From positions 1,058-65,057 of the forward strand of contig CANPZY010000003.1 of the NCBI GenBank assembly GCA_947588945.1: a stretch of DNA of 64,000 nucleotides, given 5' to 3'. The position numbers and the translations under genes are program-made. Each line of letters begins with the position of its first letter. Position 1 is the first letter of the stretch. Shown here one piece after another: positions 1 through 64,000 of this stretch. The stretch comes from an uncultured Clostridia bacterium (GTDB taxonomy: Bacteria > Bacillota > Clostridia > TANB77 > CAG-508). The notes beneath the pieces were generated by a model. That model was not told the origin of the DNA and did no database searches. It saw only the letters and a program-made list of their open reading frames with translations.

Positions 1-1731
1 TTGGAATTGCATATATTTATTTCTAGGAATGCTAGGATTATTTATTCGAATATCATTTATAATTTCATTATAGAAATCAAATGAGAAATAGAAATTATTT
101 AACACTTCATCTTGAAGTTGCTTTATTTCTTCTATCTTTCTTTCATTTTCCTCACATCTTTCCTTCGACTTTCCATATATACCCCCAAAACCGCTTTTTT
201 CATCTCGTATTTCTCTCATCAATTTATCAATTAGTTCCATACTTTTTATAATAAAAATTTCAAAGTACTGCCCATTACTTATTTTTTCTGAATAATTAAA
301 TATGCCAGATATTTCATCTTTAATAAAATCAATTCTTTTTTCATATTTATTTTTAACATAATCAAAAAATTCTTTATTATAAAATGATTCTATCAATTTT
401 GAGTCTAAATTATTTTCGTCATACCATTTATCAGCTTTAAAATATTCTTTATATCTGTTTTTCTTTTTATTAATGGTTTCTTTTATAGAATTCATTATGC
501 TATCTCTTCTTTTTTCTATGTCACGCATAAGAGAACCATATTCTCTATTTACGTAAAATCCACTTGTAGACCATTGGGCAAATCTATCATTAAACGATTT
601 AGGAAGATTATGTTTTTCATTATAATTATTATTTAATTCTAAATAATAATTTGATATAGATGTTTGTTCAATTTCTTTTATATTTAAGTCTCTTGACAAA
701 TCACTAATAAAATCATTAAAGATTTTCCCAGGTGTTATAATCTTTATTTTTTTGTATTCTGGAAGCCAATTATTATATTTTAAATATGATAATCTATGTA
801 ATAAAATCATTGTTTTCCCTGAACCAGCACAGCCTTGAACTATAAAATTTTCAAATGGTTTAGCTCTAATTACCTTATTTTGATTAGATTGAATACTATA
901 TATTATATCAGTTAGTTTATTATCATTTCTTTTTTCCAATAATATCTGCATTAAGAACTCATCTGCCATACCCTCATTATAAAATTCATTGTTTGAGATA
1001 TATGTATTTAGATATTTAAATGGCTCAAAAATAAACTTTCTTTTTAAAAGCACTTTATATCTATATACATCTCTTAATAATTCAGTTTTTTCATTATCAT
1101 AATAAAAATCACCTAATGGAGATCTCCAATCTATTATTGTTACTCCTTCTTCAATTTCTATAGGTTTTATATTCTTTGAAATATAAAACTTCTCATAATA
1201 ATCTTCATTTTCATATTCTGTATCAACATCCATTCGTGCAAAGTATGGTATATTATGTTTTTTCGTATATTTATAAAATTCTATTTCTTCTTTTAGGCTT
1301 TTTTCTTCATTATAATATAATGATAAAATTGAATCTAAATCTTTTCTTGCAATCTTTATCGTATTAGGGCGTAATGCTTCAATGTATTCTAACCTTTTTT
1401 TCTCATTTGCTTTTTCATCTTTAATTCTATTATTTAAATTTTTAATATAATTTAAATAATCGGTATCATCTAAAAGTTCATTTACTGATTTGTAACAATC
1501 ACCTTCTTTAAAAAATATTAAAATTCCTATATCATCAAAGGAAAAATATAAATCTTCTTCTTTTATTTGAATTTCCTGATTATTACCCGAATTATATGTT
1601 ATATATATTTTTTTATAGAATTTAACAACAATTTGTTCATTATCTATATTTTCAATAGTATATATTTCATTATTTATTCCGTATAATGTATCACCAATCT
1701 CTAAAGCTCTCTTATTACATTCTTTACTCAT
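1..1731 (-). CDS. helD: HelD-like UvrD/Rep-superfamily helicase, N-terminal 577 codons (3' end runs off the left edge)
   Basis: Absent from the ORF track because it has no stop in the window. My manual reverse-strand translation from ATG 1731-1729 (MSKECNKRALEIGDTLY...) stays open to base 1. It contains IDWRSPLGDFYY (HelD-type N-terminal motif), Walker A VQGCAGSGKTMILLHRLSYL, then IITPGKIFNDFISDLSRDLNI. AAGGTGG lies 5 nt upstream of the ATG. Confidence 0.6.
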   Translation of the reverse strand, partial: MSKECNKRALEIGDTLYGINNEIYTIENIDNEQIVVKFYKKIYITYNSGNNQEIQIKEEDLYFSFDDIGILIFFKEGDCYKSVNELLDDTDYLNYIKNLNNRIKDEKANEKKRLEYIEALRPNTIKIARKDLDSILSLYYNEEKSLKEEIEFYKYTKKHNIPYFARMDVDTEYENEDYYEKFYISKNIKPIEIEEGVTIIDWRSPLGDFYYDNEKTELLRDVYRYKVLLKRKFIFEPFKYLNTYISNNEFYNEGMADEFLMQILLEKRNDNKLTDIIYSIQSNQNKVIRAKPFENFIVQGCAGSGKTMILLHRLSYLKYNNWLPEYKKIKIITPGKIFNDFISDLSRDLNIKEIEQTSISNYYLELNNNYNEKHNLPKSFNDRFAQWSTSGFYVNREYGSLMRDIEKRRDSIMNSIKETINKKKNRYKEYFKADKWYDENNLDSKLIESFYNKEFFDYVKNKYEKRIDFIKDEISGIFNYSEKISNGQYFEIFIIKSMELIDKLMREIRDEKSGFGGIYGKSKERCEENERKIEEIKQLQDEVLNNFYFSFDFYNEIINDIRINNPSIPRNKYMQFQ

Positions 1732-1962
1732 TTAAACCACCTTTACAACTTCAAATATAACATTTTCATTTAAAAATATCTACTTTTTTATATTATCAAA
1801 ATTCTCATCTTTTCTAAATCAAATTACAGAAATTTCGAATAATTTTTCTGTTCAAATATCGTAGCAAAATCTTATGCCCAATATTCGCCAGCGTGGTGTT
1901 TTGACACCCTTTTTGCTGTTTAGGGAAAAATCTCCTAAAATCTTTTTTGCTCTCTGAGAGAT

Positions 1963-2367
1963 TTATTCTTTATATTTTAAATCATTTTCTTTGCACCAAT
2001 TAATTGCTATTTTTCTATATTTTTCTTCTCTGTAATTATACCAAGCTTGAATTATATTCACTTTAAAGCAATAATCTTTAAATCTTCTAAAAGCTCCTTT
2101 TCTTTGTATTAATCCATGTAAATTATTTCTTATTTCAATATCATTTATTGTATCTATAAAATCAACCATTATTTGATATTCATTTATTTCATATTGTGTT
2201 GGAAGTATTATAGATTTTTCAAATAATTCGTCCAATTCATCTTCATTTAAATTTTCGTATTCTCCAATATTTGATAAGAAAATTTCATCATTTTCTGGAT
2301 TATAATAACAATCTATTTCATCATCTACCATTTCTAATCCTTCTATTATTTTAGATAAAGTAACCAT
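1963..2367 (-). CDS. UPF0158-family small protein
   Basis: 134-aa ORF. The C-terminal RKGAFRRFKDYCF...WYNYREEKYRKIAINW resembles the UPF0158 signature (GAFRRFKD ... W). Assigned from memory of the family, not from a search. Confidence 0.55.
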   Translation of the reverse strand: MVTLSKIIEGLEMVDDEIDCYYNPENDEIFLSNIGEYENLNEDELDELFEKSIILPTQYEINEYQIMVDFIDTINDIEIRNNLHGLIQRKGAFRRFKDYCFKVNIIQAWYNYREEKYRKIAINWCKENDLKYKE

Positions 2368-2387
2368 GTTTTTTTCTCCCTATTATT

Positions 2388-3380
2388 TTACTTATAAAAT
2401 TCTCTAAATTCAATTGGCGAATATCCACCTAACATATATTGCGGGCTATTATTATACCAATCCATAAATAAGTCCATAAATTTTTTCAATTCAAAATCAT
2501 CTTCAAACATACACATATTAGATAATTCTCCTAAAATATCTATTCCTAACTCATTCTTTTTTACTAATTGCTTAAATGTCCATTCATGTATATTATCATT
2601 TTTAGATTTCAAAAACATATATAACTTTTGTGCCTTTTCATTACAATAATATTCTTCTCTTTTTAATATTTCTTGCTTACTAAATTGTTTATATTTCATC
2701 TTTCTTGCTTTTTGTTCTTCTGCAATTTCACCTATATCTATTGGTGAATATTCTTCATCTAAATATGTAATAAATGCTTGTATTTCATTTGTGTTTGTCC
2801 ATCTAATATCATAATCATTTACAAATGTATTTAAGTTTAACCTTGTAAAAAATATATCTCGTAACTCCCTTTCTGTTATTATTTCATTCATATATTTACA
2901 CAATTGCTTTCTCAAAAATTCAAAATCTACTATTCCATATGAATATAACATTCCTACAGTCAAAAATTCTATATCTCCATATCTTTTTGATATTGCCTTA
3001 TTTTCTGCTGAAAATAGTCTTGTTAATTTTTCTATTACTCCTGGATTAAGTGAGTAATTATAATTATCATATTTAGCTCTCATAACTATAATCATAGCTT
3101 CTTCTAAGTACCTTATATCTGGATGTTCCCTTTTATAGAAAAAAGATTTTATATCGTCACTTGTTTTCGTATATTCAATTAGCCTTTCTAAATCTTTATA
3201 AGCTCTATATGGTAGCATTTTTATTATTTCTTCATCATCTGCATTCTCATATATACTTGGTATCATTTTAAGTATGTTTTCTTTTGTTGTGTTTTCTTTA
3301 ATATCTTGATTAAATACACTGTTTACTACAAATAGCATTGTGTCTTTTGATACATTTATTCTTCCATTATATTCTCCCAT
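2388..3380 (-). CDS. hypothetical protein (330 aa), no recognisable domain
   Basis: Long ORF with AAAGGAG upstream (aaataaaggagtaaatATG). Co-directional and closely spaced with the flanking Fic-like and UPF0158 genes. Confidence 0.5.
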   Translation of the reverse strand: MGEYNGRINVSKDTMLFVVNSVFNQDIKENTTKENILKMIPSIYENADDEEIIKMLPYRAYKDLERLIEYTKTSDDIKSFFYKREHPDIRYLEEAMIIVMRAKYDNYNYSLNPGVIEKLTRLFSAENKAISKRYGDIEFLTVGMLYSYGIVDFEFLRKQLCKYMNEIITERELRDIFFTRLNLNTFVNDYDIRWTNTNEIQAFITYLDEEYSPIDIGEIAEEQKARKMKYKQFSKQEILKREEYYCNEKAQKLYMFLKSKNDNIHEWTFKQLVKKNELGIDILGELSNMCMFEDDFELKKFMDLFMDWYNNSPQYMLGGYSPIEFREFYK

Positions 3381-3470
3381 ATTTACTCCTTTATTTCTAA
3401 ATGGTGTTCACAAAAGTGAACAGCTCCAAATACATAACTTATTTTACAAAATCGGACTATTGACTTTATT

Positions 3471-4403
3471 CTATATTTTCATATAACATTTCTCTTTTAT
3501 AAATTTCTTTATTTGTTTTTCATCTTTTCCTTCATAATATGGAATAAGTAAATCTTTAAATTCTTCTGTAAGTTCCGCTGGAATTGCTATAATTCCTTTT
3601 CCTTTTGAAATTATATAATGATTACTATATATTACTGATGTTCTTTTATTTCCATCTATAAATATTTGCTTTTTCATTGTGTATAATAAAAGTTCTATAG
3701 CCCTGTCAACATCATCTAATTTTTTATTAAAAATTTGGTTCAATTCTTCTTTTATAATGCTTTCAATTGGTAAATCTGGTTTCCATGTTGTTCCACCTAT
3801 TGTTACTGGGACATTTCTAACCTTTCCTGCTGAATAGTAAAATCCTTCTTCCACCATTTTGTTAATTTCACATAATAATGCAAAATTAGTATCACTTAGA
3901 ATAACATTTTTATTTAATATAAATTCCCAAGCATGTTTTAAATTTACTATTTTCATTATATCTTCAGATGTCATATTATTTACTTTTCCACCTTCAATAA
4001 TGCTTTCTGTATCTGCAAATGTTGTTGCAACTCCCTCTAATATTGCTTGTTTATAAATTGTATCTACTAAATGTCTTTTGGCAAAATCTATATTTTGCTC
4101 TACTTTTTCAGAAAGTTCTTCTTCTACATAATTTAATTGTTTTAATTTCTTGTTTATTTCTCTTATTTGCTTTTTTAACTCTTTTGCCTTAATGCTATTG
4201 TTTAATATTAAATTATATAATTCTTCTGAGTATTCCCCAACATATTTTGTTAAAGCTACTCCATCTTCTCTATAATGTACATATATATATTTGTTTGAAT
4301 CTTTTTCTCTTATTTCAACTGAACCATAAGCAAGCGATTGTAATTCATGTTCAAGTAATTGTTTATTTTGAAGAAGACTCATAATTTCTAGCTTTTCTTC
4401 CAT
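3471..4403 (-). CDS. Fic/Doc-family protein with non-canonical core motif (Q-I-F-I-D-G-N-K-R)
   Basis: Track ORF is 3471..4433. I prefer ATG 4403 (MEEKLEIMSL...) because AAAGGAGAG lies 7 nt upstream and the 4433 ATG sits inside an operator repeat. The core KKQIFIDGNKRTSVIYSNHYI matches HxFx[DE]GN[GK]R except that H is replaced by Q. Confidence 0.7.
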   Translation of the reverse strand: MEEKLEIMSLLQNKQLLEHELQSLAYGSVEIREKDSNKYIYVHYREDGVALTKYVGEYSEELYNLILNNSIKAKELKKQIREINKKLKQLNYVEEELSEKVEQNIDFAKRHLVDTIYKQAILEGVATTFADTESIIEGGKVNNMTSEDIMKIVNLKHAWEFILNKNVILSDTNFALLCEINKMVEEGFYYSAGKVRNVPVTIGGTTWKPDLPIESIIKEELNQIFNKKLDDVDRAIELLLYTMKKQIFIDGNKRTSVIYSNHYIISKGKGIIAIPAELTEEFKDLLIPYYEGKDEKQIKKFIKEKCYMKI

Positions 4404-4423
4404 AATATATCTCTCCTTTAAAA

Positions 4424-4533
4424 TGTGAAACATTTTTCTGGTTTTTTATTAATTTTGTTTCACATTTATATTATACCATAAAATTTAAAAAATGTGAAAC
4501 TTTTTTCAATTTTTTCATTAATTTTGTTTCACA
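4424..4533. promoter_or_regulatory. two copies of TGTGAAAC-N25-GTTTCACA (putative operator array)
   Basis: Half-sites at 4424-4431, 4457-4464, 4493-4500 and 4526-4533. They lie within a roughly 48-bp unit repeated with a 69-bp period. The half-sites overlap the -35, the predicted +1 and the region just upstream of the RBS. Confidence 0.45.
4470..4498 (-). promoter_or_regulatory. sigma-A-type promoter for the Fic-like operon
   Basis: On the minus strand: -35 TTCACA (4498-4493), 17-nt spacer, extended -10 TGGTATAAT (4478-4470). The predicted start lies about 60 nt upstream of ATG 4403. Confidence 0.5.
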
Positions 4534-4690
4534 TTTTTCATTTTGTTTTTTTATTTCAAATTTTTTCCGTTTACGGAACTTTTTCGTAATATATGTATTT
4601 TAAGAGTATCAATATTTTTTCTAAGGTATACAACTTCGCTACGCTCAGTTGCATAAGACATTTCTAACTCACTTCGTTCGAAGAACTGTC

Positions 4691-7600
4691 TTAACAACAA
4701 CATACATGTGTGTATTGACCACCATTTTCTCTAAGTCCTTTTAGATATGATGAAATATATCCCAAATTTCTTTTTTCTAGAGCTGGTGTTAACAATCTTA
4801 CCAAATTATTGTCATTATCTATCAGATAATTTTCTGCACTTTCTAAACAAATAAACTTCTTATCATTATCTCCAGCATTAGATATTACTGACCAGCTCTG
4901 CGCAATACTATCGATTTTACATTCTTCTTGATTTATACTACCTACTTCAACTCCATCATCATCAAATGCCCTTTTATACCATCTACCGTCCCAGGCAACT
5001 GAATTTAATGCTTTTTTAAGATTTTCATAACTTTCAATAAACTCTTCTTTTAATTCTTGATAATTCATATTATCTACATCTTGTATAAATTCAACCTTTG
5101 CTTTTTGTTCACCCGAATTATCATTTATTGCAATTGCTACTTCTTTACTCACTCCTCTATGTTTTAAAAATTGTGATTCATAGTCAATTAATGGAACAAA
5201 TCTTATCAAAATATCATACAAGAAAAATCCAAGCCATACGCTTTCTCCAATACCTTTATTTCCAACTTTATTCATTCCATCATTCCAATCGCCAGATTTC
5301 ATAAGTGGCAAACCGTTTTTGCCAAATTGTGATGCTCTTTTTATTGCTTTAATACAATGTTCAAAAATTGTTCCTTTGTTCTCATAATTTTTATAAATAC
5401 TTACTCTATCTTCCTCGTTTTCATTAAGTTCATCTGCTTTTAAATAATATTCTTCTTCATTTAAAATACTGTAATCTCCTGTAAAATCAACATATTCTAA
5501 AACTGCATAAGGAAGCCATAATAAATCATCTGAATATCTAGTCCTTATTCCCAAATCAGAATCATCATGCCACCAATGTTCTACATCACCCTCAAAAAAC
5601 TGATGTTTTGCACACATTAATATTTGCTCTTTTAAAATGTTTATATCTACATATTTCATTCCTAAGCTATCTTGTAACTGGTCCCTAAATCCATAGCCAC
5701 CACTTGCTTGATAAAATCCACTTTTTCCATACATTCTTGATGCAAGTGATTGATAAACTAACCAATTATTTTGCATAATATCAAAACTTTTTAAAGGTGT
5801 TTTACTGGTTACTTTATTTGTTTCTTGTCTCCAATATTTTTCTGTATTTTCTAATTCCTTATTATAATTGGTAATATATTTCGTTCCTTTATCTAGACAT
5901 TCCATCTCTGTTTCTTCTGCACCAATAACAAAAACTATTTCCTTTTCTTCATCAGGTTTTAAATCTATAATAGCTTCATTTAATTCATTTATTTTTTCAT
6001 TACTTGTTATATAAATATATTCAGACGGATTCTTTAGATTTTTTATCAATTTCATATTTAAACTTTCTTTATATATACTACTCAAAAACCTATTGTCAGA
6101 GACTTTTTCTCCTATTTGCAAATCCAAATCATATTTTATTTTTAATGAGATTTCCTTTTCAATATTATTTTTTAGCTTTATAATACTCACCTTACAATTA
6201 TCATTAATTGGTACATATTGTGTACATTCTTGATAAATACCATTGTCTAATATAAATTTTGCATATCCTAATCCAAAGCACGTAATATATTCTTCTTCTG
6301 ATTTACTATCATTAAATGTCAATGTCCATTCTTTTATAGATTGGTCTTCTGCATTGTCAATAATTTCTTTATGTTTTTTTACCTCTTTATTTTTGTTACT
6401 TTTTCTATGCATACTTAAAATAAATTTTTCAGATGGCCTATCCATATAACTATCATTTGAAAAAGTTGTAATTCTATTTGTTCTACTATTTTTATACCAC
6501 ATAAATCCACCCATTGAGTCTGTTACTACTGCACCAAAATTTTTATTTGCTAATACATTTGACCATGCCACAGGCAATCTCTTATCTTTACTCTGTATTA
6601 TCCAATATTCTGATCCATCATTATTAAATCCGCCATAACCATTATATAATTCAAGATTTTTTTCATTTATGATATTTTTTTCTTCATCATTTGACTTATG
6701 ATTGATTTCATCTGCTATATTCATACCATCTTCTGCATAAATATCGGATTTTATACTATCGTCTAACATAGAAATTTGTTTTTCTAAAGTGCCATTATGG
6801 GCATCTATAATTAAACTTGCTCTTGCTTGTAAGCATCTTTTGTCTTCTCTTGATATATCTTTTATAACAAATATTCCTTCTCTTTTATTTAAAAATCTCG
6901 TCATATTGCTGTCTTCTAAATTTTCCTTAATGTTAGATTTTGAAATTATTACCAATTCAGTTTTAATATTTTTGCTCCTAAAAAATTCATAAGCTTTCAA
7001 AACATCTTTTACAACATAATAATCATTTAAATCGTTTATTAAAACTAGAAGTATAGGAAAATCACCTGAAATTCTATATTTCCATATTTTTTCATTAGAT
7101 AAATCTGTACTTAAAGTTCTGTCATCTATTTCAATTTTATTTGGAATTAATAAGAATTTAAGCATTTTTTGATATAGAGAAATATCTTTTCCCTTAATTC
7201 CTAAATATCTTATCTCTGCTTCTGTTTGAACCTTTGAAAGTTCAAAAGCTCTTTCTAAATTTTGTATGTTTTCATACTCTTCTACATTTTTTATAGCCAT
7301 ATCTTCATTATATTCAGCAGAAGAAATTAAATATAATTTTTTGGTATCATTTGGTTTAACATTTATTATTCTTCTCATTGCTATTATTGGATTTATTACA
7401 TTCCCATCTTTTTTACTAAATGGGCACGATTTGCTTACACTATCAGGAATTCCATTATTCTTTCTTGATATAAATTTTTCCTTGTCTATTTCAAATTCCA
7501 TACTTCCTTCATTTCCATATAGTGTTGTTACTAAAAAAATAGATTTATCATTAGCTAATCTCTTATTTCTAGAAATTATCAATTTATCATCAAGATTTTT

Positions 7601-10600
7601 AAATTTTATAAACATATTTTCAAATGCTGGATGCGCTTCATATTGGTTTTTATTTACAAGTAATGGCTCTGCAGATGTTGTAATTTCTAAATTTAAATCA
7701 TTTAACCCTTTATTTGATATTTTTATTTCTTTTACTTCTAAATGCAAATCTGAAACTATAGTATTTCTTATTATCGCTTTTAAATTACCATTTTCAATTT
7801 TATATTCACTTGCATAAGATTTAAAACTAGTTTCAATTTTACTATTTACTAAGCTCCATACTTTTTTTGAATCTATATCTTTAATATAAATATTATTGTT
7901 ATTTGTTAAAACATTATCATCTAATAAATTCGTTTCGTTACCATTTTGATAATTAATAGTTGTATATTTACTTGTTGATATTACATTTAATCCTGTATTT
8001 CTTAAAGAATGTTCATAATATAATTTGTATTTTATTTTTTGTGCCTTTTCCTTCTTCTCTTTGGTTATAATTAAATTAGCTGGCACTCTTTCTTGTAATA
8101 ATACTTTTATTCCTTCCATTTCTGGATTTTTCATAAATCTTTTTTGAAAAATATTATTTTTTAGTTCATTGTCAATTGACGCTAAAATCATTCCTTGATG
8201 ATGAGCCATAAAAACTTTTATAACTTCTTTTTTAGGCAAATAATCAATTGCATCATAAAATCCATATTTACCCAAAGCCCCTTCTTTTTCTAATCTTTTA
8301 AAATTATCTATAGCATCTTTTGGATTTTCTGTTAAGCTTAAAGCTGTAGAATATGGACTAACTACTATTTCATCTACTAACCCTCTTTTTAGTCCGAGCC
8401 ATGGAATTCCAAATGTTTTATATTGGTAGTTCCCTTTAAAATCCTTTAAACTATAAGAGCTTTCAGATATTCCCCAAGGTATCTTTAGGCTATTAGCATA
8501 TTCTTTTTGGCTTAAAATCAGTAGCTTACAAGACTCATCAATTAAAGTTGAATCATAAGTTGGAATAATTATATTAGGCATTAAATACTCAAATACAGTT
8601 CCTCCCCATGAAAGTAGACCAATATGACCTTTTAAAGCAGTTAATGTTCTTCCTAAAGAAGCCCAGCTTTTGCTAGGAACATCCTTTTTAGCAATTGCAA
8701 TTAATGTTGTTTGTCTTGATTCTGATGCAAGCAAATCATAATAAGAATCATATAATTTATTTTCTTCACAATTAAAACCAATTGAAAATAGCCCAACACT
8801 ACTGTCATATAATTTGCTAAAATCAGTATCATTAATTAACTTTTCAACTTTTTCAATCAAGCTTTTAAGCTTGATTTTATAATTATTTTTATCTTTTATT
8901 TTGTTTATATTGTCCTGTTTTTTATTTTTGGTTTCATTTGTCTCTTTATTATTTTTTAGTTCATTTATATCATATTGTTTATTGTTTTTTGCTTTTTTGG
9001 TATTTAGCTCTTCTTTAATAATCTCTTCAAATTTTTCAATTAGAAATTGTTTTAAAGTATACAAATATCCCACAAAATTTCCACTATCAACTGTCGAAAC
9101 CATAAGAGGATACAAAGGAATCAAATTTTCTGTATCATACCAATTATATAAATGTCCATTCCATTTTGGTAATATCTCTATTGACTTTATTACGTTTTCT
9201 AGCAAATCAATAACATATTCTTCAGTTTCATATCCTAAGTCATAACTTGCAATAATTGATAATAGTTCAAGTCCAATATTAGTAGATGATGTCCTTTTTA
9301 AAACCTTTTCTCTCCTATTTTCTTGATAGTTATCATTTACTAGGAAATTAGTCATATTTTCTTTAAAATAGTTCCATGTCTTTTCTCCTAAATTATATAA
9401 ATATTTTGTATTCTCTCTTGAAATCTTTTCAGCGTTTTCTTTTTCTTTTCTGCTCATCAAATAAACAATTAATGGTGAAAAAATCCATAAAAATGAAAAT
9501 GGATACATTATACTTATAATTCCTACTATTACTGAAAAAATCATAGAAGAGTAATAATTTAATATTCCCATTTTAGAAGCATTTTCAGCTTCTTTCGCTG
9601 TTGTCCATTCTAGCAAATGTAAGTGTGATATTTTCATCCTATAAAATGACTTTGCAAATGCATTTAATGCTACATTAGCTGTATCTGGTAAAAGTATAAT
9701 ATCTAAAATATATCTAAATATTGTCTGCTCAATCTCTGTAAAATTTTGAGCAAACATTTTATTTTTAATTACTCCTGATTTTTTGTTTATAAATAAGTCT
9801 ATGAGTCTGATTATAGTTGGCGTTCCAAGTAGTATTAAAGGAATCACTATTTTAGGAGTACAGAAGCAAATCATCCCTATTACCAAACTTAGAAAAATAA
9901 AAATTTCATTTGAATTTCTAACTAAGTTATCCAAAATTTTATATTTTGACAAAAAATTAAGTCCGCTATTTAGCCATCTTACTATTTGCAAATCTCCTCT
10001 TATCCATCTATGTTTCCTTATTTTATAAGCATCATAAGTTGATGGGTAGCCATCTATTAAAAAAATATCATTAGCTAAGCCACATCTTAGAAAACTTCCT
10101 TCTAAAAGATCATGGCTTAAAACAATATTCTCTGGAATTGAATCTTTTAAAACTTCATAAAAAACTTCTAGGTCATATATTCCTTTTCCAGTAAAAATTC
10201 CCTCGCCAAAAGTATCTTGATATATGTCATAAGTTGCATTAGCATATATATCAGTTCCCGAACCCCCTGACATTAGTCTTGTAAATAAAGTTTTTCTACC
10301 ATTGTCAATGTCAAAATCAACTTTTGGCTGAATTATACCATACCCTTTATATACTCTATTTTTAATCTTATCTATTTCTGGCTTATTTAAAATATGAGCC
10401 ATTGTTCCAATTAATTTAAAAGCACTATCCATAACTAGATTTGTATCAAAGTCTATCGTAATTACATACTTAATTTTTGGAAGCTTTTTTATATTACAAT
10501 TGTTCGTTCCAAATTTTGAATTTCCAGTAATTAAAAATTCATTGAATTGATTAAGAATTCCTCTTTTTCTTTCCCATCCCATGTAACATCTTTCACTATC

Positions 10601-12328
10601 TATCCATTCACGATTTCTGTAAATAAAAAAGAAAATTTCTCCATATTTTTCATTTAATCTTTTAGAACAACTTAAACCCTCTTTAATAATTTCTCTGTCA
10701 TATCGTTCTTCTTGAATACTACTGCAACTACAATCGCCAAGCAAAGTAAAAAATAAATTGTCTGACTTATTTGCTAAGTAATAAACTTCCATTTTTCTAA
10801 AAACTTCTTTTACATCTTCCTTTGATTTTAAAGCAACTGGTATTGCGCACATTGTAGCATTTTCTTTATCTATATTTTCATGTAAATCGATTCTTGGAAT
10901 ATGCTTTGGCTTAGTAATTTTGCTTAAAAAATATTGAACAATTTGAGTTACCGCATTTTGTACAGGAATAAATAACAAAATAGCTAATAATCCTACAACT
11001 CTTGAAAGTATTATTGTAAGTACAAAAGTAAGCAAATAAATAGCAAAAACATATAATTTTGCTTTAGTGTCATTTGATATATATTTTATTTTTTTTCCAA
11101 CTAACCTATTAATTAAAACGTTTACGCCATCATCAATTAAATAATAACCAACATGAGTTTTCTTTTTATTATTTTTTTCTGCATTCTTATTATCTTTTTT
11201 GAATTTTTCTGTTGTATTCTTTTGGCAAAGTTTCAGTATTTCTTCTGCAATAAATATCTCTGAGATTTTTGTTTTCTCTGCCATTTCAGCTATTTTATTT
11301 CTATAATAATCCTTGCTTGAAAAATCCATCTTAGGATATACTTTTGATGGATCCTTATTTAATATATTTTCAACAACATTTATTTCTTTAAATATTGTAA
11401 GCATATTCATTCTTGAAATATCTCTAATGCTCAAAATAGAATTTTTGATTGAAAGTTTTTTTACTGCAATATCAAAATGTTCTCTATTAATAACTTCCGA
11501 AACAGTCACTCCCATTTTATTTACTTGCTCTTCAAACGCTTCAAGATATGGAATCCCATCTTTTCCATAACTTTTCAATCTATATGACATATACTCAATA
11601 AAAGGATAAGCGCCATCAACAGATAATTTAATGCTTTTACCCGGTTTATCTTCTAAAATTCTTTGTATCATGTTTTCAACTTTGAACTTTTCTGTTTGCG
11701 AAATAAAAATTCTTTCACAAATATGTCTAATTTTCTCAACAATGCATATTTGAAGGAAATATGGTACCTGCCAGATTTCTTTCATAGTGAGGCTTTTTTG
11801 AGTTTGATATGCTGATAAATAATCTTTTAAATCAACTTGCTCTATTTTTGCATCTGTATTTGATACTATCTCATTTGCTAATACAAAAATCCTTGCAAAA
11901 CCGTTTTCTGCTAGTCCTGGTAAACTTGTATAATCTTTTACACTTAAACCTTTTTCAATTGTTTTCACTACTCTTTCAATAATATAAAAATTATCTAATA
12001 TCCATTCTCCTGCTGGATGGATTGGTATACCAAGTTTTATATGTTCATTTAAAAGAGTATACACAAGCGATATATACTTGCAGTTCTCTTTCATTCTAGG
12101 AATTGGATATGTGTCTTTACTAGAATTATTTTCTACTATATTATTTGAAGCAAACTTTGCTAAATAATTTTCTAATTCTTTTTTGTTCAATATTGCTTCT
12201 TTAGTATATAAATTTTTATTCATAAAAAAATCTTTCCTTTCTCTAGGAGGCACATAAAAAAAATTCCACTCCTTGGTTTTAAATATGTTTTTCACATATT
12301 TTCTCCAAGTTGTGGAATTTTTATGCAT
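4691..12328 (-). CDS. cyclic beta-1,2-glucan synthase-like giant protein (GT84-like + linker + GH94-like), C-terminally truncated
   Basis: GT84-type motifs: YVITIDFDTNL and SHDLLEGSFLRCGLANDIF...RKHRWIRGDLQI. Linker motif: LYNWYDTENLIPLYPLMVSTVDSGNFVGY. GH94 motifs: GYGFRDQLQDS, WWHDD..GIRTRYSDDLLWLP, GDWNDGMN, GESVWLGFF, WDGRWYKRAFDD, RENGGQYTH. The ORF then ends VCCC-stop where GH94 proteins continue (THAAxW...). An alternative start is ATG 12223 (MNKNLYTKE) with AAAGGAAAG upstream. Confidence 0.8.
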   Translation of the reverse strand: MHKNSTTWRKYVKNIFKTKEWNFFYVPPRERKDFFMNKNLYTKEAILNKKELENYLAKFASNNIVENNSSKDTYPIPRMKENCKYISLVYTLLNEHIKLGIPIHPAGEWILDNFYIIERVVKTIEKGLSVKDYTSLPGLAENGFARIFVLANEIVSNTDAKIEQVDLKDYLSAYQTQKSLTMKEIWQVPYFLQICIVEKIRHICERIFISQTEKFKVENMIQRILEDKPGKSIKLSVDGAYPFIEYMSYRLKSYGKDGIPYLEAFEEQVNKMGVTVSEVINREHFDIAVKKLSIKNSILSIRDISRMNMLTIFKEINVVENILNKDPSKVYPKMDFSSKDYYRNKIAEMAEKTKISEIFIAEEILKLCQKNTTEKFKKDNKNAEKNNKKKTHVGYYLIDDGVNVLINRLVGKKIKYISNDTKAKLYVFAIYLLTFVLTIILSRVVGLLAILLFIPVQNAVTQIVQYFLSKITKPKHIPRIDLHENIDKENATMCAIPVALKSKEDVKEVFRKMEVYYLANKSDNLFFTLLGDCSCSSIQEERYDREIIKEGLSCSKRLNEKYGEIFFFIYRNREWIDSERCYMGWERKRGILNQFNEFLITGNSKFGTNNCNIKKLPKIKYVITIDFDTNLVMDSAFKLIGTMAHILNKPEIDKIKNRVYKGYGIIQPKVDFDIDNGRKTLFTRLMSGGSGTDIYANATYDIYQDTFGEGIFTGKGIYDLEVFYEVLKDSIPENIVLSHDLLEGSFLRCGLANDIFLIDGYPSTYDAYKIRKHRWIRGDLQIVRWLNSGLNFLSKYKILDNLVRNSNEIFIFLSLVIGMICFCTPKIVIPLILLGTPTIIRLIDLFINKKSGVIKNKMFAQNFTEIEQTIFRYILDIILLPDTANVALNAFAKSFYRMKISHLHLLEWTTAKEAENASKMGILNYYSSMIFSVIVGIISIMYPFSFLWIFSPLIVYLMSRKEKENAEKISRENTKYLYNLGEKTWNYFKENMTNFLVNDNYQENRREKVLKRTSSTNIGLELLSIIASYDLGYETEEYVIDLLENVIKSIEILPKWNGHLYNWYDTENLIPLYPLMVSTVDSGNFVGYLYTLKQFLIEKFEEIIKEELNTKKAKNNKQYDINELKNNKETNETKNKKQDNINKIKDKNNYKIKLKSLIEKVEKLINDTDFSKLYDSSVGLFSIGFNCEENKLYDSYYDLLASESRQTTLIAIAKKDVPSKSWASLGRTLTALKGHIGLLSWGGTVFEYLMPNIIIPTYDSTLIDESCKLLILSQKEYANSLKIPWGISESSYSLKDFKGNYQYKTFGIPWLGLKRGLVDEIVVSPYSTALSLTENPKDAIDNFKRLEKEGALGKYGFYDAIDYLPKKEVIKVFMAHHQGMILASIDNELKNNIFQKRFMKNPEMEGIKVLLQERVPANLIITKEKKEKAQKIKYKLYYEHSLRNTGLNVISTSKYTTINYQNGNETNLLDDNVLTNNNNIYIKDIDSKKVWSLVNSKIETSFKSYASEYKIENGNLKAIIRNTIVSDLHLEVKEIKISNKGLNDLNLEITTSAEPLLVNKNQYEAHPAFENMFIKFKNLDDKLIISRNKRLANDKSIFLVTTLYGNEGSMEFEIDKEKFISRKNNGIPDSVSKSCPFSKKDGNVINPIIAMRRIINVKPNDTKKLYLISSAEYNEDMAIKNVEEYENIQNLERAFELSKVQTEAEIRYLGIKGKDISLYQKMLKFLLIPNKIEIDDRTLSTDLSNEKIWKYRISGDFPILLVLINDLNDYYVVKDVLKAYEFFRSKNIKTELVIISKSNIKENLEDSNMTRFLNKREGIFVIKDISREDKRCLQARASLIIDAHNGTLEKQISMLDDSIKSDIYAEDGMNIADEINHKSNDEEKNIINEKNLELYNGYGGFNNDGSEYWIIQSKDKRLPVAWSNVLANKNFGAVVTDSMGGFMWYKNSRTNRITTFSNDSYMDRPSEKFILSMHRKSNKNKEVKKHKEIIDNAEDQSIKEWTLTFNDSKSEEEYITCFGLGYAKFILDNGIYQECTQYVPINDNCKVSIIKLKNNIEKEISLKIKYDLDLQIGEKVSDNRFLSSIYKESLNMKLIKNLKNPSEYIYITSNEKINELNEAIIDLKPDEEKEIVFVIGAEETEMECLDKGTKYITNYNKELENTEKYWRQETNKVTSKTPLKSFDIMQNNWLVYQSLASRMYGKSGFYQASGGYGFRDQLQDSLGMKYVDINILKEQILMCAKHQFFEGDVEHWWHDDSDLGIRTRYSDDLLWLPYAVLEYVDFTGDYSILNEEEYYLKADELNENEEDRVSIYKNYENKGTIFEHCIKAIKRASQFGKNGLPLMKSGDWNDGMNKVGNKGIGESVWLGFFLYDILIRFVPLIDYESQFLKHRGVSKEVAIAINDNSGEQKAKVEFIQDVDNMNYQELKEEFIESYENLKKALNSVAWDGRWYKRAFDDDGVEVGSINQEECKIDSIAQSWSVISNAGDNDKKFICLESAENYLIDNDNNLVRLLTPALEKRNLGYISSYLKGLRENGGQYTHVCCC

Positions 12329-12370
12329 TTTTTTGTTTTTGTTAATTATATTTTAAAGCATTTCATCAAT

Positions 12371-15300
12371 TTAATTTTTATTTTTTAGTACTTTATTTTT
12401 AATGAAGATTACACCTGTTATTATTATTCCTAATACACATATTATTATTATTGCAGTTCTTTGATAATCTTTGTTTTCTCCAGTTGGTGCTAGAATTTGT
12501 ACTTTTTGACCACTATCTGAATCTGGTCCTTTTGGTTTTACCCATACAGTTGATTCATCTATCGATTTATCTTCTGCAGATTGATATGGTGCTTGCTCAT
12601 CTCCAACTTTGCTTAATTCCATTCTTCTTCCCCATGTATTGCTTGTTTCTATTATCTCAGCTAAGTTTGTATATATTATGTTTTTATCTGCTAATGTATT
12701 TGATAATAATGTTGATAAAGTTAAACCTACTTCTCTTCTTGAATTTGATAAGTATTCTAAATCAGTTTCTAATGCTCTTGGAATTAAGTCTCCTGATAAC
12801 CTTCCTGTTCTTATTAATATATTATATGTGTCTAAATTTTCTTTAAAATAGCTATTAACATAGTCATTATCTTCTTTTATTCTATTTAGCGTTTCTGCAT
12901 CATAACTTCCTGACATTTCTGCTGTTTCGTCTTGACTTGTTCCTAATAATGTATCAGTTGTTATCAGTTTCCAATCATTTATATCATTTTGATAGTTTAC
13001 TTCAAAATTCATTTCATTTGATACATAATCAAGTACATTTAATGCATTTGTCTTTGATACGTTACCCCAGTTTGTGTTATTAGTCTTTCCTTTAAAGTAG
13101 AAATCTGTATCTAAATAGTCTACTTCTCCTATGTTATCTACACTTAGCTTATATGTTAATCTTATTCTTGCTCCACTCATGATTTCTTCATCCATTGTTG
13201 CTAAAACTAATTCTTCTTGTCTATCTTTTATTGCACGTTGTATATCATGTCTTAATCTATATCCTGGATTACTATCTGTTCCTACATTATGGTAGTATTC
13301 ATCTTTTCCGTATACTTTATGTTTTCCATAAACTAAGTTTCGTACTGATTGGTTTGCATCAAATAATATGCTTCCATTTGCTAATTTTACTTGTACATTA
13401 GTTAATTCTTTCGATAATAGTAATTGCGCTTCTGGTCTTTCAGTTAATCCTAAATCTAAATCTTCTAATTTATAAATCAAATTTTGTACATACTGTTTTG
13501 ATTGAGCATTAAATACGTCTGTTTGTTGTCTGTTGTATTCTACTTCCATATTTATTATTCCTGATTGTGAAACCATTGTCGTATTTTCTATTAATTCTTT
13601 TATTGCATCTCTCTGAATTCGTACTGCATCTTCTAACATAGTACCTTTATCGATTTCTTCCGCTTTTGTTACTAATTTTGTTCCAGATGCTAATACTTCT
13701 GCTCTATGATTCTTTAATGTTTGCATATCTCCTTCTAGATTTGATGTACTTCCTAATGAATAGTTTCTTTCGTCCATTCTATATGAATATACGTCTTTTG
13801 CATCTGATATTCCATCTAAATTTATGGTATTTTTATCACTTTGATAAATATTATAAAAATACATTGAATCCTTATCATTTACATTGCTTCTATTATAATT
13901 TTGCAATTCTGTATTAGTATAACCAACTATTCCATTATAATTATTTACTTCAGAGTTTTGATTTACTCCTAATTGATATATTGTTGACTTGTAATCTTGT
14001 CCGGTATATGATCTACTATTTAGTCCACTTGTTCCTAATATTCTCTGGTATTCTGGTATATTAGTTCCATTAGTTTCACTTGCTCCATTTATCTTTATCT
14101 TTTCATTAGCACCCTGTACAAAGGCATTTTTTTGTTCATCTGTTAATTTATTAAATAATTCTTGCACTTCGTCCTTTGTTCCATATTTATCTGTATATCC
14201 TTCTCCTGTATCTGTTATATTAGTCAATACAGTTTGTGTTGTATCTCCATATATAAATCTTACAAAGAAGTCTCCTGGTGGTACTGAATCAAATTTATAT
14301 TCTCCTGCATCTTTACTTAGTGTACTTGGAGTTACTGCAAATACTCCTTGTCCAGATAATATTACCTGACCTCCTTCTGTTCCACTATAATATCTTGTAT
14401 CATCTATATGTTGGTCCCACGTACTTCCATTTTTTGTATATGTTACTCTTGACCAAATATATTCTTTTTCATAATTTCCGGTTACAAATCCTTGTTCATC
14501 TACTTCTTTAACTAATTCTACTAATTGAACAGTTATTCCATTTATTTTCTTATCTGCATTTTCTTCAAAATCTTTGTCATTTTCATCATATTTTCCATTT
14601 CCTATTACTGCTCCGTTCGAAATCTCTGTTCTTGCATCTTCAAATGTATATCCTGCAATACTTCGCTCTTCTTCTTCATCTGTGTTTATTTTTAATTTTA
14701 TATTATTTGCTTTATCTTCATCATCTTCTAGTCTATTTTCAGTTGGATCTTGTGATGAAATTATATCTCCATCTGCGTTTAAATCTCTAGGCTTTAAGCT
14801 ACCTGCATTTGAGTCTAAGTCTATTACTCCTGCTTTTCTAGATCCTGATGAACCAAAATATGTAGAATATCCATTTATTTCTGCTATATTTCTTTTTCCT
14901 ACTAAGTCTGTATTATCATTTATATTGTCATTTAGTAAATCTTCCATTTTTTGATCTAATTTTACTTTTCCTGTATCTGGATCATTTTGAACTTTAAATG
15001 TTATATATAAATAAGTTATTTCTCCAGGCATTAATCTGCTTCCACCCATATTGCCACTTTCTACTGATCTTATTCCCGTTAAATATACTGAGTTATAATC
15101 ATGGCTTCCATTTATGTTGTTACTTTCACTATAATATCCACTCATGCCACCATATTTTGAAGAATATATAGATTCACTACTTACATGTAAATCATATATT
15201 TTGTTTCCTTTTGAATCGCCTATATATGTATTTTCTTTTATTATTGTACTATTTGGTAAATCTACAATACTATAATATTGACTTGAATCATAATAGTCTA

Positions 15301-18259
15301 CTATTTCATCTACACTTGTCCATACATCTTGAGTTTGGTTTTTAACTGCTATCTTATAAGTTATAAATGCTTGTAAATTCTTTGCATCTGAGCTTCCTAT
15401 GTCTGATCCATCATACAAATATTCAGATTTTCTTATTTCTCTTGTATATATATTTCCTCCTGAACTTTCACCAATATAATCTTCATTATTTGCTCTTTGA
15501 CTTGCATCTGATGTTCCAGAACTATACTCATAAGTTCCTGTCTGTAAGTTTATTACCCAATTTCCTTCTGCATCTGTTTCTGATTTCTTTTTATTATAAA
15601 AGTATTCTTGTTTCTTACCATTTACTAACAATGTTGCTTTATATATATCTTTTGCTAAATATAAGTCTGCATTTGTACGTAGTTTCATTCCAAAATCTAC
15701 ATTTCTGCTTTGATCTCTACTACTTATATATAAATAATCATATCCAATAACTGTTCCACTTGCTGGTCTTCCATCTACATCTTCTAATACAAATTTATTT
15801 TGTTCTGGATACGGTACTGTTGTAGATTGTATTAAAGTATCATTTATATATTGCCATACATTTTGTGCTTCTTCGTCTGACATTCCTAATCCTGTTAATT
15901 CACCTTTAAATTCACTTTCTATATCCTTGTATCCCAAATCTACTGTAACATAATACCCATTATTCATTCCTGTTCCAACTTTATAATATGAATTTTTCAT
16001 GCTATCTTCATTATCTGAATTAATTTTATGGGAATTAGTTGCCAATTTTTTAAATATTTCTAATGCATCATAATATCTAAATGCTCCCTCATTTGTTCCT
16101 TCATTAGAATAACTTATGTAATCTTCATTTGCATCTTCTAACTTGCTGTATAATCCATAAGCTTTCCTCCACTCTCCATCTTTTCGATAATTCTGTGGTG
16201 AAGATTCTATTCTATCAAAGTAATCATTAAAGTTTGTTCTTGTGGTTGGACTTGTCAGCTCTTCTGATGCTGTTGAATATCCTCCACTTAAATCATTCGT
16301 ATACTTAGTATTTTCAAATCTCATTCCATCATAAGTAAATATTACTTTATACTTTAACAGAGGATTTATTTTTTGGAAACCGTATTTTCCGGATTCATCA
16401 GTTAGTGTTCTTGCAACAACCTTATTATGGCTTGTATCAAATAGTTCTACTTGTATTCCAGCCATAGACAGAGAGGAATCCGCTCGTTTTCCTGTAAAGT
16501 CTCCTATTTTTATTGACGGTAAGTCTTGCCATACATTTCCGCCTATATACATATTTACTTCTTTTCCACCCATTTTAAAGATTTTTGCACCTGATGGATC
16601 TGTCGCTGGTACATCTGGCCCACTTGGTCCACCTGGTCCGCCTGGTCCGCTTGGTCCACCTGGTCCGCTTGGTCCACTTGGAATTATTATCATATTTTTT
16701 TCTACAACTGATTTAGACATTACTGTTGATAATCTAACTGGTGGTTGTACTTTTAACAATTGTGACAAATCTTCTTCAAATATAGTTAACACATCCTCTA
16801 TTCTAATCATTACTGCAATATTATTCTTTATTTTGTCCCAAACTGCATCTATTGCATCTTTTTCAGTTTCATAGTCATATTCAGTAGATTCATTAACAGC
16901 TCCTGAAACAGTTGCTTTATAAAAGGTTTTTCTTTCATATACTGGTACAAGATATGTTTGACCGTTACGAGTTACTTCCTTATACCCATTCTGAACAAGT
17001 TTTTGTTTCTTTGATGTGCTATATGTATAGGAACCATTTTCAATAAAATCACCCTTACCAAAAATATACAAACCAATATGAAAGTTCCAACTAATGTCCA
17101 AGACTGTAGATTCCTTTATTGAACTTCCTCCAACTCCCATATCATGGAAGGCTTTTTTCAAATAGTATCGTAAACTAGTTTCCATCATATGATATAATTT
17201 AGATGTTTCAAATGTATATCCATTTTCACCAACCATATAGTCTTCATTTCTACCTGATAAATATATTCTATGAATATTAACTCCCTTAAGCAAGTATACC
17301 CATCTGCCCCATTTACCATTATGTGCCATTGAATCCTCTGTCGCATTCGTTGTAGCTTTTTTTACCATATCAGCAGGATCCTCTATCATAGAATATTTAA
17401 ATTTAATAGGTTCATAGTAATAGCATAATGGAGGATTAGTTCCATCTCTTGTCATCTTTTTTAAATATTCAATTTGTACTCTTGGATTTATTCTGTCTAC
17501 TATTTCTGCATCTTTTGATGTTTTATATCTTACATAAAATTCTTGACCAAATTTTGGGAATTTCTCTTGTATTACATTTCCATCTGCATCTATTACTTCT
17601 ATATCTGCATTTTGGTCTTGTGTACCATTTTGAAAAGTTATAGTTACATCTATTGAAGCAGTTACAAATTTTCCAGAATAATTATGCACTATTTCATCCC
17701 ATACAAGATCTCCTAATGTCCCACTTCCACAATGTACTGCAGTATTTTGATTTGGGAAACTTAAAATGTATGGTCCTAAAGTATATGTATCTGCTTGTTG
17801 ATCTACCATTATTTTTAATTTATCATCATCTTCATTCTCTGGATTAGCTACCAATCCTAATGTTCCATCACTTTGAAGTGCTCTATATACAAAATTTGCA
17901 TATCTATATGCTCTTCCTGGTATTCCAGAAGAATTAGTTGTAAATGACAATTTTGCTGAACCTTGTGCTAAACAAGATTCCCCCGTATATGCTAGCCATT
18001 GATCTGATGCCCATATTAACCTATTAATTTCATCCTCAGTTCCACCAAACACTCTAGCATAAGCAATACTTTGTGCCATCTCTGTTGTTTTTGCAAGCTG
18101 ATATGTGGTTTCTTGTTTTCTTCCTACCCCTCCATCTCCATGATCTACAATTATAGTTCCACCTTCTTGATAAGTCTCTCTTCTTGCAATTGTCCAACTA
18201 TGACCTGCACAATATGTTCCGAGGTGCATATAGATATTGATGATTTGCATCTGCACCAC
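12371..18259 (-). CDS. giant cell-wall-anchored surface protein (LAPTG sorting signal, SdrD-B/Cna-B-like repeats); 5' part in another frame
   Basis: C-terminus is ILAPTGENKD, a hydrophobic stretch (AIIIICVLGIIITGVIFI), then KNKVLKNKN. B-type repeat example: GNVWQDLP...GIQVELFD...TDESGKYGFQ...YKVIFTYDG. Contains a (GPX)7 tract. The listed start is a GTG with no signal peptide. Confidence 0.75.
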   Translation of the reverse strand: MVQMQIINIYMHLGTYCAGHSWTIARRETYQEGGTIIVDHGDGGVGRKQETTYQLAKTTEMAQSIAYARVFGGTEDEINRLIWASDQWLAYTGESCLAQGSAKLSFTTNSSGIPGRAYRYANFVYRALQSDGTLGLVANPENEDDDKLKIMVDQQADTYTLGPYILSFPNQNTAVHCGSGTLGDLVWDEIVHNYSGKFVTASIDVTITFQNGTQDQNADIEVIDADGNVIQEKFPKFGQEFYVRYKTSKDAEIVDRINPRVQIEYLKKMTRDGTNPPLCYYYEPIKFKYSMIEDPADMVKKATTNATEDSMAHNGKWGRWVYLLKGVNIHRIYLSGRNEDYMVGENGYTFETSKLYHMMETSLRYYLKKAFHDMGVGGSSIKESTVLDISWNFHIGLYIFGKGDFIENGSYTYSTSKKQKLVQNGYKEVTRNGQTYLVPVYERKTFYKATVSGAVNESTEYDYETEKDAIDAVWDKIKNNIAVMIRIEDVLTIFEEDLSQLLKVQPPVRLSTVMSKSVVEKNMIIIPSGPSGPGGPSGPGGPGGPSGPDVPATDPSGAKIFKMGGKEVNMYIGGNVWQDLPSIKIGDFTGKRADSSLSMAGIQVELFDTSHNKVVARTLTDESGKYGFQKINPLLKYKVIFTYDGMRFENTKYTNDLSGGYSTASEELTSPTTRTNFNDYFDRIESSPQNYRKDGEWRKAYGLYSKLEDANEDYISYSNEGTNEGAFRYYDALEIFKKLATNSHKINSDNEDSMKNSYYKVGTGMNNGYYVTVDLGYKDIESEFKGELTGLGMSDEEAQNVWQYINDTLIQSTTVPYPEQNKFVLEDVDGRPASGTVIGYDYLYISSRDQSRNVDFGMKLRTNADLYLAKDIYKATLLVNGKKQEYFYNKKKSETDAEGNWVINLQTGTYEYSSGTSDASQRANNEDYIGESSGGNIYTREIRKSEYLYDGSDIGSSDAKNLQAFITYKIAVKNQTQDVWTSVDEIVDYYDSSQYYSIVDLPNSTIIKENTYIGDSKGNKIYDLHVSSESIYSSKYGGMSGYYSESNNINGSHDYNSVYLTGIRSVESGNMGGSRLMPGEITYLYITFKVQNDPDTGKVKLDQKMEDLLNDNINDNTDLVGKRNIAEINGYSTYFGSSGSRKAGVIDLDSNAGSLKPRDLNADGDIISSQDPTENRLEDDEDKANNIKLKINTDEEEERSIAGYTFEDARTEISNGAVIGNGKYDENDKDFEENADKKINGITVQLVELVKEVDEQGFVTGNYEKEYIWSRVTYTKNGSTWDQHIDDTRYYSGTEGGQVILSGQGVFAVTPSTLSKDAGEYKFDSVPPGDFFVRFIYGDTTQTVLTNITDTGEGYTDKYGTKDEVQELFNKLTDEQKNAFVQGANEKIKINGASETNGTNIPEYQRILGTSGLNSRSYTGQDYKSTIYQLGVNQNSEVNNYNGIVGYTNTELQNYNRSNVNDKDSMYFYNIYQSDKNTINLDGISDAKDVYSYRMDERNYSLGSTSNLEGDMQTLKNHRAEVLASGTKLVTKAEEIDKGTMLEDAVRIQRDAIKELIENTTMVSQSGIINMEVEYNRQQTDVFNAQSKQYVQNLIYKLEDLDLGLTERPEAQLLLSKELTNVQVKLANGSILFDANQSVRNLVYGKHKVYGKDEYYHNVGTDSNPGYRLRHDIQRAIKDRQEELVLATMDEEIMSGARIRLTYKLSVDNIGEVDYLDTDFYFKGKTNNTNWGNVSKTNALNVLDYVSNEMNFEVNYQNDINDWKLITTDTLLGTSQDETAEMSGSYDAETLNRIKEDNDYVNSYFKENLDTYNILIRTGRLSGDLIPRALETDLEYLSNSRREVGLTLSTLLSNTLADKNIIYTNLAEIIETSNTWGRRMELSKVGDEQAPYQSAEDKSIDESTVWVKPKGPDSDSGQKVQILAPTGENKDYQRTAIIIICVLGIIITGVIFIKNKVLKNKN
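16614..16682 (-). repeat. GC-rich 9-bp-periodic coding repeat encoding (Gly-Pro-X)n
   Basis: Plus strand reads ggcccacttggtccacctggtccgcctggtccgcttggtccacctggtccgcttggtccacttgg. It encodes PSGPSGPGGPSGPGGPGGPSGP. Confidence 0.85.
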
Positions 18260-18491
18260 TCAAACTTCCACCAGTTATTATTTGATCAGGACCATATCCA
18301 TTTCTAGTTGGAGTTGATAATGTTCCTGCTATTTCTGGTGCTTCTGCTGATATATCTTGTATATCTTTACTTTCTTCTATAACTTCCATTATTTGTATTA
18401 CATTATTAGATACTAACTCAATTCCCATTATCAATAATATAATTGCACTAAATAATACAACTACAATTCTCTTAAGACATTTTCTGCTCAT
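18198..18491 (-). CDS. signal-peptide-bearing fragment, probably the true N-terminus of the 12371..18259 protein (frameshifted)
   Basis: MSRKCLKRIVVVLFSAIILLIMGIELVSN is signal/anchor-like. The ORF overlaps the start of the big ORF by 62 nt in a different frame. The big frame is closed by TGA immediately upstream of its GTG. Confidence 0.5.
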   Translation of the reverse strand: MSRKCLKRIVVVLFSAIILLIMGIELVSNNVIQIMEVIEESKDIQDISAEAPEIAGTLSTPTRNGYGPDQIITGGSLSGADANHQYLYAPRNILCRS

Positions 18492-18560
18492 ATTATCCTC
18501 CTTTCTTTCGTATTTTCTCTTTTCTTAATTATCATTTTCATTTTTTTTACCTTGCATTTT

Positions 18561-21500
18561 TTATACATATTCTCTTACTCTCTTATAAATTCCTACCCCT
18601 AATAAACTCAATGCTCCTATTATTGTTACTGATAAAAAAATCATTATAACAGTCTCTTTTAATACATCTCTTCTTACTATTAATATGTCTGCTATTCCAT
18701 CCGCTTTTACCACTTGCCCAGCTTTAGCATTTATTTCTTTAATGCCATATTCATTATATGTTTCTCTAATTTCTGCTGTACTATGAATTAATTCTTTATC
18801 ATTTTCATTTAATTCTTTTGTTACTATTAATTTTAATTCCTCTTTTTCTCCTTGTTTTATAACCTTATTGCTTAAACTTCTACTTACAACTTCTCCTTTT
18901 GAATTTTCATACCAATCCTTATTTAATTCTGAAATAAAGTTCATTCCTTCAGGTATTTCATTCCTTATTTCTTTTGCATATCCGTCTATGTTTCCTTCAT
19001 TTTTTACTTCTATAGTATATTCTATTATTGCTATAGCTTTATCTTTTTCTGCTATGTCTATTCTTGATTTTTCTATATCTTCTCCTTCATAAACTTTACT
19101 CTTTTCGCCATTTAATATTGTTACTTTTGAGATTTTATTATTTGCTGTTATATAGAATTTATCTTGATCAACTAATCCTAAATCTATGTTATAAAGATTT
19201 TTTTCTTTTATTGTTATTATATTTGTCGTTGCTGTTTTATCTTCCTTTATAATCATTCCTTTTTCTGCTTGTACGAAGTCATTGTCTTCATTTTCGTTTA
19301 AGCCGTTTTCTTGATAATTTACTATTTTATATTTATCTTCATCATACTTAGCAATTACTATATATTGTCCTTTTTCTAAATTCTCAAAACTATATTCTCC
19401 ATCAGCCTTTGTAATTACTGCTTTTTCTTTTCCTTCATTATCTTTTACATATTCTGACTTATTGACATTATATAGTTTTATTTCTACTCCTTTTATTACT
19501 TCTTCATCATCTTGTTTTCCATTCTTATTTTTGTCATACCATACTCTTCCGCTTATACCATAAGTATTTTTTTCTTCTTTTACATTTTCTTCTTCTGCAA
19601 TCTCTGTATTGAAATTTGAAGTTCCTTCTATTTCTTGCTTAATACTATTTGTTCCTACATCCAATCCATTTGCTTTTACTGATACTTTATTTTCTATTTC
19701 TTTTGTTTCTTCAACTAAGTTTAATCTATATGGTTTGGCAACTATTGTTACTTTTATACTGCTTCCTGCTGATACTTTCTCTATTATGCTTGGTGATAAT
19801 GATACATTTTCTTCTATTACATTATTTCCATTTCTCAATATATATTTTTCTATTTTTAATTCTTTTGGTAATTCATCATAAATATTAATTTCTGCTTCTT
19901 TTTTTGATGCGTTTTCTACTTCTATATAATATTCTACTGTATCTGTATCTATCATTTTGCCTTCTATATTACTGCTTACATTTACATTTATGCCTTTTGT
20001 ATCTTTTACATATCTTGTTACTGTATTTGATTTTGTTTCTTGGTCATCATATCTTCCTATTGCTGTTAAAGATATTTCTTGATTTGGTTCATCTGATCCA
20101 ACTACTTCAGCTGTAAATGTTAAGTATTTAAATACATTTATCTCTTCTATTTTAAATCTTAATTTTCTTTCGTTTTGATTATATTCCCCTTCTTTACTAT
20201 CCTTTATTTCTATGTATTTTGGAATATCTATCTCTATTTCTAAGTTTTTCTTGCCTTCCATACTATTGTCATTTATTTCTAAGTTATACTCTATCTCATT
20301 TCCCACTTCATACTCTGACTTTAATACCATAGTTGACATTTTTATGCTTACATTTCCATCAGCTACAGTATTTTCATATATTGCTGTACTCATATCTGCC
20401 ATATTATCTGCTGTTACTTCTGGTCTTATTACTATGTTATTTCCTATTTCTGCTGTTGAAGATATATATAGCACGATTTCTACTTGTTTTGTTTCTCCTG
20501 CTTCTATTCTTTCTATTTCTCTTGTTATTTCAGAAGTTGTATATATGTCTGAATCATAAAACTCTGATTCTTCATCATACATTTCATAAAATACTCCACA
20601 TTCTGCTGGTATTCCTATTTTTACTTTTACATTTTCTGCCGCTTTCTTTCCATCATTAGTTGCATTAATTGTATATTTTACATAGCTTCCAAGTCCTATA
20701 TTATCTCCATAGTTAATAACATTACCTGAATAATAATCGCTAGCTGTAATTGTAGTTTTTATAATAGGAATATTTTCTGTATCAATATTTATTTTTCTTG
20801 ATACAATTATATTTTTATAATCTTCACTATCATTATTATCATAATATACAGCAAAAATTGATATAGCTCTATTTTCATAATCTATATTGCTTGGCACATT
20901 GATATCATAAGAAAAATCTATCTTTTGTGCAGGAGTAACTTCTGATTTTGCTACTATTAGATATGATTTTGCATTTGTATTAAATTCTTGAGTCCATCCA
21001 TTATCTGAATTTGATAAATCAAAACTTGCTGAACCATTTTCTGAGTAATATATATCTGCATCAATTCCTTCTACTGAAATTGGTGTTTTTATATTAGTTG
21101 TATAAGTTGATTCTAAATCATTATTTAATCCATCAACAGATTTAGTCTCTTGAGCTGGTACTCTTCCAAGTATTAGCACTCCTGTTCCATTGTTTTCAAG
21201 ATTGCTAACAACAGTTCCTTTCAAAGTAATTTGCTTTTCAACATCATTTGCTGCAATTTGAAATACTTCATCACTATTTATTGCAGTTGAATTCTTTGCT
21301 TGCATGGCAGAATTTGCAATAACAAAACCTGTAGGAGCAACTATCTGAATAGGTGTTTCTACTGATTTTATTTCATTTCTTTCTGGGTTTGTATATTCTA
21401 AAATAATTTTTTCATTTGAGTTTACTGCTAAATTATCTAATCCTAAATCTGCAACAATTTTAATAACTGAACCATTTGCTGTAGGTATAGAACTATATTC

Positions 21501-23225
21501 AGTTTGGGTTCCTTCTAATCTTAAATATATTTTATTTTCTTCTGTTCTGAAATCTGCTGGTTTTAATTCATCATCATATAAAAGTTTTGCATCTTTTAAT
21601 TCTATACTTGTTATTTGATTTGGTAATGTTATTAATAACTCTGGGTTTGTATATAATGCATCTGAAATATCATTTCTTTCTAATGTCGCAGTTATAACTA
21701 CATCTTCATTTTTTACAACTGTAGATAAATCACTTTGATTAATACTTATTGTTGCATTTGAAGATGGCTCAACTAAGTTAAATTTTTTTACTAAATGATT
21801 ATTTGAAATTTCATTTCCTTGATAGTTACCAATTATGTCTATATTATTTTCTATTTCATTTAATTCTGATAGTGATTCTTTTGTATATTCCATATTAGGA
21901 TTTATTACTTTATTTAAATTTATATTTATATTTCCTTCTTGAATAGGCTTACTAGTAATATACTGTAAGCTATTTTTATCAACATTTAATTCTAAATTAT
22001 CCTTATTTAAAATTCCAAGTTCACTATTATCTTTATCTAAAACTTTTATACTTCCATCTTCACCTAAAATTTTTATTAATTCTTCTTTATCTACTGTTAC
22101 TTTTCTAGTTACTGTATTTTCTTCATTCTCTGATACTTTAATTTCATCTAGAAAATCAACTAGACCAATATTTATTTGATAGTTTTGTTCAAATGAAGTT
22201 TCTAATTTATCTTCTCTATTTAAGTTTGTGTATAAATATCCTTTACTTAATTCGTCTACTCCTTTTATGCTTGTTTCTAGCAAGTTACCTATTTCATCTT
22301 TTACCTCAAAAGATGTTTCATCTGTTTTTGTTTCTATTGTTTTATCATTTATAGTTTTTATCTGATTTAATGCAACTGTTGATAAAGTTGTCTCATCCAT
22401 TTGGTTATCATATATATATGTAACTAAATATTCATTAGCTGAATTCCAAGTAAATTCGTCAGGACTCTTTATTGCAAGTACTTGATTTTCATAGATATAA
22501 TCTGAGTAATCACCTGTAACAATTATTTTACTTGGTTCCTCATCTGCTATTTTTGGCACTAAAACCTGAGTAACCTTATTTAATTGAGGTAATTTATTAT
22601 CTTGTATACCATCTGTTATCAAAAAGCTAATTAATGTTTTATTATCATACTTTAAATATCTTTTAAGTTCTTGATTAATATACCCTTGTGCTTCTTCATC
22701 CCATTTTACATTAAGACTAACTTCTTTAGAAATCTTTTTTTCTTCTCCTGCATCATTGATATAGTTAGCCTTTAATTGTACTTTGCTCTCTTTATTAAAA
22801 TACTCATTTTCCATTAAATCTTGTTTTCCGAATTCAATTGGCAATTCAAAATTAAGAGGATTTCCACTATTTACTTGTCCAATTTCCATTTTGCCTGAGT
22901 CATTTTGTTTTAAATTTTTAACCTCTTTTTCATTTATATCAGTTTGAATATCTCCAATCTTGTAATTATTGTCACTTATAGAAATACTTCCATCTTTAAT
23001 ATATCCACCATCTTGTACAGATAAATTAAACTCAAGTGTTAATTTTTCATCTAAGCTTGCTGTATAGGAATGTTCATTATTTATTGTTACATCAAATAAT
23101 ATATCTTCATTTTGACTCATTTGATTCGTAGCATAAGCTAAAACCGGCATAAAGTTAGAACCAATTAAAACTATCGATATAATTGATGATGTAAACTTAT
23201 TAAAAATATCCTTAAGCTTCTTCAT
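18561..23225 (-). CDS. giant secreted/membrane-anchored surface protein (DUF11-like repeats, SdrD-B-like domain)
   Basis: Signal peptide MKKLKDIFNKFTSSIISIVLIGSNFMPVLAYA. Repeats of the type NATNDGKKAAENVKVKIGIPAE, VENASKKEAEINIYDELPKEL and VKNEGNIDGYAKEIRNEIPEGM. B-domain ISGRVWYDKNKNGKQDDEE..GVEIKLYN...ADGEYSFENLEKGQYIV. C-terminal TM helix followed by KRVREYV. Confidence 0.8.
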   Translation of the reverse strand: MKKLKDIFNKFTSSIISIVLIGSNFMPVLAYATNQMSQNEDILFDVTINNEHSYTASLDEKLTLEFNLSVQDGGYIKDGSISISDNNYKIGDIQTDINEKEVKNLKQNDSGKMEIGQVNSGNPLNFELPIEFGKQDLMENEYFNKESKVQLKANYINDAGEEKKISKEVSLNVKWDEEAQGYINQELKRYLKYDNKTLISFLITDGIQDNKLPQLNKVTQVLVPKIADEEPSKIIVTGDYSDYIYENQVLAIKSPDEFTWNSANEYLVTYIYDNQMDETTLSTVALNQIKTINDKTIETKTDETSFEVKDEIGNLLETSIKGVDELSKGYLYTNLNREDKLETSFEQNYQINIGLVDFLDEIKVSENEENTVTRKVTVDKEELIKILGEDGSIKVLDKDNSELGILNKDNLELNVDKNSLQYITSKPIQEGNININLNKVINPNMEYTKESLSELNEIENNIDIIGNYQGNEISNNHLVKKFNLVEPSSNATISINQSDLSTVVKNEDVVITATLERNDISDALYTNPELLITLPNQITSIELKDAKLLYDDELKPADFRTEENKIYLRLEGTQTEYSSIPTANGSVIKIVADLGLDNLAVNSNEKIILEYTNPERNEIKSVETPIQIVAPTGFVIANSAMQAKNSTAINSDEVFQIAANDVEKQITLKGTVVSNLENNGTGVLILGRVPAQETKSVDGLNNDLESTYTTNIKTPISVEGIDADIYYSENGSASFDLSNSDNGWTQEFNTNAKSYLIVAKSEVTPAQKIDFSYDINVPSNIDYENRAISIFAVYYDNNDSEDYKNIIVSRKINIDTENIPIIKTTITASDYYSGNVINYGDNIGLGSYVKYTINATNDGKKAAENVKVKIGIPAECGVFYEMYDEESEFYDSDIYTTSEITREIERIEAGETKQVEIVLYISSTAEIGNNIVIRPEVTADNMADMSTAIYENTVADGNVSIKMSTMVLKSEYEVGNEIEYNLEINDNSMEGKKNLEIEIDIPKYIEIKDSKEGEYNQNERKLRFKIEEINVFKYLTFTAEVVGSDEPNQEISLTAIGRYDDQETKSNTVTRYVKDTKGINVNVSSNIEGKMIDTDTVEYYIEVENASKKEAEINIYDELPKELKIEKYILRNGNNVIEENVSLSPSIIEKVSAGSSIKVTIVAKPYRLNLVEETKEIENKVSVKANGLDVGTNSIKQEIEGTSNFNTEIAEEENVKEEKNTYGISGRVWYDKNKNGKQDDEEVIKGVEIKLYNVNKSEYVKDNEGKEKAVITKADGEYSFENLEKGQYIVIAKYDEDKYKIVNYQENGLNENEDNDFVQAEKGMIIKEDKTATTNIITIKEKNLYNIDLGLVDQDKFYITANNKISKVTILNGEKSKVYEGEDIEKSRIDIAEKDKAIAIIEYTIEVKNEGNIDGYAKEIRNEIPEGMNFISELNKDWYENSKGEVVSRSLSNKVIKQGEKEELKLIVTKELNENDKELIHSTAEIRETYNEYGIKEINAKAGQVVKADGIADILIVRRDVLKETVIMIFLSVTIIGALSLLGVGIYKRVREYV

Positions 23226-23592
23226 ATTTTCCTCCTACAGACAAATTGCTTATATATTTTTATTTATATTAAAGCCAATTTAATTATTGTAATACTAAAA
23301 TACAAATAAAATAAATTCAATACATATTTTTTTAAGATTATCTATAAGCATTTACGGAAGGGCATTTCAAGGTTATAATATTAAATTTATATTACATTTT
23401 GTTAGCAATTTCTTAGATTTTTTTCTTTATTTTCAGGTCAAAAACGTACTTGCGTAAGAATCCTTTTAGTAATATTTGATTATAATTATTATAAAAATTT
23501 AGTAACAATTTTATTTTTTTCTCATATAATAAATATATATAATATACTTTTATGATTAATTATAGATTTATAAAGAAAGGAATGTACATATT

Positions 23593-24198
23593 ATGAATGA
23601 TAATGATATGAATGAAATGATAAAAAAGGCTCAGTCTATGATTCAAAATAATCAAATTCCTGATGATATAAAAAAACTAATTAATAATTTTCAAAATTCT
23701 AACTCTAATAATTTTAATTCCCAAACAAATACAAATAATGTAAAAAATAATTATAACTATAATAAAAACAATAATAATTCTAACTATAATAAATCAATTA
23801 ATAAAAGCAATTATAACTCTAATTTTGACAAATCAATTAATTCAAGTAATTCTAATTTTAATAAATCAATTAATTCAAATAATTCTAACACTTCAAATAA
23901 TTCTAATAATTCCAATAATTCTAATACTTCAAATAACTTCCATGATTCTATTAATTCTAACTCAACTAATCAAAATAATAGTATGCCTGATATAGATATA
24001 GAAACTATGATGAAGATTCAAAAAATAATGTCTCAAATGAAAAATAGTAATGATGATGATATGAGTAAATTACTTATATCTTTAAAGCCTTATCTTAGGG
24101 ACACAAAAAAAGATAAACTTGATGAATATATAAAATTAATAAAAATGGGAAAAATGACTCAATTATTTAATTCATTTGGTGGTGATCAAAAATATTAG
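23593..24198 (+). CDS. Asn/Ser-rich low-complexity protein, possibly continuing to 24344 after a -1 shift
   Basis: 201-aa ORF with a central tract of about 110 aa made almost only of N/S/K/T. RBS AAAGGAA lies upstream. See the finding on the A5 run at 24188-24192. Confidence 0.6.
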   Translation: MNDNDMNEMIKKAQSMIQNNQIPDDIKKLINNFQNSNSNNFNSQTNTNNVKNNYNYNKNNNNSNYNKSINKSNYNSNFDKSINSSNSNFNKSINSNNSNTSNNSNNSNNSNTSNNFHDSINSNSTNQNNSMPDIDIETMMKIQKIMSQMKNSNDDDMSKLLISLKPYLRDTKKDKLDEYIKLIKMGKMTQLFNSFGGDQKY

Positions 24199-24342
24199 AT
24201 AATGATGGAAAAATAGATATTTTTGGATTTAAATTATACTCTGATGACTTACTTATTATTGCATTACTTTTCTTTTTATATATAGAAAATGTCCACGAAA
24301 AATTTTTATATATTATTCTATTTTTACTTTTAATAAATAACT

Positions 24343-24459
24343 AAAAAAAATATTATAATTCTGCAGTGGCGCGTAGCGACCAAGCGAAGCGCGAATGGAG
24401 CGAAAATGTCTTGACATTTTCAGCGACAACAAGCCACAAAGAAATATAATATTTTTTTT
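24343..24459 (+). repeat. palindromic structured element, copy A (AT outer stem + conserved GC-rich core)
   Basis: Outer stem 24343-24361 / 24441-24459 (18 of 19 bp). Closing stem GTGGC/GCCAC (24366-70 / 24433-37). Hairpin GAAAATGTC..GACATTTTC (24402-24421). The core is near-identical to the reverse complement of 48556-48628. Confidence 0.7.
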
Positions 24460-24491
24460 ATTATTAGTAACAATAATTTATTATTTATATT

Positions 24492-26549
24492 TTATCTTAT
24501 ACTTTGCATATAAGACGAAACTGATGTGTCCTCAGTTATTTGAAATGCATTCATTCCTAAATATTGTGCAAATATTGATCTTGCTACAGGTGCAGTAGAA
24601 CCTCCATGTGCACCATCTTTTACATATACCGCAACTGCTATCTCTGGATCATCAAATGGTGCAAATCCTACGAACCATGCATTTGTTCCATTATTTGTAG
24701 ATGCAGAACCCGTTTTACCACCAACTTGAATATTAAAGTCTCTAAAATATGAATATGCAGTTCCCGCATCGTCGCTTGTAACCCCTTTCATTCCTTCTCT
24801 AATTGCTGCTATAATCTCTGGACTTAATTCTAAGTCACTTCCACTATTTTCATTCTTCTGAAGCAATTCACATACATAAGTATCTATTTCGTTTCTTGAA
24901 ACTTGCGTACCATCATTTTTATTAATGGATTTTATTATTGTTACATCTATATTTTTTCCGCCATTTGCAAGCATTGCTGTATATTTTGCCATTTGTAGAG
25001 GAGTAAAATCATTATATAATTGTCCAATAGCTGTTTGTATGGTCTTTCCTCCAGTCCATTCATTATCTACTTCTGGAGATGAAAGAGTTCCTGCTATTTC
25101 ATCTGGCAACTCAACTCCTGTTTTTTGTCCTAATCCAAAAGCCTTTGCAACTTCAGATAACTTTTCAATTCCTGCTCTTCTTCCTGTTTCATAAAAGAAA
25201 TAGTTGCAAGAATGTTCTATAGCCTGCACAACATTTTGCCATCCATGTCCACCTCTTTGCCAACATGTAGGTTGATAATCTTTAAAATAAGTATATCTAT
25301 AAGTGTCATTTATTTTTGTATTTAAGTCAATCGCTCCACTTTCCAAACCTGCTATTGCTGTTACTAATTTAAATGTTGAACCTGGTGCAGATTTATCAGA
25401 AATCGCTTTATTAACTAGAGGGTGCCTTCCATCATTTAAATAATTATCCCAATTTGCTTGACTTATTCCATCTGTAAATAGTGAAGGGTCATAATTTGGA
25501 TAACTTGCCATTGCTAAAATCTCTCCTGTTTTTACATTTACTACTACGGCTGCACCTTCATTTGCATTTCTTGCATCACTTAGTACCCCATTTTGCATAT
25601 CTTGTATATCTTTTGCTAAAGCTTCTTCTGTTACTCTTTGTAAATCTGCTTGTATTGTTAAAACTACATCACTTCCTGTTACTGCTTCTTTTGAAATATA
25701 TTCATCTGTAACTAAACCCTCAACAGACATATCTATCTGTTTTATTCCATCTTGTCCTTTTAGATATTTTTCAAAAACTTTTTCGATTCCAGTTTTTCCA
25801 ATAATATCGTTTTGATCATAACCTGGATTTGCTTCTAATTCAGGTTGCGAAATTGGACCTACATAACCTAATATATGTGATGCAAGTTCCCCTAATGGAT
25901 ATAGAACTGTTGGCTCTGTATAAGTACTAATTCCAGGAAATTCAGAACTCATCTCATTAAATTTAGCATAGCTTGTATTACTAATATTTTTTGCTAATAT
26001 TACTGACTTTGTATTACTATATCCATCTCTTTCTATTAAATATCTCAATGTAATTATCTTTCTAGCATCTTCATCATTTTCTGCTTTTACTTTATATCTT
26101 TCTTTAAAAAAATTAAACGAAGCTTCTGCATCAGCATTACTATCTATTTTATTTGCACTTTTCCAAGCTTCAGCATTTATATTTTTAAATTCAAATGGAT
26201 TTATATTTATTGGAAAATCATCAATATAACTATCACCATTTTCTTCAAGAGTTTTTGCTAATAATAAAAGTGTATTATTTAATGTGTCATTATCAATTTT
26301 TGTCTTATAGATTTCCACATTATATAACATACTTGTGGATACTAATTTGTTTCCTGTCGAATCTAAAATATTCCCTCTAGTTGCTGTAATCGTTTTTTCT
26401 CTAGTTAGCCTTGTATTTGATGTTTCCCTATATTCTTCTCCATGAACAATTTGCAAATTGAACAATGTTACAAGCAAAATAATACCAATAATGTAGACTA
26501 TCGCAATAAGAATATTAAATCTTAATTTAGTATCTTTCTTTTCTTTCAT
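24492..26549 (-). CDS. mrdA: penicillin-binding protein 2 (elongation transpeptidase)
   Basis: N-terminal TM helix plus SxxK (STFK), SxN (SCN) and KTG (KTGSA) motifs. Located directly downstream of mreBCD. Confidence 0.9.
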   Translation of the reverse strand: MKEKKDTKLRFNILIAIVYIIGIILLVTLFNLQIVHGEEYRETSNTRLTREKTITATRGNILDSTGNKLVSTSMLYNVEIYKTKIDNDTLNNTLLLLAKTLEENGDSYIDDFPININPFEFKNINAEAWKSANKIDSNADAEASFNFFKERYKVKAENDEDARKIITLRYLIERDGYSNTKSVILAKNISNTSYAKFNEMSSEFPGISTYTEPTVLYPLGELASHILGYVGPISQPELEANPGYDQNDIIGKTGIEKVFEKYLKGQDGIKQIDMSVEGLVTDEYISKEAVTGSDVVLTIQADLQRVTEEALAKDIQDMQNGVLSDARNANEGAAVVVNVKTGEILAMASYPNYDPSLFTDGISQANWDNYLNDGRHPLVNKAISDKSAPGSTFKLVTAIAGLESGAIDLNTKINDTYRYTYFKDYQPTCWQRGGHGWQNVVQAIEHSCNYFFYETGRRAGIEKLSEVAKAFGLGQKTGVELPDEIAGTLSSPEVDNEWTGGKTIQTAIGQLYNDFTPLQMAKYTAMLANGGKNIDVTIIKSINKNDGTQVSRNEIDTYVCELLQKNENSGSDLELSPEIIAAIREGMKGVTSDDAGTAYSYFRDFNIQVGGKTGSASTNNGTNAWFVGFAPFDDPEIAVAVYVKDGAHGGSTAPVARSIFAQYLGMNAFQITEDTSVSSYMQSIR

Positions 26550-26608
26550 TATTCCTCCACAAATTTTTCTATAAAATCTTTATAATTTCTTTATATAGTA
26601 GCTAATTT

Positions 26609-27142
26609 TTAAAAATATCTTGTTAATAATTTTTTGTTTTTAAATATATTTTCTAAATAATATCCTATTTTTTTCATTAATGGATATAAAATAATTACTA
26701 TCATAACATTATATATAACTTCTACAAATAACAATATAGAAAATGCTAATATTTCTACTTCTATTTTAAATTTTATTATATTTATAACATACATACATAT
26801 TTCAAATAAAATTGTCGCACCTGCTGTCATAAAAATTATTGTTAATCTACTATCTTTAGAAAAATTTTTATCGAAGATTTCTCCTAAAAGCCCAATTGCT
26901 CCGAGAATAATGCCCGTAAATCCTATACTTCTTCCTACTAATATATCCAAAATAGTTCCGAAAACAATCCCACAAATTCCTCCAATTTTTTTGCCAGCAA
27001 ATAACCCTATAAATAGTGATAATATAACAAATAAATTAGGCTTTACTCCTCTAATTGTAAACCATGAGAAAAAATTAATTTGAAAAAAATATAACAATAT
27101 GAATATTAATACTATAATTAATGTGCCCCTAACCTTTTTCAA
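26609..27142 (-). CDS. mreD: rod shape-determining protein MreD
   Basis: 177-aa polytopic membrane protein positioned between mreC and PBP2. Confidence 0.8.
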   Translation of the reverse strand: MKKVRGTLIIVLIFILLYFFQINFFSWFTIRGVKPNLFVILSLFIGLFAGKKIGGICGIVFGTILDILVGRSIGFTGIILGAIGLLGEIFDKNFSKDSRLTIIFMTAGATILFEICMYVINIIKFKIEVEILAFSILLFVEVIYNVMIVIILYPLMKKIGYYLENIFKNKKLLTRYF

Positions 27143-27235
27143 TTCTTTCTCCTTTACCTTTTATTTATATATAATCTTAATTAATAATAACCATCTCTAA
27201 TTAAATATTGACTAATCAAAATAAGCATTTCTAAT

Positions 27236-28051
27236 TTATTGATTAGTAATAACTAAGACAGTTTCTAATTTTGAGAAATCTGTCGCTGGATTAACGGTTG
27301 CATATCTGTCTAATTCATTTTTTGTATTTACAACTTGTGAAATCGTTCCTATTAAAATTCCTTTAGGAAATATACCTCCAAAACCTGATGTAACAACATC
27401 ATCTCCTTGCAAAATACTTGCTTCAACTGGAATTGATGTTGCTCTCAAATTTTTTTCATCCGCTAAAGTTCCTTTTAATAATATACTTTCCTCTGAGGTT
27501 GAAATTGTAGCACTTACAGTGCTTGCGGTATCAATAATTGTTTGTACTTTTGATGTTTTGTCAGTTACGGATAGAATTCTTCCAACTAAACCTGACTCAG
27601 ATATAACAGGCATATTTTCTTCTATTCCATCGTTTTTTCCAGCATTTATTATTATTACTTTGTCATAGTTACTATAACTTCTTTCAATAACATTTGCCGG
27701 AACTGTTTCATAATCAGCATATTTATTTTTTAAATTTACATATTCTTTAAGTGTATTATTTTCAGATTTTAATATTTCTAATTCTCTAACTTGTTCTTTA
27801 AGCTTTGAATTTTCTTCTCTTAAACCTGAATTTTCATTTTTGAGATTCTCTATATCGCTTATTTCTTGATCATTACCAGTTAACTTATTTTTTATATATA
27901 TAAAACCATTTTGAAGTGGCATAAATAGCTTACTAACTGCGGTTTGAGCCATATACATTTGAGATGTACCAATATTTGACATTACAACCATTATGACTAA
28001 AACTATTACTGTAATTATTATTCCAATAAAGCTAGTTTTGCTACTCTTCAT
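27236..28051 (-). CDS. mreC: rod shape-determining protein MreC
   Basis: N-terminal TM helix, a coiled coil (LKNENSGLREENSKLKEQVRELE), and a C-terminal beta domain ending ...GGIFPKGILIGTI. Its start overlaps the mreB stop (TAATG). Confidence 0.85.
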   Translation of the reverse strand: MKSSKTSFIGIIITVIVLVIMVVMSNIGTSQMYMAQTAVSKLFMPLQNGFIYIKNKLTGNDQEISDIENLKNENSGLREENSKLKEQVRELEILKSENNTLKEYVNLKNKYADYETVPANVIERSYSNYDKVIIINAGKNDGIEENMPVISESGLVGRILSVTDKTSKVQTIIDTASTVSATISTSEESILLKGTLADEKNLRATSIPVEASILQGDDVVTSGFGGIFPKGILIGTISQVVNTKNELDRYATVNPATDFSKLETVLVITNQ

Positions 28052-29076
28052 TATGCCCTCCCTCTTAAAATTATTTTCTTCATCTTTTCAAAATTTTCTA
28101 ATGTTTTTCCTGCACCTATAGCCACACATTCTAATGGAGAATCAGCCACAAATGTTTTTACTCCAGTTTTCATCATAACAAGATTATCTAAATTTCTTAT
28201 TAAAGCCCCTCCACCTGATAAGTAAATTCCATTTTGTAAAATATCTGACGCAAGTTCTGGTGGAGTCATACTTAATGTATTAATTATTGCTTCTATTATT
28301 TCTGATATAGGTTTCTCCATAGCAGTTTCAATATGTTTTGATGATATTTCTATATTTTTTGGAAGTCCTATATCTACATCTCTTCCCCTTATTTCCTTAG
28401 TTATTTCTGTAACAAGTGGCATTGCACACCCTAATTCTAATTTTAGATTCTCTGCTGCCGCCTGACCTATTACTATATTTTCTTTTCTTTTCAAATAAGC
28501 TATTATTGATTCATCTATTGCATTACCTGCCGTTTTAATTGATGTTGATACAACAATTCCTCCTAGAGAAATAACTGCAACTTCTGTTGTTCCACCACCA
28601 ATATCTACAATCATTTTTCCATTTGCTTCAAGTACGTTAAGCCCTGCTCCTATTGCAGCAGCCATTGGTTCTTCTATTAAATAAACTTCCTTTGCACCTG
28701 CTTGCAAAAAAGCCTCTTGAACTGCTCTTTCTTCTACTTCAGTTATACCTGATGGCACTCCAACAACAACTCTTGGTTTTCCTACATTATACTTTTGGCA
28801 AACTTTTCTTAGCATATTTTTTAGCATTAATCCTGTGCCCGTATAATCTGCTATAACTCCATCTTTCATAGGTCTAACTGCTCTAATATTTTCAGGTGTC
28901 CTACCAAGCATTTCTTTAGCTTCTTTTCCTGTTGCAACTATATCTCCTGATCCATTGTCTATTGCAACGACTGCCGGTTCTCTTAAAATAATCCCCTTAC
29001 CTTTTAGAGTAATTAAAATATTAGCTGTTCCTAAATCTATGCCTATATCTTTAGAGCTAAAGTCTAACAATCTCAT
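28051..29076 (-). CDS. mreB: actin-like rod shape protein MreB
   Basis: IGIDLGTANI, DIGGGTTEVAVISLGG and LSGGGALIRNLD motifs. Confidence 0.95.
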   Translation of the reverse strand: MRLLDFSSKDIGIDLGTANILITLKGKGIILREPAVVAIDNGSGDIVATGKEAKEMLGRTPENIRAVRPMKDGVIADYTGTGLMLKNMLRKVCQKYNVGKPRVVVGVPSGITEVEERAVQEAFLQAGAKEVYLIEEPMAAAIGAGLNVLEANGKMIVDIGGGTTEVAVISLGGIVVSTSIKTAGNAIDESIIAYLKRKENIVIGQAAAENLKLELGCAMPLVTEITKEIRGRDVDIGLPKNIEISSKHIETAMEKPISEIIEAIINTLSMTPPELASDILQNGIYLSGGGALIRNLDNLVMMKTGVKTFVADSPLECVAIGAGKTLENFEKMKKIILRGRA

Positions 29077-29755
29077 TTTTTATGTCTCCTCTTGAAAAAA
29101 TACTTTCATACTTATCATAACCAATTATTATATGATCTAATAATTTTATATCCATAATTTCTGATGCTTTAATTAACTTTTTAGTAAATTCAATGTCGTT
29201 TTTGCTTGGTGTAGCATCTCCACTTGGATGATTATGTACTATTATCATTTTATTTGCCTGTAATCTAATTACTTCTTTTAAAATTTCTTTTATATCAACA
29301 ATAACTTGATTAATTACTCCCTTTGCAATATCTATGACTTTTAAAATATAATTTTTATTATTTAAAACAACTAATTTTAATGTTTCTGCTTTTTCAAATT
29401 TATATTCATCCATAAATAAATTTGCAACATCTTTTGGATATTTAATTTGTATATCGCATTTTTGCTTTTTTGACATCCTTTGTGCAAGTTCACATACAGC
29501 TTTCAATTGAATTGCTTTAACTTTTCCTATTCCTTTTATGCTCATTAAATCCTCAATAGAGAGCTCTAATAATCCCTTTAAAGATTCAGACATCAAAAGA
29601 ATTCTATTTGCAATTTCAATAGAATTTTCTTCCTTAGTTCCTGTTTTTATAATTATTGCCAATAATTCAGCATTTGATAACACTTTTTCACCATATTTTT
29701 CAAGTTTTTCGTATGGTCTTTCTAGTAGTGGCAATTCTTTCATTTTTAGTGGCAT
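29057..29755 (-). CDS. radC: RadC/JAB-domain protein
   Basis: HhH-like N-terminus (LSNAELLAIII) and JAMM motif HNHPSGDATPSKND. Sits in the canonical position upstream of mreB. Confidence 0.9.
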   Translation of the reverse strand: MPLKMKELPLLERPYEKLEKYGEKVLSNAELLAIIIKTGTKEENSIEIANRILLMSESLKGLLELSIEDLMSIKGIGKVKAIQLKAVCELAQRMSKKQKCDIQIKYPKDVANLFMDEYKFEKAETLKLVVLNNKNYILKVIDIAKGVINQVIVDIKEILKEVIRLQANKMIIVHNHPSGDATPSKNDIEFTKKLIKASEIMDIKLLDHIIIGYDKYESIFSRGDIKNEIVRL

Positions 29756-29825
29756 TAAAGTTCCTTTCTGCCCCCAAAATTTTAAATATATGCTCGTCTT
29801 TTTTATAATATATTTTTTATTTTCG

Positions 29826-30095
29826 TTAGAATTTTCTATAAATAAATATAGCTATAACTATTCCTACTATACTTGAAATATTAATTTTAAATGATATTCC
29901 AAATGTTAATTCTACAACACCTAAATTTAAAGTTATTGGTGTTAATAATCCAAATTGTTGACCGTAACTAAGCCAATTAAGCCATGATACATTTGATGAT
30001 AATTCTCCTATTAATCCTCCTATTACTAGTCCACATAATATAAAAATTATTAATATTAATAAACTTTTTTCTTTTGTAGCCATTTTTACCTCCAT
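29826..30095 (-). CDS. small membrane protein, DUF4321-like
   Basis: 89 aa with LIGELSS...LTPITLNLGVVELTFGISFKINISSIVGIVIAIFIYRKF, which resembles DUF4321. This family commonly sits upstream of radC/mreB in clostridia. Confidence 0.55.
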   Translation of the reverse strand: MEVKMATKEKSLLILIIFILCGLVIGGLIGELSSNVSWLNWLSYGQQFGLLTPITLNLGVVELTFGISFKINISSIVGIVIAIFIYRKF

Positions 30096-30305
30096 TTATC
30101 TTACGGACACATATTTTTATATGAAACATTATATATATAAATGTAAGATTTTTCAAGTTATTTTTATAAAAAGTATTTCTTTTTTTTAGCTTTTATGTTA
30201 TATTGTTAATACTTTACAATTTTTGGTTAATATGTTATGAATTATTATACTATTTTCATAAAAAAATAGGCTTTAAACCTAAACAAGAAAGGAATACAAT
30301 TTTTT

Positions 30306-30905
30306 ATGAAATTTCAAAAACTTAGTGAAAATAAATTAAAGATTATTTTATCAAATGATGAGTTACCTAATACTAATAATCTTGATGATTTTATTGCAAA
30401 TTCTACTGAGGCTAGGCATGCTATTTTAAACATTCTTGATAAAGCCTATGATGAAGTTGGATTTAATGCTAAAGATTATAAAATAAAAATAGATGCAGTT
30501 GCTTTATATAATGGAACTTTCGTCTTCACTATTACAAAACTTATAAAAGTAAAAAAGGTAAAAAAATCTGCTAAACCTAAAAAAATTATAAAATCAGAAC
30601 AAGATAATTTTTTAATATATCAGTTTGAAAAATTTGATGACTATTATAATTTTTGTTCTTTTATAAAAAAGATTAATATACCAGAAAAAATTTCTCTAGC
30701 TAAAAAAACTGAATTATATTTATATAATAACAAGTATTATTTGCTATTATTTAAACCTAATCGTCAAGATGAACTTAGTACTTTTTATAGTTATATTACT
30801 GAATTTTCTAGATTTTTCTCTAATAAAGAATTATTTGTTTCAGTATTACAAGAAAAAGGTTCTTTAATAATAAAAGATAATGCGATAAAAATAAAAACCG
30901 CCTAA
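30306..30905 (+). CDS. mecA: adaptor protein MecA-like
   Basis: N-terminus MKFQKLSENKLKIILSNDELP resembles the MecA N-terminus (MKIERIN..TIKF.L...DL). Length of 199 aa is typical of the short clostridial form. Confidence 0.55.
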   Translation: MKFQKLSENKLKIILSNDELPNTNNLDDFIANSTEARHAILNILDKAYDEVGFNAKDYKIKIDAVALYNGTFVFTITKLIKVKKVKKSAKPKKIIKSEQDNFLIYQFEKFDDYYNFCSFIKKINIPEKISLAKKTELYLYNNKYYLLLFKPNRQDELSTFYSYITEFSRFFSNKELFVSVLQEKGSLIIKDNAIKIKTA

Positions 30906-30924
30906 TTTATTAGGCAGTTTTTTA
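30898..30924 (+). terminator. bidirectional intrinsic terminator
   Basis: GCCTAA (30900-05) / TTAGGC (30910-15) stem, A-run before and T-run after. Lies between convergent mecA and the HD gene. Confidence 0.6.
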
Positions 30925-30925
30925 A

Positions 30926-31468
30926 TTATTTAAATACTTCTTCTAATATTTTTTTATATCTTTCAAAAATAGGATGTGTTTTATCTACCCCATTTATACA
31001 ACTTTCATATACACTAGTATAATACCATTTTTGCTGTTCATAGTTTCTACTGATTATTTTATCTTCTCCATATTTTTCAATATTGCATAAAACATCTTGT
31101 AAATTACTAATTTTATCACAAGCAACAATTAATTTTGATGGAAGTGGAGCATTCTTTATTTGTTGTATTGTGTGTTTCTTCCTTTCTATCCATTCAAGAG
31201 ATTTATCTGGTTCTGATGCATCATAAACATAATCTCTTACGGTTTTACCAAATTCCCTTTCAATGTCATCAAATGTATGAGGAGTATCTTCTACAACATC
31301 ATGTAATATACCTGCTGTCACTGTATCTTCATCACAATTATTTCTTTGTAATATCATTCCTACTGTAAATGGATGAAATATCATATCAACATCTTCAACT
31401 TTTCTTTTCTGTCCTTTATGTGCTTTTGTAGCATAATAAATTGCATACTCAATTTTATCTAGTTTCAT
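30926..31468 (-). CDS. small HD-domain (p)ppGpp-hydrolase-like protein (RelA/SpoT HD_4 type)
   Basis: YYATKAHKGQKRK...HPFTVGMIL...AGILHDVVEDT motifs in 180 aa. No synthetase domain is present. Confidence 0.75.
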   Translation of the reverse strand: MKLDKIEYAIYYATKAHKGQKRKVEDVDMIFHPFTVGMILQRNNCDEDTVTAGILHDVVEDTPHTFDDIEREFGKTVRDYVYDASEPDKSLEWIERKKHTIQQIKNAPLPSKLIVACDKISNLQDVLCNIEKYGEDKIISRNYEQQKWYYTSVYESCINGVDKTHPIFERYKKILEEVFK

Positions 31469-31636
31469 ATTATTTATATTATGATTATTTAATAATCATT
31501 GCTCCTTTCATAAAAAATTATAAACTAATTATATATTAAATTTTTTTACTTTTCAATTTTTTTCTTTATTTTATTGACTTTTATGCCATTTAATGATAAA
31601 AAATATCTTATCAATTATATGTGGAGGGGTTACAAC

Positions 31637-32266
31637 ATGACTATGCGGAAACCTACAACAATAGAATTTATAGGTACACCGAATTCCGGTAAAACTGAAT
31701 CAATTAATTTCCTAGTTAAAGAACTTGCAAAAATGAATTTGAAAGTGGAACTTAAACAAGAGGATGCTGAGATTGTTCCGACCTATATTCCTAAGAAAAC
31801 ATGGGAGCGGAATTTGTGGATAGCACAAGGTCAAGTTAAGTCTCTAATCGAGGCTAAATTCTCTACGGCAGATGTTATACTTTTTGATCGTGGCTATTTT
31901 GATGCCCTATTTTGGGCAAACTTTTTGGTAACCCAAGGTGTTTGCAGTAAAGAAGACTCAGAAATGCTAAAAACCTTTTTATATGGTTTAGATTCTAAGT
32001 ATTCTTTTAAACCGGATTTTCTTTTTGTAGTAGATGTTTCAAACGAAGTTTCTATCAAAAGAAGATGTTCCGAAGCAACTTACAGTGAAAGTGAAATTCT
32101 TGTTTTCTCTAATAATCCATTCTTGGATTCATATAGAGAAGAGCTTAATAAATTCTGCAGTGCTATTGATGTACCTTACTTTGTTTTAGACACAACCAAT
32201 ATTTCTATTGCAGAAATGCATGAAATCGTACTAAACAAGGTTAAAGACATCTTAAATCAGGCTTAA
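31637..32266 (+). CDS. P-loop nucleoside/nucleotide-kinase-like protein
   Basis: Start chosen at ATG 31637 (MTMRKP...) with GGAGGGG 7 nt upstream. Walker A GTPNSGKT, DR motif ILFDRGYFD, lid-like SIKRR. GC content is visibly higher than in neighbouring genes. Confidence 0.5.
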   Translation: MTMRKPTTIEFIGTPNSGKTESINFLVKELAKMNLKVELKQEDAEIVPTYIPKKTWERNLWIAQGQVKSLIEAKFSTADVILFDRGYFDALFWANFLVTQGVCSKEDSEMLKTFLYGLDSKYSFKPDFLFVVDVSNEVSIKRRCSEATYSESEILVFSNNPFLDSYREELNKFCSAIDVPYFVLDTTNISIAEMHEIVLNKVKDILNQA

Positions 32267-32289
32267 TTAATTCTGTATTCTAAGTTCTT

Positions 32290-32326
32290 GAAAGTCCTAG
32301 ATTCTTCTAGGCTTTCTTCTTTTTTA
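32290..32326 (+). terminator. intrinsic terminator
   Basis: GAAAGTCCTAGA / TCTAGGCTTTC imperfect stem followed by a T-run. Confidence 0.55.
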
Positions 32327-32406
32327 TTAATTTATCATTATAAATTGTTATTATCAATTTTTTATTATCAATTTATTATTATTATTTTTTTATAAAACTG
32401 AGTTTA

Positions 32407-34768
32407 TTATAATATTTCAAGCCCAGCAAATTTTGCCATCAATCTCTTATGTCCTGCTTTTTCAAAATCTATATCAACTTTTATATCTTCCCCTTCTTCT
32501 TCTAATTTAGAAATTACTCCTTCTCCAAATTTTTTGTGAAATACTTTTTGTCCAACTTTATACTGACTTAAATCCACTTGTGGAGATTTTTTTGCTTGAA
32601 GTGAAGCTAAAAATCCTTCTGCTGACCTTCCAAACTTAACTTCACTACTTTTAAAGCTTCCTGTATTTATTCCGATACTTTTTGCTACATCATATCCTTC
32701 ATTTTGATTATAAAAATCTTTTCCTACCTTATATGTTGTAACTTTTCCACCCCTGCTAGAAAATTTATCTTCAAAGTTATATCCTCTTCCATAGTTCCAT
32801 GAATAATTTGTATCCTCAAATTCTTCTGGCTCTTCCTGTTTCTCCATAGCTTCTTCATACCCATCAAGTATATCTTTTGGAATTTCCTTTAAGAATCTTG
32901 ATGGTGGATTATAACTAGTAGAACCAAATATTGTCCTTCTTCTAGCAAAAGTTAAGAATAAATTTTGTTTTGCTCTAGTAATTCCTACATAAAAAAGTCT
33001 TCTCTCTTCCTCAATGTCTGCTGGATTATCCATTGATTGATGTCCTGGAAAAATTCCTTCTTCTAATCCTACTAAAAATATAACTGGATATTCTAATCCT
33101 TTAGCACTATGTAGTGTCATCAAAGTAACTACATCTTCTGTGTCCGATAGATTATCTGTATCACTTGCTAATGATATTCCATTTAAAAACTCTGTTAATG
33201 ATTTATCTACTGCTTCTTTTTCAAATTCATTAGCTACTGTTAAAAATTCTTCTATATTTTCAAGTCTACTTTCTGCTTCAACAGTATTTTCATTTTCTAA
33301 ACTCTTTGTATATCCTGTTTTATTTAACACTTCTGTAATTAAATCTGCTATTGAACATTCTTTATCTTTTAGTTCTTCTATAGCATTAACAAATTCTCTT
33401 GTATTATTATAAATTCTAGGTACAAATTCGTCAGCTCTTTTTATAACTTCATACATTGATATTCCATTTTTTTCTGAAATTTCTCTAACATTATCTATGC
33501 TTGTCTTTCCTACTCCTCTTTTAGGTTCATTTATAATTCTTTCTAATGATAAGTTATCAGATTGATTAGCGAGTAATCTTAAATATGCAATTGTATCTTT
33601 TATTTCTTTTCTCTCATAGAATTTTAATCCACCAATTATTTTATATGGAATATTTTCAATTCTAAGCTTGTCTTCTATTGCTCTTGATTGTGAGTTCATT
33701 CTATAAAGTACTGCAAAATCAGAATACTTATAATATTCTTCTCTTCTTAATTTATTAATTTGCTCTATTATAAAATTAGATTCAGAATATTCATCTTCTC
33801 CGCAAAAAACATAAGGTAATGTTCCTTCTTCATTTTCAGTCCAAAGTCTTTTATCATATTTATTTTCGTTATGCTTAATTACCGCATTTGCCGTTTTTAA
33901 TATGTTTCCAGTACAACGATAATTTTGCTCTAATTTAATTATTTTAGTACCAGGATAATCTTTTTCAAAGTTTAAAATATTTGAAATATCTGCTCCGGCG
34001 GAAACTATAAATTCCCTGGTCATTATCACCAACAACCGTAACATTTCCATACTTTGATGCTAGTAGTGTTACTAATGTAAATTGTGCTTTATTTGTATCT
34101 TGATATTCGTCTACTAAAACATATTTGAATTTACTTGAATAGTAATCTAATACATCTGGATTTTCCATTAATATTTTTATTGTAAAATTAATAATATCAT
34201 CAAAGTCAATTGCATTATTCTGTTTTAATCTTTGCTGATATAATGAATAAACTTTTGCTATGATACCTTTTCTATAGTCATTACTGTATTCATCCATGTA
34301 TGCTTTTGGTTCTATCATTTCATTTTTTGCATTACTAATTTCATTTAAAATTGATTTTTCCGTAAATAATTTTGTATCAATATTTAAATCTTTTAAGCAA
34401 TTCTTTATTAAAGTCTTTTGATCTGATGTATCGAAAATTGCAAAAGATGTATCAAATCCAAGTCTATCAATAAATTTTCTAAGAATTCTTACACATATTG
34501 AGTGAAATGTTCCAAGCCATAAATCATTTATATTTTCTCCAATTAAAGCTTCTGCTCTATCTCTCATTTCATCAGCAGCTTTATTTGTAAATGTAATTGC
34601 AAGTATATTCCATGGTTTTATATTTTTTTCTTGCATTAAATATGCAATTTTATATGTTAAAACTTTTGTTTTTCCACTTCCGGCACCTGCTATAACAAGG
34701 CATGGTCCTTCCGTAGTTTCTACAGCTTCTTTTTGTTTTGGGTTAAGTTCTTTTAGTAAATTTTGCAT
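32407..34768 (-). pseudogene. pcrA: ATP-dependent DNA helicase PcrA, interrupted by a 1-nt frameshift (or a sequence error)
   Basis: Two overlapping ORFs (33965..34768 and 32407..34050) together carry AGAGSGKT, DEYQDTN, VGDNDQGIYSFR, QNYRCT, TLHSAKGLEYP and YVGITRAK. Removing one base from TTCCGCCGGAGC (plus strand 33995-34001) restores ...GIYSFRGADISNILNFEKDYP. Confidence 0.9.
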
Positions 34769-34975
34769 ATTTTATCTCTCTTTCTTACTATAATTTATTA
34801 TATATGTAAACTTCTTTTTTAAAACTTTTGTTCGTAATGATTTTACTATATAAATTTAAAATAAGCAAGAGAATTTTTTAATTTTATTTAATAATCTTGT
34901 CTTCTTCTCTTACAAGTTGCATTTACTTTTCAGAATTGCATTTACTTTTTCACTTGACCATAATATTGTCTTTTA

Positions 34976-35713
34976 TTATCCTGTAATTATCATTGCAAAT
35001 AGACCTATTATAAATCCCAGCATATTACCTATTGCAGACATTCTTCCACTATACAATTTATTTGACTCTGGAATAAGTTCTCCTGACACTATATAAAGCA
35101 TTGCTCCCGCAGCAAAAGAAAGGCATATCGCAATTACACCAATAGATATATTTCCAACTATTGCACCAATTAGTGCTCCTATTCCAGTTGCAATTCCAGA
35201 TAATATAACATAAAACATAATTTTAAATGGATTCATTCCACCACTCTTCATTGGTATAGCCATACTAAGGCCCTCTGGTACATCATGTAGAGCTATTGCA
35301 ATAGCTAAAGAAAAACCTAACGTAGCGGATGCTTCAAATCCAGAGCCAATAGCTAATCCCTCCGGTATATTATGGAGAGCTAATCCTATGCTAACAATTA
35401 CTCCTGTTTTAATTAAACTCATGTTACCTATATTTGAATTATTTGTACTAAATTTTTTATCAACTAAAACATCACATCCTATCATCGTAATAATGCCAAG
35501 TACTATTCCTAAAAGAACCGTAAACACTGAAGTCATTTCTAAAGCTTCAGGAATTAAGTCAAAGCAAACTACTGCAAGCATTAATCCTGAAGCAAATGAT
35601 AATACAAAACTTAAAAACTTATTAGAATTTCTTTTTGTAAAAATTCCTATAATTCCACCTAATGTTGTTCCTATTGTTCCAAAAAATAAACCTAATAAAG
35701 ATATTTTTAACAT
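34976..35713 (-). CDS. ZIP-family divalent metal transporter
   Basis: Polytopic protein with HNIPEGLAIG and LHDVPEGLSMA motifs. Confidence 0.85.
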   Translation of the reverse strand: MLKISLLGLFFGTIGTTLGGIIGIFTKRNSNKFLSFVLSFASGLMLAVVCFDLIPEALEMTSVFTVLLGIVLGIITMIGCDVLVDKKFSTNNSNIGNMSLIKTGVIVSIGLALHNIPEGLAIGSGFEASATLGFSLAIAIALHDVPEGLSMAIPMKSGGMNPFKIMFYVILSGIATGIGALIGAIVGNISIGVIAICLSFAAGAMLYIVSGELIPESNKLYSGRMSAIGNMLGFIIGLFAMIITG

Positions 35714-35805
35714 AATATTCCGTATGATATTTAATCATATTCTCCTTATATTAAAATTTAGATTTTTTGGGATTTACCTATAAACCATTAATACTAAAAT
35801 TTATT

Positions 35806-35855
35806 AAAAAAATAAAAAAATAGAACAACTAAATTTTAGTTGTTCTTCTTTTTTA
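35806..35855 (-). terminator. intrinsic (bidirectional) terminator after prfA
   Basis: 10-bp stem AGAACAACTA (35822-31) / TAGTTGTTCT (35837-46) flanked by an A-run and a T-run. Confidence 0.65.
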
Positions 35856-35880
35856 ATATATACATCCGATAGATTTGCTG

Positions 35881-36948
35881 TTATGAATTACCGTCACTTT
35901 CTTGTAATTTATTTGCAGTATCTGCCGCAATTAAATTATCAATCATAAAGTCAATATTTCCATTTAAAAAGCTTTCAATTTGATATACACTTAAGCCTAT
36001 TCTATGATCTGTTATTCTTCCTTGAGGATAATTATAGGTTCTTATCTTTTCACTTCTATCAGCATTACCAATTTGGCTTCTTCTCTCACTTTCAATTTCG
36101 CTATCTCTTTTTCTTTTTTCAATTTCATAAAGTCTTGACATTAATAACTTCATTGCATATTCTCTATTTTGTACTTGAGATCTTTCTGTTTGACATTCTG
36201 CAACCATTCCTGTAGGAACATGTATCAATCTTACGGCTGATGAAGTTTTATTAATATGTTGTCCTCCTGCTCCAGAAGCTCTAAAAACCTCCATTTTTAT
36301 ATCTGCTGGATTTATTTCTATATCAACATCCTCTACTTCTGGTAATACTGCAACAGATGCTGTTGATGTATGAATTCTTCCACTAGCCTCTGTTTCTGGT
36401 ACTCTCTGAACTCTGTGTACTCCGCTCTCAAACTTTAATCTACTATATGCTCCTTCACCTTTTACTATAAATGAAATTTCTTTTATACCACCTAATTCCG
36501 TAGTATTCTCATTTAGCACTTCCAGTTTCCAATTCTTTAAATCACAATACATTGAATACATCCTAAATAATGTACTTGCAAATAATGCTGCTTCTTCTCC
36601 TCCTGCTCCAGCTCTTATTTCACAAATAACATTTTTATCATCATCTGGATCTTTTGGAATTAGCAATTTTTTTAATTCTTCTTCAAGAACAGGAAGTTTT
36701 TCTTTTGCACTAAGCATTTCTTCTTCTGCTAAATCCTTCATATCCTTATCGTTCATCATTTCTTTTGCTTCTTCATAATCATTTTTTACTTTTTTATATT
36801 CTCTATATTTTTCAACTATTGGCTCTAAATTAGAATGTTCTTTCATCATCTTTCGCCATTCATTTTGATTTGAAATTACTTCCGGATCACTTATTTTTTC
36901 AGTTAAATCATTAAATTTCTTTTCTATCTCTTCTAAATTATCAAACAT
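35881..36948 (-). CDS. prfA: peptide chain release factor 1
   Basis: GGQ motif ([23 protein letters not shown]) and [17 protein letters not shown]. Confidence 0.95.
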
Positions 36949-37045
36949 AAAGATATATGTCCTTTCTCAATATTCACTTTTCATACTTAATAAAATGTAT
37001 TTTATTTTAGCTACTTTGTTATTATACAATATTTTCCTTAATCTT

Positions 37046-38854
37046 TCAAGTTATATCAATATAATTAAAGTCAACATTTAATTTTTCTAATATCTTTTTT
37101 TCTCTATCTGTGCAAGTAAATATTACAATTTGATTTTCAATCTGAGCTAAGAATTTCAGAGTTTCTTCTAATCTTTCATCATCATAAAAAGCAAAAGTTT
37201 CATCTAATAATATAGGTAATCTTTCTGTAGAAATCCCATCAATTACAGAAAGTCTTAGTGCTAAGTATATTTGTTCAATTGTTCCTGTGCTTAATCTATC
37301 AATTGATACATATTTGCCATTCTCTAATTCAACTGATATATCATCATTTATAATAATATTTTTATACTTTCCTTTTGAAATTTTTTCAATATTTTTAGAT
37401 AAATTTATATTAAATTTTGGTGTTATATTATTTTTCATTTCAATATAAGATTCTTCAATTAGATTTTTAGTTATATTAATTACTCTGGCTCTATCTTCTA
37501 ATTTTTTCAAATTTGATTTTTCTAAATCAAGTTTTTCTTCTAAATCTGCCAAATGTTCAAGTTTTGGTTCTATGTTATCCATGTCCAATTCTAATTTATG
37601 TAATTCTAAAGTTAAATTTTCAATTTCTTTATTACTATCATAAAGCTTTTTCTCAATATTCTCATCTTCTAGTAAATTAATAATTTCTTTTCCATATATA
37701 TCAATTAAACTTTCTTTTTTCTCAAAATACTCATTATTTAATTCCTCTTTTAATTTTTCTATTTCCATTTTTAATTCATTATTATTAGTTTCTAATGTTT
37801 TTACAGGTAAATCAATATTTTTTAAATAATATTTTTTATTATTAACCATTTTAATAAATACTATTAAAATAAAAATTGGAATTAATAAAAAAATCATTAA
37901 TCTAATTATTTTATTTTTTATAAAAATAAAATTAAAAATATTTATAATTATTAAAAAAAATAAAATAATTAAAAATTTTTTATTATTATTTTTTTTATTT
38001 TTATTATTTTTAATATTTTTTATTTTTTCAATTTTATTTTTATTTTCTTTATAAATATTTTCTTTTATTTTTATTTTTTCGTTTTTTATTTTTTTATCAT
38101 TAAAAATATCAAATATTTTTTCTAAAATTTTTTTATTATTTTTTAAATAAATTAATTTTTTATTTATTTTTTTATTTTTTTCTTCTATTTCATATTTAAT
38201 ATTTTTAATATTTTTTATATTTTCTAATTCATTTTCATAATTAATAATATTTTCTTTAGAAATATTAATTGGTCTATCTTGACTTTTGTTAGTACCAACT
38301 TCAGTAAGTAATGTTTTTTCTAAAATATTAATTGCTTTTTTATATGAAATTTCTTCATCACCACTCTCAACTAAATTAGCTACTTTTTGAATTAAAATAT
38401 TTTGCATATTAGTATTAATTCTTGTTTCATTCTGTGAAGCAATTACTGTTGATAATAATGTATCTTTATCAACTTTAACTTGATCATAAAAAAATAAATT
38501 TCCCATTTTTTTATCTATATTATATTTGTTAGAAATATCTCTCCCCATTTCATCATATATTTCTGCACTTTTTTTATTAAAATTTCTAAAAACCTCGTAT
38601 TGCTTATTATTATCTAATTTATAAATAATTTTTCCCGAAAATTCATTTTCGTTCCAAGGTAAATACTTGTCATAATCAGATAAATTTTTTCCATTTTTAT
38701 TTTTAGAAATATTATATAAAATATTTATAATAAAATTTAAAATTGTAGATTTTCCTGATTCATTTTTTCCATATATAATATTTATTTTTTCTAAATTAAA
38801 ATTTTTATTTTTTAATTTACCATAAGAATTAATTTTTAATTTTTTTATTTTCAA
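37046..38854 (-). CDS. YhaN/SbcC-like AAA ATPase with a central K/N-rich and hydrophobic segment (TTG start)
   Basis: Walker A GKNESGKST, signature-like LSTGTIEQ, Walker B LPILLDETFAFYDD. Central FLIILFFLIIINIFNFIFI and LMIFLLIPIFILIVFI helices. GGAG precedes the TTG start. Confidence 0.7.
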   Translation of the reverse strand: MKIKKLKINSYGKLKNKNFNLEKINIIYGKNESGKSTILNFIINILYNISKNKNGKNLSDYDKYLPWNENEFSGKIIYKLDNNKQYEVFRNFNKKSAEIYDEMGRDISNKYNIDKKMGNLFFYDQVKVDKDTLLSTVIASQNETRINTNMQNILIQKVANLVESGDEEISYKKAINILEKTLLTEVGTNKSQDRPINISKENIINYENELENIKNIKNIKYEIEEKNKKINKKLIYLKNNKKILEKIFDIFNDKKIKNEKIKIKENIYKENKNKIEKIKNIKNNKNKKNNNKKFLIILFFLIIINIFNFIFIKNKIIRLMIFLLIPIFILIVFIKMVNNKKYYLKNIDLPVKTLETNNNELKMEIEKLKEELNNEYFEKKESLIDIYGKEIINLLEDENIEKKLYDSNKEIENLTLELHKLELDMDNIEPKLEHLADLEEKLDLEKSNLKKLEDRARVINITKNLIEESYIEMKNNITPKFNINLSKNIEKISKGKYKNIIINDDISVELENGKYVSIDRLSTGTIEQIYLALRLSVIDGISTERLPILLDETFAFYDDERLEETLKFLAQIENQIVIFTCTDREKKILEKLNVDFNYIDIT

Positions 38855-39452
38855 TTTTTTTCTCCTATCTTTATAAAAATTATTAAATATATTTTTATTT
38901 TTTGTTTTATTTTATCTTTTTAATTAATTAATCTTTTTATTTTTTGTTTTATTTTACCTTTTTAATTTATTTATTTTTTTATTTATAAAATAAAAGATTA
39001 GTATTCCATTTTTTTACATATTACATTGTAATTTTTTCTCACAATTTTAAATTTTGATGTTGATGTTTTTTCGTCTCTCTATTTGTTTTTTTGACAATTT
39101 ACAATTTTGTCGCACTTTTTTTAACTATTTTTTGTCTTTCAGGGTGTGTTTTTTTGATTTTTTTACTTTTAAATTTTACTCTAAAAATTTCAAAAATGTA
39201 ATCATTTTTATTCAATTTCCCATAGTTTTCTTTAAATTTTTCTTTTTTTAATTTTTTTAATTTCTTAACTTGTCTTTTTGGATTTACGTTTTTTTACTTA
39301 ATCTTTATCTCTTTATTAACCTTTATCTTATATGGTTTTTTATCTCGTTTTATGTATACCTTTTTATCTTTTTTATTTCATAAAAAAGGTAAAAATTAAG
39401 ACATTATCTTATAGAATTCTTTTTAATATTTTAAAAATCATATTATAATTTT

Positions 39453-39838
39453 GTATTTTATTTTTATAATTTATTTGTATTTATTTTTTATTTTATTTTT
39501 ATTTTTTTCTATTTTTTTTATATTTTATTTTTACAATTTATCTATATCTATTTTTTATTGTTTTTTATTTTTGTTTAATCTTTATGTTTTATTTTTATAA
39601 TTTATTTATATTTATTTTTAATTTTATTTTTATTTTTTTTCTATTATTTTTTATATTTTATTTTTACAATTTATATATATCTATTTTTTATTGTTTTTTA
39701 TTTTTTGTTTAATCTTTATGTTTTATTTTTATAATTATTTATTTTTAATTTTATTTTTATTTTTCTATTTTTTTATTTTTTTTATAATTTATTTATATTT
39801 ATTTTTTTATTTTATTTAATATTTTTTTAATTTATTTT
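39453..39838. repeat. AT-only tandem repeat, about 133-bp unit x 2.9
   Basis: Units at 39453-39585, 39586-39719 and 39720-~39838 (third copy diverged and partial). A second short repeat with a period of about 45 bp lies at 38892-38975. Confidence 0.8.
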
Positions 39839-40876
39839 TTAATTATTAAATATTTTTATAATTAATTCTAAAATTTCATCATATTCTTTTTTATTAATTT
39901 CATTATTTTTTAATTTTTCATTTAACTTTTTTATACTTATTCCTTTTAATGTATTATTATTTTCTTTTATTTCTATTTTTAATTCTGTATAATCTTTTAT
40001 TTTTATTATATTTTTTTGTATTAATTTTAAATCAATATTAATAATAAAATTTCTATATCCAATTAAATTTATTTCATATAAATTATTACCTGTATCAATT
40101 AAATTTAATTTTTCAATTAAATCCTCTTCTGAATATATATCTGAAACATCTACATCAATTTCTATAAATTCTCTTTCATCTGCTTTTATAAATTCTGTCT
40201 TCACTTTATTTTTTGTTATTTCTCCATAAATAAAACCATGCTCTCCTATCTCATCAAACCCCATCGAAATTAAAGAACCTGGATAAAAATTATCTCTCTT
40301 ATGTATATGACCTAATGCTACATAGTCAAATCCATTTTCTTCTAACTTATTTTTACTAATTGGATTATATATACCACTTATTTCATTTCCTGATATAACT
40401 GTTCCATGTGTAATTAATATATTTATTTTATTTTTATCATCAATTTTTATATCCTCTAATTGATTATCATTCATTTCATAATTATTAAATCCATAACCAT
40501 AGATATTTACTTCCGGGTTTTCCACTTTTTCTGCTTTTTCTGTGAATATCTTTACATTTTCAGCCCAATCAAAAGTCTTATAATATGAATTTGACATATA
40601 TGGATCATGATTTCCTGGTGCAATATATATTTTAGTATTATTTATTTCCTTAAATAAATTATTTACATATATAATTGTAGATTTTCTAACATAATCTTGC
40701 TCGAAAAAATCCCCACTAATAAATAAATATTCTATATCATTTTCTTTAATAAATTCTATTACTTTTTTAAAAGCAGATCTTTGCTCTAATCTTCTTATCT
40801 TTCCTAAATCTGCTCTATCTGATATTGTTTTAAATGGAGTGTCAAAATGTATATCTGCTAAATGTACAAATTTCAT
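39839..40876 (-). CDS. YhaO/SbcD-like metallophosphoesterase (nuclease subunit)
   Basis: HLADIHFD, GDFF, GNHD and GHIH motifs. Confidence 0.85.
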   Translation of the reverse strand: MKFVHLADIHFDTPFKTISDRADLGKIRRLEQRSAFKKVIEFIKENDIEYLFISGDFFEQDYVRKSTIIYVNNLFKEINNTKIYIAPGNHDPYMSNSYYKTFDWAENVKIFTEKAEKVENPEVNIYGYGFNNYEMNDNQLEDIKIDDKNKINILITHGTVISGNEISGIYNPISKNKLEENGFDYVALGHIHKRDNFYPGSLISMGFDEIGEHGFIYGEITKNKVKTEFIKADEREFIEIDVDVSDIYSEEDLIEKLNLIDTGNNLYEINLIGYRNFIINIDLKLIQKNIIKIKDYTELKIEIKENNNTLKGISIKKLNEKLKNNEINKKEYDEILELIIKIFNN

Positions 40877-41047
40877 AGTTACTTAAATCTACTTATATAA
40901 ATAGATTTCTCCTTTCTTATAAATATTTATTGACTTTTTATGGCTAGTCCATTTTTACTTTAAGTTCTTTTCTATTATATATCATAGAAACATTTGTTTG
41001 TAAATATTTTTTAATAATTTAAATATGAAATTAATTATGTAATTTCA

Positions 41048-41077
41048 TTGAAAAAATACCCCTTTTTGTGGTAAAAT
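41048..41077 (+). promoter_or_regulatory. candidate sigma-A promoter of the plus-strand block
   Basis: TTGAAA (41048-53), 18-nt spacer ending TGG, TAAAAT (41072-77). Lies 37 nt upstream of ATG 41114. Confidence 0.35.
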
Positions 41078-41113
41078 AAGAGTATAAGAGTTTTTGAAAG
41101 GAACCATATAAAT

Positions 41114-42919
41114 ATGAATAATATATTTCTACTTTTATCTATAATTATATTAATACTTACAGTTATAAAAGCAAAAAAAAATATAAATGATACAAAAAAA
41201 TGGATACCTATATCAATACTTGGAATGACAGCTTCACTTGCTATATTAATTTTTCCGCTAAGTACACAGCCAGATTTTATAGGAAAACTAGTAAATTCAA
41301 TTTTATATTCTGCACAAACCATTATTTTAAATGAAAATTTAGGAATACTTGATAATTTTCAGATAATAAATATATTTGATACAATTTATATTGGCGTAAT
41401 TTATTTATTAACATTATTAATGCCTTTACTTACAGTATCTTTTTTATTAACTCTTATAGGTGATTTTACAACCAAATTTAAACTATATTTTACTAGAAAA
41501 AAAGATATATTAATTTTTTCAGAATTAAATGAAAAATCTGTAACTATAGCTAAACGCTTATATGATAAAGGAAAAATTATTATTTTTGCAAATTGTGATA
41601 AAGAAAATTTAAAAAATTATGACTTGAAAGGGCTTAATATTACTAAATTTTATTCATTAATAGAAAATATAAATTTAAAAAGGATAAAAAGCAATACAAT
41701 TACTATTTATTTAGTAAACGAAATAGAAAATGAAAATTTAACTTTAACTTTAAGATTGATTGAAAAAAATAAATCATTAAATAAAAAAATTAAAATTTAT
41801 ACTATATTAAATGATGAAGTTTCTAGAATTATTTTAGATTCAACTGACAAAGGCAATATCCAACTAGAAATTGTAAATGAAGTTGAAAGAACTATTATAC
41901 AATTATTGCAAGATAAACCTATTTATCTAAATGCTATAAACAATGAGATTTCTGTTTTAATAGTAGGTTGTGGCAAAGTTGGAAGAGAATTTTTAAAAAT
42001 AATTACATGGTGTGGTCAGATTATAGGATATAAACTAAAAATAAATATTATTGATATTCGAGCAAATAGCATAAAAGAATCACTTACTAAAGAGTGTCCT
42101 GAATTAATTTCAAATTATAACTACAACTTTATTGAAGCAGACATTAACTCTCAAAAGGCATTAGATGAGCTAAACAAATTAAAAAATATTAATTATATAG
42201 TTGTAACCCTTCAAAATGATGAAATGAACATAAAAGAAGCTATTTATTTAAGAAAATATTTTTTGTTACAAGATAAAGAAAATTACAACAATAAGCCACT
42301 TATAAATATTTGGATAAAAGATGTAGAAAAAAGTATGCAAATAAATTACTTGAAAGCTGATGAAAAAACACAATATAATTTAAATGCTTTTGGAAGCATT
42401 AATGATATTTACTACAAATATCCAATTATTGATTCTAAAATAGAGCATATGTCTCAAAGAGTACATTTAATATATAATGCGGATGATACTAATTTAGAAA
42501 AATATTATGAAACAGAATATAATGTAAAATCTTCGAGAGCAACTGCAACTCATATAAAATACAAAATTTATTCAGTATTAAAAGATGAATATACTGGTGA
42601 TATTGGAACTGATTTAAATAACTTTGAGAAAAAACTTCAAGATGAAAAAATTTTTAATGAATTAGTAAAAAATGAACACAATAGATGGATAGCATATATG
42701 AGAAGCGATGGATATCAAAGTGCTTCAGTTGCTGATGTTGAGAAATATCGTGAAAAAATAAATGACACAAAACATATTTTAGCAAAATTACATCCTGCTA
42801 TAGCAGAATTTGAAAAACTAGATGAAATTGAACATAAGCTTAATAAAAACTTTAAAGAGTCAGACATAAAAATTATTAAAAATATACCATATATTTATAA
42901 GGAAGATAACAATATATAA
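41114..42919 (+). CDS. membrane protein with Rossmann (GxGxxG) domain and C-terminal RyR-like domain
   Basis: Three N-terminal TM helices. VLIVGCGKVGREF is a dinucleotide-binding motif. C-terminal ELVKNEHNRWIAYMRSDGYQ...KLHPAIAEFEKLDEIE resembles the bacterial RyR domain (PF02026). Confidence 0.6.
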   Translation: MNNIFLLLSIIILILTVIKAKKNINDTKKWIPISILGMTASLAILIFPLSTQPDFIGKLVNSILYSAQTIILNENLGILDNFQIINIFDTIYIGVIYLLTLLMPLLTVSFLLTLIGDFTTKFKLYFTRKKDILIFSELNEKSVTIAKRLYDKGKIIIFANCDKENLKNYDLKGLNITKFYSLIENINLKRIKSNTITIYLVNEIENENLTLTLRLIEKNKSLNKKIKIYTILNDEVSRIILDSTDKGNIQLEIVNEVERTIIQLLQDKPIYLNAINNEISVLIVGCGKVGREFLKIITWCGQIIGYKLKINIIDIRANSIKESLTKECPELISNYNYNFIEADINSQKALDELNKLKNINYIVVTLQNDEMNIKEAIYLRKYFLLQDKENYNNKPLINIWIKDVEKSMQINYLKADEKTQYNLNAFGSINDIYYKYPIIDSKIEHMSQRVHLIYNADDTNLEKYYETEYNVKSSRATATHIKYKIYSVLKDEYTGDIGTDLNNFEKKLQDEKIFNELVKNEHNRWIAYMRSDGYQSASVADVEKYREKINDTKHILAKLHPAIAEFEKLDEIEHKLNKNFKESDIKIIKNIPYIYKEDNNI

Positions 42920-43015
42920 GCCCATACTAATATAGAAATACTTTATAAGAATCTTTAAATTACTTATAAAGCTAAGATACAACACAGAAAAATAAAGAAT
43001 AATGCTTTTATAATT

Positions 43016-43975
43016 ATGTATAAAAAAGGAATGAAATTTTATATGAATTTAGAATATAAAGATATAAATGAACAAATAGAAATCATAAAGTCTAGTAATA
43101 TTATAATAAAAAATGAAAAAGAAGCTAAAGAAATTCTTTTAAGAGAAAATTATTATAACCTAATTACTGGTTACAGAAATATATTCATTGATATAAAAAA
43201 TTCTAAAAAAGATGGAATTGAAACATGCACAACTGACACTTATTTTGAAGAAATTTATGCCGTTTACAAATTTGACAGAGAACTTAGAAATATAATGCTT
43301 AATTATATTTCTATTATTGAAATTAATATAAAGTCATACATAGCTAATACTTTTTCTAAGAAATATGGTGTTTACAATTATCTAAATGAAGAAAATTTTA
43401 ATATTAATGATAAAACTAGACCAATTTATAGAGATTTAATGCAAAAATTAGATGATAATTTAAATAGAAATATTGATAATTACAAAGATATAAAGGAATG
43501 TAAAGAACTATATAATACCATTCCTCTATGGATGTTTACTACTTTAATTACTTTTGGAAATATTATAAAATTCTATAGTTTAATGAAAATTGAAGACAAA
43601 AAAGAAGTATCTAATCTTTGCCAAATTAATTATAAAGATTTACTTACTTTTTTGAAAATGTTAAACACTGTTAGAAACATTGCTGCACATAGCAATATGC
43701 TATTTAATTTGAATTTAAGCATTTCTTATCCAATTCATAAAAAGTCTTTTTACCATGATGATTTAGGAATTGCTAAAAATGGAGAGCACTACGAATCAGG
43801 TGAAAACGACATTTTATCTATTATAATTATTTTAAAAAGACTTTTGAAAAAAAGTGATTATAATAATTTTTTAAATAAATTTAACTTAGCAGTTCATAAT
43901 GTAAAAGAAGAATTAGATGAGGAAAGTTTTAATAATTTTATGCATATAATGGGAGTTCCAGAACACTTAAAATAA
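43016..43975 (+). CDS. Abi_2 (AbiD/AbiF-like) abortive-infection protein, HEPN-type
   Basis: YYNLITGYRNIF, FDRELRN and VRNIAAHSNMLFN (Rx4H HEPN motif). The real start may be ATG 43043 (MNLEYKD). Confidence 0.8.
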   Translation: MYKKGMKFYMNLEYKDINEQIEIIKSSNIIIKNEKEAKEILLRENYYNLITGYRNIFIDIKNSKKDGIETCTTDTYFEEIYAVYKFDRELRNIMLNYISIIEINIKSYIANTFSKKYGVYNYLNEENFNINDKTRPIYRDLMQKLDDNLNRNIDNYKDIKECKELYNTIPLWMFTTLITFGNIIKFYSLMKIEDKKEVSNLCQINYKDLLTFLKMLNTVRNIAAHSNMLFNLNLSISYPIHKKSFYHDDLGIAKNGEHYESGENDILSIIIILKRLLKKSDYNNFLNKFNLAVHNVKEELDEESFNNFMHIMGVPEHLK

Positions 43976-44068
43976 GTTAATTATAAGGTTTATAGGTAGC
44001 CTAAAAACCTAAATATAAAAAAAAGGATATGTTTATTAAAATTAACATATTATATGAGGATATGAGTT

Positions 44069-47000
44069 ATGAAAAAAATTAATATTTTCTTAGCAGTTGA
44101 TGAAAAAGAACTACAAAACGAAAAAGATGAAATTGGAAATTTTATACGTGATTTAAATGACAAATATGAGAATTATGATATTTATTTTAGACTAATTACA
44201 GATGATGATTCTGAGGTTTTAACTGATGATATAAAGAAAAGTGAATTGTTTTTTATACTATTTTCACATACTGCAGATGAAAAAATAGTTCAAGAATTTA
44301 ATACTGCTTATGAGTTTTTCAAGAATAATCATAATCCTAAAATTACAACATATATCAAGAAAAGCAAAAATCCAGATGAGTCAGTTGTTAATTTTATGAA
44401 GCATTTAGATGAAGAACTAGGTCATTATTATAATCAGTATGAAAATATTGATACAATCAAGTTAAATATAATTTTGCAATTAAAATCTTTAGGCTTAGAA
44501 GCTGGCAAAATTGAGGTTATAGATAATAAATTATGTATTAATAAAGACGAAATAATGACTTTAGATAATATTCCATTTATATTTAACAATAAAGACTTAA
44601 ATAACTTAAAGGAACAGTATAATAAACTAGACCAAGAATATTGGGAATATAAAGATATTATTAGAAAAAATCCTGATGATGAAAAAGCTTTTGAAAAATT
44701 CTCTGATATAAATGATAAGAGATCAAAAATAAAAGATAATATATACCAAATTGAAAATAATATTATTGAATTAGAAAGTAGTTTTATTTCTTCATCAATG
44801 GATGGCAAGCTTTCTAAAAGACAAATATATGCAAAAAAATGCTTAGATGATGGTGATTTAGAAGAAGCCAAAAATGCTTTATCTTTTGAAGATTTAAAAT
44901 CAGATGGTGATAAATTATTGAAAATTCAAGAGAAGCAAAAAGAAGAAATGCAAACCATTGTAAATGAGCTTATGCAAAGAGTTGATATACTAAAATTAGA
45001 TATAAATAATAACAACAGATATAAAGAAATTGAAGAAGCTTTTGAGGAAGCTGTAAAGCTTGATGAACAAGGAAATTTAAATAGACGCAGTTTATATAAA
45101 TATAGTTTATATTTGAATAACCAGACTCAATACGATAAAGCAATAAAATTTGCTAACAAATATAAAGAATATTTGAATTTAAGCTCAACTAAAGAGTATT
45201 ATGAAAAAGAATTTGACGAAGGAACATATTATAATACTTTATCAAGTATTTATAACCACTTAGGAATCATTTATTATAATATTGGTAAATATGAAGAAGC
45301 TGAAAAAATATATCTAGAATTAATTGAAATAGACAAAAAATTAGTTGAAATTAATCCGAAATTGTATCAAAATAATCTTTCTATTGCTTATAATAATCTA
45401 GGACTAGCTTATTTATACTTTGAAGATGTGAAATTTGAACTAGCTAAAGACTGTTTCTTGAAAGCAATAGAAATAGATGAAAAAATATTAACTGAAGGCC
45501 ATAACGATTATTATAGAGTTGTATTATCTAATTCATATAATAACTATGCACTTTTACTTGAAAAATATAGTGACTTTCATAATGCATTAAAATATTATAG
45601 AAAATCAACAGATATAAGAATTGACTTAGTAAAAAAATATCCCCAAGATGAATATAAAAAAGAACTTTTATCTGCTTCTTATCATCAGCTTGGAAAATAT
45701 GCCCTTAGAATATCAAAATATGATATAGCTGAAGATTATCTTTTAAAAGATATGAAACTAATGGAAGAATTATATGAAAGTAATTCTAAAGCTTATATGA
45801 GTCGGATTAGCAGGTTCTTATCGAACCATTGGCCGTTTTTATTTAACAATATATAAATATGACAAAGCTCAATTTTATTATAACAAGGCATTAAAATTAT
45901 ATGAAAAACTTGCTAATAATAAAACAGAGAGCACTCAAATAGACCTTATACAAATTTACCAAAGTTTTGGAGAATTTTATATAAAATTAAAAGATTATGA
46001 GACTTCAGAAAAATATTTAAAAAAGGCTCAAGAACAACTTGATTACTATGTGAAAGAATTTGATAATAAAAATATTGAAGCTTACTTTTCAGATTTATAT
46101 GCCAGCTTTTTTAACCTATACAATACAATGAATAATTTTGAAAAAGCAAAAGAATATTGCTTAATGGAAATTGAAGTTGACAAAAAATTAGCAGAAAAAA
46201 ATGCAAGAAAATATAATTCTTTTCTTGCAAGTGATTATGAATCATATGGTAATTTGTTAGGAAATGACCAAGAATATTATAAAAAAGCCATTGATATATT
46301 AAAAAATACTTTATATTTACAAAAATCAGACTCTGAATATTCTTTAGCTAATTTAAATGATAAAATCAGTAATTTATATAAGAAAATTAAAAATTATGAT
46401 GAGGCAGAAAAATATTTAGTAAATAATATAAGTATTTACAAGAATTTAATTCCTAATATGAAAGGTTTATATGAACCTGATTTAGCAAGGAATTATCAAT
46501 CATTAGGAGATATTTATATATTTTTAAAAAAATATGATGAAGCAGAAAAAAGCTATTTAGATGGAATTGACTTAATAGAAAAAATTCATCTTAGAGATGA
46601 AAAATATTTTAATCCAACTCTTGCTTCATGTTACTATGATTTAGGCATTCTATATTTGAATAATATGAAAAAATATGAAGATGCTGAAAAATATCTTTCA
46701 AAAAGTATGCAAATTAGAGAAAAATATTCTGATGAAAATAATTCTAGCTCAATCTTTGACTTAAGTTTTTCTTACTGTACTTTAGGTGAACTTTATAAAG
46801 TAACTGGAAAAAATAAAGAAGCTGAAAATTATTATTTAAAATCATTAAAAATAAGACAAGATTTAGATAAAAAGGCAAAAAATAATGATTATACTGATAA
46901 TATTGCGTTTGTTTTTAATAGACTAGGTTCACTTTATTTATATAATATGAATCAAATTGATAAAGCTGAAGAATATTATTTAAAAGCATTTGAATTATAT

Positions 47001-48008
47001 AAACAATTATCAGAATATAATTTTAATCAAAATGGACTAAATCTTGCTAAAACATATAATGACCTTATAAATTTGTACAACAAAAAGCAAGACTATGAAA
47101 AGGTTGAAGCATATTATAAAGATAGAATAGCTGTTTTAGAAAAACTTTTAGATAATGATTTTTCTGAATATGCTTCCTATTTATATAATACTTATAAACA
47201 ATTAGCCAACACATATTTTCAAAGAAAACAATATCAAGATGCAGAAAAATATTATTTAAGTGCTTTTGAATTATGCTCTAAATTATACAATGATGATAAA
47301 GAATTATATGAATCAGATTATGCTGATATATGTGATTGCTTAGTTAGTGTTTATATTAATACTAATAAAATTGAAAAAACAATAGATTACTATAAAATAT
47401 CACTTGAAATTCGTGAAAAACCATCAATGCAGAAAACAATAGTAAACAAACATAATCTAGCTAATTTATATTATAATATTGCTTTAATATTTTCTAAATT
47501 AAAGGATAAAAAATATACAGAATATTTTTATCTAAAATCTATGAATACAGAGCGAGAACTATTTAAGGAAACTGATAAGTATACTGCTTCACTTGCTAAC
47601 GCTTATCATAAGGTTGCTGAATTTTACTATGATAATAAAAAATATGAAGATTCAGAAACATATTACTTTATGGCTATAGAACTTGAAGAAAATTTAATAA
47701 AAGATAATTATGAAAAATATGAAACTACTTTAATTTATGACTATATGGAAATGGCAGAATCATGTAGACACAATAAAAAATATGATGATGCTTCATCTTA
47801 TTATTTAAAAGCTATTGAAATGTTAGAAAAAGCTTATGAAAATAATCATGAATATGCCCAAGATTTAGCCTTTACTTATTATAATTTAGCTAGAGTATGC
47901 CTAAAATTAGATTTAATTGATGATGCTACTAAATATACAAAAATGGCTAAAAACTTTAAAGCAGAATTTAAAGCTCAGCAAAAAAATAAAAAGAAAGGAA
48001 AAGAATAA
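44069..48008 (+). pseudogene. DUF4062-like N-terminal module + coiled coil + very long TPR array, split by a +1 frameshift near 45800 (about 1,310 aa if repaired)
   Basis: ORF 44069..45856 and the frame open from 45801 to 48008 both read as TPR repeats across the junction (...ELYESNSKAYM / VGLAGSYRTIGRFYLTIYKYDKAQFYYNKALKLYEKL). N-terminus KINIFLAVDEKELQNEKDEIGNFIRDL...SELFFILFS. GAGGA RBS upstream. Confidence 0.75.
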
Positions 48009-48448
48009 TGAAAAGATTAAAAATTTTCCTTGCATCATCTGTTAATGAATTTAAGAATGAAAGAAATCAGATAGGAAACACTATTAGAAAATTACAAGAT
48101 AAGCTAATCGATGATGGAGTTAGAATTAATTTATTTGAATGCGAATTCGCTGATAATACCGTATCAACTGAAAGAAAACAAGCAGACTATAATAGTGAAA
48201 TTCCTACTTCTGATATATTTATAATGATAGTAGGAAAAAGAATCGGACAGTATACTTTAGAAGAATATGAAATAGCTAAAAAAAGCAATGTAAAACATAT
48301 ACAAGTTATATTCAAAGATGTTGAATATGATGAAGATGTCAAGAAAATTAGACAAGATGAATCTATTAATAAATATGAATATAAGTCAAGAGAAGAACTT
48401 GATGAGATTATAAAAAAATTAATAATAAGTGCACTAAATAAAAATTAA
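48008..48448 (+). CDS. stand-alone DUF4062-like protein (146 aa)
   Basis: LKIFLASSVNEFKNERNQIGNTIRKL...SDIFIMIVGKRIGQYTLEEYEIAKK matches my recollection of the DUF4062 consensus (vFiSSt..dL.eER..i...i...sDifv.iiG.rYG...E.E...A). The start overlaps the upstream stop (TAATG). Confidence 0.6.
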   Translation: MKRLKIFLASSVNEFKNERNQIGNTIRKLQDKLIDDGVRINLFECEFADNTVSTERKQADYNSEIPTSDIFIMIVGKRIGQYTLEEYEIAKKSNVKHIQVIFKDVEYDEDVKKIRQDESINKYEYKSREELDEIIKKLIISALNKN

Positions 48449-48530
48449 AAAATATAAAGAAAACATAATAAATTATAAGTTATAAATAAAAAATTATCAA
48501 TTATAAAAATAAAACTAATAAAATAATTTA

Positions 48531-48654
48531 AAAATAAAAAATATAAATAATTCTCGTATCTTGTTGTCGCAGAAAAGTGTTTCACACTTTTCGCTCCATT
48601 CGCGCTTCGCTTGAGCGCTACGCGATACTTCGAATTATTTATATTTTTTATTTT
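48531..48654 (-). repeat. palindromic structured element, copy B (inverted relative to copy A)
   Basis: Outer stem 48536-48553 / 48632-48649 (18 of 18 bp, extendable). Closing stem GTATC/GATAC (48556-60 / 48624-28). Hairpin GAAAAGTGT-TTC-ACACTTTTC (48572-92). Core shared with copy A. Confidence 0.7.
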
Positions 48655-48805
48655 TTTTGATTAAATTTTTTTTGATTATTTTATTATTTTTTTATGATAT
48701 TTTTAATAATATTTTTTATTTAATTTATATTTATACTTATATTTTTATTTTTATTTATATTTTAATTTACATTTTATCTTTACATTTTATTTGTATTACT
48801 TTAAA

Positions 48806-50848
48806 TTATTCCATTGGACCAAACAATTCATCAAATTTAGCTTCTAATTCCTTTTGAATATCTAGTTCATCTTCTTGTGTTGGTTGTTCACTTACTGAGC
48901 TTTGAAAAATATTACTATTTTCCATTTCACTTTTTATTTGATTTGTTAATTCTTCGCTATTATTTTTTATTTCTGGAACTGTTTGTTCTATTGGTTGAGC
49001 TTCATTTGAATTCTTTTCTTCTTTTTTATTTTCATCATTCCATAAGTCATCTAGCGATTCAACTTTAAATGATTGCTCTTTTTCATCATCTACTGCTTTT
49101 CCTGTAAATGGGTTATATGGATCAAATTTTCTCCATTCTCCTCTTTCCCCTGCATCAAAGTCATTATGATCTATTCTTATTGAATTTAAGTCCTTTGTAA
49201 TTCTAGGCTTTTTAAACCAATAATACTTTTTTGCCATAATTGGCTTTAAACCTTTTTCAAAAATTATGCAATTATTATTATCTAATCTTCTTAATTCATC
49301 TGGTGTCATAAGTGCTCTTGCCATTATTTGATCAGATTCACTATATCCTTTTCTATCATTATAATTATCTCTATTTATTGATTTACTATAATGTGAAATT
49401 GTTTTTTCACCTAATTCTTTCGAAAAATACTCTACTGTTGCATAAGAGTTGCTTCCTAAGAATACATGTGTGTCACAGTTACCTATTATTGTTTCATAAG
49501 ATTTTTCATATAAAGCTTTAAGCTGATCTAAGTTTTGTAATATAACACTAAATGAAATTCCTCTACTTCTACTTGTTGATATTTTTTTATCAAAGTCCGG
49601 AATCTGACCTATATTTGAAAACTCATCTAGTATAAAAAATGTTTTTTGTGGCAATTTTCCACCATTTTTATCTGCAAAATCATATAATTGTTGTATCATC
49701 TGTGAGAAAAATATTGTTAGTAAAAAGTCATAAGCTGTATGCGTATCTGATGATACTACATATAGAGCTGTTTTCTTCGTAGCAATATCTTCAAAACTTA
49801 TTGTATTAGTTGATGTTACATTTGCAATTTCCTTTGAATCAAATTTTCCTAATTTTGACTGTAAAGAACTTAATATAGAACTGTATGTCTTGTCTGAAGA
49901 TATTTCAACTGATTTATAATTCATTCTAGCAGGATGGTCATAAGGCAATTTATTAAATAATTCTGATAAAAGATTTGTATTTCCTTTTGTATTTGCAGCT
50001 CTAACAAGTTCTGCGCAACTTGCTAAATTTTGTTCCTCTGGAGGTACTGCTGCTATTAAATAATATATTAAAGCTTTTAATAATAGCTCTGACATATTGT
50101 CCCAGAATGGATCTTGTGCTCCTGCTGCTTCTGATTTTTGTCCTTTTACTATGGTATTTGCTATAACATCTACATCTAATTCTGATTTAACATGTTGTAT
50201 TGGATTATAACTATCACTACTATTTGGGTTTACTAAATTTAATAATTTTATTTCATAACCTTGAGATTTCAAGTATCCAGCTGTTGCATCATATATTTCA
50301 CCTTTTGGATCTGTAAATATATAAGATCCAAGGCATTGATGAGCATTTGGAATAGTATATGCAGATGATTTACCAGAACCTGAACCACCGACTATTAATA
50401 CATTAGTATTACCTAGCTTATCTAAAGGTAAATAATTCTCTTCTGCAAGTATTATTCCGGCATTTCTGCTAAGTACTCTATATTGTTCTCCACCAGAACT
50501 CCAATCACTTGAGCCATGTTCTATTTTGTCATATTTTCCTTTTTTTCTACTTTTAAATAGGCCTATTCCTACACATATAGCAAAAAATACTGTAAAAATT
50601 GCTGTCCATAACATAAAGGTTCCAAAATAACCTTCTTTAAATATCTTTCCAACACCAGCAACTTTTACAATATTTAATGTAAAATTTTCAAAAAAGTAGC
50701 TTAAATCAAAAACACCGGTAGCACTACTATCAACTATTGTTGTAGATAATGGAGCTACCACAAATATCTCTGCAAATAGCCAAAATACAATAGTTAATAT
50801 TATTGCTACCATATGTTTTTTTATCATTACCATAAAACTATCTTTCAT
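48806..50848 (-). CDS. VirD4/TraG-type type IV secretion coupling protein
   Basis: Two N-terminal TM helices, Walker A VLIVGGSGSGKSSAYTIPN, DPKGE, Walker B FFILDEFSNIG, RSRGISFSVILQNLDQL, and an acidic C-terminal tail. Confidence 0.85.
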   Translation of the reverse strand: MKDSFMVMIKKHMVAIILTIVFWLFAEIFVVAPLSTTIVDSSATGVFDLSYFFENFTLNIVKVAGVGKIFKEGYFGTFMLWTAIFTVFFAICVGIGLFKSRKKGKYDKIEHGSSDWSSGGEQYRVLSRNAGIILAEENYLPLDKLGNTNVLIVGGSGSGKSSAYTIPNAHQCLGSYIFTDPKGEIYDATAGYLKSQGYEIKLLNLVNPNSSDSYNPIQHVKSELDVDVIANTIVKGQKSEAAGAQDPFWDNMSELLLKALIYYLIAAVPPEEQNLASCAELVRAANTKGNTNLLSELFNKLPYDHPARMNYKSVEISSDKTYSSILSSLQSKLGKFDSKEIANVTSTNTISFEDIATKKTALYVVSSDTHTAYDFLLTIFFSQMIQQLYDFADKNGGKLPQKTFFILDEFSNIGQIPDFDKKISTSRSRGISFSVILQNLDQLKALYEKSYETIIGNCDTHVFLGSNSYATVEYFSKELGEKTISHYSKSINRDNYNDRKGYSESDQIMARALMTPDELRRLDNNNCIIFEKGLKPIMAKKYYWFKKPRITKDLNSIRIDHNDFDAGERGEWRKFDPYNPFTGKAVDDEKEQSFKVESLDDLWNDENKKEEKNSNEAQPIEQTVPEIKNNSEELTNQIKSEMENSNIFQSSVSEQPTQEDELDIQKELEAKFDELFGPME

Positions 50849-50908
50849 ATATTCTTTACCTTCTCATTGGTTTTAATAATTTTTTTAATTCTAAGAAGCT
50901 ATAATCCT

Positions 50909-51175
50909 TTAATCTCTTGTTACATCGTCTGTTCTGATTATTTCTTCTTTTTGTTCTAATGCATAATCTGTTACTCTAGCATTGAATTTTTCTTTCATTT
51001 CTCTAAGTTGTGCTTGATTAAGCATTGGACTATTTTCATCAAAATCATTTGTTGAAAGTTGAATTATTTCTGAAGGCATTTCATTTTCTTGTACTTCATA
51101 TTTTTCTCCATGATTATTGCCAACAAATTTTTTAAGTCTTGAATCATTACCAACTTCTGTACAACATACTTTCAC
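50909..51175 (-). CDS. hypothetical small protein (88 aa)
   Basis: ORF only. GGAGGA-like sequence upstream (aaggaggaatattaatagtgaaa, GTG start). Confidence 0.4.
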   Translation of the reverse strand: MKVCCTEVGNDSRLKKFVGNNHGEKYEVQENEMPSEIIQLSTNDFDENSPMLNQAQLREMKEKFNARVTDYALEQKEEIIRTDDVTRD

Positions 51176-51190
51176 TATTAATATTCCTCC

Positions 51191-51709
51191 TTATTTATCT
51201 CTTATTTCAAAACTAAAATAAGACTTGTTTGGTTTTAATTTACATCTTCCTCTTACTTCATTTGTATTTTTATCTAAATAAATCATTGGTTTTATTTCCT
51301 CAGTAGTATCTGGATCAATAATTGTTATTGGTCTTCTTAAATTTGGTGTATATTTAAAATCTTTAAGCTCCATTGTTTGTTCTGAATAAATTGTATCAAA
51401 TTTAACAGGCAATGGTCTTTTTGATATTTTTACTTTATCATCTTTTAAAAAACCCATATTAACTACTACTTTTTGTGCCCCAAAAGAAAGTATTACTAAG
51501 TCTTCTCCTTCTGGTTGTGGATAATCAATAAAAAATGTTTTCTTTTTATTATTACCATTTATTTCTTCAGAGAAAACTAAGCGTTCAACAGTATATTTGG
51601 GATATTTATTCTGTAATTCCTTGGCAGTTTCATTAATTCTATATATAACTGTATTAACACCCTGTGGATCAGTTACACTAAAATATTTACCATGAAATCC
51701 TTCAGTCAT
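51191..51709 (-). CDS. hypothetical protein (172 aa)
   Basis: ORF with AGAGGTG upstream. No recognisable motif. Confidence 0.45.
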   Translation of the reverse strand: MTEGFHGKYFSVTDPQGVNTVIYRINETAKELQNKYPKYTVERLVFSEEINGNNKKKTFFIDYPQPEGEDLVILSFGAQKVVVNMGFLKDDKVKISKRPLPVKFDTIYSEQTMELKDFKYTPNLRRPITIIDPDTTEEIKPMIYLDKNTNEVRGRCKLKPNKSYFSFEIRDK

Positions 51710-51862
51710 ATCACACCTCTTTCTACTTTTTCTTCTTTTGTTATCCTACCATTTATAATTATAGCACTTTAAACATAATATGTCAACTAATATAGCTTTT
51801 TTGTATATTACCAACACCTAAAAAAATATTTAACCTAAACTTTATTTGATTATCAAATTTTT

Positions 51863-52717
51863 TTAACTTACATCTTTTAATTTTATATAAAGATTTTCTT
51901 GTTCTTTAGATAATTTTTCTGGCAATACAATCTTAGTAACCACATATAAATTACCTCTTTTTCCTTTGCCATTTTTATATCCTTTTTGAGGTATACAAAG
52001 CGTTTTTCCACTACTACAGCATTTTGGTATAATTATATTAATTTCTTCTCCAAATAAATTAATATTTTTTCTGCATCCAAGCGCCGCTTCGTATACAGTT
52101 ACTTCAATTTCAGAATATATATCTATTCCATTTAATTTAAACTTATTACCATCTTTTATATTAACTATTACTCGTAAATCTCCATTCTTTCCGCCATTTT
52201 TTCCTTTTTTACCTTGTCCAACAATTCTGATTTTATCATGATTTTGCACTCCTGCTGGAACTTTAAATGAAAATGAAGTTTCTTTTCCGTTTACAGCTCT
52301 TAACTTTATAACTTTATTTACCCCAAAAAATGCTTCTTTTAATGAAATATCTATTTCTGTATCAATATCTTCTCCATACTCGGGTACAACTTTTTTTACA
52401 CTTTTTTGTTTTGAAATTCCACCAAATAATATATCTAAAAACATTTCCTTAAATGTCTTCTTTGGAGCTGTTGATTTCTTTTTTTTATTTCCTATATATT
52501 TATTCCATTTAAAATCATATTTTCTTCTCTGTGAAGCATCACTTAATATTCTATAAGCTTCATTTACATCTTTAAAAATCGCTTCTGCCTCACTATTTCC
52601 GACATTTATATCAGGATGAAATTTTTTTGCTTTTTCTCTATATGCTACTTTTATTTCATCTAAACTTACTTTATTTGATTCAAGTCCAAGTATTTTATAG
52701 TAATCTTTAAAAATCAT
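51863..52717 (-). CDS. J-domain protein (CbpA/DnaJ-like, no zinc finger)
   Basis: DYYKILGL...AYREKAKKFHPDIN (HPD motif) plus a DnaJ C-terminal-like beta domain. Confidence 0.8.
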   Translation of the reverse strand: MIFKDYYKILGLESNKVSLDEIKVAYREKAKKFHPDINVGNSEAEAIFKDVNEAYRILSDASQRRKYDFKWNKYIGNKKKKSTAPKKTFKEMFLDILFGGISKQKSVKKVVPEYGEDIDTEIDISLKEAFFGVNKVIKLRAVNGKETSFSFKVPAGVQNHDKIRIVGQGKKGKNGGKNGDLRVIVNIKDGNKFKLNGIDIYSEIEVTVYEAALGCRKNINLFGEEINIIIPKCCSSGKTLCIPQKGYKNGKGKRGNLYVVTKIVLPEKLSKEQENLYIKLKDVS

Positions 52718-52758
52718 TTAACATCCTCCATTTTCAAATATGGTAAAATTATTATAGC

Positions 52759-53325
52759 TTATTTTTTAGCGTTAATCAATATATAATTTCTAGTTTTTAT
52801 ACTTTCTTCTAAAATTAATCTGTTGCTTTCTATATTTCTTATAATACTATTTTCAATGTTTTTTACAATTGCTGAATCTATATCTTGAAAAGCTAAATCT
52901 CTTAGTTCTTGGACCCCTTCATAAGTTCTTGTATAATCAATTTTATCTGCTATAAATATTATTTTTTCTAATAATGACATTCTAGGTTTACCTGTTGTAT
53001 GAATACTAATTGCCTTGCACATTTCATAATCAAAGCCATACTTCTTTTTGCACATATCTGCTGCAACTTTGCCATGCAATGTTACGCCAACTCGCATTTC
53101 CATTTTTGAAGCATATATATTATTTTTTATAATATAATTTTTTAACTCATCAAAAGGTAGCTCCTTTGCCATATCATGCATTAGAGCCACCTTCATTACT
53201 TTTTCTTTATTAATATGATACTTTTCTGCTAACTGCCCACTAACTTCCATTACGCTTATACTATGATCATATCTAGATGTTTTTAAATACTTTTTTAGTT
53301 CCTCTTTTAATTCTTCTATTTCCAT
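52759..53325 (-). CDS. yqeK: HD-domain phosphohydrolase YqeK-like
   Basis: RYDHSISVMEVS...ALMHDMAKE...HTTG motifs, 188 aa. Confidence 0.7.
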   Translation of the reverse strand: MEIEELKEELKKYLKTSRYDHSISVMEVSGQLAEKYHINKEKVMKVALMHDMAKELPFDELKNYIIKNNIYASKMEMRVGVTLHGKVAADMCKKKYGFDYEMCKAISIHTTGKPRMSLLEKIIFIADKIDYTRTYEGVQELRDLAFQDIDSAIVKNIENSIIRNIESNRLILEESIKTRNYILINAKK

Positions 53326-53472
53326 TTCACTATATTCCTTTTTGTTTTAATTATGTGTATTATATCATAATTTTTTTAAAGTTCTATAGTTTCATAGAAT
53401 TTTTATCGTTTTAAAATCAAAATTTTAACTTACCTCTTCTCTTGCAAATTGCTTTTTTTACTTGACGAACAA

Positions 53473-54462
53473 TTAATTATTTTCTAATCCTAATTCAATT
53501 AGTTTTGATATTAAGTCAGAATAAGATATTCCTGCTTTTTCCCATAATTTTGGATACATACTTATTTCAGTAAAACCAGGCATTGTATTAATTTCATTTA
53601 TATATACTTTTTCTGTTCCTTCTTCTACAAAAAAATCCACTCTTGAAATTCCGCTTCCATCTACAGCATTAAATGCTTTTAAAGCTAATTTTCTTATTTC
53701 TTCTATTTTTTCCTCTGATAAATCTGCTGGTATAATAACCTGTGATTCGGCATTTTCATATTTTGCATTAAATGAATAAAACTCTTCTGCTGGTAATATC
53801 TGACCAACTGACGAAGCTTCATTTCCTAAAACCGCACATTCAACTTCTTTACCAACTATTGCTTGCTCAATTATTATTTTTTTATCATATATTGATGCAT
53901 CAGCTATAGCCTTTATAAGCTCTGCACCATCTTTCGCCTTTGAAATGCCTATTGAAGAGCCTGAATTTGATGGCTTTACAAAAACAGGAAAACTTAATTT
54001 TTCTTCCACTAGAGAAATGATTTTATCATTTTCTAAATACATTTCCTCAAAATTTTCATCTATGTATGTATTTTCGTTTCTTAAATAGATATATTTTGCT
54101 TGTGGTATTTTAGCTTTTTCAAAAATTATTTTTGTATAAACTTTATCCATGGATACACTTGATGATAGCACTTTACAGCCAACATATTTAACTTTTGCCA
54201 TTTCAAGCATTCCTTGAATAGTACCATCTTCACCATATAAACCATGCAATACTGGAAATACCACATCCATTTCTTTTAATAACTTAAATACATCCTTTAT
54301 TTCCTTTTCTCTTTTGTCAATCCACTTTCCATCTTTGGTTATTATTATTGGGTAAATTTCATATTTCGTTTTGTCAATGTTTTCTATTACATTTTGACCT
54401 GATACCATTGAAACATCATGCTCTGATGACATTCCTCCATAAATAATTGCAACTTTTTTCAT
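53473..54462 (-). CDS. ddl: D-alanine--D-alanine ligase
   Basis: MKKVAIIYGGMSSEHDVSMVSG...HGLYGEDGTIQG...NEINTMPGFT. Confidence 0.95.
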   Translation of the reverse strand: MKKVAIIYGGMSSEHDVSMVSGQNVIENIDKTKYEIYPIIITKDGKWIDKREKEIKDVFKLLKEMDVVFPVLHGLYGEDGTIQGMLEMAKVKYVGCKVLSSSVSMDKVYTKIIFEKAKIPQAKYIYLRNENTYIDENFEEMYLENDKIISLVEEKLSFPVFVKPSNSGSSIGISKAKDGAELIKAIADASIYDKKIIIEQAIVGKEVECAVLGNEASSVGQILPAEEFYSFNAKYENAESQVIIPADLSEEKIEEIRKLALKAFNAVDGSGISRVDFFVEEGTEKVYINEINTMPGFTEISMYPKLWEKAGISYSDLISKLIELGLENN

Positions 54463-54486
54463 TATTAATTTTCCTTTCTAAAAAAT

Positions 54487-55827
54487 TCAATCTTTTATTT
54501 TATCTACTATTTCACTAAACTTCATCGAATTAGATGCCTTTAGTAAAATAGCATCACCTGATTTCAAAATACTCTTTATTTCTTTTATTGTTTCTTCATT
54601 GTTATTATAATGAACTTTATTTGAAACTTTTGCATTGTCATTTATTATCTTAGCATTTTCTCCAATAGTTATCAATATATCAATGTTTTCAATACATTCT
54701 CCTATTTTTTTGTGTAATTCTTCTGAATAGCTTCCTAATTCAAGCATATCACCTAATACTGCTATTTTTCTTCGTTTTTCTATTTTTTCTAAATACTCAA
54801 TTGCAGCTTTCATTGAATCATAATTTGCATTATATGTATCATTTATAACAAGGACATTTGATTTTGTTTCAAATATGTCCATTCTATTTTTAGTTAATTT
54901 AAATTCTTTTATTCCTTTTTTTATATCTTCTATAGAAATATCAAAATATCTTCCAACTGCAATCGCACACAAAGCATTTAACACAAAATGTTCTCCCGAA
55001 ATTGGTACTTCTATATCATTTTCTTTTACATTAATTTTGTTATCTACAAGATTAAATATGCTTTTAGTTTCAGAAGACTCTATATCTTCTGCTACATACA
55101 TACTATCTTTATTTTTTATTCCATAAGTTATTACATTATACTTAATATCTTTCCAATTGCTTAATAAATCATTATCATTATTAATAACTATATTATTTCC
55201 TTGTAATCCATCTAAAATCTCAAGCTTTGCCTTCAATATATTTTCTCTTGTTCCTAAATTTCCTATATGGGCTGTTCCTATATTAGTAATTACAGCTAAA
55301 GTCGGCTTTGCAATTTTAGATAATGCGCTTATTTCACCAAAGTGATTCATTCCCATTTCCACAACTATTGCATTCTCATTTTTTAATCTTAAAATTGTGA
55401 ATGGTAATCCAATATTATTATTCAAATTTCCCTCTGTTTTTAGTACATTATATTTTTGACTCATAACAGAAGCTATAATATCTTTTGTACTTGTTTTTCC
55501 AACACTCCCGGTTACCGCAACAACTGGAATATCATATAAACTTCTTTTGTATTCTGCTATTTGTGAAATTGCCTTTATTGTGTCTTCAACTAATACAATG
55601 TTACCGATTTTTTCTTCAGGCATTTCACTTAATATACACAATTTTGCTCCACTTTTTATTGCCTCTTTATAAAACTTATTTCCATCAAAATTTTCTCCTT
55701 TTATTGCAACAAATACATCCCCATCTTTTATGCATCTATTATCTTTTTCAAAATTTTCTACTTCTATATTTTCATCTCCACATATAAGTTTTCCTGATGT
55801 AACTTTTAAAATATCTGCTATTTTCAT
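54487..55827 (-). CDS. murF: UDP-MurNAc-tripeptide--D-Ala-D-Ala ligase
   Basis: VAVTGSVGKTSTKD, Mur ligase middle and C-terminal domains, adjacent to ddl. Confidence 0.9.
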   Translation of the reverse strand: MKIADILKVTSGKLICGDENIEVENFEKDNRCIKDGDVFVAIKGENFDGNKFYKEAIKSGAKLCILSEMPEEKIGNIVLVEDTIKAISQIAEYKRSLYDIPVVAVTGSVGKTSTKDIIASVMSQKYNVLKTEGNLNNNIGLPFTILRLKNENAIVVEMGMNHFGEISALSKIAKPTLAVITNIGTAHIGNLGTRENILKAKLEILDGLQGNNIVINNDNDLLSNWKDIKYNVITYGIKNKDSMYVAEDIESSETKSIFNLVDNKINVKENDIEVPISGEHFVLNALCAIAVGRYFDISIEDIKKGIKEFKLTKNRMDIFETKSNVLVINDTYNANYDSMKAAIEYLEKIEKRRKIAVLGDMLELGSYSEELHKKIGECIENIDILITIGENAKIINDNAKVSNKVHYNNNEETIKEIKSILKSGDAILLKASNSMKFSEIVDKIKD

Positions 55828-56029
55828 ATTTACCCCTTCATTATTAATAATACTATTATTTTTAAATTTTATTACTTTTTTATATTATATTCTATCATTA
55901 TATTTTTTACAAGCTCTATCATTTTGTGCTTTTGTTCTTCTATATATTTTTTATTTTTCCTAAAATATTTACTCATATCTTTTCTTATGCTATACAGAAT
56001 TGCATTTATTACTTAACAACTTAATAAAT

Positions 56030-57418
56030 TTACGTTGTAAGAGTTCCGTTTGGTGTGTCTACAATCATAAGTATATCCTCTTCTTCTCCTGTTTCTGCAT
56101 TTATATATACTAAAAAATCGCTTTCCTCATTTCTTCCTTTTATTTCCCAACAAAAAATTTCAGTATTCCATTCCGTTGGTATAACTGCTAAATCAGTTGC
56201 TTTTATTTCTAATTTAGGATTAACCAATTCTAGCGCTTGTTCCTTAGTCACTTTTACTTCCTTTAGTTCTCTTTGATCTTTATGAGAATTCAAATATCCA
56301 GTTGATTCTAATCCTATTATCTCTCCATTATCTAAGGCTATTTTTAATTTTATCAAATCTGGATACATTATTACATCATCTTGAGTATAAGCATAATTTA
56401 CCGTAAGAATATTATTTTCTTTCATATAATAAGTTTCTTTCATATTTTTATATTCACGATTTTGCAAAAATTCTTTACCTAAGTTTACAGCTTCATCTTC
56501 ACTAATATTTTCTTTATCAACTTTTTTATCACAGTTTATTGATACTATATGCCCTCCTTTTTTTGAAACAGCTATTGTAAAATTATCACCATTTTTAGTT
56601 TTACCATTAAAGTTATAACAAATTATATTAGCATTTTGACATTCTTCTGAAAAATTTATTTCTGAAATTCTATCTTCTCCTAAAAATGTCTTAGCAATTT
56701 CTTGCGCTTTATTTTGATCTATTTCATCTCCTACAAGTCCTATTATTTCTGGATTTTCTAATCCTTCTGAATAAGCTCCATCATATATTAATCCTGCATA
56801 TTGATGCAAATCTTCTTCTACATTAGAAAAACTTGTTTGAGATAAATTTTCTCCTTCACGTGCAAATAGTCTTTTTCCTGTGTTTTCTAATTCTCCCCAT
56901 TTTATCGTCTTAGAATAAAAATCAGCTTCTAGTTGATACAATGTATTTTTTAAATCTACTGTATATTTATGAAGTTGATTTAAATTATCTAATTCTTCCT
57001 GTGTCAATTTTTCACCTTTTACAGTTTTTTTAGATATAGAATAACAATAATCACCAACTTGATGTAAAAATTTTTGAGTATTTTCTAAATCTTGTGTATC
57101 AATTGGAAGTCTTGAAAGATAGGCTTGTGCTAATGCTGTTTCTTTATTAATATTTGCAAGGGTTTCTGTTGCATGTTCACTACTATATGAAATTGCTGAT
57201 TTGGCTAACAATTTTTCTGTATTGTCAACATATTCAATTAATTGATAAAAAGCATGATTATATGAATTTTCTGCAAGTTGTCTATAAGCTTTTGATTTCT
57301 TATAAGCACATACTGCCAAAGCTACAATTATAATTACAAGGACAACTACTAAAGTCATCATTTTTTCGCTTCTTAATCTATCTTTCCATTCATAAATTTT
57401 ATCTTTAACTTTACTCAT
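56030..57418 (-). CDS. ypeB: germination protein YpeB
   Basis: Start chosen at ATG 57418 (MSKVKDK...) with GAAAGGAAG upstream. ENSYNHAFYQLIEYVDN..., LSRLPI...FLHQVGDYCYS and MYPDLIKLKIALDNGEIIGLES... parallel B. subtilis YpeB (from memory). PepSY-like C-terminus. Confidence 0.8.
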   Translation of the reverse strand: MSKVKDKIYEWKDRLRSEKMMTLVVVLVIIIVALAVCAYKKSKAYRQLAENSYNHAFYQLIEYVDNTEKLLAKSAISYSSEHATETLANINKETALAQAYLSRLPIDTQDLENTQKFLHQVGDYCYSISKKTVKGEKLTQEELDNLNQLHKYTVDLKNTLYQLEADFYSKTIKWGELENTGKRLFAREGENLSQTSFSNVEEDLHQYAGLIYDGAYSEGLENPEIIGLVGDEIDQNKAQEIAKTFLGEDRISEINFSEECQNANIICYNFNGKTKNGDNFTIAVSKKGGHIVSINCDKKVDKENISEDEAVNLGKEFLQNREYKNMKETYYMKENNILTVNYAYTQDDVIMYPDLIKLKIALDNGEIIGLESTGYLNSHKDQRELKEVKVTKEQALELVNPKLEIKATDLAVIPTEWNTEIFCWEIKGRNEESDFLVYINAETGEEEDILMIVDTPNGTLTT

Positions 57419-57550
57419 AAGTTTACTTCCTTTCTCATTTTTTTGTAAAATTTTCATATTAATTATTTTCTCTTTTACTTTTGACCCTAAATTATCATTT
57501 TTTCACATTTTTAGTATTTTTTACTAATTTTAATAAATTATACATAACAA

Positions 57551-57611
57551 AAAAAGATATCTTAATATTAAATGAACTTTCTTAGTTCATTTAATATTAA
57601 GATATCTTTTT
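57551..57611 (-). terminator. 27-bp perfect inverted repeat (bidirectional terminator-like) downstream of recR
   Basis: AAAAAGATATCTTAATATTAAATGAAC (57551-77), 7-nt loop, exact complement at 57585-57611. Confidence 0.6.
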
Positions 57612-57622
57612 TTATGATTTTT

Positions 57623-58222
57623 TTATAGTTCCGTTCTTCCTTCAAAAGCTTTTCCTAGAGTAAATTCATCTGTATATTCTAAATCCCCACCTACTGGAAT
57701 TCCATGTGCAAGTCTTGTTGTTTTTATTCCCATTGGTTTTATTAATTTTGAAATATACATTGCAGTCGCTTCTCCTTCAACTTTAGGGTTTGTAGCTAGT
57801 ATAACTTCTTTAACACTACCATCCATCAACCTTGATAATAACTCTTTAATTTTTATATCATCTGGTCCTATTCCATCCATTGGCGAAATTGAACCATGCA
57901 AAACATGATATAATCCTTTATATTCATGTATTTTTTCTATTGCTACAACATCCTTTACATCTTCAACTACACAAATTTTGCTTTGATCTCTTTGTGCATT
58001 TGAACATATTTCACATGGATCATTATCAGATATATTATAACATCTAGAACATAGTTTCAAATTATTTTTTGCATCTTGTATACTTTTTATAAAATTATCT
58101 GTTTCTTCTTTGCTAGCATTAAGCATATAAAAAGCTAATCTTACAGCTGTCTTATTTCCAATGCTAGGAAGTTTTTCAAAACTTTCTATTAGCTTTTCTA
58201 TTGATGGTGAATAGTATGACAT
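57623..58222 (-). CDS. recR: recombination protein RecR
   Basis: C4 zinc finger [16 protein letters not shown] plus Toprim. Conserved dnaX-ybaB-recR order. Confidence 0.95.
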
Positions 58223-58235
58223 CTTTTTCTCCCTT

Positions 58236-58577
58236 TTAATTTAACCCTGGAATATTATATTTTCCAAATTCTGCATTTGTTGCTGAATCTACTTTCTTTA
58301 ATGCATCATTAACACAAGTTATTATTAAATCTTGCAACATTTCTACATCATCTGGATCAACAACATCCTTCTTAATTTTTATCTCTTGCAATTCTTTTGC
58401 TCCATTTACTTTAACGTAAACTGCTCCTCCACCTGTTGTACTTTCAAATGTTTGAACCGCTAAATTTTCTTGTGATTTTTCCATTTCCTCTTGCATTTTT
58501 TTCGCTTGTTTCATAATTTGGTTCATATTAATTCCACCAAATCCTCCCATTCCTCCTGGAAATCCTCCTTTTGACAT
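58236..58577 (-). CDS. ybaB: nucleoid-associated protein YbaB/EbfC
   Basis: Start at ATG 58577 (MSKGGFPGG...) with AAAGGAGGA upstream. [18 protein letters not shown] motif. Confidence 0.9.
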
Positions 58578-58640
58578 TTGCTTATCCTCCTTTATCAAAT
58601 TTATACTTTTCTATTTAATTTCATTAAATATGGATAACCC

Positions 58641-60236
58641 TTATCCATCAATTACATTAACATTTATTCCTAATTTTAAATTATCATCTTTTTTTTCTTC
58701 ATTATTTTTTTTATCAATAATTTTTACTCTCATATCTTTTTTACATTCTATTGAAATTAATCTTTTTAATTCTGCCATATTTTCTGTTTTTTCAATTACG
58801 CTTTTTCCAAAACTACTTAATCCATTTGGAAATTCAATTCCAACAGTCATATCATCTAGCAATACTCCTCTAGCATTTACTAAATTAGCATATAATATTG
58901 GCATCCTTTGTTCTTTTAATGCTTCAATAACATTTGTCCAAAAATCTGCACTTTTTGCTTTTTTTACACTCGAATTTGCGTTATTTTGGCTTGCGTTTTC
59001 CACATTTTTTGCTTTTCCTGTGGATTCATTTGACTCTATTTTTGTTGTAGATTTATTAGATTCTATTTTAGTTTTACTAACATCATTACTAATATTAATT
59101 TTTCCTTTTTTTATCATGTCTTCTAATTCTTCTACTCTTTTTTCTAAACCGTCATTTTCTTTTGAACAAAGTTTCAAAATTCCAACTTGAAAAACAATAT
59201 TTTTTTGAGATGACCATTTTATACTATTTTCTAGCTCTGATAGATTAAAAATAATATTAAGTAATCTTTCTTTATCTATTTTAGAAGATATTTCTTTTAT
59301 TTTCTCTTCATCTTGTTTAGAATATATATTTGAAAGTTCTTTAGTTGAAATATATAGCAATATATCTCTTAAATATTTTATTATTTCCCATAATATATTA
59401 TTTATATCTTTTCCATCATCAATTATATTTTTTGTAGCTACTAATGCCCCTTCACTATTATAGTCTACCACTTTTTCAACTATTCCAGAAATGTATTCCA
59501 TTTTAGGAATACCAACTAATTCCTTTATTTTTTCTTCGGTTATTTTGTTTTCACCATCTTGTGCACATCTTTCTAAGATTGAAAGTGCATCTCTCATAGC
59601 CCCTTCTGAAAGTTCTGATATAAGATTCAATGCTCCTTCTGTATAATTAATTTTACATTCTTCACAGATTTTCTTTAAATTTTCTGAAATTTCCTTTTCT
59701 GGTATCTTCTTAAAATCAAATCTTTGACATCTTGATAATATAGTAGCTGGAAGTTTTTGAGGCTCTGTCGTTGCTAAAATAAATTTTACATGTTGTGGTG
59801 GTTCTTCTAATGTTTTTAATAATGCATTAAAAGCTCCTGGTGAAAGCATATGAACCTCATCTATAATATATACTCTATATTTTGCAAGAGTAGGCAAAAA
59901 ATTAACTTCATCTCTTATTGCTCTAATATCATCTACACTATTATTTGATGCTGCATCCATTTCAACAACATCTGTTAATGAACCATCTAAGGCTGCCTTG
60001 CATATTTCACACTCATTACATGGTTCTCCATCTTTTGGGTTTAAGCAATTAATTGCTCTCGCTAAAACCTTAGCCGAAGATGTTTTTCCACATCCTCTAC
60101 AACCAGTAAATAAATATGCATGTCCTACCCTATCTGCTATAACTTGATTTTTTAGAGTAGTAATAATGTGATCTTGACCAACAATTTCACTAAATGTTGT
60201 AGGTCTAAATCTTCTATAAAGAGCAGTGTATTCCAT
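58641..60236 (-). CDS. dnaX: DNA polymerase III subunit gamma/tau
   Basis: RPTTFSEIVGQ, GCRGCGKTS, C4 zinc module (CNECEIC), IIDEVHMLS, SRCQRF. Confidence 0.95.
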   Translation of the reverse strand: MEYTALYRRFRPTTFSEIVGQDHIITTLKNQVIADRVGHAYLFTGCRGCGKTSSAKVLARAINCLNPKDGEPCNECEICKAALDGSLTDVVEMDAASNNSVDDIRAIRDEVNFLPTLAKYRVYIIDEVHMLSPGAFNALLKTLEEPPQHVKFILATTEPQKLPATILSRCQRFDFKKIPEKEISENLKKICEECKINYTEGALNLISELSEGAMRDALSILERCAQDGENKITEEKIKELVGIPKMEYISGIVEKVVDYNSEGALVATKNIIDDGKDINNILWEIIKYLRDILLYISTKELSNIYSKQDEEKIKEISSKIDKERLLNIIFNLSELENSIKWSSQKNIVFQVGILKLCSKENDGLEKRVEELEDMIKKGKINISNDVSKTKIESNKSTTKIESNESTGKAKNVENASQNNANSSVKKAKSADFWTNVIEALKEQRMPILYANLVNARGVLLDDMTVGIEFPNGLSSFGKSVIEKTENMAELKRLISIECKKDMRVKIIDKKNNEEKKDDNLKLGINVNVIDG

Positions 60237-60301
60237 TAAATTTTCCTTTCTATTTTTATTTATAGAACTTTTTAATGATATGGATTTTTATATTTAATAA
60301 T

Positions 60302-60429
60302 GGCATGATATATTTTCTTATTCTAGAGTAACCCACACAAAAGTATCTACTTATTGCTGCTTCCTTCCGGACCTGACAAGATTCATAGGCTCTTATTGGA
60401 TTACCCTAGAATAAAAAAATATTCATACC
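60302..60429 (-). ncRNA. ffs: signal recognition particle RNA (short, extended-hairpin form)
   Basis: Conserved domain IV sequence GTCAGGTCCGGAAGGAAGCAGC on the minus strand. The 5' GGTATGAATATTTTTTTATTCTAGGGTAATCC pairs with the 3' GGGTTACTCTAGAATAAGAAAATATATCATGCC. Canonical position upstream of dnaX. Confidence 0.8.
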
Positions 60430-60435
60430 ATTTGA

Positions 60436-60464
60436 ATTATACAATATTTATTTTTCTTTAGCAA
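60436..60464 (-). promoter_or_regulatory. sigma-A promoter of the SRP RNA
   Basis: Minus strand: TTGCTA (60464-59), 17 nt, TATAAT (60441-36). The predicted +1 coincides with the base of the SRP hairpin. Confidence 0.5.
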
Positions 60465-60469
60465 GTATT

Positions 60470-61216
60470 TTAATAATTTTCCCTTTTAAATGTCACTTCA
60501 CTTAAGTCTGTTTTTATGACTTTGCTCATACCTTCTTCTAAAATATTTCCACTAGGTAAATCTACTTTAATATTTCCTCTATATTTTTTTGAATTAGTTT
60601 TAATTACAATATCAAAGCTCATTTTTATCTTTAATTTTTCTTCTGGAATTCCTATTTTTTTAAGCAATGTACCATCATAAGCAATTTCGTCATCTTGATT
60701 AAACACGAATTCTCCAACTCTTTGATTTACCACTCTAAATAAAATTCTTCCACCATCTTTATTTACTTCTAATGATTTTATATTATCTTGACTTCCACCT
60801 TTGTAGGTTAAGCTATTATTTACAACAAAATTTTCTTCATAAGAAAATCGTTTTTCATCTGTACTATTTGGCATATATACAACAATATTATTTCCATCTG
60901 CAGTTTCATAATTAATATTTTCTATTGTAATACTGTCAATATATGTGCTTTCTTTATATTCTGGGTTTTTATCAAATTTTAAATAAATGTCATTATATTG
61001 ATTAATATCTAGATTCCATATAACATTGTCCGGATTTTCTTCTTTTTTCATTTCATCAACACTACTTGCTAAAATCATTTCACTTAAAGTGAATGGCATA
61101 TTTTGCTCACCTTCGCTTTCATATCTTAGCATAATTGATAAAACAGTTCCAAATGCTACAATTATGATAAACAATATCAGTACTTGTTTTAATTTTTCCT
61201 TTATAATTTTATTCAT
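60470..61216 (-). CDS. membrane-anchored hypothetical protein (248 aa)
   Basis: Start moved to ATG 61216 (MNKIIKEKLKQVLILFIIIVAF...) with GGAGGA upstream. The longer track ORF runs through the tRNA gene. Confidence 0.5.
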   Translation of the reverse strand: MNKIIKEKLKQVLILFIIIVAFGTVLSIMLRYESEGEQNMPFTLSEMILASSVDEMKKEENPDNVIWNLDINQYNDIYLKFDKNPEYKESTYIDSITIENINYETADGNNIVVYMPNSTDEKRFSYEENFVVNNSLTYKGGSQDNIKSLEVNKDGGRILFRVVNQRVGEFVFNQDDEIAYDGTLLKKIGIPEEKLKIKMSFDIVIKTNSKKYRGNIKVDLPSGNILEEGMSKVIKTDLSEVTFKRENY

Positions 61217-61231
61217 AAGTTCCTCCAAAAT

Positions 61232-61323
61232 TGGCGGAGACGGTGGGATTCGAACCCACGTGCCACAAAACGCAGCTAGCTGTTTTCGAGACAGTTCCGT
61301 TATGACCGCTTCGGTACATCTCC
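61232..61323 (-). tRNA. tRNA-Ser (anticodon CGA), CCA encoded
   Basis: Manual cloverleaf. Acceptor GGAGATG/CGTCTCC. 3-bp D stem. Anticodon loop CT-CGA-AA. Long variable arm. T arm GTGGG-TTCGAAT-CCCAC. Confidence 0.95.
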
Positions 61324-61326
61324 AAA

Positions 61327-61806
61327 TCATACTTTAGTTTTATTTTTATTTAATATTCTTAATTCTTTGAAAAAGTCTTTAAGTATTTTTTCACATTCAT
61401 CTTTACATATTCCAGTTTCAACATCAACGTTGTGATTAAATTTATAATCTTCAAACAAATTTAATACAGAACCACAGCTTCCTGTTTTTTCATCCATTGT
61501 TCCTATATATACTTTCTTAATTCTCGATTGAATAATTGCTCCTGCACACATAGGACAAGGCTCTAAAGTTACATACATCTCACAATCATTAAGTCTCCAA
61601 GACTTTAATTTCTTGCTAGCTTTTTGAATAGCTATTAATTCTGCATGTTGTGTAGTATCTGTTTTCTTTTCTTTTTGATTGTATGCTCTCGCTATAATAG
61701 TATTGTCTTTGACTATTATTGCCCCTACTGGTACTTCAAGAATATTGAAAGCTTTTTTAGCTTGCTTTAGAGCCTCCTGCATATAAAAAGAAGAATCCTT
61801 GTCCAT
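61327..61806 (-). CDS. tadA: tRNA-specific adenosine deaminase
   Basis: HAELIAI and PCPMCAGAI zinc motifs, 159 aa. Confidence 0.9.
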   Translation of the reverse strand: MDKDSSFYMQEALKQAKKAFNILEVPVGAIIVKDNTIIARAYNQKEKKTDTTQHAELIAIQKASKKLKSWRLNDCEMYVTLEPCPMCAGAIIQSRIKKVYIGTMDEKTGSCGSVLNLFEDYKFNHNVDVETGICKDECEKILKDFFKELRILNKNKTKV

Positions 61807-62025
61807 ATTTTTTATATAGTTCCTTTTTATATTTAGATTTTTATTAGGATTTATCCATAAACCATCTTTATAATACTTAATATTAAAGTAAATAATTAAA
61901 TATTACTTAATTTATATTATCATATTTAAATAATATTCGCAAGAAAAAAGAACATATAAATAATGTTCTTGTAAAATATTTATTAATAAATATCTTTTTT
62001 CTTCTGTACATCATAAAATGTCATA

Positions 62026-62352
62026 TTAAATACCTGTTCCTTTTTCTATATTTGATATCTCAATGTTATTAATTATATCATTGACTTGATTCTCTGCATA
62101 ATCTTTAACAGTTTCTATAACTAAATCATAGTTATCTTCACATAGTATAATCATGTCCATTAATTTATGCATATTCTCCTTTGTTGTTATTACATTTTTA
62201 ATTGTTAGAACTTCTTTTTCAACTAATTCATCATTCTCTGTTTTTGTAATTTTTATGCCATAAGATTCATCTTTAATTATGTAATATTTTCTTACTTCCT
62301 TATAGTTTTCAAGTATTTTGTTGATTTCAATATAATAATATAATTCTTCCAT
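62026..62352 (-). CDS. hypothetical protein (108 aa)
   Basis: Start at ATG 62352 (MEELYYY...) with GAAAGGAGG upstream. Confidence 0.45.
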   Translation of the reverse strand: MEELYYYIEINKILENYKEVRKYYIIKDESYGIKITKTENDELVEKEVLTIKNVITTKENMHKLMDMIILCEDNYDLVIETVKDYAENQVNDIINNIEISNIEKGTGI

Positions 62353-62511
62353 AAATATACCTCCTTTCATTTTTTTGCGTACGAACAATATAATACCATA
62401 TTCTACCAAACAAAGTCAAGCATTTTTTTATTTTTTTAACAAATTTTTCTAATTTTTTACATAATAAATTATCTTTAGTGCGATATTCTCAACATTTATT
62501 AAAATTTTTTA

Positions 62512-62847
62512 TTAGTTATCGTCAATTTTTCTAGCTATTCCTATTATAAATTGTTTTGTTGTAAGTTTTTCTTCTTTATTTATATTAAAGTAATTATCTA
62601 TAATTTCTTCTTCTGTATTATAATACATTAAATTAATTAACTTTATAAGACACCATTGTACGTTGTCTGGCTTTGTATCATATTTCTCAGAAATAGGCTT
62701 ATATACATAATGTAAAAAATCTTTTATTGTTGTCTTTTGTTGAGATACAATTTTTATTGCATCTATTAAATACTCATAACTTAAAGAATTTCTTTTAAAC
62801 TTAAAAATTTTTAATTCTTCTATTATTTTCTCTTCCAATGCTTCCAT
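62512..62847 (-). CDS. small Spo0A-C-terminal-domain-like protein (tentative)
   Basis: Start at ATG 62847 with GAAGGAG upstream. SYEYLIDAIKIV....I.DFLHYVYKPISEKYDT.PDNV loosely resembles the Spo0A_C helix-turn-helix pattern. Confidence 0.35.
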   Translation of the reverse strand: MEALEEKIIEELKIFKFKRNSLSYEYLIDAIKIVSQQKTTIKDFLHYVYKPISEKYDTKPDNVQWCLIKLINLMYYNTEEEIIDNYFNINKEEKLTTKQFIIGIARKIDDN

Positions 62848-63047
62848 TTCCAACTCCTTCAAATTAATTACATTTTTTTACAAAAAACTTGAAATTGACT
62901 TGAAGACATATTAATATTATATTGTTGATACATATTATGTAACTTAGTATTAAATATTACTACATAACGAAACTCTTGCTTCGTTATATAGATAATATAG
63001 AGATCCTTGTAAACTGAAGCCTTTTAAAAAGAATGGAGGAAAACAAA

Positions 63048-63518
63048 ATGAAGAGAATCAGCACTTTAGTAACAATCGGTCTTATCCTTTCGTTGGTATT
63101 TTCAACGACGGCGTTTGCAAGTGAGCAGCCTTCTGCTGAACCTGCAGTAACCGAAAATGTTAGTATCAATGCTACTGGAGAAGGTGGCGAAGTAAGTCCT
63201 ACTGTATTTGAACGCACAGCCGCTTTTGATGGTGGAACCATTTCAGGTGGTTATGGCACTGTTACTGTACATCTGGGCAGATATTTATCCTATGGAGGAT
63301 TACAGGCATGCATTGCTTTTAGCAGTACTTCTGGTGTAGTTTCATGTTCTGTTATTGATCCAGATGGATATAATATTGAACTTGGCGTTATGAGTATTAC
63401 TACATCAGACCGCACAACAATAACTCCTGTTTATGGTTTAAAAACTGGAGATTATACTTTTATATTTGATGCATCAACAAAAGATTCTTTTAAAGTATCA
63501 TGTTCTATTTATGAATAA
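63048..63518 (+). CDS. secreted small beta-rich protein, unknown function
   Basis: Start at ATG 63048 with GGAGGA upstream. Signal peptide MKRISTLVTIGLILSLVFSTTAFA/SEQ. GC content is visibly elevated. Confidence 0.55.
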   Translation: MKRISTLVTIGLILSLVFSTTAFASEQPSAEPAVTENVSINATGEGGEVSPTVFERTAAFDGGTISGGYGTVTVHLGRYLSYGGLQACIAFSSTSGVVSCSVIDPDGYNIELGVMSITTSDRTTITPVYGLKTGDYTFIFDASTKDSFKVSCSIYE

Positions 63519-63540
63519 TACTAATTATTTTCATACTATC

Positions 63541-63570
63541 GGGCTTGTGAGAAATCATAAGCCCTTTTTT
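63541..63570 (+). terminator. intrinsic terminator
   Basis: GGGCTTGTGA-GAAA-TCATAAGCCC followed by TTTTTT. Confidence 0.6.
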
Positions 63571-63991
63571 AGTCCACTTTCGTATAATAATCAGGTATTT
63601 TAACATCCTCATCTTGTGTTGTATTAAATATAACATTATATCTAATATTAGAATTTAGTACATCATTATTTCCATTTATATTTACATTTATATTATCTAT
63701 AATAGGAAAATAATTTTCTTTATCAAAAAATAATTCTTCATTATTAATTATTAATAATAATTTATCATCTTCAATTTTACTAAAAACTAAATTTATTTTT
63801 TTAGATAATTTATCAAATTCTTCTTTTCCTTTATCTGTTATTGAAAGCGGAAATAAACTATACATATATGCCCCATTTTCATATTTTGTTGTATTTGCTA
63901 AATATTCTTGTTCATATGTTTTCTCTTCTTCATTTACTGTATATCTGTATTTATTAATCAGATCAAAGTATTTTATAGAATAAGTTTCCAT
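63569..63991 (-). CDS. hypothetical protein (140 aa)
   Basis: ORF only. Confidence 0.4.
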   Translation of the reverse strand: METYSIKYFDLINKYRYTVNEEEKTYEQEYLANTTKYENGAYMYSLFPLSITDKGKEEFDKLSKKINLVFSKIEDDKLLLIINNEELFFDKENYFPIIDNINVNINGNNDVLNSNIRYNVIFNTTQDEDVKIPDYYTKVD

Positions 63992-64000
63992 ACTTTCAAA

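Follow-up and report, generated by a model that had tools for sequence, protein, structure and literature searches.

Small, non-coding and foldable repeats of the MITE type (Correia/NEMIS, ERIC/IRU, RUP, BOX and bcr1 of Bacillus) lie in intergenic DNA and vary in presence from site to site between relatives. They are often co-transcribed, acting as terminators or processing sites, and they carry conserved terminal inverted repeats that match those of an IS, together with target-site duplications (TA for Correia). In chloroplasts, loops between short inverted repeats just past a gene undergo recurrent exact flips, without a recombinase and repeatedly among close relatives; small hairpin-loop inversions in non-coding DNA 3' of chloroplast genes were reportedly described by Kelchner and Wendel in 1996 and by Kim and Lee in 2005. 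The REP/BIME/REPIN sequences of Proteobacteria are flanked by A/T runs, are thought to have been co-opted as terminators and can give rise to a shorter palindrome by central deletion; in a REPIN, conserved and inverted REP ends enclose a variable, hairpin-forming spacer (PMC3337134). DNA mini-hairpins of the sequence GCGNAGC / GCGNNAGC are extraordinarily stable and are found at single-strand priming signals (PMC13037366).

Here we describe a palindromic repeat that we compare with each of these systems. Two copies, A and B, lie in the window, the whole stretch of 64,000 nucleotides that was analysed, which is part of a 1.40-Mb, 42-contig assembly with 26% G+C (a MAG, labelled G000 in comparisons). 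Both are members of a genus-restricted family of ~115-nt non-coding palindromic interspersed repeats. REP/BIME/REPIN sequences and MITE-type repeats are the closest kinds, though the defining features of both are missing, and chloroplast hairpin-loop inversions are closest with regard to flipping. With the REP/BIME/REPIN group the family shares its make-up of tens to hundreds of extragenic, hairpin-forming repeats of ~100 nt, and these are inherited mostly vertically and persist at the same sites. Unlike a REPIN, the element has no two conserved inverted REP ends; instead its centre is conserved and asymmetric, and its arms are variable. Its host is a low-GC member of the Clostridia, the two richest genomes (G000 and G053) lack a RAYT gene, and the REPIN papers examined do not describe frequent inversion of whole elements at their sites. 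MITE-type repeats differ from the element in that its termini are site-variable and lack conserved inverted repeats like those of an autonomous IS; no IS was found in the genome and no duplication was seen at its sites. The chloroplast loops share with it the recurrent exact flips of a stem-loop behind a gene, but they are single-copy, whereas the element is a dispersed family with a conserved structured cargo, its flipped unit is a 70-nt three-way junction, and its flips are nested. A likeness to the mini-hairpins of the phage G4 origin, ssiA and the N4 promoters lies in the sequence motif of the P4 hairpin described below. The family is a repeat of uncultured, very low-GC gut Clostridia, with a conserved structured centre and site-variable arms, the reverse of REPINs and MITEs.

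Structure of the element and covariation of its stems

The element forms a conserved, asymmetric, G+C-rich three-way junction at the tip of a site-variable A+T stem. From the outside inward it consists of the P1 stem, a purine-rich internal loop, P2, a second loop, P3, the junction, P4, a linker, P5 and P6 (Table 1); the whole fold is a long, site-specific A+T stem, two short stems and a three-way junction bearing the P4 mini-hairpin and the variable P6 hairpin. The inner ~13 bp of P1 are semi-conserved (AAATATAATAATT), whereas its outer part varies among copies, although the two arms of any one copy match perfectly over 18-26 bp; P1 ends in an A-run and a T-run. P2 measures 5 bp and occurs as 16 different arm pairs in 41 copies. 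It is separated from the 2-bp P3 by a loop with GC opposite AA, and the second pair of P3 is T-A in 27, C-G in 12 and T-G in 1 of the 41 copies of the genome.

The junction sequence AGCGAYCAA precedes P4 and the linker GCGAA follows it. P4 is GCGAAGC in 21 of the 41 copies and has 13 forms overall, among them GCGCAAGC, GCGTAAGC, GCACGAAGTGC, GGGCGAAGCCC and ACGAAGT. The stable mini-hairpin motif, a GNA or GNNA loop closed by a C-G pair, is matched exactly in 25/41 copies, most of the others having a C-GNA-G loop on another or a longer stem, and a second such sequence, GCG[T/C]AGC, lies at the left side of the core. P5 is invariant and is proposed to join TGGAGC to GCGACA with two tandem G-A pairs. 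Meanwhile, P6 is a variable hairpin of 8-9 bp with 29 forms in 41 copies.

Table 1. Positions of the two element copies, their parts and neighbouring features in the window
Feature	Position	Strand	Remarks
Copy A, full-length element	24343-24459	+	covariance-model match at 24345-24457; nhmmer 99.6 bits; covariance model 122.7 bits
Copy A, full extent of palindrome	about 24336-24466
Copy A, P1 left arm, A+T outer stem including A-run	24343-24362	+	partner 24440-24459; 19/20 positions paired
Copy A, P1 right arm	24440-24459	+	T-run at its end
Copy A, P2 left arm GTGGC, GC (internal loop) and GT (P3 left)	24366-24374	+	covariation
Copy A, P2 GTGGC/GCCAC	24366-24370 with 24433-24437
Copy A, P3 partner AC	24429-24430
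Copy A, P4 mini-hairpin GCGAAGC (GCGNAGC motif)	24384-24390	+	allele table; PMC13037366
Copy A, near-invariant stretch GCGAATGGAGC	24391-24401	+
Copy A, P6 variable hairpin GAAAATGTC-TT-GACATTTTC	24402-24421	+	arms 24402-24410 and 24413-24421
Copy A, P5 strand GCGACA	24423-24428		proposed to pair with TGGAGC via two tandem G-A pairs
Penicillin-binding protein gene	24492-26549	-	stop codon 33 nt from copy A
SbcD/SbcC-like pair	37046-40876
Copy B, full-length element	48531-48654	-	in sister genome G053 the orthologous copy is an exact inversion
Copy B, P1	48632-48654 with 48531-48553	-
Copy B, P2 GTATC/GATAC	48624-48628 with 48556-48560	-
Copy B, core	48593-48623	-
Copy B, P6 GAAAAGTGT/ACACTTTTC	48584-48592 with 48572-48580	-
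VirD4-type coupling protein gene	48806-50848	-	upstream of copy B; plain terminators directly 3' of its stop codon in relatives
Plain A+T hairpin TTAATATTAAATGAAC-TAAGAAA-GTTCATTTAATATTAA	57562-57600	-	stem is the outer stem of the filled orthologous site in Lapin-033 bin63 (L018 3096-3202)

Both elements, with the stems reported for them in a preliminary description of the window, were seen again on re-reading the sequence. The two copies are about 80% identical, with a longest uninterrupted identity of only ~30 nt. The conservation of their core, which that description had also claimed, is confirmed: the G+C-rich segment GCGTAGCGACCAAGCGAAGCGCGAATGGAGCGAAAA of copy A differs from that of copy B by two substitutions (AC to CT). 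Folding of both strands of both copies is far more stable than that of shuffled sequence (z = -5.9 to -9.8 as RNA and -5.9 to -8.3 as DNA). A reading of ATGGAGCG as a peptide was rejected, the frame not being kept between copies A and B, and we agree with the earlier view that a peptide is unlikely.

The preliminary description had pointed to matching changes in the stems of copies A and B, and such covariation extends across many copies and species. Among the 41 copies of the genome itself, 91.5% of pair cells are paired as opposed to 75.8% in shuffles, and 32 of the 39 pairs change on both sides. For 77 distinct sequences from at least seven genomes, in an alignment that was guided by the covariance model and is hence fitted to it, 96.8% of pair cells are paired and 36/39 pairs change on both sides; this is reached by 0/500 shuffles, and none of the slid controls on the same alignment came close to the observed pairing. 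The pair cells comprise 2768 Watson-Crick, 39 G-T, 21 A-C and 71 other combinations, G-U amounting to about 1.3%. RNAalifold on a MAFFT alignment missed the variable hairpin through misalignment, and a hand-drawn structure with the covariance-model alignment was used instead. Single-sequence folding suggested an alternative pairing of CGCG on the left with the CGCG after P4, which we discarded, as column 63 covaries with 43 (P4) and column 29 with 111 (P2). Part of the covariation comes from reassortment among a small number of modules and not from compensatory mutations that arose independently. This is a caution for searches for non-coding RNAs, in that a DNA palindrome without fixed orientation can show both strong covariation and a conserved junction.

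Distribution of the family and its place at gene ends

Iterated nhmmer searches of the whole genome returned 48 matches on many contigs, of which 41 are full-length and about 7 truncated, and a covariance model built from the nhmmer copies gives 43 matches. Homologues beyond copies A and B, on which the preliminary description had made its reading depend, are thus abundant. Three truncated copies stop at exactly the same base, after GCGAATGGAGC, adjoining a stop codon. Within the genus the element is found in 20 of 41 sampled genomes, at 1-53 or more copies each, and it is absent from all 16 genomes sampled from other families of the order (0/16). The carriers are rabbit-gut MAGs, and when prokaryotes were scanned for the exact pattern, with one genome for each species, the core proved almost confined to those labelled uncultured Clostridia. 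The covariance model, at E = 1e-6, gave no support to the two other pattern matches, one in a Paenibacillus record and one in a Roseiarcus record. A search of Rfam, suggested earlier, found no family at the gathering threshold for the window, and for copy A at E values up to 10 it gave chance-level matches only, of at most 17 bits.

By a crude ORF call, 46 of the 48 copies lie in tandem or convergent, that is, non-divergent, intergenic regions. Convergent regions are over-represented (11/48 copies versus a background of 9.4%, p = 0.004), and median distances are 29 nt for the upstream stop codon and 154 nt for the gene that follows. Convergent ORFs flank both copies in the window: copy A lies between a 201-aa ORF and the penicillin-binding protein (PBP) gene, and copy B between a DUF4062 gene and the VirD4-type coupling protein gene. 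Neither of these two intergenic regions contains a terminator-like hairpin other than the element. The element escapes a simple scan for consensus terminators, since the stem beside its T-run consists of A+T only and offers no G-C pairs.

Relatives have plain terminators at the same sites. At the site orthologous to copy A, one genome (G007) has a plain hairpin with a T-run, and in the sister genome G053 copy A is absent and a plain terminator is followed by a small hydrophobic ORF cassette. For copy B, the corresponding site is occupied in more than ten relatives by a canonical G+C hairpin and T-run directly 3' of the virD4 stop codon. From these terminators and from the position of the copies it follows that the element stands where terminators stand, which bears out the terminator position earlier assigned to copies A and B. 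In sequence and position the element has what is expected of an intrinsic bidirectional terminator, namely a hairpin with a T-run on both strands, located after a stop codon. Judged by these features, the hairpin probably serves as terminator and 3' end in both directions. Strict Watson-Crick pairing on both strands would follow from such a function, and so would slower-than-neutral evolution of the retained copies.

Intrinsic bidirectional terminators share with the element the post-stop position, the enrichment between convergent genes and a strong hairpin flanked by an A-run and a T-run. They differ in that the stem on the T-run side of the element is pure A+T and 18-26 bp long, and in that no terminator requires a conserved 70-nt junction at its tip, whereas all copies of the element have one. 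The covarying inner stems and the near-invariant junction exceed what a terminator needs. At about 40 genes the family seems to have come to occupy the place of the terminator; annotations should label its sites as repeats or terminators, and the sites are best masked when motifs or synteny are analysed.

Inversion in place and exchange of modules

Comparison between close relatives reveals that the core inverts exactly, without leaving its place within the outer stem, that the P6 loop flips, and that P4 and P6 are exchanged as modules. The sister genome G053 (MAG Lapin-028 bin79) has a PBP gene with 97% amino-acid identity to that of the window and flanks with ~93% nucleotide identity. Of its 24 copies, 21 are at sites orthologous in the genome of the window, and at 9 of these 21 shared sites, including that of copy B, the whole element is exactly inverted in place, with collinear flanks and an unchanged outer stem and copy-specific hairpin. 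The inversions go in both directions relative to the gene. An assembly artefact is unlikely, because the perfect arms are at most 26 bp long and thus shorter than assembler k-mers and reads. Two other assemblies of the strain of the window both have copy B in the orientation of the window. A Logan contig breaks within the conserved core, a break that the repeat itself explains.

Smaller units move as well. The P6 loop also flips alone (GTCTTGAC to GTCAAGAC, and GCTTGC to GCAAGC), P4 at a given site switches among GCGAAGC, GCACGAAGTGC and GGGCGAAGCCC, and P6 alleles, too, are exchanged in full at a given site for those found in other copies. A precise deletion has removed P6 from one copy. A second, related family of G+C-rich palindromes is also flipped, between genomes G014 and G046.

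The copies are retained in place under constraint. When orthologous copies of G000 and G053 are re-oriented, identity is 91.7% in P1, 96.9% in P2 and 94-98% in the core and junction, compared with 85.1% in other intergenic DNA and 84.3% at third codon positions between the same genomes. The least conserved parts are the hairpin tips P4 and P6 (72% and 83%). With more distant species only one of seven collinear sites is shared, and sites therefore turn over between species; one copy (C25 2436) is common to a member of the genus (G024) at about 70% protein identity.

The orientation of the copies is not random with regard to the upstream gene, the core being antisense to it in a ratio of 22:7 in G000 (p = 0.008) and 11:6 in G053. 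Relative to the GC-skew strand the ratio is 27:14 (p = 0.06), with the motif-bearing strand mostly the C-rich one. G-T mismatches outnumber A-C mismatches (39 vs 21), and the strand in question is, as a rule, not that of the mRNA. The orientation bias and the G-T excess hint at a strand-specific constraint that is not predicted by a model of the element as a terminator palindrome.

The explanation that we consider probable is that the element is a terminator-resident, dynamic DNA palindrome, that is, a bidirectional terminator hairpin whose flipping and exchange are intrinsic to the palindrome and need no dedicated recombinase. Flips and swaps would arise from template switching, or from breakage of the hairpin tip followed by repair, for which the sister chromosome or another copy would serve as template; a dedicated recombinase would have no part in the flips. 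The same processes may bring the core into other A+T terminator hairpins. With its unusually frequent, nested and exact inversions and its module exchange, the family offers natural material for work on how palindromes persist, flip and spread in bacteria without an obvious transposase.

Origin of sites and competing explanations

One clear pair of filled and empty sites bears on how the core and its stem came together. The window contains a plain A+T hairpin (Table 1), and at the orthologous site of Lapin-033 bin63 a family member sits in the tip of the matching stem. This pair explains why the outer arms vary by site. It could reflect an insertion into the tip or, equally, a deletion of the centre. 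No target-site duplication was recognizable in five filled/empty comparisons, all of which are diverged or are replacements or deletions: the site of copy A in G053 is a replacement by the terminator and small-ORF cassette, a site occupied only in G053 (L010) has a deletion remnant in G000, and a tandem pair (L005) represents a duplication or a deletion. Sites in more distant species were too diverged for such a comparison, the hairpin-tip pair excepted. Between the two sister genomes no clean new insertion was seen.

A mobilizing partner was sought in the genome, a MAG that is 90.6% complete and from which a partner gene could be missing. The Y1 transposase family (IS200/RAYT; PF01797) has no matches in G000 (42 copies) and G053 (39 copies), the two richest genomes, these MAGs being 74-91% complete. 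It is present in several element-free genomes and its occurrence is uncorrelated with copy number; six Y1 genes have no copy of the element within 1.5 kb. An all-against-all comparison of the ORFs of the genome revealed no multi-copy IS-like ORF, none with more than three copies and none resembling a transposase. Judged by eye, the duplicated ORFs are presumably pilin-like proteins, a serine recombinase and a KilA-N-like protein.

These results can be weighed against other accounts of the family. One of them is a structured RNA with an orientation-specific function, for instance a small RNA, an RNA that binds a protein or an element of a 3'-UTR. Its transcription would take place together with that of the upstream gene or beside it, its three-way junction being functional and the A+T stem its terminator. 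The strong covariation of all helices, the nearly invariant junction, the slower-than-neutral evolution of retained copies, the 22:7 orientation bias, the excess of G-T over A-C mismatches and the GNRA-like loops (GCAA and GTAA) among the P4 variants would all suit such an RNA. It is nevertheless quite unlikely, since inversion of 9 of 21 orthologous copies between ~93% identical genomes swaps the RNA for its complement, and since the strand with the G-T excess is mostly not that of the mRNA and G-U makes up so few pair cells. Half of the genus does without the element, its copy number ranges from 0 to more than 50, its sites turn over between species, and Rfam is empty even at E = 10. The functional RNA or DNA structure of the preliminary description therefore survives in part: the structure is real and covarying, whereas the inversions, the patchy distribution and the scarcity of G-U pairs argue against an RNA read in one orientation. 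Still less probable is a non-autonomous transposable element moved in trans, either a REPIN/REP mobilized as folded single-stranded DNA by a RAYT (HUH Y1) or a MITE mobilized by an IS transposase. Against this stand the distribution of the Y1 family, which the two richest genomes lack, which shows no correlation with copy number and which never adjoins a copy, the lack of multi-copy IS-like ORFs in the genome, and an architecture of variable arms and conserved centre that reverses that of REPINs and MITEs (PMC3337134). No target-site duplication was found in the comparisons above, 21 of 24 sites are common to the sister genome, and no insertion there is clean and new. Such an element would account for the many scattered extragenic hairpin copies, their patchy distribution and the turnover of sites; its folded core would be rich in G-A pairs and GCGNAGC DNA mini-hairpin motifs, as observed, the GCGTAGCG motif contains GTAG, and the end base shared by the three truncated copies is what a site-specific cut might give. 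The earlier idea of a MITE-like element comes close.

Switches flipped by a site-specific recombinase that regulate neighbouring genes (invertons) would likewise invert exactly in place between inverted repeats, and the A+T arms do contain TATAAT-like hexamers. These promoter-like matches are, however, no commoner than in shuffles, the inverted repeats differ by site where an inverton has conserved repeat sites, and the copies lie downstream of genes, not upstream. In addition, the nested 8-bp P6 hairpin flips too, which points to a property of the palindrome and not to a recombinase site, and copy B has a single orientation across the other assemblies of the same strain; we regard this account as highly improbable. 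The preliminary description had raised the further idea that copies A and B are substrates for inversion of the 24-kb segment between them, based on their opposite orientation, to which their identity of about 80% can be added. Almost nothing speaks for such an event: A and B are 2 of more than 40 copies, their uninterrupted identity is only about 30 nt, and in G053, which lacks copy A, a single contig carries the virD4 gene (C2:25839-27872) and, ~22 kb from it, the PBP gene (C2:49986-52040), an arrangement like that of the window.

A bidirectional terminator palindrome with intrinsic flipping and exchange thus remains the account that we favor. An unlikely alternative is a transposase-free selfish palindrome living in the tips of terminator hairpins. 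Its G+C-rich mini-hairpin junction would nucleate a hairpin or cruciform, and the tips would be cut, for example by an encoded SbcCD-like nuclease. Each of the two ends being the reverse complement of the other, the sister chromosome could serve as repair template in either orientation, which would yield flips in place, whereas a different copy used as template would yield module swaps. If a filled copy served to repair a plain A+T terminator hairpin, that hairpin would gain the core, and the palindrome would in this way spread without a target-site duplication. The window does encode an SbcD/SbcC-like pair (Table 1), whose resemblance to this nuclease makes cutting of the hairpin tips plausible.

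Truncated, paired and inverted copies

The three truncated copies of the copy A/B family listed in the table all end at the identical base, after GCGAATGGAGC. A minus-strand gene has its stop codon 0-9 nt from each of them, and each is adjoined by a full copy; on contig C7 of this genome, family copies stand in tandem arrays that repeat about every 126 nt. Two further full copies flank a gene whose product, by eye, resembles the replicative helicase DnaB. The same pair surrounds the DnaB-like gene in the sister genome G053 (sequence L028); there, one member of the pair is flipped and the other has lost P6, the variable hairpin of the family.

A second G+C-rich palindromic family lies 3' of the gene for the penicillin-binding protein in the related genomes G014 and G046, and has GAGCGAATGGCGCAGC in common with the family of copies A and B. 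Between these two close genomes the element is exactly inverted.

Coordinates of the repeat copies and neighboring features
Feature	Sequence	Position	Strand
Second-family element, G014	L098	592-697	+
Second-family element, G046	L102	591-696	-
Truncated copy	C7	8922-8979
Truncated copy	C18	8837-8891
Truncated copy	C20	18518-18569
Two full copies flanking DnaB-like gene	C8	13041-14658
Gene between these copies	C8	13172-14497	-
Called stop codon of 201-aa ORF	window	24196-24198
Tail after 201-aa ORF (146 nt, to TAA at 24342-24344)	window	24199-24344
Site orthologous to copy A, G053	L077	about 3560-4140
Metallophos (SbcD/Mre11-like) and AAA_23/AAA_27 (SbcC/Rad50-like) genes	window	37046-40876
Block between SbcD-like gene and copy B	window	41048-48448	+
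Plain terminator directly 3' of virD4 stop codon, G052	L131
Same, G006	L132
Same, G004	L140

The sites of copies A and B

The tail that follows the 201-aa ORF is conserved relative to G053 about as well as coding sequence, and its homologue is retained in the related genome G007. The gene of this ORF probably continues, after a frame change, to the very first base of copy A. Instead of copy A, the orthologous site in G053 holds a plain terminator and, after it, a small cassette, which encodes a ~37-aa hydrophobic peptide (MVEQAMLLIIYLLFYGLVGMTIIAFALIIAIVVILSK) and carries its own G+C hairpin terminator.

At copy B, one adjacent gene is virD4, encoding a VirD4-type coupling protein. The virD4 terminators of the three relatives read CAAGCGAAGG-loop-CCTTCGCTTG and share CAAGCGAAG with the core of the palindromic repeat; this match could be a palindromised relic of a former repeat copy, or chance. 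Most relatives lack the block preceding copy B at the same position and have the sbcD-like gene directly 3' of virD4. The block looks like an inserted island. The SbcD/Mre11-like and SbcC/Rad50-like genes are themselves divided by about 1 kb (38855-39838) with about 13% G+C and no ORF of at least 100 aa. The SbcC-like gene is either interrupted or extremely A+T-rich in its middle, with an unusual reading of that part.

A contig end within the repeat

The public Logan contig L160 (run ERR10663693) terminates within the conserved core of copy B. Here a stretch of 31 nt that many copies have in common would disrupt de Bruijn assemblies, and thus the family probably fragments MAGs of the genus.

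Follow-up and report, generated by a model that had tools for sequence, protein, structure and literature searches.

A window of 64,000 nucleotides, the whole stretch of DNA analysed here from an uncultured Clostridia bacterium, carries four co-directional plus-strand genes (g1 to g4, 41114-48448) and raises the question of whether they belong to one conflict system and how such a system would work. The ORF calls match exactly the coordinates given for the block in the initial annotation (Table 1), the gaps that it had described as short measure 96 and 93 nt, and the translational coupling of g3 and g4 is borne out by a TAATG at 48006-48010 in which the g3 stop overlaps the g4 start. An RBS-like GAAAGGAA lies 10 nt upstream of the g1 ATG. 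The promoter-like element reported upstream does exist but carries no statistical weight, as such sites are no commoner in the region (89) than in shuffled sequence (77.5 ± 10.2), and it is therefore a candidate promoter only. The palindromic element described at the end of the block was located as a perfect inverted repeat, possibly a terminator or a recombination site, and the interval 48445-48792 aligns in reversed orientation to L013, a locus in a second MAG. The coupling protein described after the block was also found, and this VirD4-like gene implies that a remnant mobile-element island, with housekeeping genes on either side, houses the block. A TraG/VirD4 gene likewise adjoins a pair of DUF4062-STAND-TPR and g1-like genes at L073. 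The SbcC/SbcD-like pair is possibly a separate defence module.

Table 1. Features of the four-gene block and its surroundings (positions in the window)
Feature	Position	Strand	Basis and remarks
SbcC-like ATPase and SbcD-like phosphoesterase	37046..40876	-	same very low-GC island as the block
Promoter-like site TTGAAA-18-TAAAAT with TG	41048..41077	+	upstream of g1; scan, 10/12 matches
g1, 601-aa membrane protein	41114..42919	+	TM domain, tandem RCK/Rossmann lobes, divergent RyR repeat
g2, Abi_2/AbiD-family HEPN protein, 319 aa	43016..43975	+	Pfam Abi_2 1.6e-37; PADLOC AbiD 7.7e-54
g3a, first frame of DUF4062-coiled-coil-TPR gene, 595-aa ORF	44069..45856	+	homology to L017, L019, L031, L035 proteins
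g3b, second frame, TPR array	45801..48008	+	open from 45801; frame +1 relative to g3a
g4, free-standing DUF4062 (TIR/NDT-like), 146 aa	48008..48448	+	Pfam DUF4062 1.7e-7
Inverted repeat, AT-rich, 24-nt perfect arms 48530-48553 / 48632-48655	48530..48655		after the block
VirD4-like coupling protein, CD1115 family	48806..50848	-	3e-133; next gene after the block

The g1 protein begins with a transmembrane domain (helices 2-22 and 27-49, a short 55-70/76-81 and a long 87-126), which is followed by two RCK/Rossmann lobes, a helical linker and a divergent RyR repeat at residues 511-595. The first lobe (131-270) is degenerate and the second (278-435) carries GCGKVG at residue 285 and D314, leaving the GxGxxG...D motif intact. 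Of the earlier description as a Rossmann-RyR membrane protein, the transmembrane helices, the GCGKVG motif and the RyR likeness stand, and 'Rossmann' is corrected to a tandem RCK gating ring. The match to TrkA_N is weak (2.7e-4, under the cut-off), and a Foldseek search with the AF2 model (pLDDT 91.4, pTM 0.80) retrieves GsuK, the TrkA gating ring, CASTOR, BK/Slo1 and MthK at 9e-6 to 7e-4; as modelled, the Rossmann region of g1 folds as a tandem RCK gating ring like that of ligand-gated ion channels. Like GsuK, MthK, TrkA/TrkH, BK/Slo1 and CASTOR, g1 has its gating ring straight after the last transmembrane helix and an intact dinucleotide-binding motif, and its helix, short helix-loop and long helix resemble M1-P-M2. 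Unlike these channels it lacks a K+ selectivity signature, shows no detectable sequence similarity to solved channels in its membrane part, has an additional RyR repeat and occurs in a conflict-system context. The 'filter' position of the window protein reads TIILNEN, with no glycine motif, and many g1-family members have CAGMGQ[DN] after the short helix, at the P-loop position. It is proposed that g1 is a putative signal-gated, channel-like effector.

The window g1 has a single divergent RyR repeat with no canonical partner repeat and gives no direct Pfam RyR match; its assignment draws on family-level evidence. Longer g1 orthologues carry PF02026, the g1 family profile matches RyR-repeat structures at 4e-5, and manual alignment places EHNRW, HP and D of g1 onto RyR motifs, with H522, W525, H560 and D584, conserved at a level of at least 90% to 100% in the g1 family, aligned to H-x-x-W, H-P and E-x-D. 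Canonical RyR repeats occur as extensions of g1, as separate 92-122-aa genes adjoining it, or in fusion with Abi_2.

Relatives of g1 were compared across 57 independent loci, drawn from 36 species-representative genomes and 21 metagenome contigs. A TIR or DUF4062 gene is found within three genes of the g1 relative in 40-42 of these loci (27/36 genomes and 15/21 metagenome contigs, most others being truncated contigs), at position +1 in 28/52, +2 in 9/41 and -1 in 8/48, against 3/163 beyond +/-3 genes (Fisher p = 1.7e-8). The order of all four genes also occurs in L013, L017 and L019 and recurs at 95%, 60% and 52% g1 identity. The co-localisation in other genomes to which the initial annotation had tied its reading is thus found, and the linkage and recurring gene order support its view of the block as a conflict system of sensor, TIR-like module and effector with no named match. 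The four-gene unit does recur, but the conserved core is only g1 and a TIR or DUF4062 protein, with Abi_2 as an optional add-on present in 8/36 genome loci. The partners of g1 comprise TIR-MORN, TIR-WD40, TIR-STAND-TPR (TIR-NB-ARC-TPR, TIR-NPHP3_N-TPR), TIR-STING and DUF4062-CC-TPR(-Ig) proteins, with the catalytic Glu present in all TIR partners, and this exchange of partners round a constant g1 is a signature of sensor/effector modularity. Two or three TIR/DUF4062 genes accompany g1 in L017, L026, L031, L066 and L068, and the TIRs of L066 are short and ThsB-like with no sensor domains. The wider g1 family comprises 2142 clusters (E<=1e-30); among its sampled members no TIR lies near g1 in L072 and L075/76, and Card1-like nucleases pair with g1 relatives instead in L047, L048 and L074, so that the TIR link is possibly confined to a subfamily. 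All g1 relatives come from uncultured gut Firmicutes MAGs, and assembly artefacts are therefore possible.

The same comparison bears on the idea that four independent single-gene systems share a defence or mobile-element island, with AbiD acting alone, the DUF4062-TPR protein working as an NADase in the manner of Swarozyc and g1 serving as a plain cation channel regulated by RCK domains. AbiD and DUF4062 proteins are each able to defend singly (PADLOC AbiD; Swarozyc/Evangelion preprints), the low-GC island also holds the SbcCD-like pair and the VirD4 remnant, and some distant g1 relatives have no TIR neighbour. This explanation is nevertheless improbable in view of position-specific linkage across 57 loci despite changing flanks, which consist of unrelated housekeeping genes, of gene overlaps, translational coupling and the RyR-Abi_2 fusion, and of a gene order that is kept at 52-60% protein identity; nor was any g1 relative found as a stand-alone cargo gene in plasmid and viral collections.

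The Abi_2 protein with a HEPN motif that had been recognised in g2 is confirmed, with RNIAAH at residues 220-225; judging by the 314-aa orthologue in L013, its translation possibly starts 5 codons further downstream. Abi_2 genes follow g1 relatives in L007-L011, L013, L016, L017, L019 and L033. Like AbiD and AbiF (Abi_2, HEPN), g2 is a full-length member with the Rx4H motif; unlike the classical single-gene representatives, Abi_2 here sits between g1 and the TIR/DUF4062 gene, with overlapping reading frames in some loci, and in L031, L039 and L045 an RyR repeat is joined to its C-terminus. It is proposed that g2 is an optional second effector and a putative RNase.

The reading of g3 as a DUF4062-coiled-coil-TPR protein also holds: Pfam finds many TPR matches and no P-loop was found. 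Although the N-terminus has no Pfam DUF4062 match, it is 53% identical to g4 over its first 32 aa (2e-8) and matches orthologues that Pfam calls DUF4062; g3a thus comprises a TIR/NDT-like DUF4062 head, about 200 aa of helical/coiled-coil sequence and the first TPRs. The frameshift noted earlier lies between 45801 and 45853, and deletion of base 45806 restores one stop-free ORF of 1312 aa that is collinear with the 1284-aa orthologue of L017, in which the frame is intact. A fresh lesion or sequencing error is ruled out by the presence of the same break in L013, which is 94% identical, and by purifying selection on both halves. The first start codon of g3b is a GTG at 46050 (46050-48008, 652 aa) with no RBS upstream, and the interval 45801-46049 has w = 0.43. 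Purifying selection extends to all five ORFs, with dN/dS against L013 of 0.10 (g1), 0.12 (g2), 0.14 (g3a) and 0.25 (g3b) within a range of 0.10-0.25. The assignment of g4 as a free DUF4062 module is upheld by a Pfam score of 31.8 bits, above the gathering score of 24.7. Its AF2 model (pLDDT 87) predicts a fold of five beta-alpha units, for which Foldseek finds MilB/BcmB CMP N-glycosidases, DNPH1 and nucleoside 2-deoxyribosyltransferases at 5e-5 to 1e-3. The conserved Glu of DUF4062, an invariant column (E86 in g4), is kept in both the g3 and g4 heads, and small DUF4062 genes stand beside large ones in L013, L017, L019, L031 and L045. The window copy has no canonical TIR.

The earlier speculation that DUF4062 is TIR-like is supported by experiments showing it to be a TIR-like NADase (10.64898/2026.05.01.722283; 10.64898/2026.09.04.749371), with NADase activity also shown in 10.64898/2026.06.25.731849, and the characterised enzymes hydrolyse NAD+ to linear ADPR (10.64898/2026.05.01.722283; 10.64898/2026.09.04.749371). 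Like g3 and g4, Swarozyc, Evangelion (Eva01), NIR-Avs2, Vulcan and Vesta have a DUF4062 head with the conserved Glu, to which a varying sensing module is joined C-terminally, and they too are encoded in islands or mobile-element surroundings. Unlike the present block, they work by depleting NAD+, either as single proteins or with unrelated partners (10.64898/2026.05.01.722283; 10.64898/2026.06.25.731849; 10.64898/2026.09.04.749371), and none has an RyR, RCK-membrane or Abi_2 partner in the accessible parts of their descriptions. The g3 architecture of a coiled coil and about 1000 aa of TPR with no STAND NTPase, together with a free DUF4062, is likewise absent from the accessible parts of the published descriptions searched. 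The claim that no named system matches therefore stands for the combination with g1, which alone is undescribed (no PADLOC model and no paper in the searchable literature describes a g1 and TIR/DUF4062 system), but not for the DUF4062 proteins, which already belong to Swarozyc, Evangelion, NIR-Avs, Vulcan and Vesta.

The block may well represent a modular abortive-infection system of Thoeris-like type in one of its configurations. Thoeris types I-XI combine a TIR protein, ThsB, with an effector that the signal activates (Yirmiya et al. 2025 preprint, 10.64898/2025.12.03.692087). Like Thoeris, the g1 loci are compact cassettes in variable genomic contexts in which a single effector gene adjoins one TIR-type gene or several, their catalytic Glu intact, recalling the multiple thsB genes of Thoeris loci, and in both the effector joins a small-nucleotide-binding domain to a killing module that often spans the membrane. 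Unlike Thoeris, the g1 family (TM, tandem RCK and RyR) is none of ThsA-ThsL and the window copy has DUF4062 in place of TIR. A comparison by hhalign shows no relationship of g1 to the 208-aa 'ion channel' effector of type X (L070, with the filter TLTYGGF), at a probability of 0.1%. The terms 'RyR', 'ryanodine' (as effector) and 'TrkA' do not occur in the accessible text and searchable supplements of the preprint (10.64898/2025.12.03.692087), which left out large TIR-repeat/TIR-NLR proteins as presumed NADase effectors, the class to which many g1 partners belong. In the proposed system, infection would be detected by one or more sensors, in the window g3 and g4, in which a repeat or receptor module is coupled to an N-glycosidase head of TIR or TIR-like DUF4062 type. 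Once activated, these would cleave NAD+ to an ADP-ribose-derived nucleotide, either ADPR itself or a cyclic isomer, which would bind the R12-type RyR repeat at the C-terminus of g1. As g1 is built like an RCK-gated ion channel, binding may open or rearrange its membrane domain, collapsing ion gradients and stopping the infected cell, and the HEPN RNase g2 would be a second, optional effector answering the same signal, with some relatives' Abi_2 having an RyR repeat of its own.

Several points tell against a Thoeris-like reading: characterised DUF4062 proteins are terminal NAD-depleting effectors and not signal makers, and TIR-STING and TIR-STAND proteins are also known as self-sufficient NADase effectors. 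In addition, g3 is frame-broken in the window genome. The TIR/DUF4062 proteins might instead kill by NAD+ depletion with no dedicated second messenger, as in Swarozyc, Evangelion, NIR-Avs and TIR-STING, leaving g1 in an accessory role: it would use its Rossmann GxGxxG site and/or RyR repeat to sense the NAD+/ADPR state of the cell, and would either add a faster second hit by membrane depolarisation or rescue the cell by exporting or re-balancing ions. Such an arrangement, although unlikely, would fit the ADPR and nicotinamide yielded by characterised DUF4062 enzymes (10.64898/2026.05.01.722283; 10.64898/2026.09.04.749371), the role of TIR-STING as a known CBASS NADase effector (PADLOC effector TIR 1.8e-35), the resemblance of the TIR-STAND-TPR partners to Avs/NLR proteins, the binding of NAD(H)/ADP/ATP by the RCK domains of TrkA and GsuK, and the GxGxxG...D motif kept in g1. 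It leaves unexplained why a cADPR-type RyR domain is such a regular addition, occurs in duplicate and even forms fusions with Abi_2, and why sensor-less TIRs are paired with g1 in L066.

The Thoeris-like reading gives the RyR repeat a role as receptor. Preprints from 2026 describe RyR-domain proteins that bind or cleave 2'/3'cADPR, and the phage domain binds 2'/3'cADPR and cADPR with nM-uM affinity (PMC13232231; 10.64898/2026.06.04.730250). RyDEP holds 3'cADPR with H75, W78, H100 and D117 (PMC13232231), and the corresponding residues of RyR Tad are H129/W132, H154 and D171 (10.64898/2026.06.04.730250). In fold (an RyR/R12 repeat) and in the residues that contact the ligand (H-x-x-W, H-P, D) both agree with g1, which by alignment keeps all four. 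These findings and the TIR/DUF4062 linkage support the earlier speculation that g1 receives a nucleotide signal. RyDEP and RyR Tad, both small and soluble, serve phages by sequestering or cleaving a host signal, whereas the RyR domain of the g1 cassettes is host-encoded, is carried on a membrane/RCK protein or Abi_2 and is genetically tied to TIR genes, which suggests that it is the cognate receptor, from which the phage sponges possibly evolved. The repeat could also make g1 a brake that sponges stray TIR product at the membrane or hydrolyses it as a RyDEP-like glycosidase, preventing auto-immunity or resetting the system while Abi_2 and/or NAD+ depletion kill. The sole biochemically characterised microbial RyR-domain proteins are indeed 2'/3'cADPR sponges or glycosidases (PMC13232231; 10.64898/2026.06.04.730250), g1 residues match the RyDEP catalytic dyad H75 and D117, and dispensable 'housekeeping' enzymes such as vstB occur in some defence operons (10.64898/2026.09.04.749371). 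There is little chance of this being the role of g1, however, since a 600-aa protein with a transmembrane domain and tandem RCK gating ring is a costly sponge for which stand-alone 95-aa RyR proteins are better suited, and most pairs of g1 and TIR are two-gene cassettes with no other candidate effector.

As a receptor, g1 also invites comparison with animal ryanodine receptors, in which an R12-type RyR repeat is likewise borne by an ion-channel-like membrane protein, and with animal cADPR signalling, in that the suspected modulator is an NAD-derived (c)ADPR-type molecule from a TIR-family enzyme. Bacterial stand-alone RyR repeats match RyR2 R12 at about 5e-24 per repeat. Unlike the channel subunit of roughly 5000 aa, g1 has 601 aa and an unrelated membrane domain, and on sequence grounds the homology is confined to the repeat, with whole-protein descent and a Ca2+ role unsupported here. 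The cassette looks like a branch of Thoeris-type antiviral signalling that is so far undescribed and echoes the cADPR-to-RyR signalling of animals.

The block at 41114-48448 consists of five plus-strand open reading frames, as the initial annotation had placed it. They encode g1, a membrane protein with tandem RCK/Rossmann lobes and a probable, divergent RyR repeat; g2, an Abi_2 protein; the two halves g3a and g3b of a frame-broken protein with DUF4062, coiled coil and TPR; and g4, a free DUF4062 protein. The gaps are as short as had been described, 96 and 93 nt, and g3 and g4 are coupled through a TAATG in which the g3 stop overlaps the g4 start. The promoter-like element proposed at 41048-41077 is present; sigma-70-like matches do not rise above those of shuffled sequence in this AT-rich DNA, and the promoter/terminator scan found no plus-strand terminator after g4. 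The AT-rich intergenic region at 48445-48805 holds a perfect 24-nt inverted repeat (arms 48530-48553 and 48632-48655), and its part 48445-48792 aligns at 83% identity in reversed orientation to the 94%-identical relative L013, as though inverted or palindromic.

Features of the block and of related loci (unprefixed positions are those of the window; L-numbers denote loci with a g1 relative)
Feature	Location	Strand	Length or remark
g1	41114-42919	+	601 aa
g2	43016-43975	+	319 aa
g3a	44069-45856	+	595 aa
g3b	46050-48008	+	652 aa; frame open from 45801
g4	48008-48448	+	146 aa
Abi_2 (HEPN) with C-terminal RyR, single proteins	L031:4460-5620, L045:5847-7007, L039:3-1136		immediately upstream of g1 relative
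Partner TIR_2 + MORN repeats	L001, L007, L014, L015, L024, L044
Partner TIR + WD40	L012, L037, L038, most metagenome loci
Partner TIR + NB-ARC + TPR or TIR + NPHP3_N + TPR	L020, L021, L025, L026, L031, L040, L041, L068
Partner TIR + STING (CBASS-type effector)	L027:7880-8989, L034:7794-8930, L028, L029, L030, L032, L049		directly upstream of g1 relative
Partner short TIRs	L066
Partner DUF4062, small or fused to coiled coil + TPR (+ Ig-like domains)	L013, L017, L019, L022, L023, L031, L035, L045, L056, L064, L073
Conserved small protein	L001:9631-9966, L014:8591-8926, L017:8636-8971, L025:13819-14163, L026:16965-17312		111-115 aa

The block lies inside a low-GC island of about 15 kb (13-23% GC), which also carries an SbcCD-like ATPase/phosphoesterase pair and a VirD4-like coupling protein and is bordered by chromosomal genes, with prfA, a ZIP transporter, pcrA and a PBP on one side and dnaJ-like, ddl, murF, ypeB, recR and dnaX on the other. 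The SbcCD-like pair (37046-40876, minus strand) comprises an SMC/SbcC-like ATPase of 602 aa and an SbcD-like metallophosphoesterase of 345 aa in DNA of only 13-17% GC, with about 1 kb of AT-rich sequence devoid of ORFs between the two genes (38855-39838). It shows weak PADLOC similarity (PbeC 9e-8, PDC-S10 9e-8) and a match to the NCBIfam 'anti-phage phosphoesterase' at 1e-5, adjoins the block in L013 too, and may be a second defence module of the same island. Elsewhere in the window, the UvrD/PcrA helicase gene (32407-34768, minus strand) is a second frame-disrupted gene: its N-terminal helicase domain (33965-34768) and its C-terminal part (32407-34050) are encoded by two ORFs that overlap. 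Three very large minus-strand genes at 4691-23225 encode proteins of 2545 aa (GH94/glucoamylase domains), 1962 aa and 1554 aa (both with SdrD_B, DUF11 and CarboxypepD_reg repeats), which probably have roles at the cell surface or with polysaccharides and have no connection with the block.

The AlphaFold model of g1 (pLDDT 91.4, pTM 0.80) begins with three long hydrophobic helices, the second and third separated by a short helix-loop, followed by two Rossmann lobes, a helical linker and a C-terminal helical repeat. The second Rossmann lobe carries the GCGKVG motif at 285 and a conserved D314. The closest structures found by Foldseek are the tandem-RCK gating rings of GsuK, TrkA, CASTOR, BK/Slo1 and MthK (entries 4gx1, 4j9v, 6o7a, 8ghf and 6oly), and g1 shares with RCK-gated ion channels both this ring fold and a nucleotide-binding GxGxxG. 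Unlike these channels it has no recognisable selectivity filter or pore sequence similarity, and the profile of its transmembrane domain matches nothing in the PDB at E<=10. The putative P-loop motif reads TIILNEN in the window, where it lacks glycines, and CAGMGQ[DN] in other family members, where it is only suggestive. Judged by its fold, g1 may act as a channel. PADLOC gives no match to the protein.

Pfam detects no RyR repeat in the window g1 at E<0.1, and the family profile of g1 (A2) matches RyR-repeat structures at 4e-5 over only 41 residues. The longer orthologues of the family carry an extra canonical PF02026 repeat (the Pfam RyR family), and orthologues of about 700 aa, together with adjoining genes for proteins of 92-122 aa, match PF02026 at 1e-34. 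Alignment with the repeats of Bacteroides thetaiotaomicron and human RyR2 places EH522xxW525, H560-P and D584 of g1 on the RyR motifs; across 65 family sequences D584 never varies, and the conservation of H522, W525 and H560 reaches 90% or more. Judged from sequence, g1 probably carries a divergent RyR repeat of the R12 type at its C-terminus. In about a dozen loci g1 is flanked by small stand-alone RyR proteins of 92-122 aa, which are genuine RyR repeats by their matches to B. thetaiotaomicron 3NRT (1e-32) and to the first R12 repeat of RyR2 (about 5e-24). Phage proteins with a RyR domain bind 2'/3'cADPR and cADPR, or cleave 2'/3'cADPR, and rely for this on a His-x-x-Trp, another His and an Asp (PMC13232231; 10.64898/2026.06.04.730250). 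The g1 repeat resembles these anti-Thoeris proteins, RyDEP and RyR Tad, in having the ligand-contact residues H-x-x-W, H-P and D, where the motifs point to the equivalence with the RyDEP numbering. A role of g1 itself as a brake or sponge is a poorer fit to the data and is held to be improbable.

The proposal that g2 is an Abi_2 protein with a HEPN RNase motif is borne out: the protein is a full-length Abi_2/AbiD (Pfam 1.6e-37, PADLOC AbiD 7.7e-54) with the Rx4H motif RNIAAH at 220-225. Abi_2 is present in only eight of the 36 genome loci, and three of these eight encode a fusion of Abi_2 with a canonical RyR repeat (Pfam Abi_2 5.8e-30 and RyR 8.4e-34).

The small protein g4, likewise assigned correctly, scores 31.8 bits against the Pfam DUF4062 cut-off of 24.7. 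Its AlphaFold model (pLDDT 87) shows a five-unit beta-alpha fold whose nearest solved structures are CMP N-glycosidases (MilB, BcmB), DNPH1 and nucleoside 2-deoxyribosyltransferases, in keeping with published work that sets DUF4062 between the TIR and NDT families (10.64898/2026.05.01.722283). The DUF4062 head attributed to g3 receives no Pfam call of its own; the relationship is carried by BLAST to g4 (2e-8) and by phmmer to DUF4062-positive orthologues (1e-19 to 1e-92). An invariant glutamate (E86 of g4), which would correspond to E97 of KpSwz, is kept in the g3 head also. The remainder of g3 is helical or coiled coil followed by TPR and, as had been noted, has no P-loop: there is no Walker A motif and no NB-ARC, NACHT or AAA match. 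DUF4062, also called NIR, is a TIR-like NADase domain in Swarozyc, Evangelion, NIR-Avs2, Vulcan and Vesta (10.64898/2026.05.01.722283; 10.64898/2026.06.25.731849; 10.64898/2026.09.04.749371), and the last of these preprints offers the speculation that certain NIR domains could be signal producers. The proteins g3 and g4 share with the Swarozyc, Evangelion and NIR-Avs systems the conserved glutamate and, for g4, the TIR/NDT-like fold; they differ from the architectures of these systems, a single DUF4062+AUX protein or DUF4062-STAND-TPR, in that g3 joins DUF4062 to coiled coil and TPR without STAND and belongs to a multi-gene operon. The lack of a STAND NTPase between head and repeats also separates g3 from the NLR-like sensors of the Avs/STAND type, which some partners at other loci resemble in having NB-ARC or NPHP3_N.

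The view that g3a and g3b are one gene holds, the two being parted by a +1 frame break between 45801 and 45853. Alignment to the intact 1284-aa orthologue of L017 sets the break at about 45806, and once base 45806 is deleted the frame encodes a 1312-aa protein free of stops and lacking a P-loop. A sequencing error is rejected by the same break in L013, an independent MAG with 94.3% nucleotide identity over 8.5 kb. Substitution ratios against L013 (dN/dS of 0.10 for g1, 0.12 for g2, 0.14 and 0.25 for the g3 halves and 0.11 for g4) show purifying selection on the ORFs of the block, and with these values for its halves g3 is not supported as a decaying pseudogene. The shared break and the selection on the ORFs together argue for neither assembly error nor recent inactivation. 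The 249-nt interval 45801-46049, used to tell joining by frameshifting from separate synthesis of the halves, gives w = 0.43 on 15 substitutions. The break site, AGT CGG A TTA, is no obvious slippery sequence and no RBS precedes the GTG at 46050; g3 may be expressed by read-through or may act as two separate proteins. A natural short g3 paralogue of 624 aa accompanies the intact gene in L017, and L019 has a split version.

Relatives of g1 were collected by protein search, from one genome per GTDB species (36 loci) and from metagenomes (21 loci), and their neighbours were annotated with Pfam and phmmer seeds. All come from MAGs of uncultured gut Clostridia, Bacilli and Erysipelotrichaceae. The window order of g1, Abi_2, DUF4062-coiled-coil-TPR and small DUF4062 recurs in L013, L017 and L019, whose g1 proteins are 95%, 60% and 52% identical to that of the window. 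More widely, g1 relatives very often adjoin a TIR-type gene. A TIR or DUF4062 ORF stands at +1 in 28 of 52 loci, at +2 in 9 of 41 and at -1 in 8 of 48, compared with 3 of 163 ORFs more than three genes from g1 (Fisher p = 1.7e-8), and the partnerless loci are mostly contigs that end inside or shortly past g1. The partner architecture varies widely (see table). A canonical TIR_2, ThsB_TIR or CAP12-TIR partner with its glutamate kept occurs in 33 related loci, and the catalytic glutamate is kept in all TIR partners. The cassette flanks are housekeeping genes that differ at each locus, and the pair of g1 and TIR-type gene therefore moves as a unit. The alternative that independent systems are merely co-located at these sites fits the data less well and has little probability. 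Beside some g1/TIR cassettes lies the conserved small protein listed in the table, which is not encoded in the window and for which Pfam, PADLOC and the PDB yield no match; it bears the motifs YGDFLNYPxSH..W, DYFPRGR and, at the C-terminus, CxKC.

The family is large, with 2142 members at E<=1e-30 in a profile search of 1.84 billion cluster representatives. Five distant members were sampled for their neighbours: L073 stands beside a DUF4062-NPHP3_N-TPR protein and a TraG/VirD4 gene, the sole partner in L072 is an RyR protein, L075/76 shows no visible partner, L074 adjoins a Card1-like nuclease as L047 and L048 do, and MT835673, an 'UNVERIFIED Bacteriophage sp.' contig with a 24%-identical match, is uninformative because its GC is 63% and it has no TIR neighbour. 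Given this mixed sample, the TIR link is established for the subfamily around the window g1 (about 37% identity or more) and not for the family as a whole. In L047 (5481-12216), L048 (5580-12361) and L074 (1-225) the distant g1-like genes, whose products are 22-24% identical, lie between a double-AAA + M41 protease of about 1125 aa and a Card1-like (CARF-family) endonuclease, and thus place the same family of membrane proteins in another nucleotide-signalling setting.

Searches for a mobile element returned no plasmid match (megablast and tblastn against PLSDB) and no viral match in the viral-contig scan, and the block is thus not a known plasmid or phage element. A VirD4/TraG-type coupling gene lies beside the cassette both in the window (48806-50848) and in the unrelated contig L073, where a DUF4062-NPHP3_N-TPR protein of 1062 aa is followed by a 972-aa g1-like protein with a second Rossmann and RyR-like unit (1222-8919). 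This hints that conjugative elements carry these cassettes.

As the initial annotation suspected, the block matches no named system: PADLOC has no models for g1, the RyR proteins or the DUF4062-TPR proteins, and the literature searched contains no earlier description of it, nor of RyR together with TIR, SLOG or conflict systems. By Pfam g1-g4 contain no canonical TIR, only its TIR-like sister family DUF4062, and no SLOG, Macro, SLATT, DUF2270, DUF6650 or caspase domains. The block differs from Thoeris in lacking a TIR-domain ThsB; at the 33 related loci the partner is a canonical, glutamate-bearing TIR. The systematic Thoeris survey, in the parts of its text and supplements that were searched, defines types I-XI with 29 putative effector classes, deliberately drops Avs-type and stand-alone TIRs, and makes no mention of RyR, TrkA or Rossmann effectors (10.64898/2025.12.03.692087). 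No described effector family (ThsA, C-L) includes g1, the comparison for families other than type X being made via Pfam and PADLOC. The 'ion channel' effector of type X was the obvious candidate, and its locus was recovered from the published TIR sequence; this effector of 208 aa with a TLTYGGF filter is unrelated to g1 (hhalign probability 0.1%). In this locus, L070 of Vibrio sp. JCM 19052 (2740-4468), two ThsB-type TIR genes flank the channel effector, and a topoisomerase and a NikA-like gene adjoin. CBASS was considered for the TIR-STING and g1 pairs and rejected, as the ten flanking genes scanned at five of them (L027, L029, L030, L032, L034) are housekeeping or unrelated and include no CD-NTase cyclase; the window itself has no STING. 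The block fits the general Thoeris concept, with an effector/sensor class and a use of DUF4062 that are undescribed in the searched literature and databases.

The initial interpretation as a sensor, signalling and effector system is supported and sharpened. All evidence is computational, and on balance a Thoeris-like logic is favoured, with somewhat more confidence than doubt. The variable TIR/DUF4062 proteins would sense infection and generate the nucleotide. The constant part would be the effector g1, whose RyR repeat would read the nucleotide product and whose RCK ring would couple ligand binding to the membrane domain, and Abi_2 would be a second effector, at times with its own RyR sensor. 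This reading draws on the position-specific TIR/DUF4062 linkage with partners swapped around a constant g1, on the several TIR-type genes per g1 in some loci, on the ligand-residue conservation and on the Abi_2-RyR fusions. Because the known role of DUF4062, TIR-STING and TIR-NLR proteins is that of terminal NADases, a serious rival is that g1 senses the bulk ADPR or NAD+ state with no dedicated messenger, which is regarded as unlikely. A specific form of the Thoeris-like reading, in which NAD-derived (c)ADPR-type nucleotides made by TIR/DUF4062 sensors directly gate the RyR-bearing RCK-type channel and so abort infection, is a tentative proposal that falls a little short of an even chance; in some loci the RyR-fused HEPN RNase would be gated too.

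Should this TIR-to-RyR axis be true, the RyR repeat would be an ancestral receptor module for TIR products, and the phage RyDEP and RyR-Tad sponges would be captured copies of a host receptor, which would explain the origin of phage RyR-domain anti-defence proteins and supply the host-side counterpart to the phage findings of 2026. RyR repeats and RCK channel-like membrane proteins would enter TIR-based bacterial immunity as a new effector/sensor class, and TIR-NLR, TIR-WD40, TIR-MORN, TIR-STING and DUF4062 proteins, usually deemed terminal NADases, could feed a downstream receptor. DUF4062/NIR, a domain also present in human TEP1, would have a possible signalling role and on the proposed axis would make signals beyond NAD+ depletion alone. 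The uncharted g1 family, which exceeds 2000 clusters at 50% identity, escapes PADLOC and is therefore missed by present defence-system censuses of gut Firmicutes. The effect of cADPR on animal ryanodine receptors, long a matter of debate, would gain a prokaryotic immune antecedent, and the family would provide a tractable bacterial system for an old question of animal physiology: do (c)ADPR-type ligands work via the RyR R12 repeat, and if so, how?
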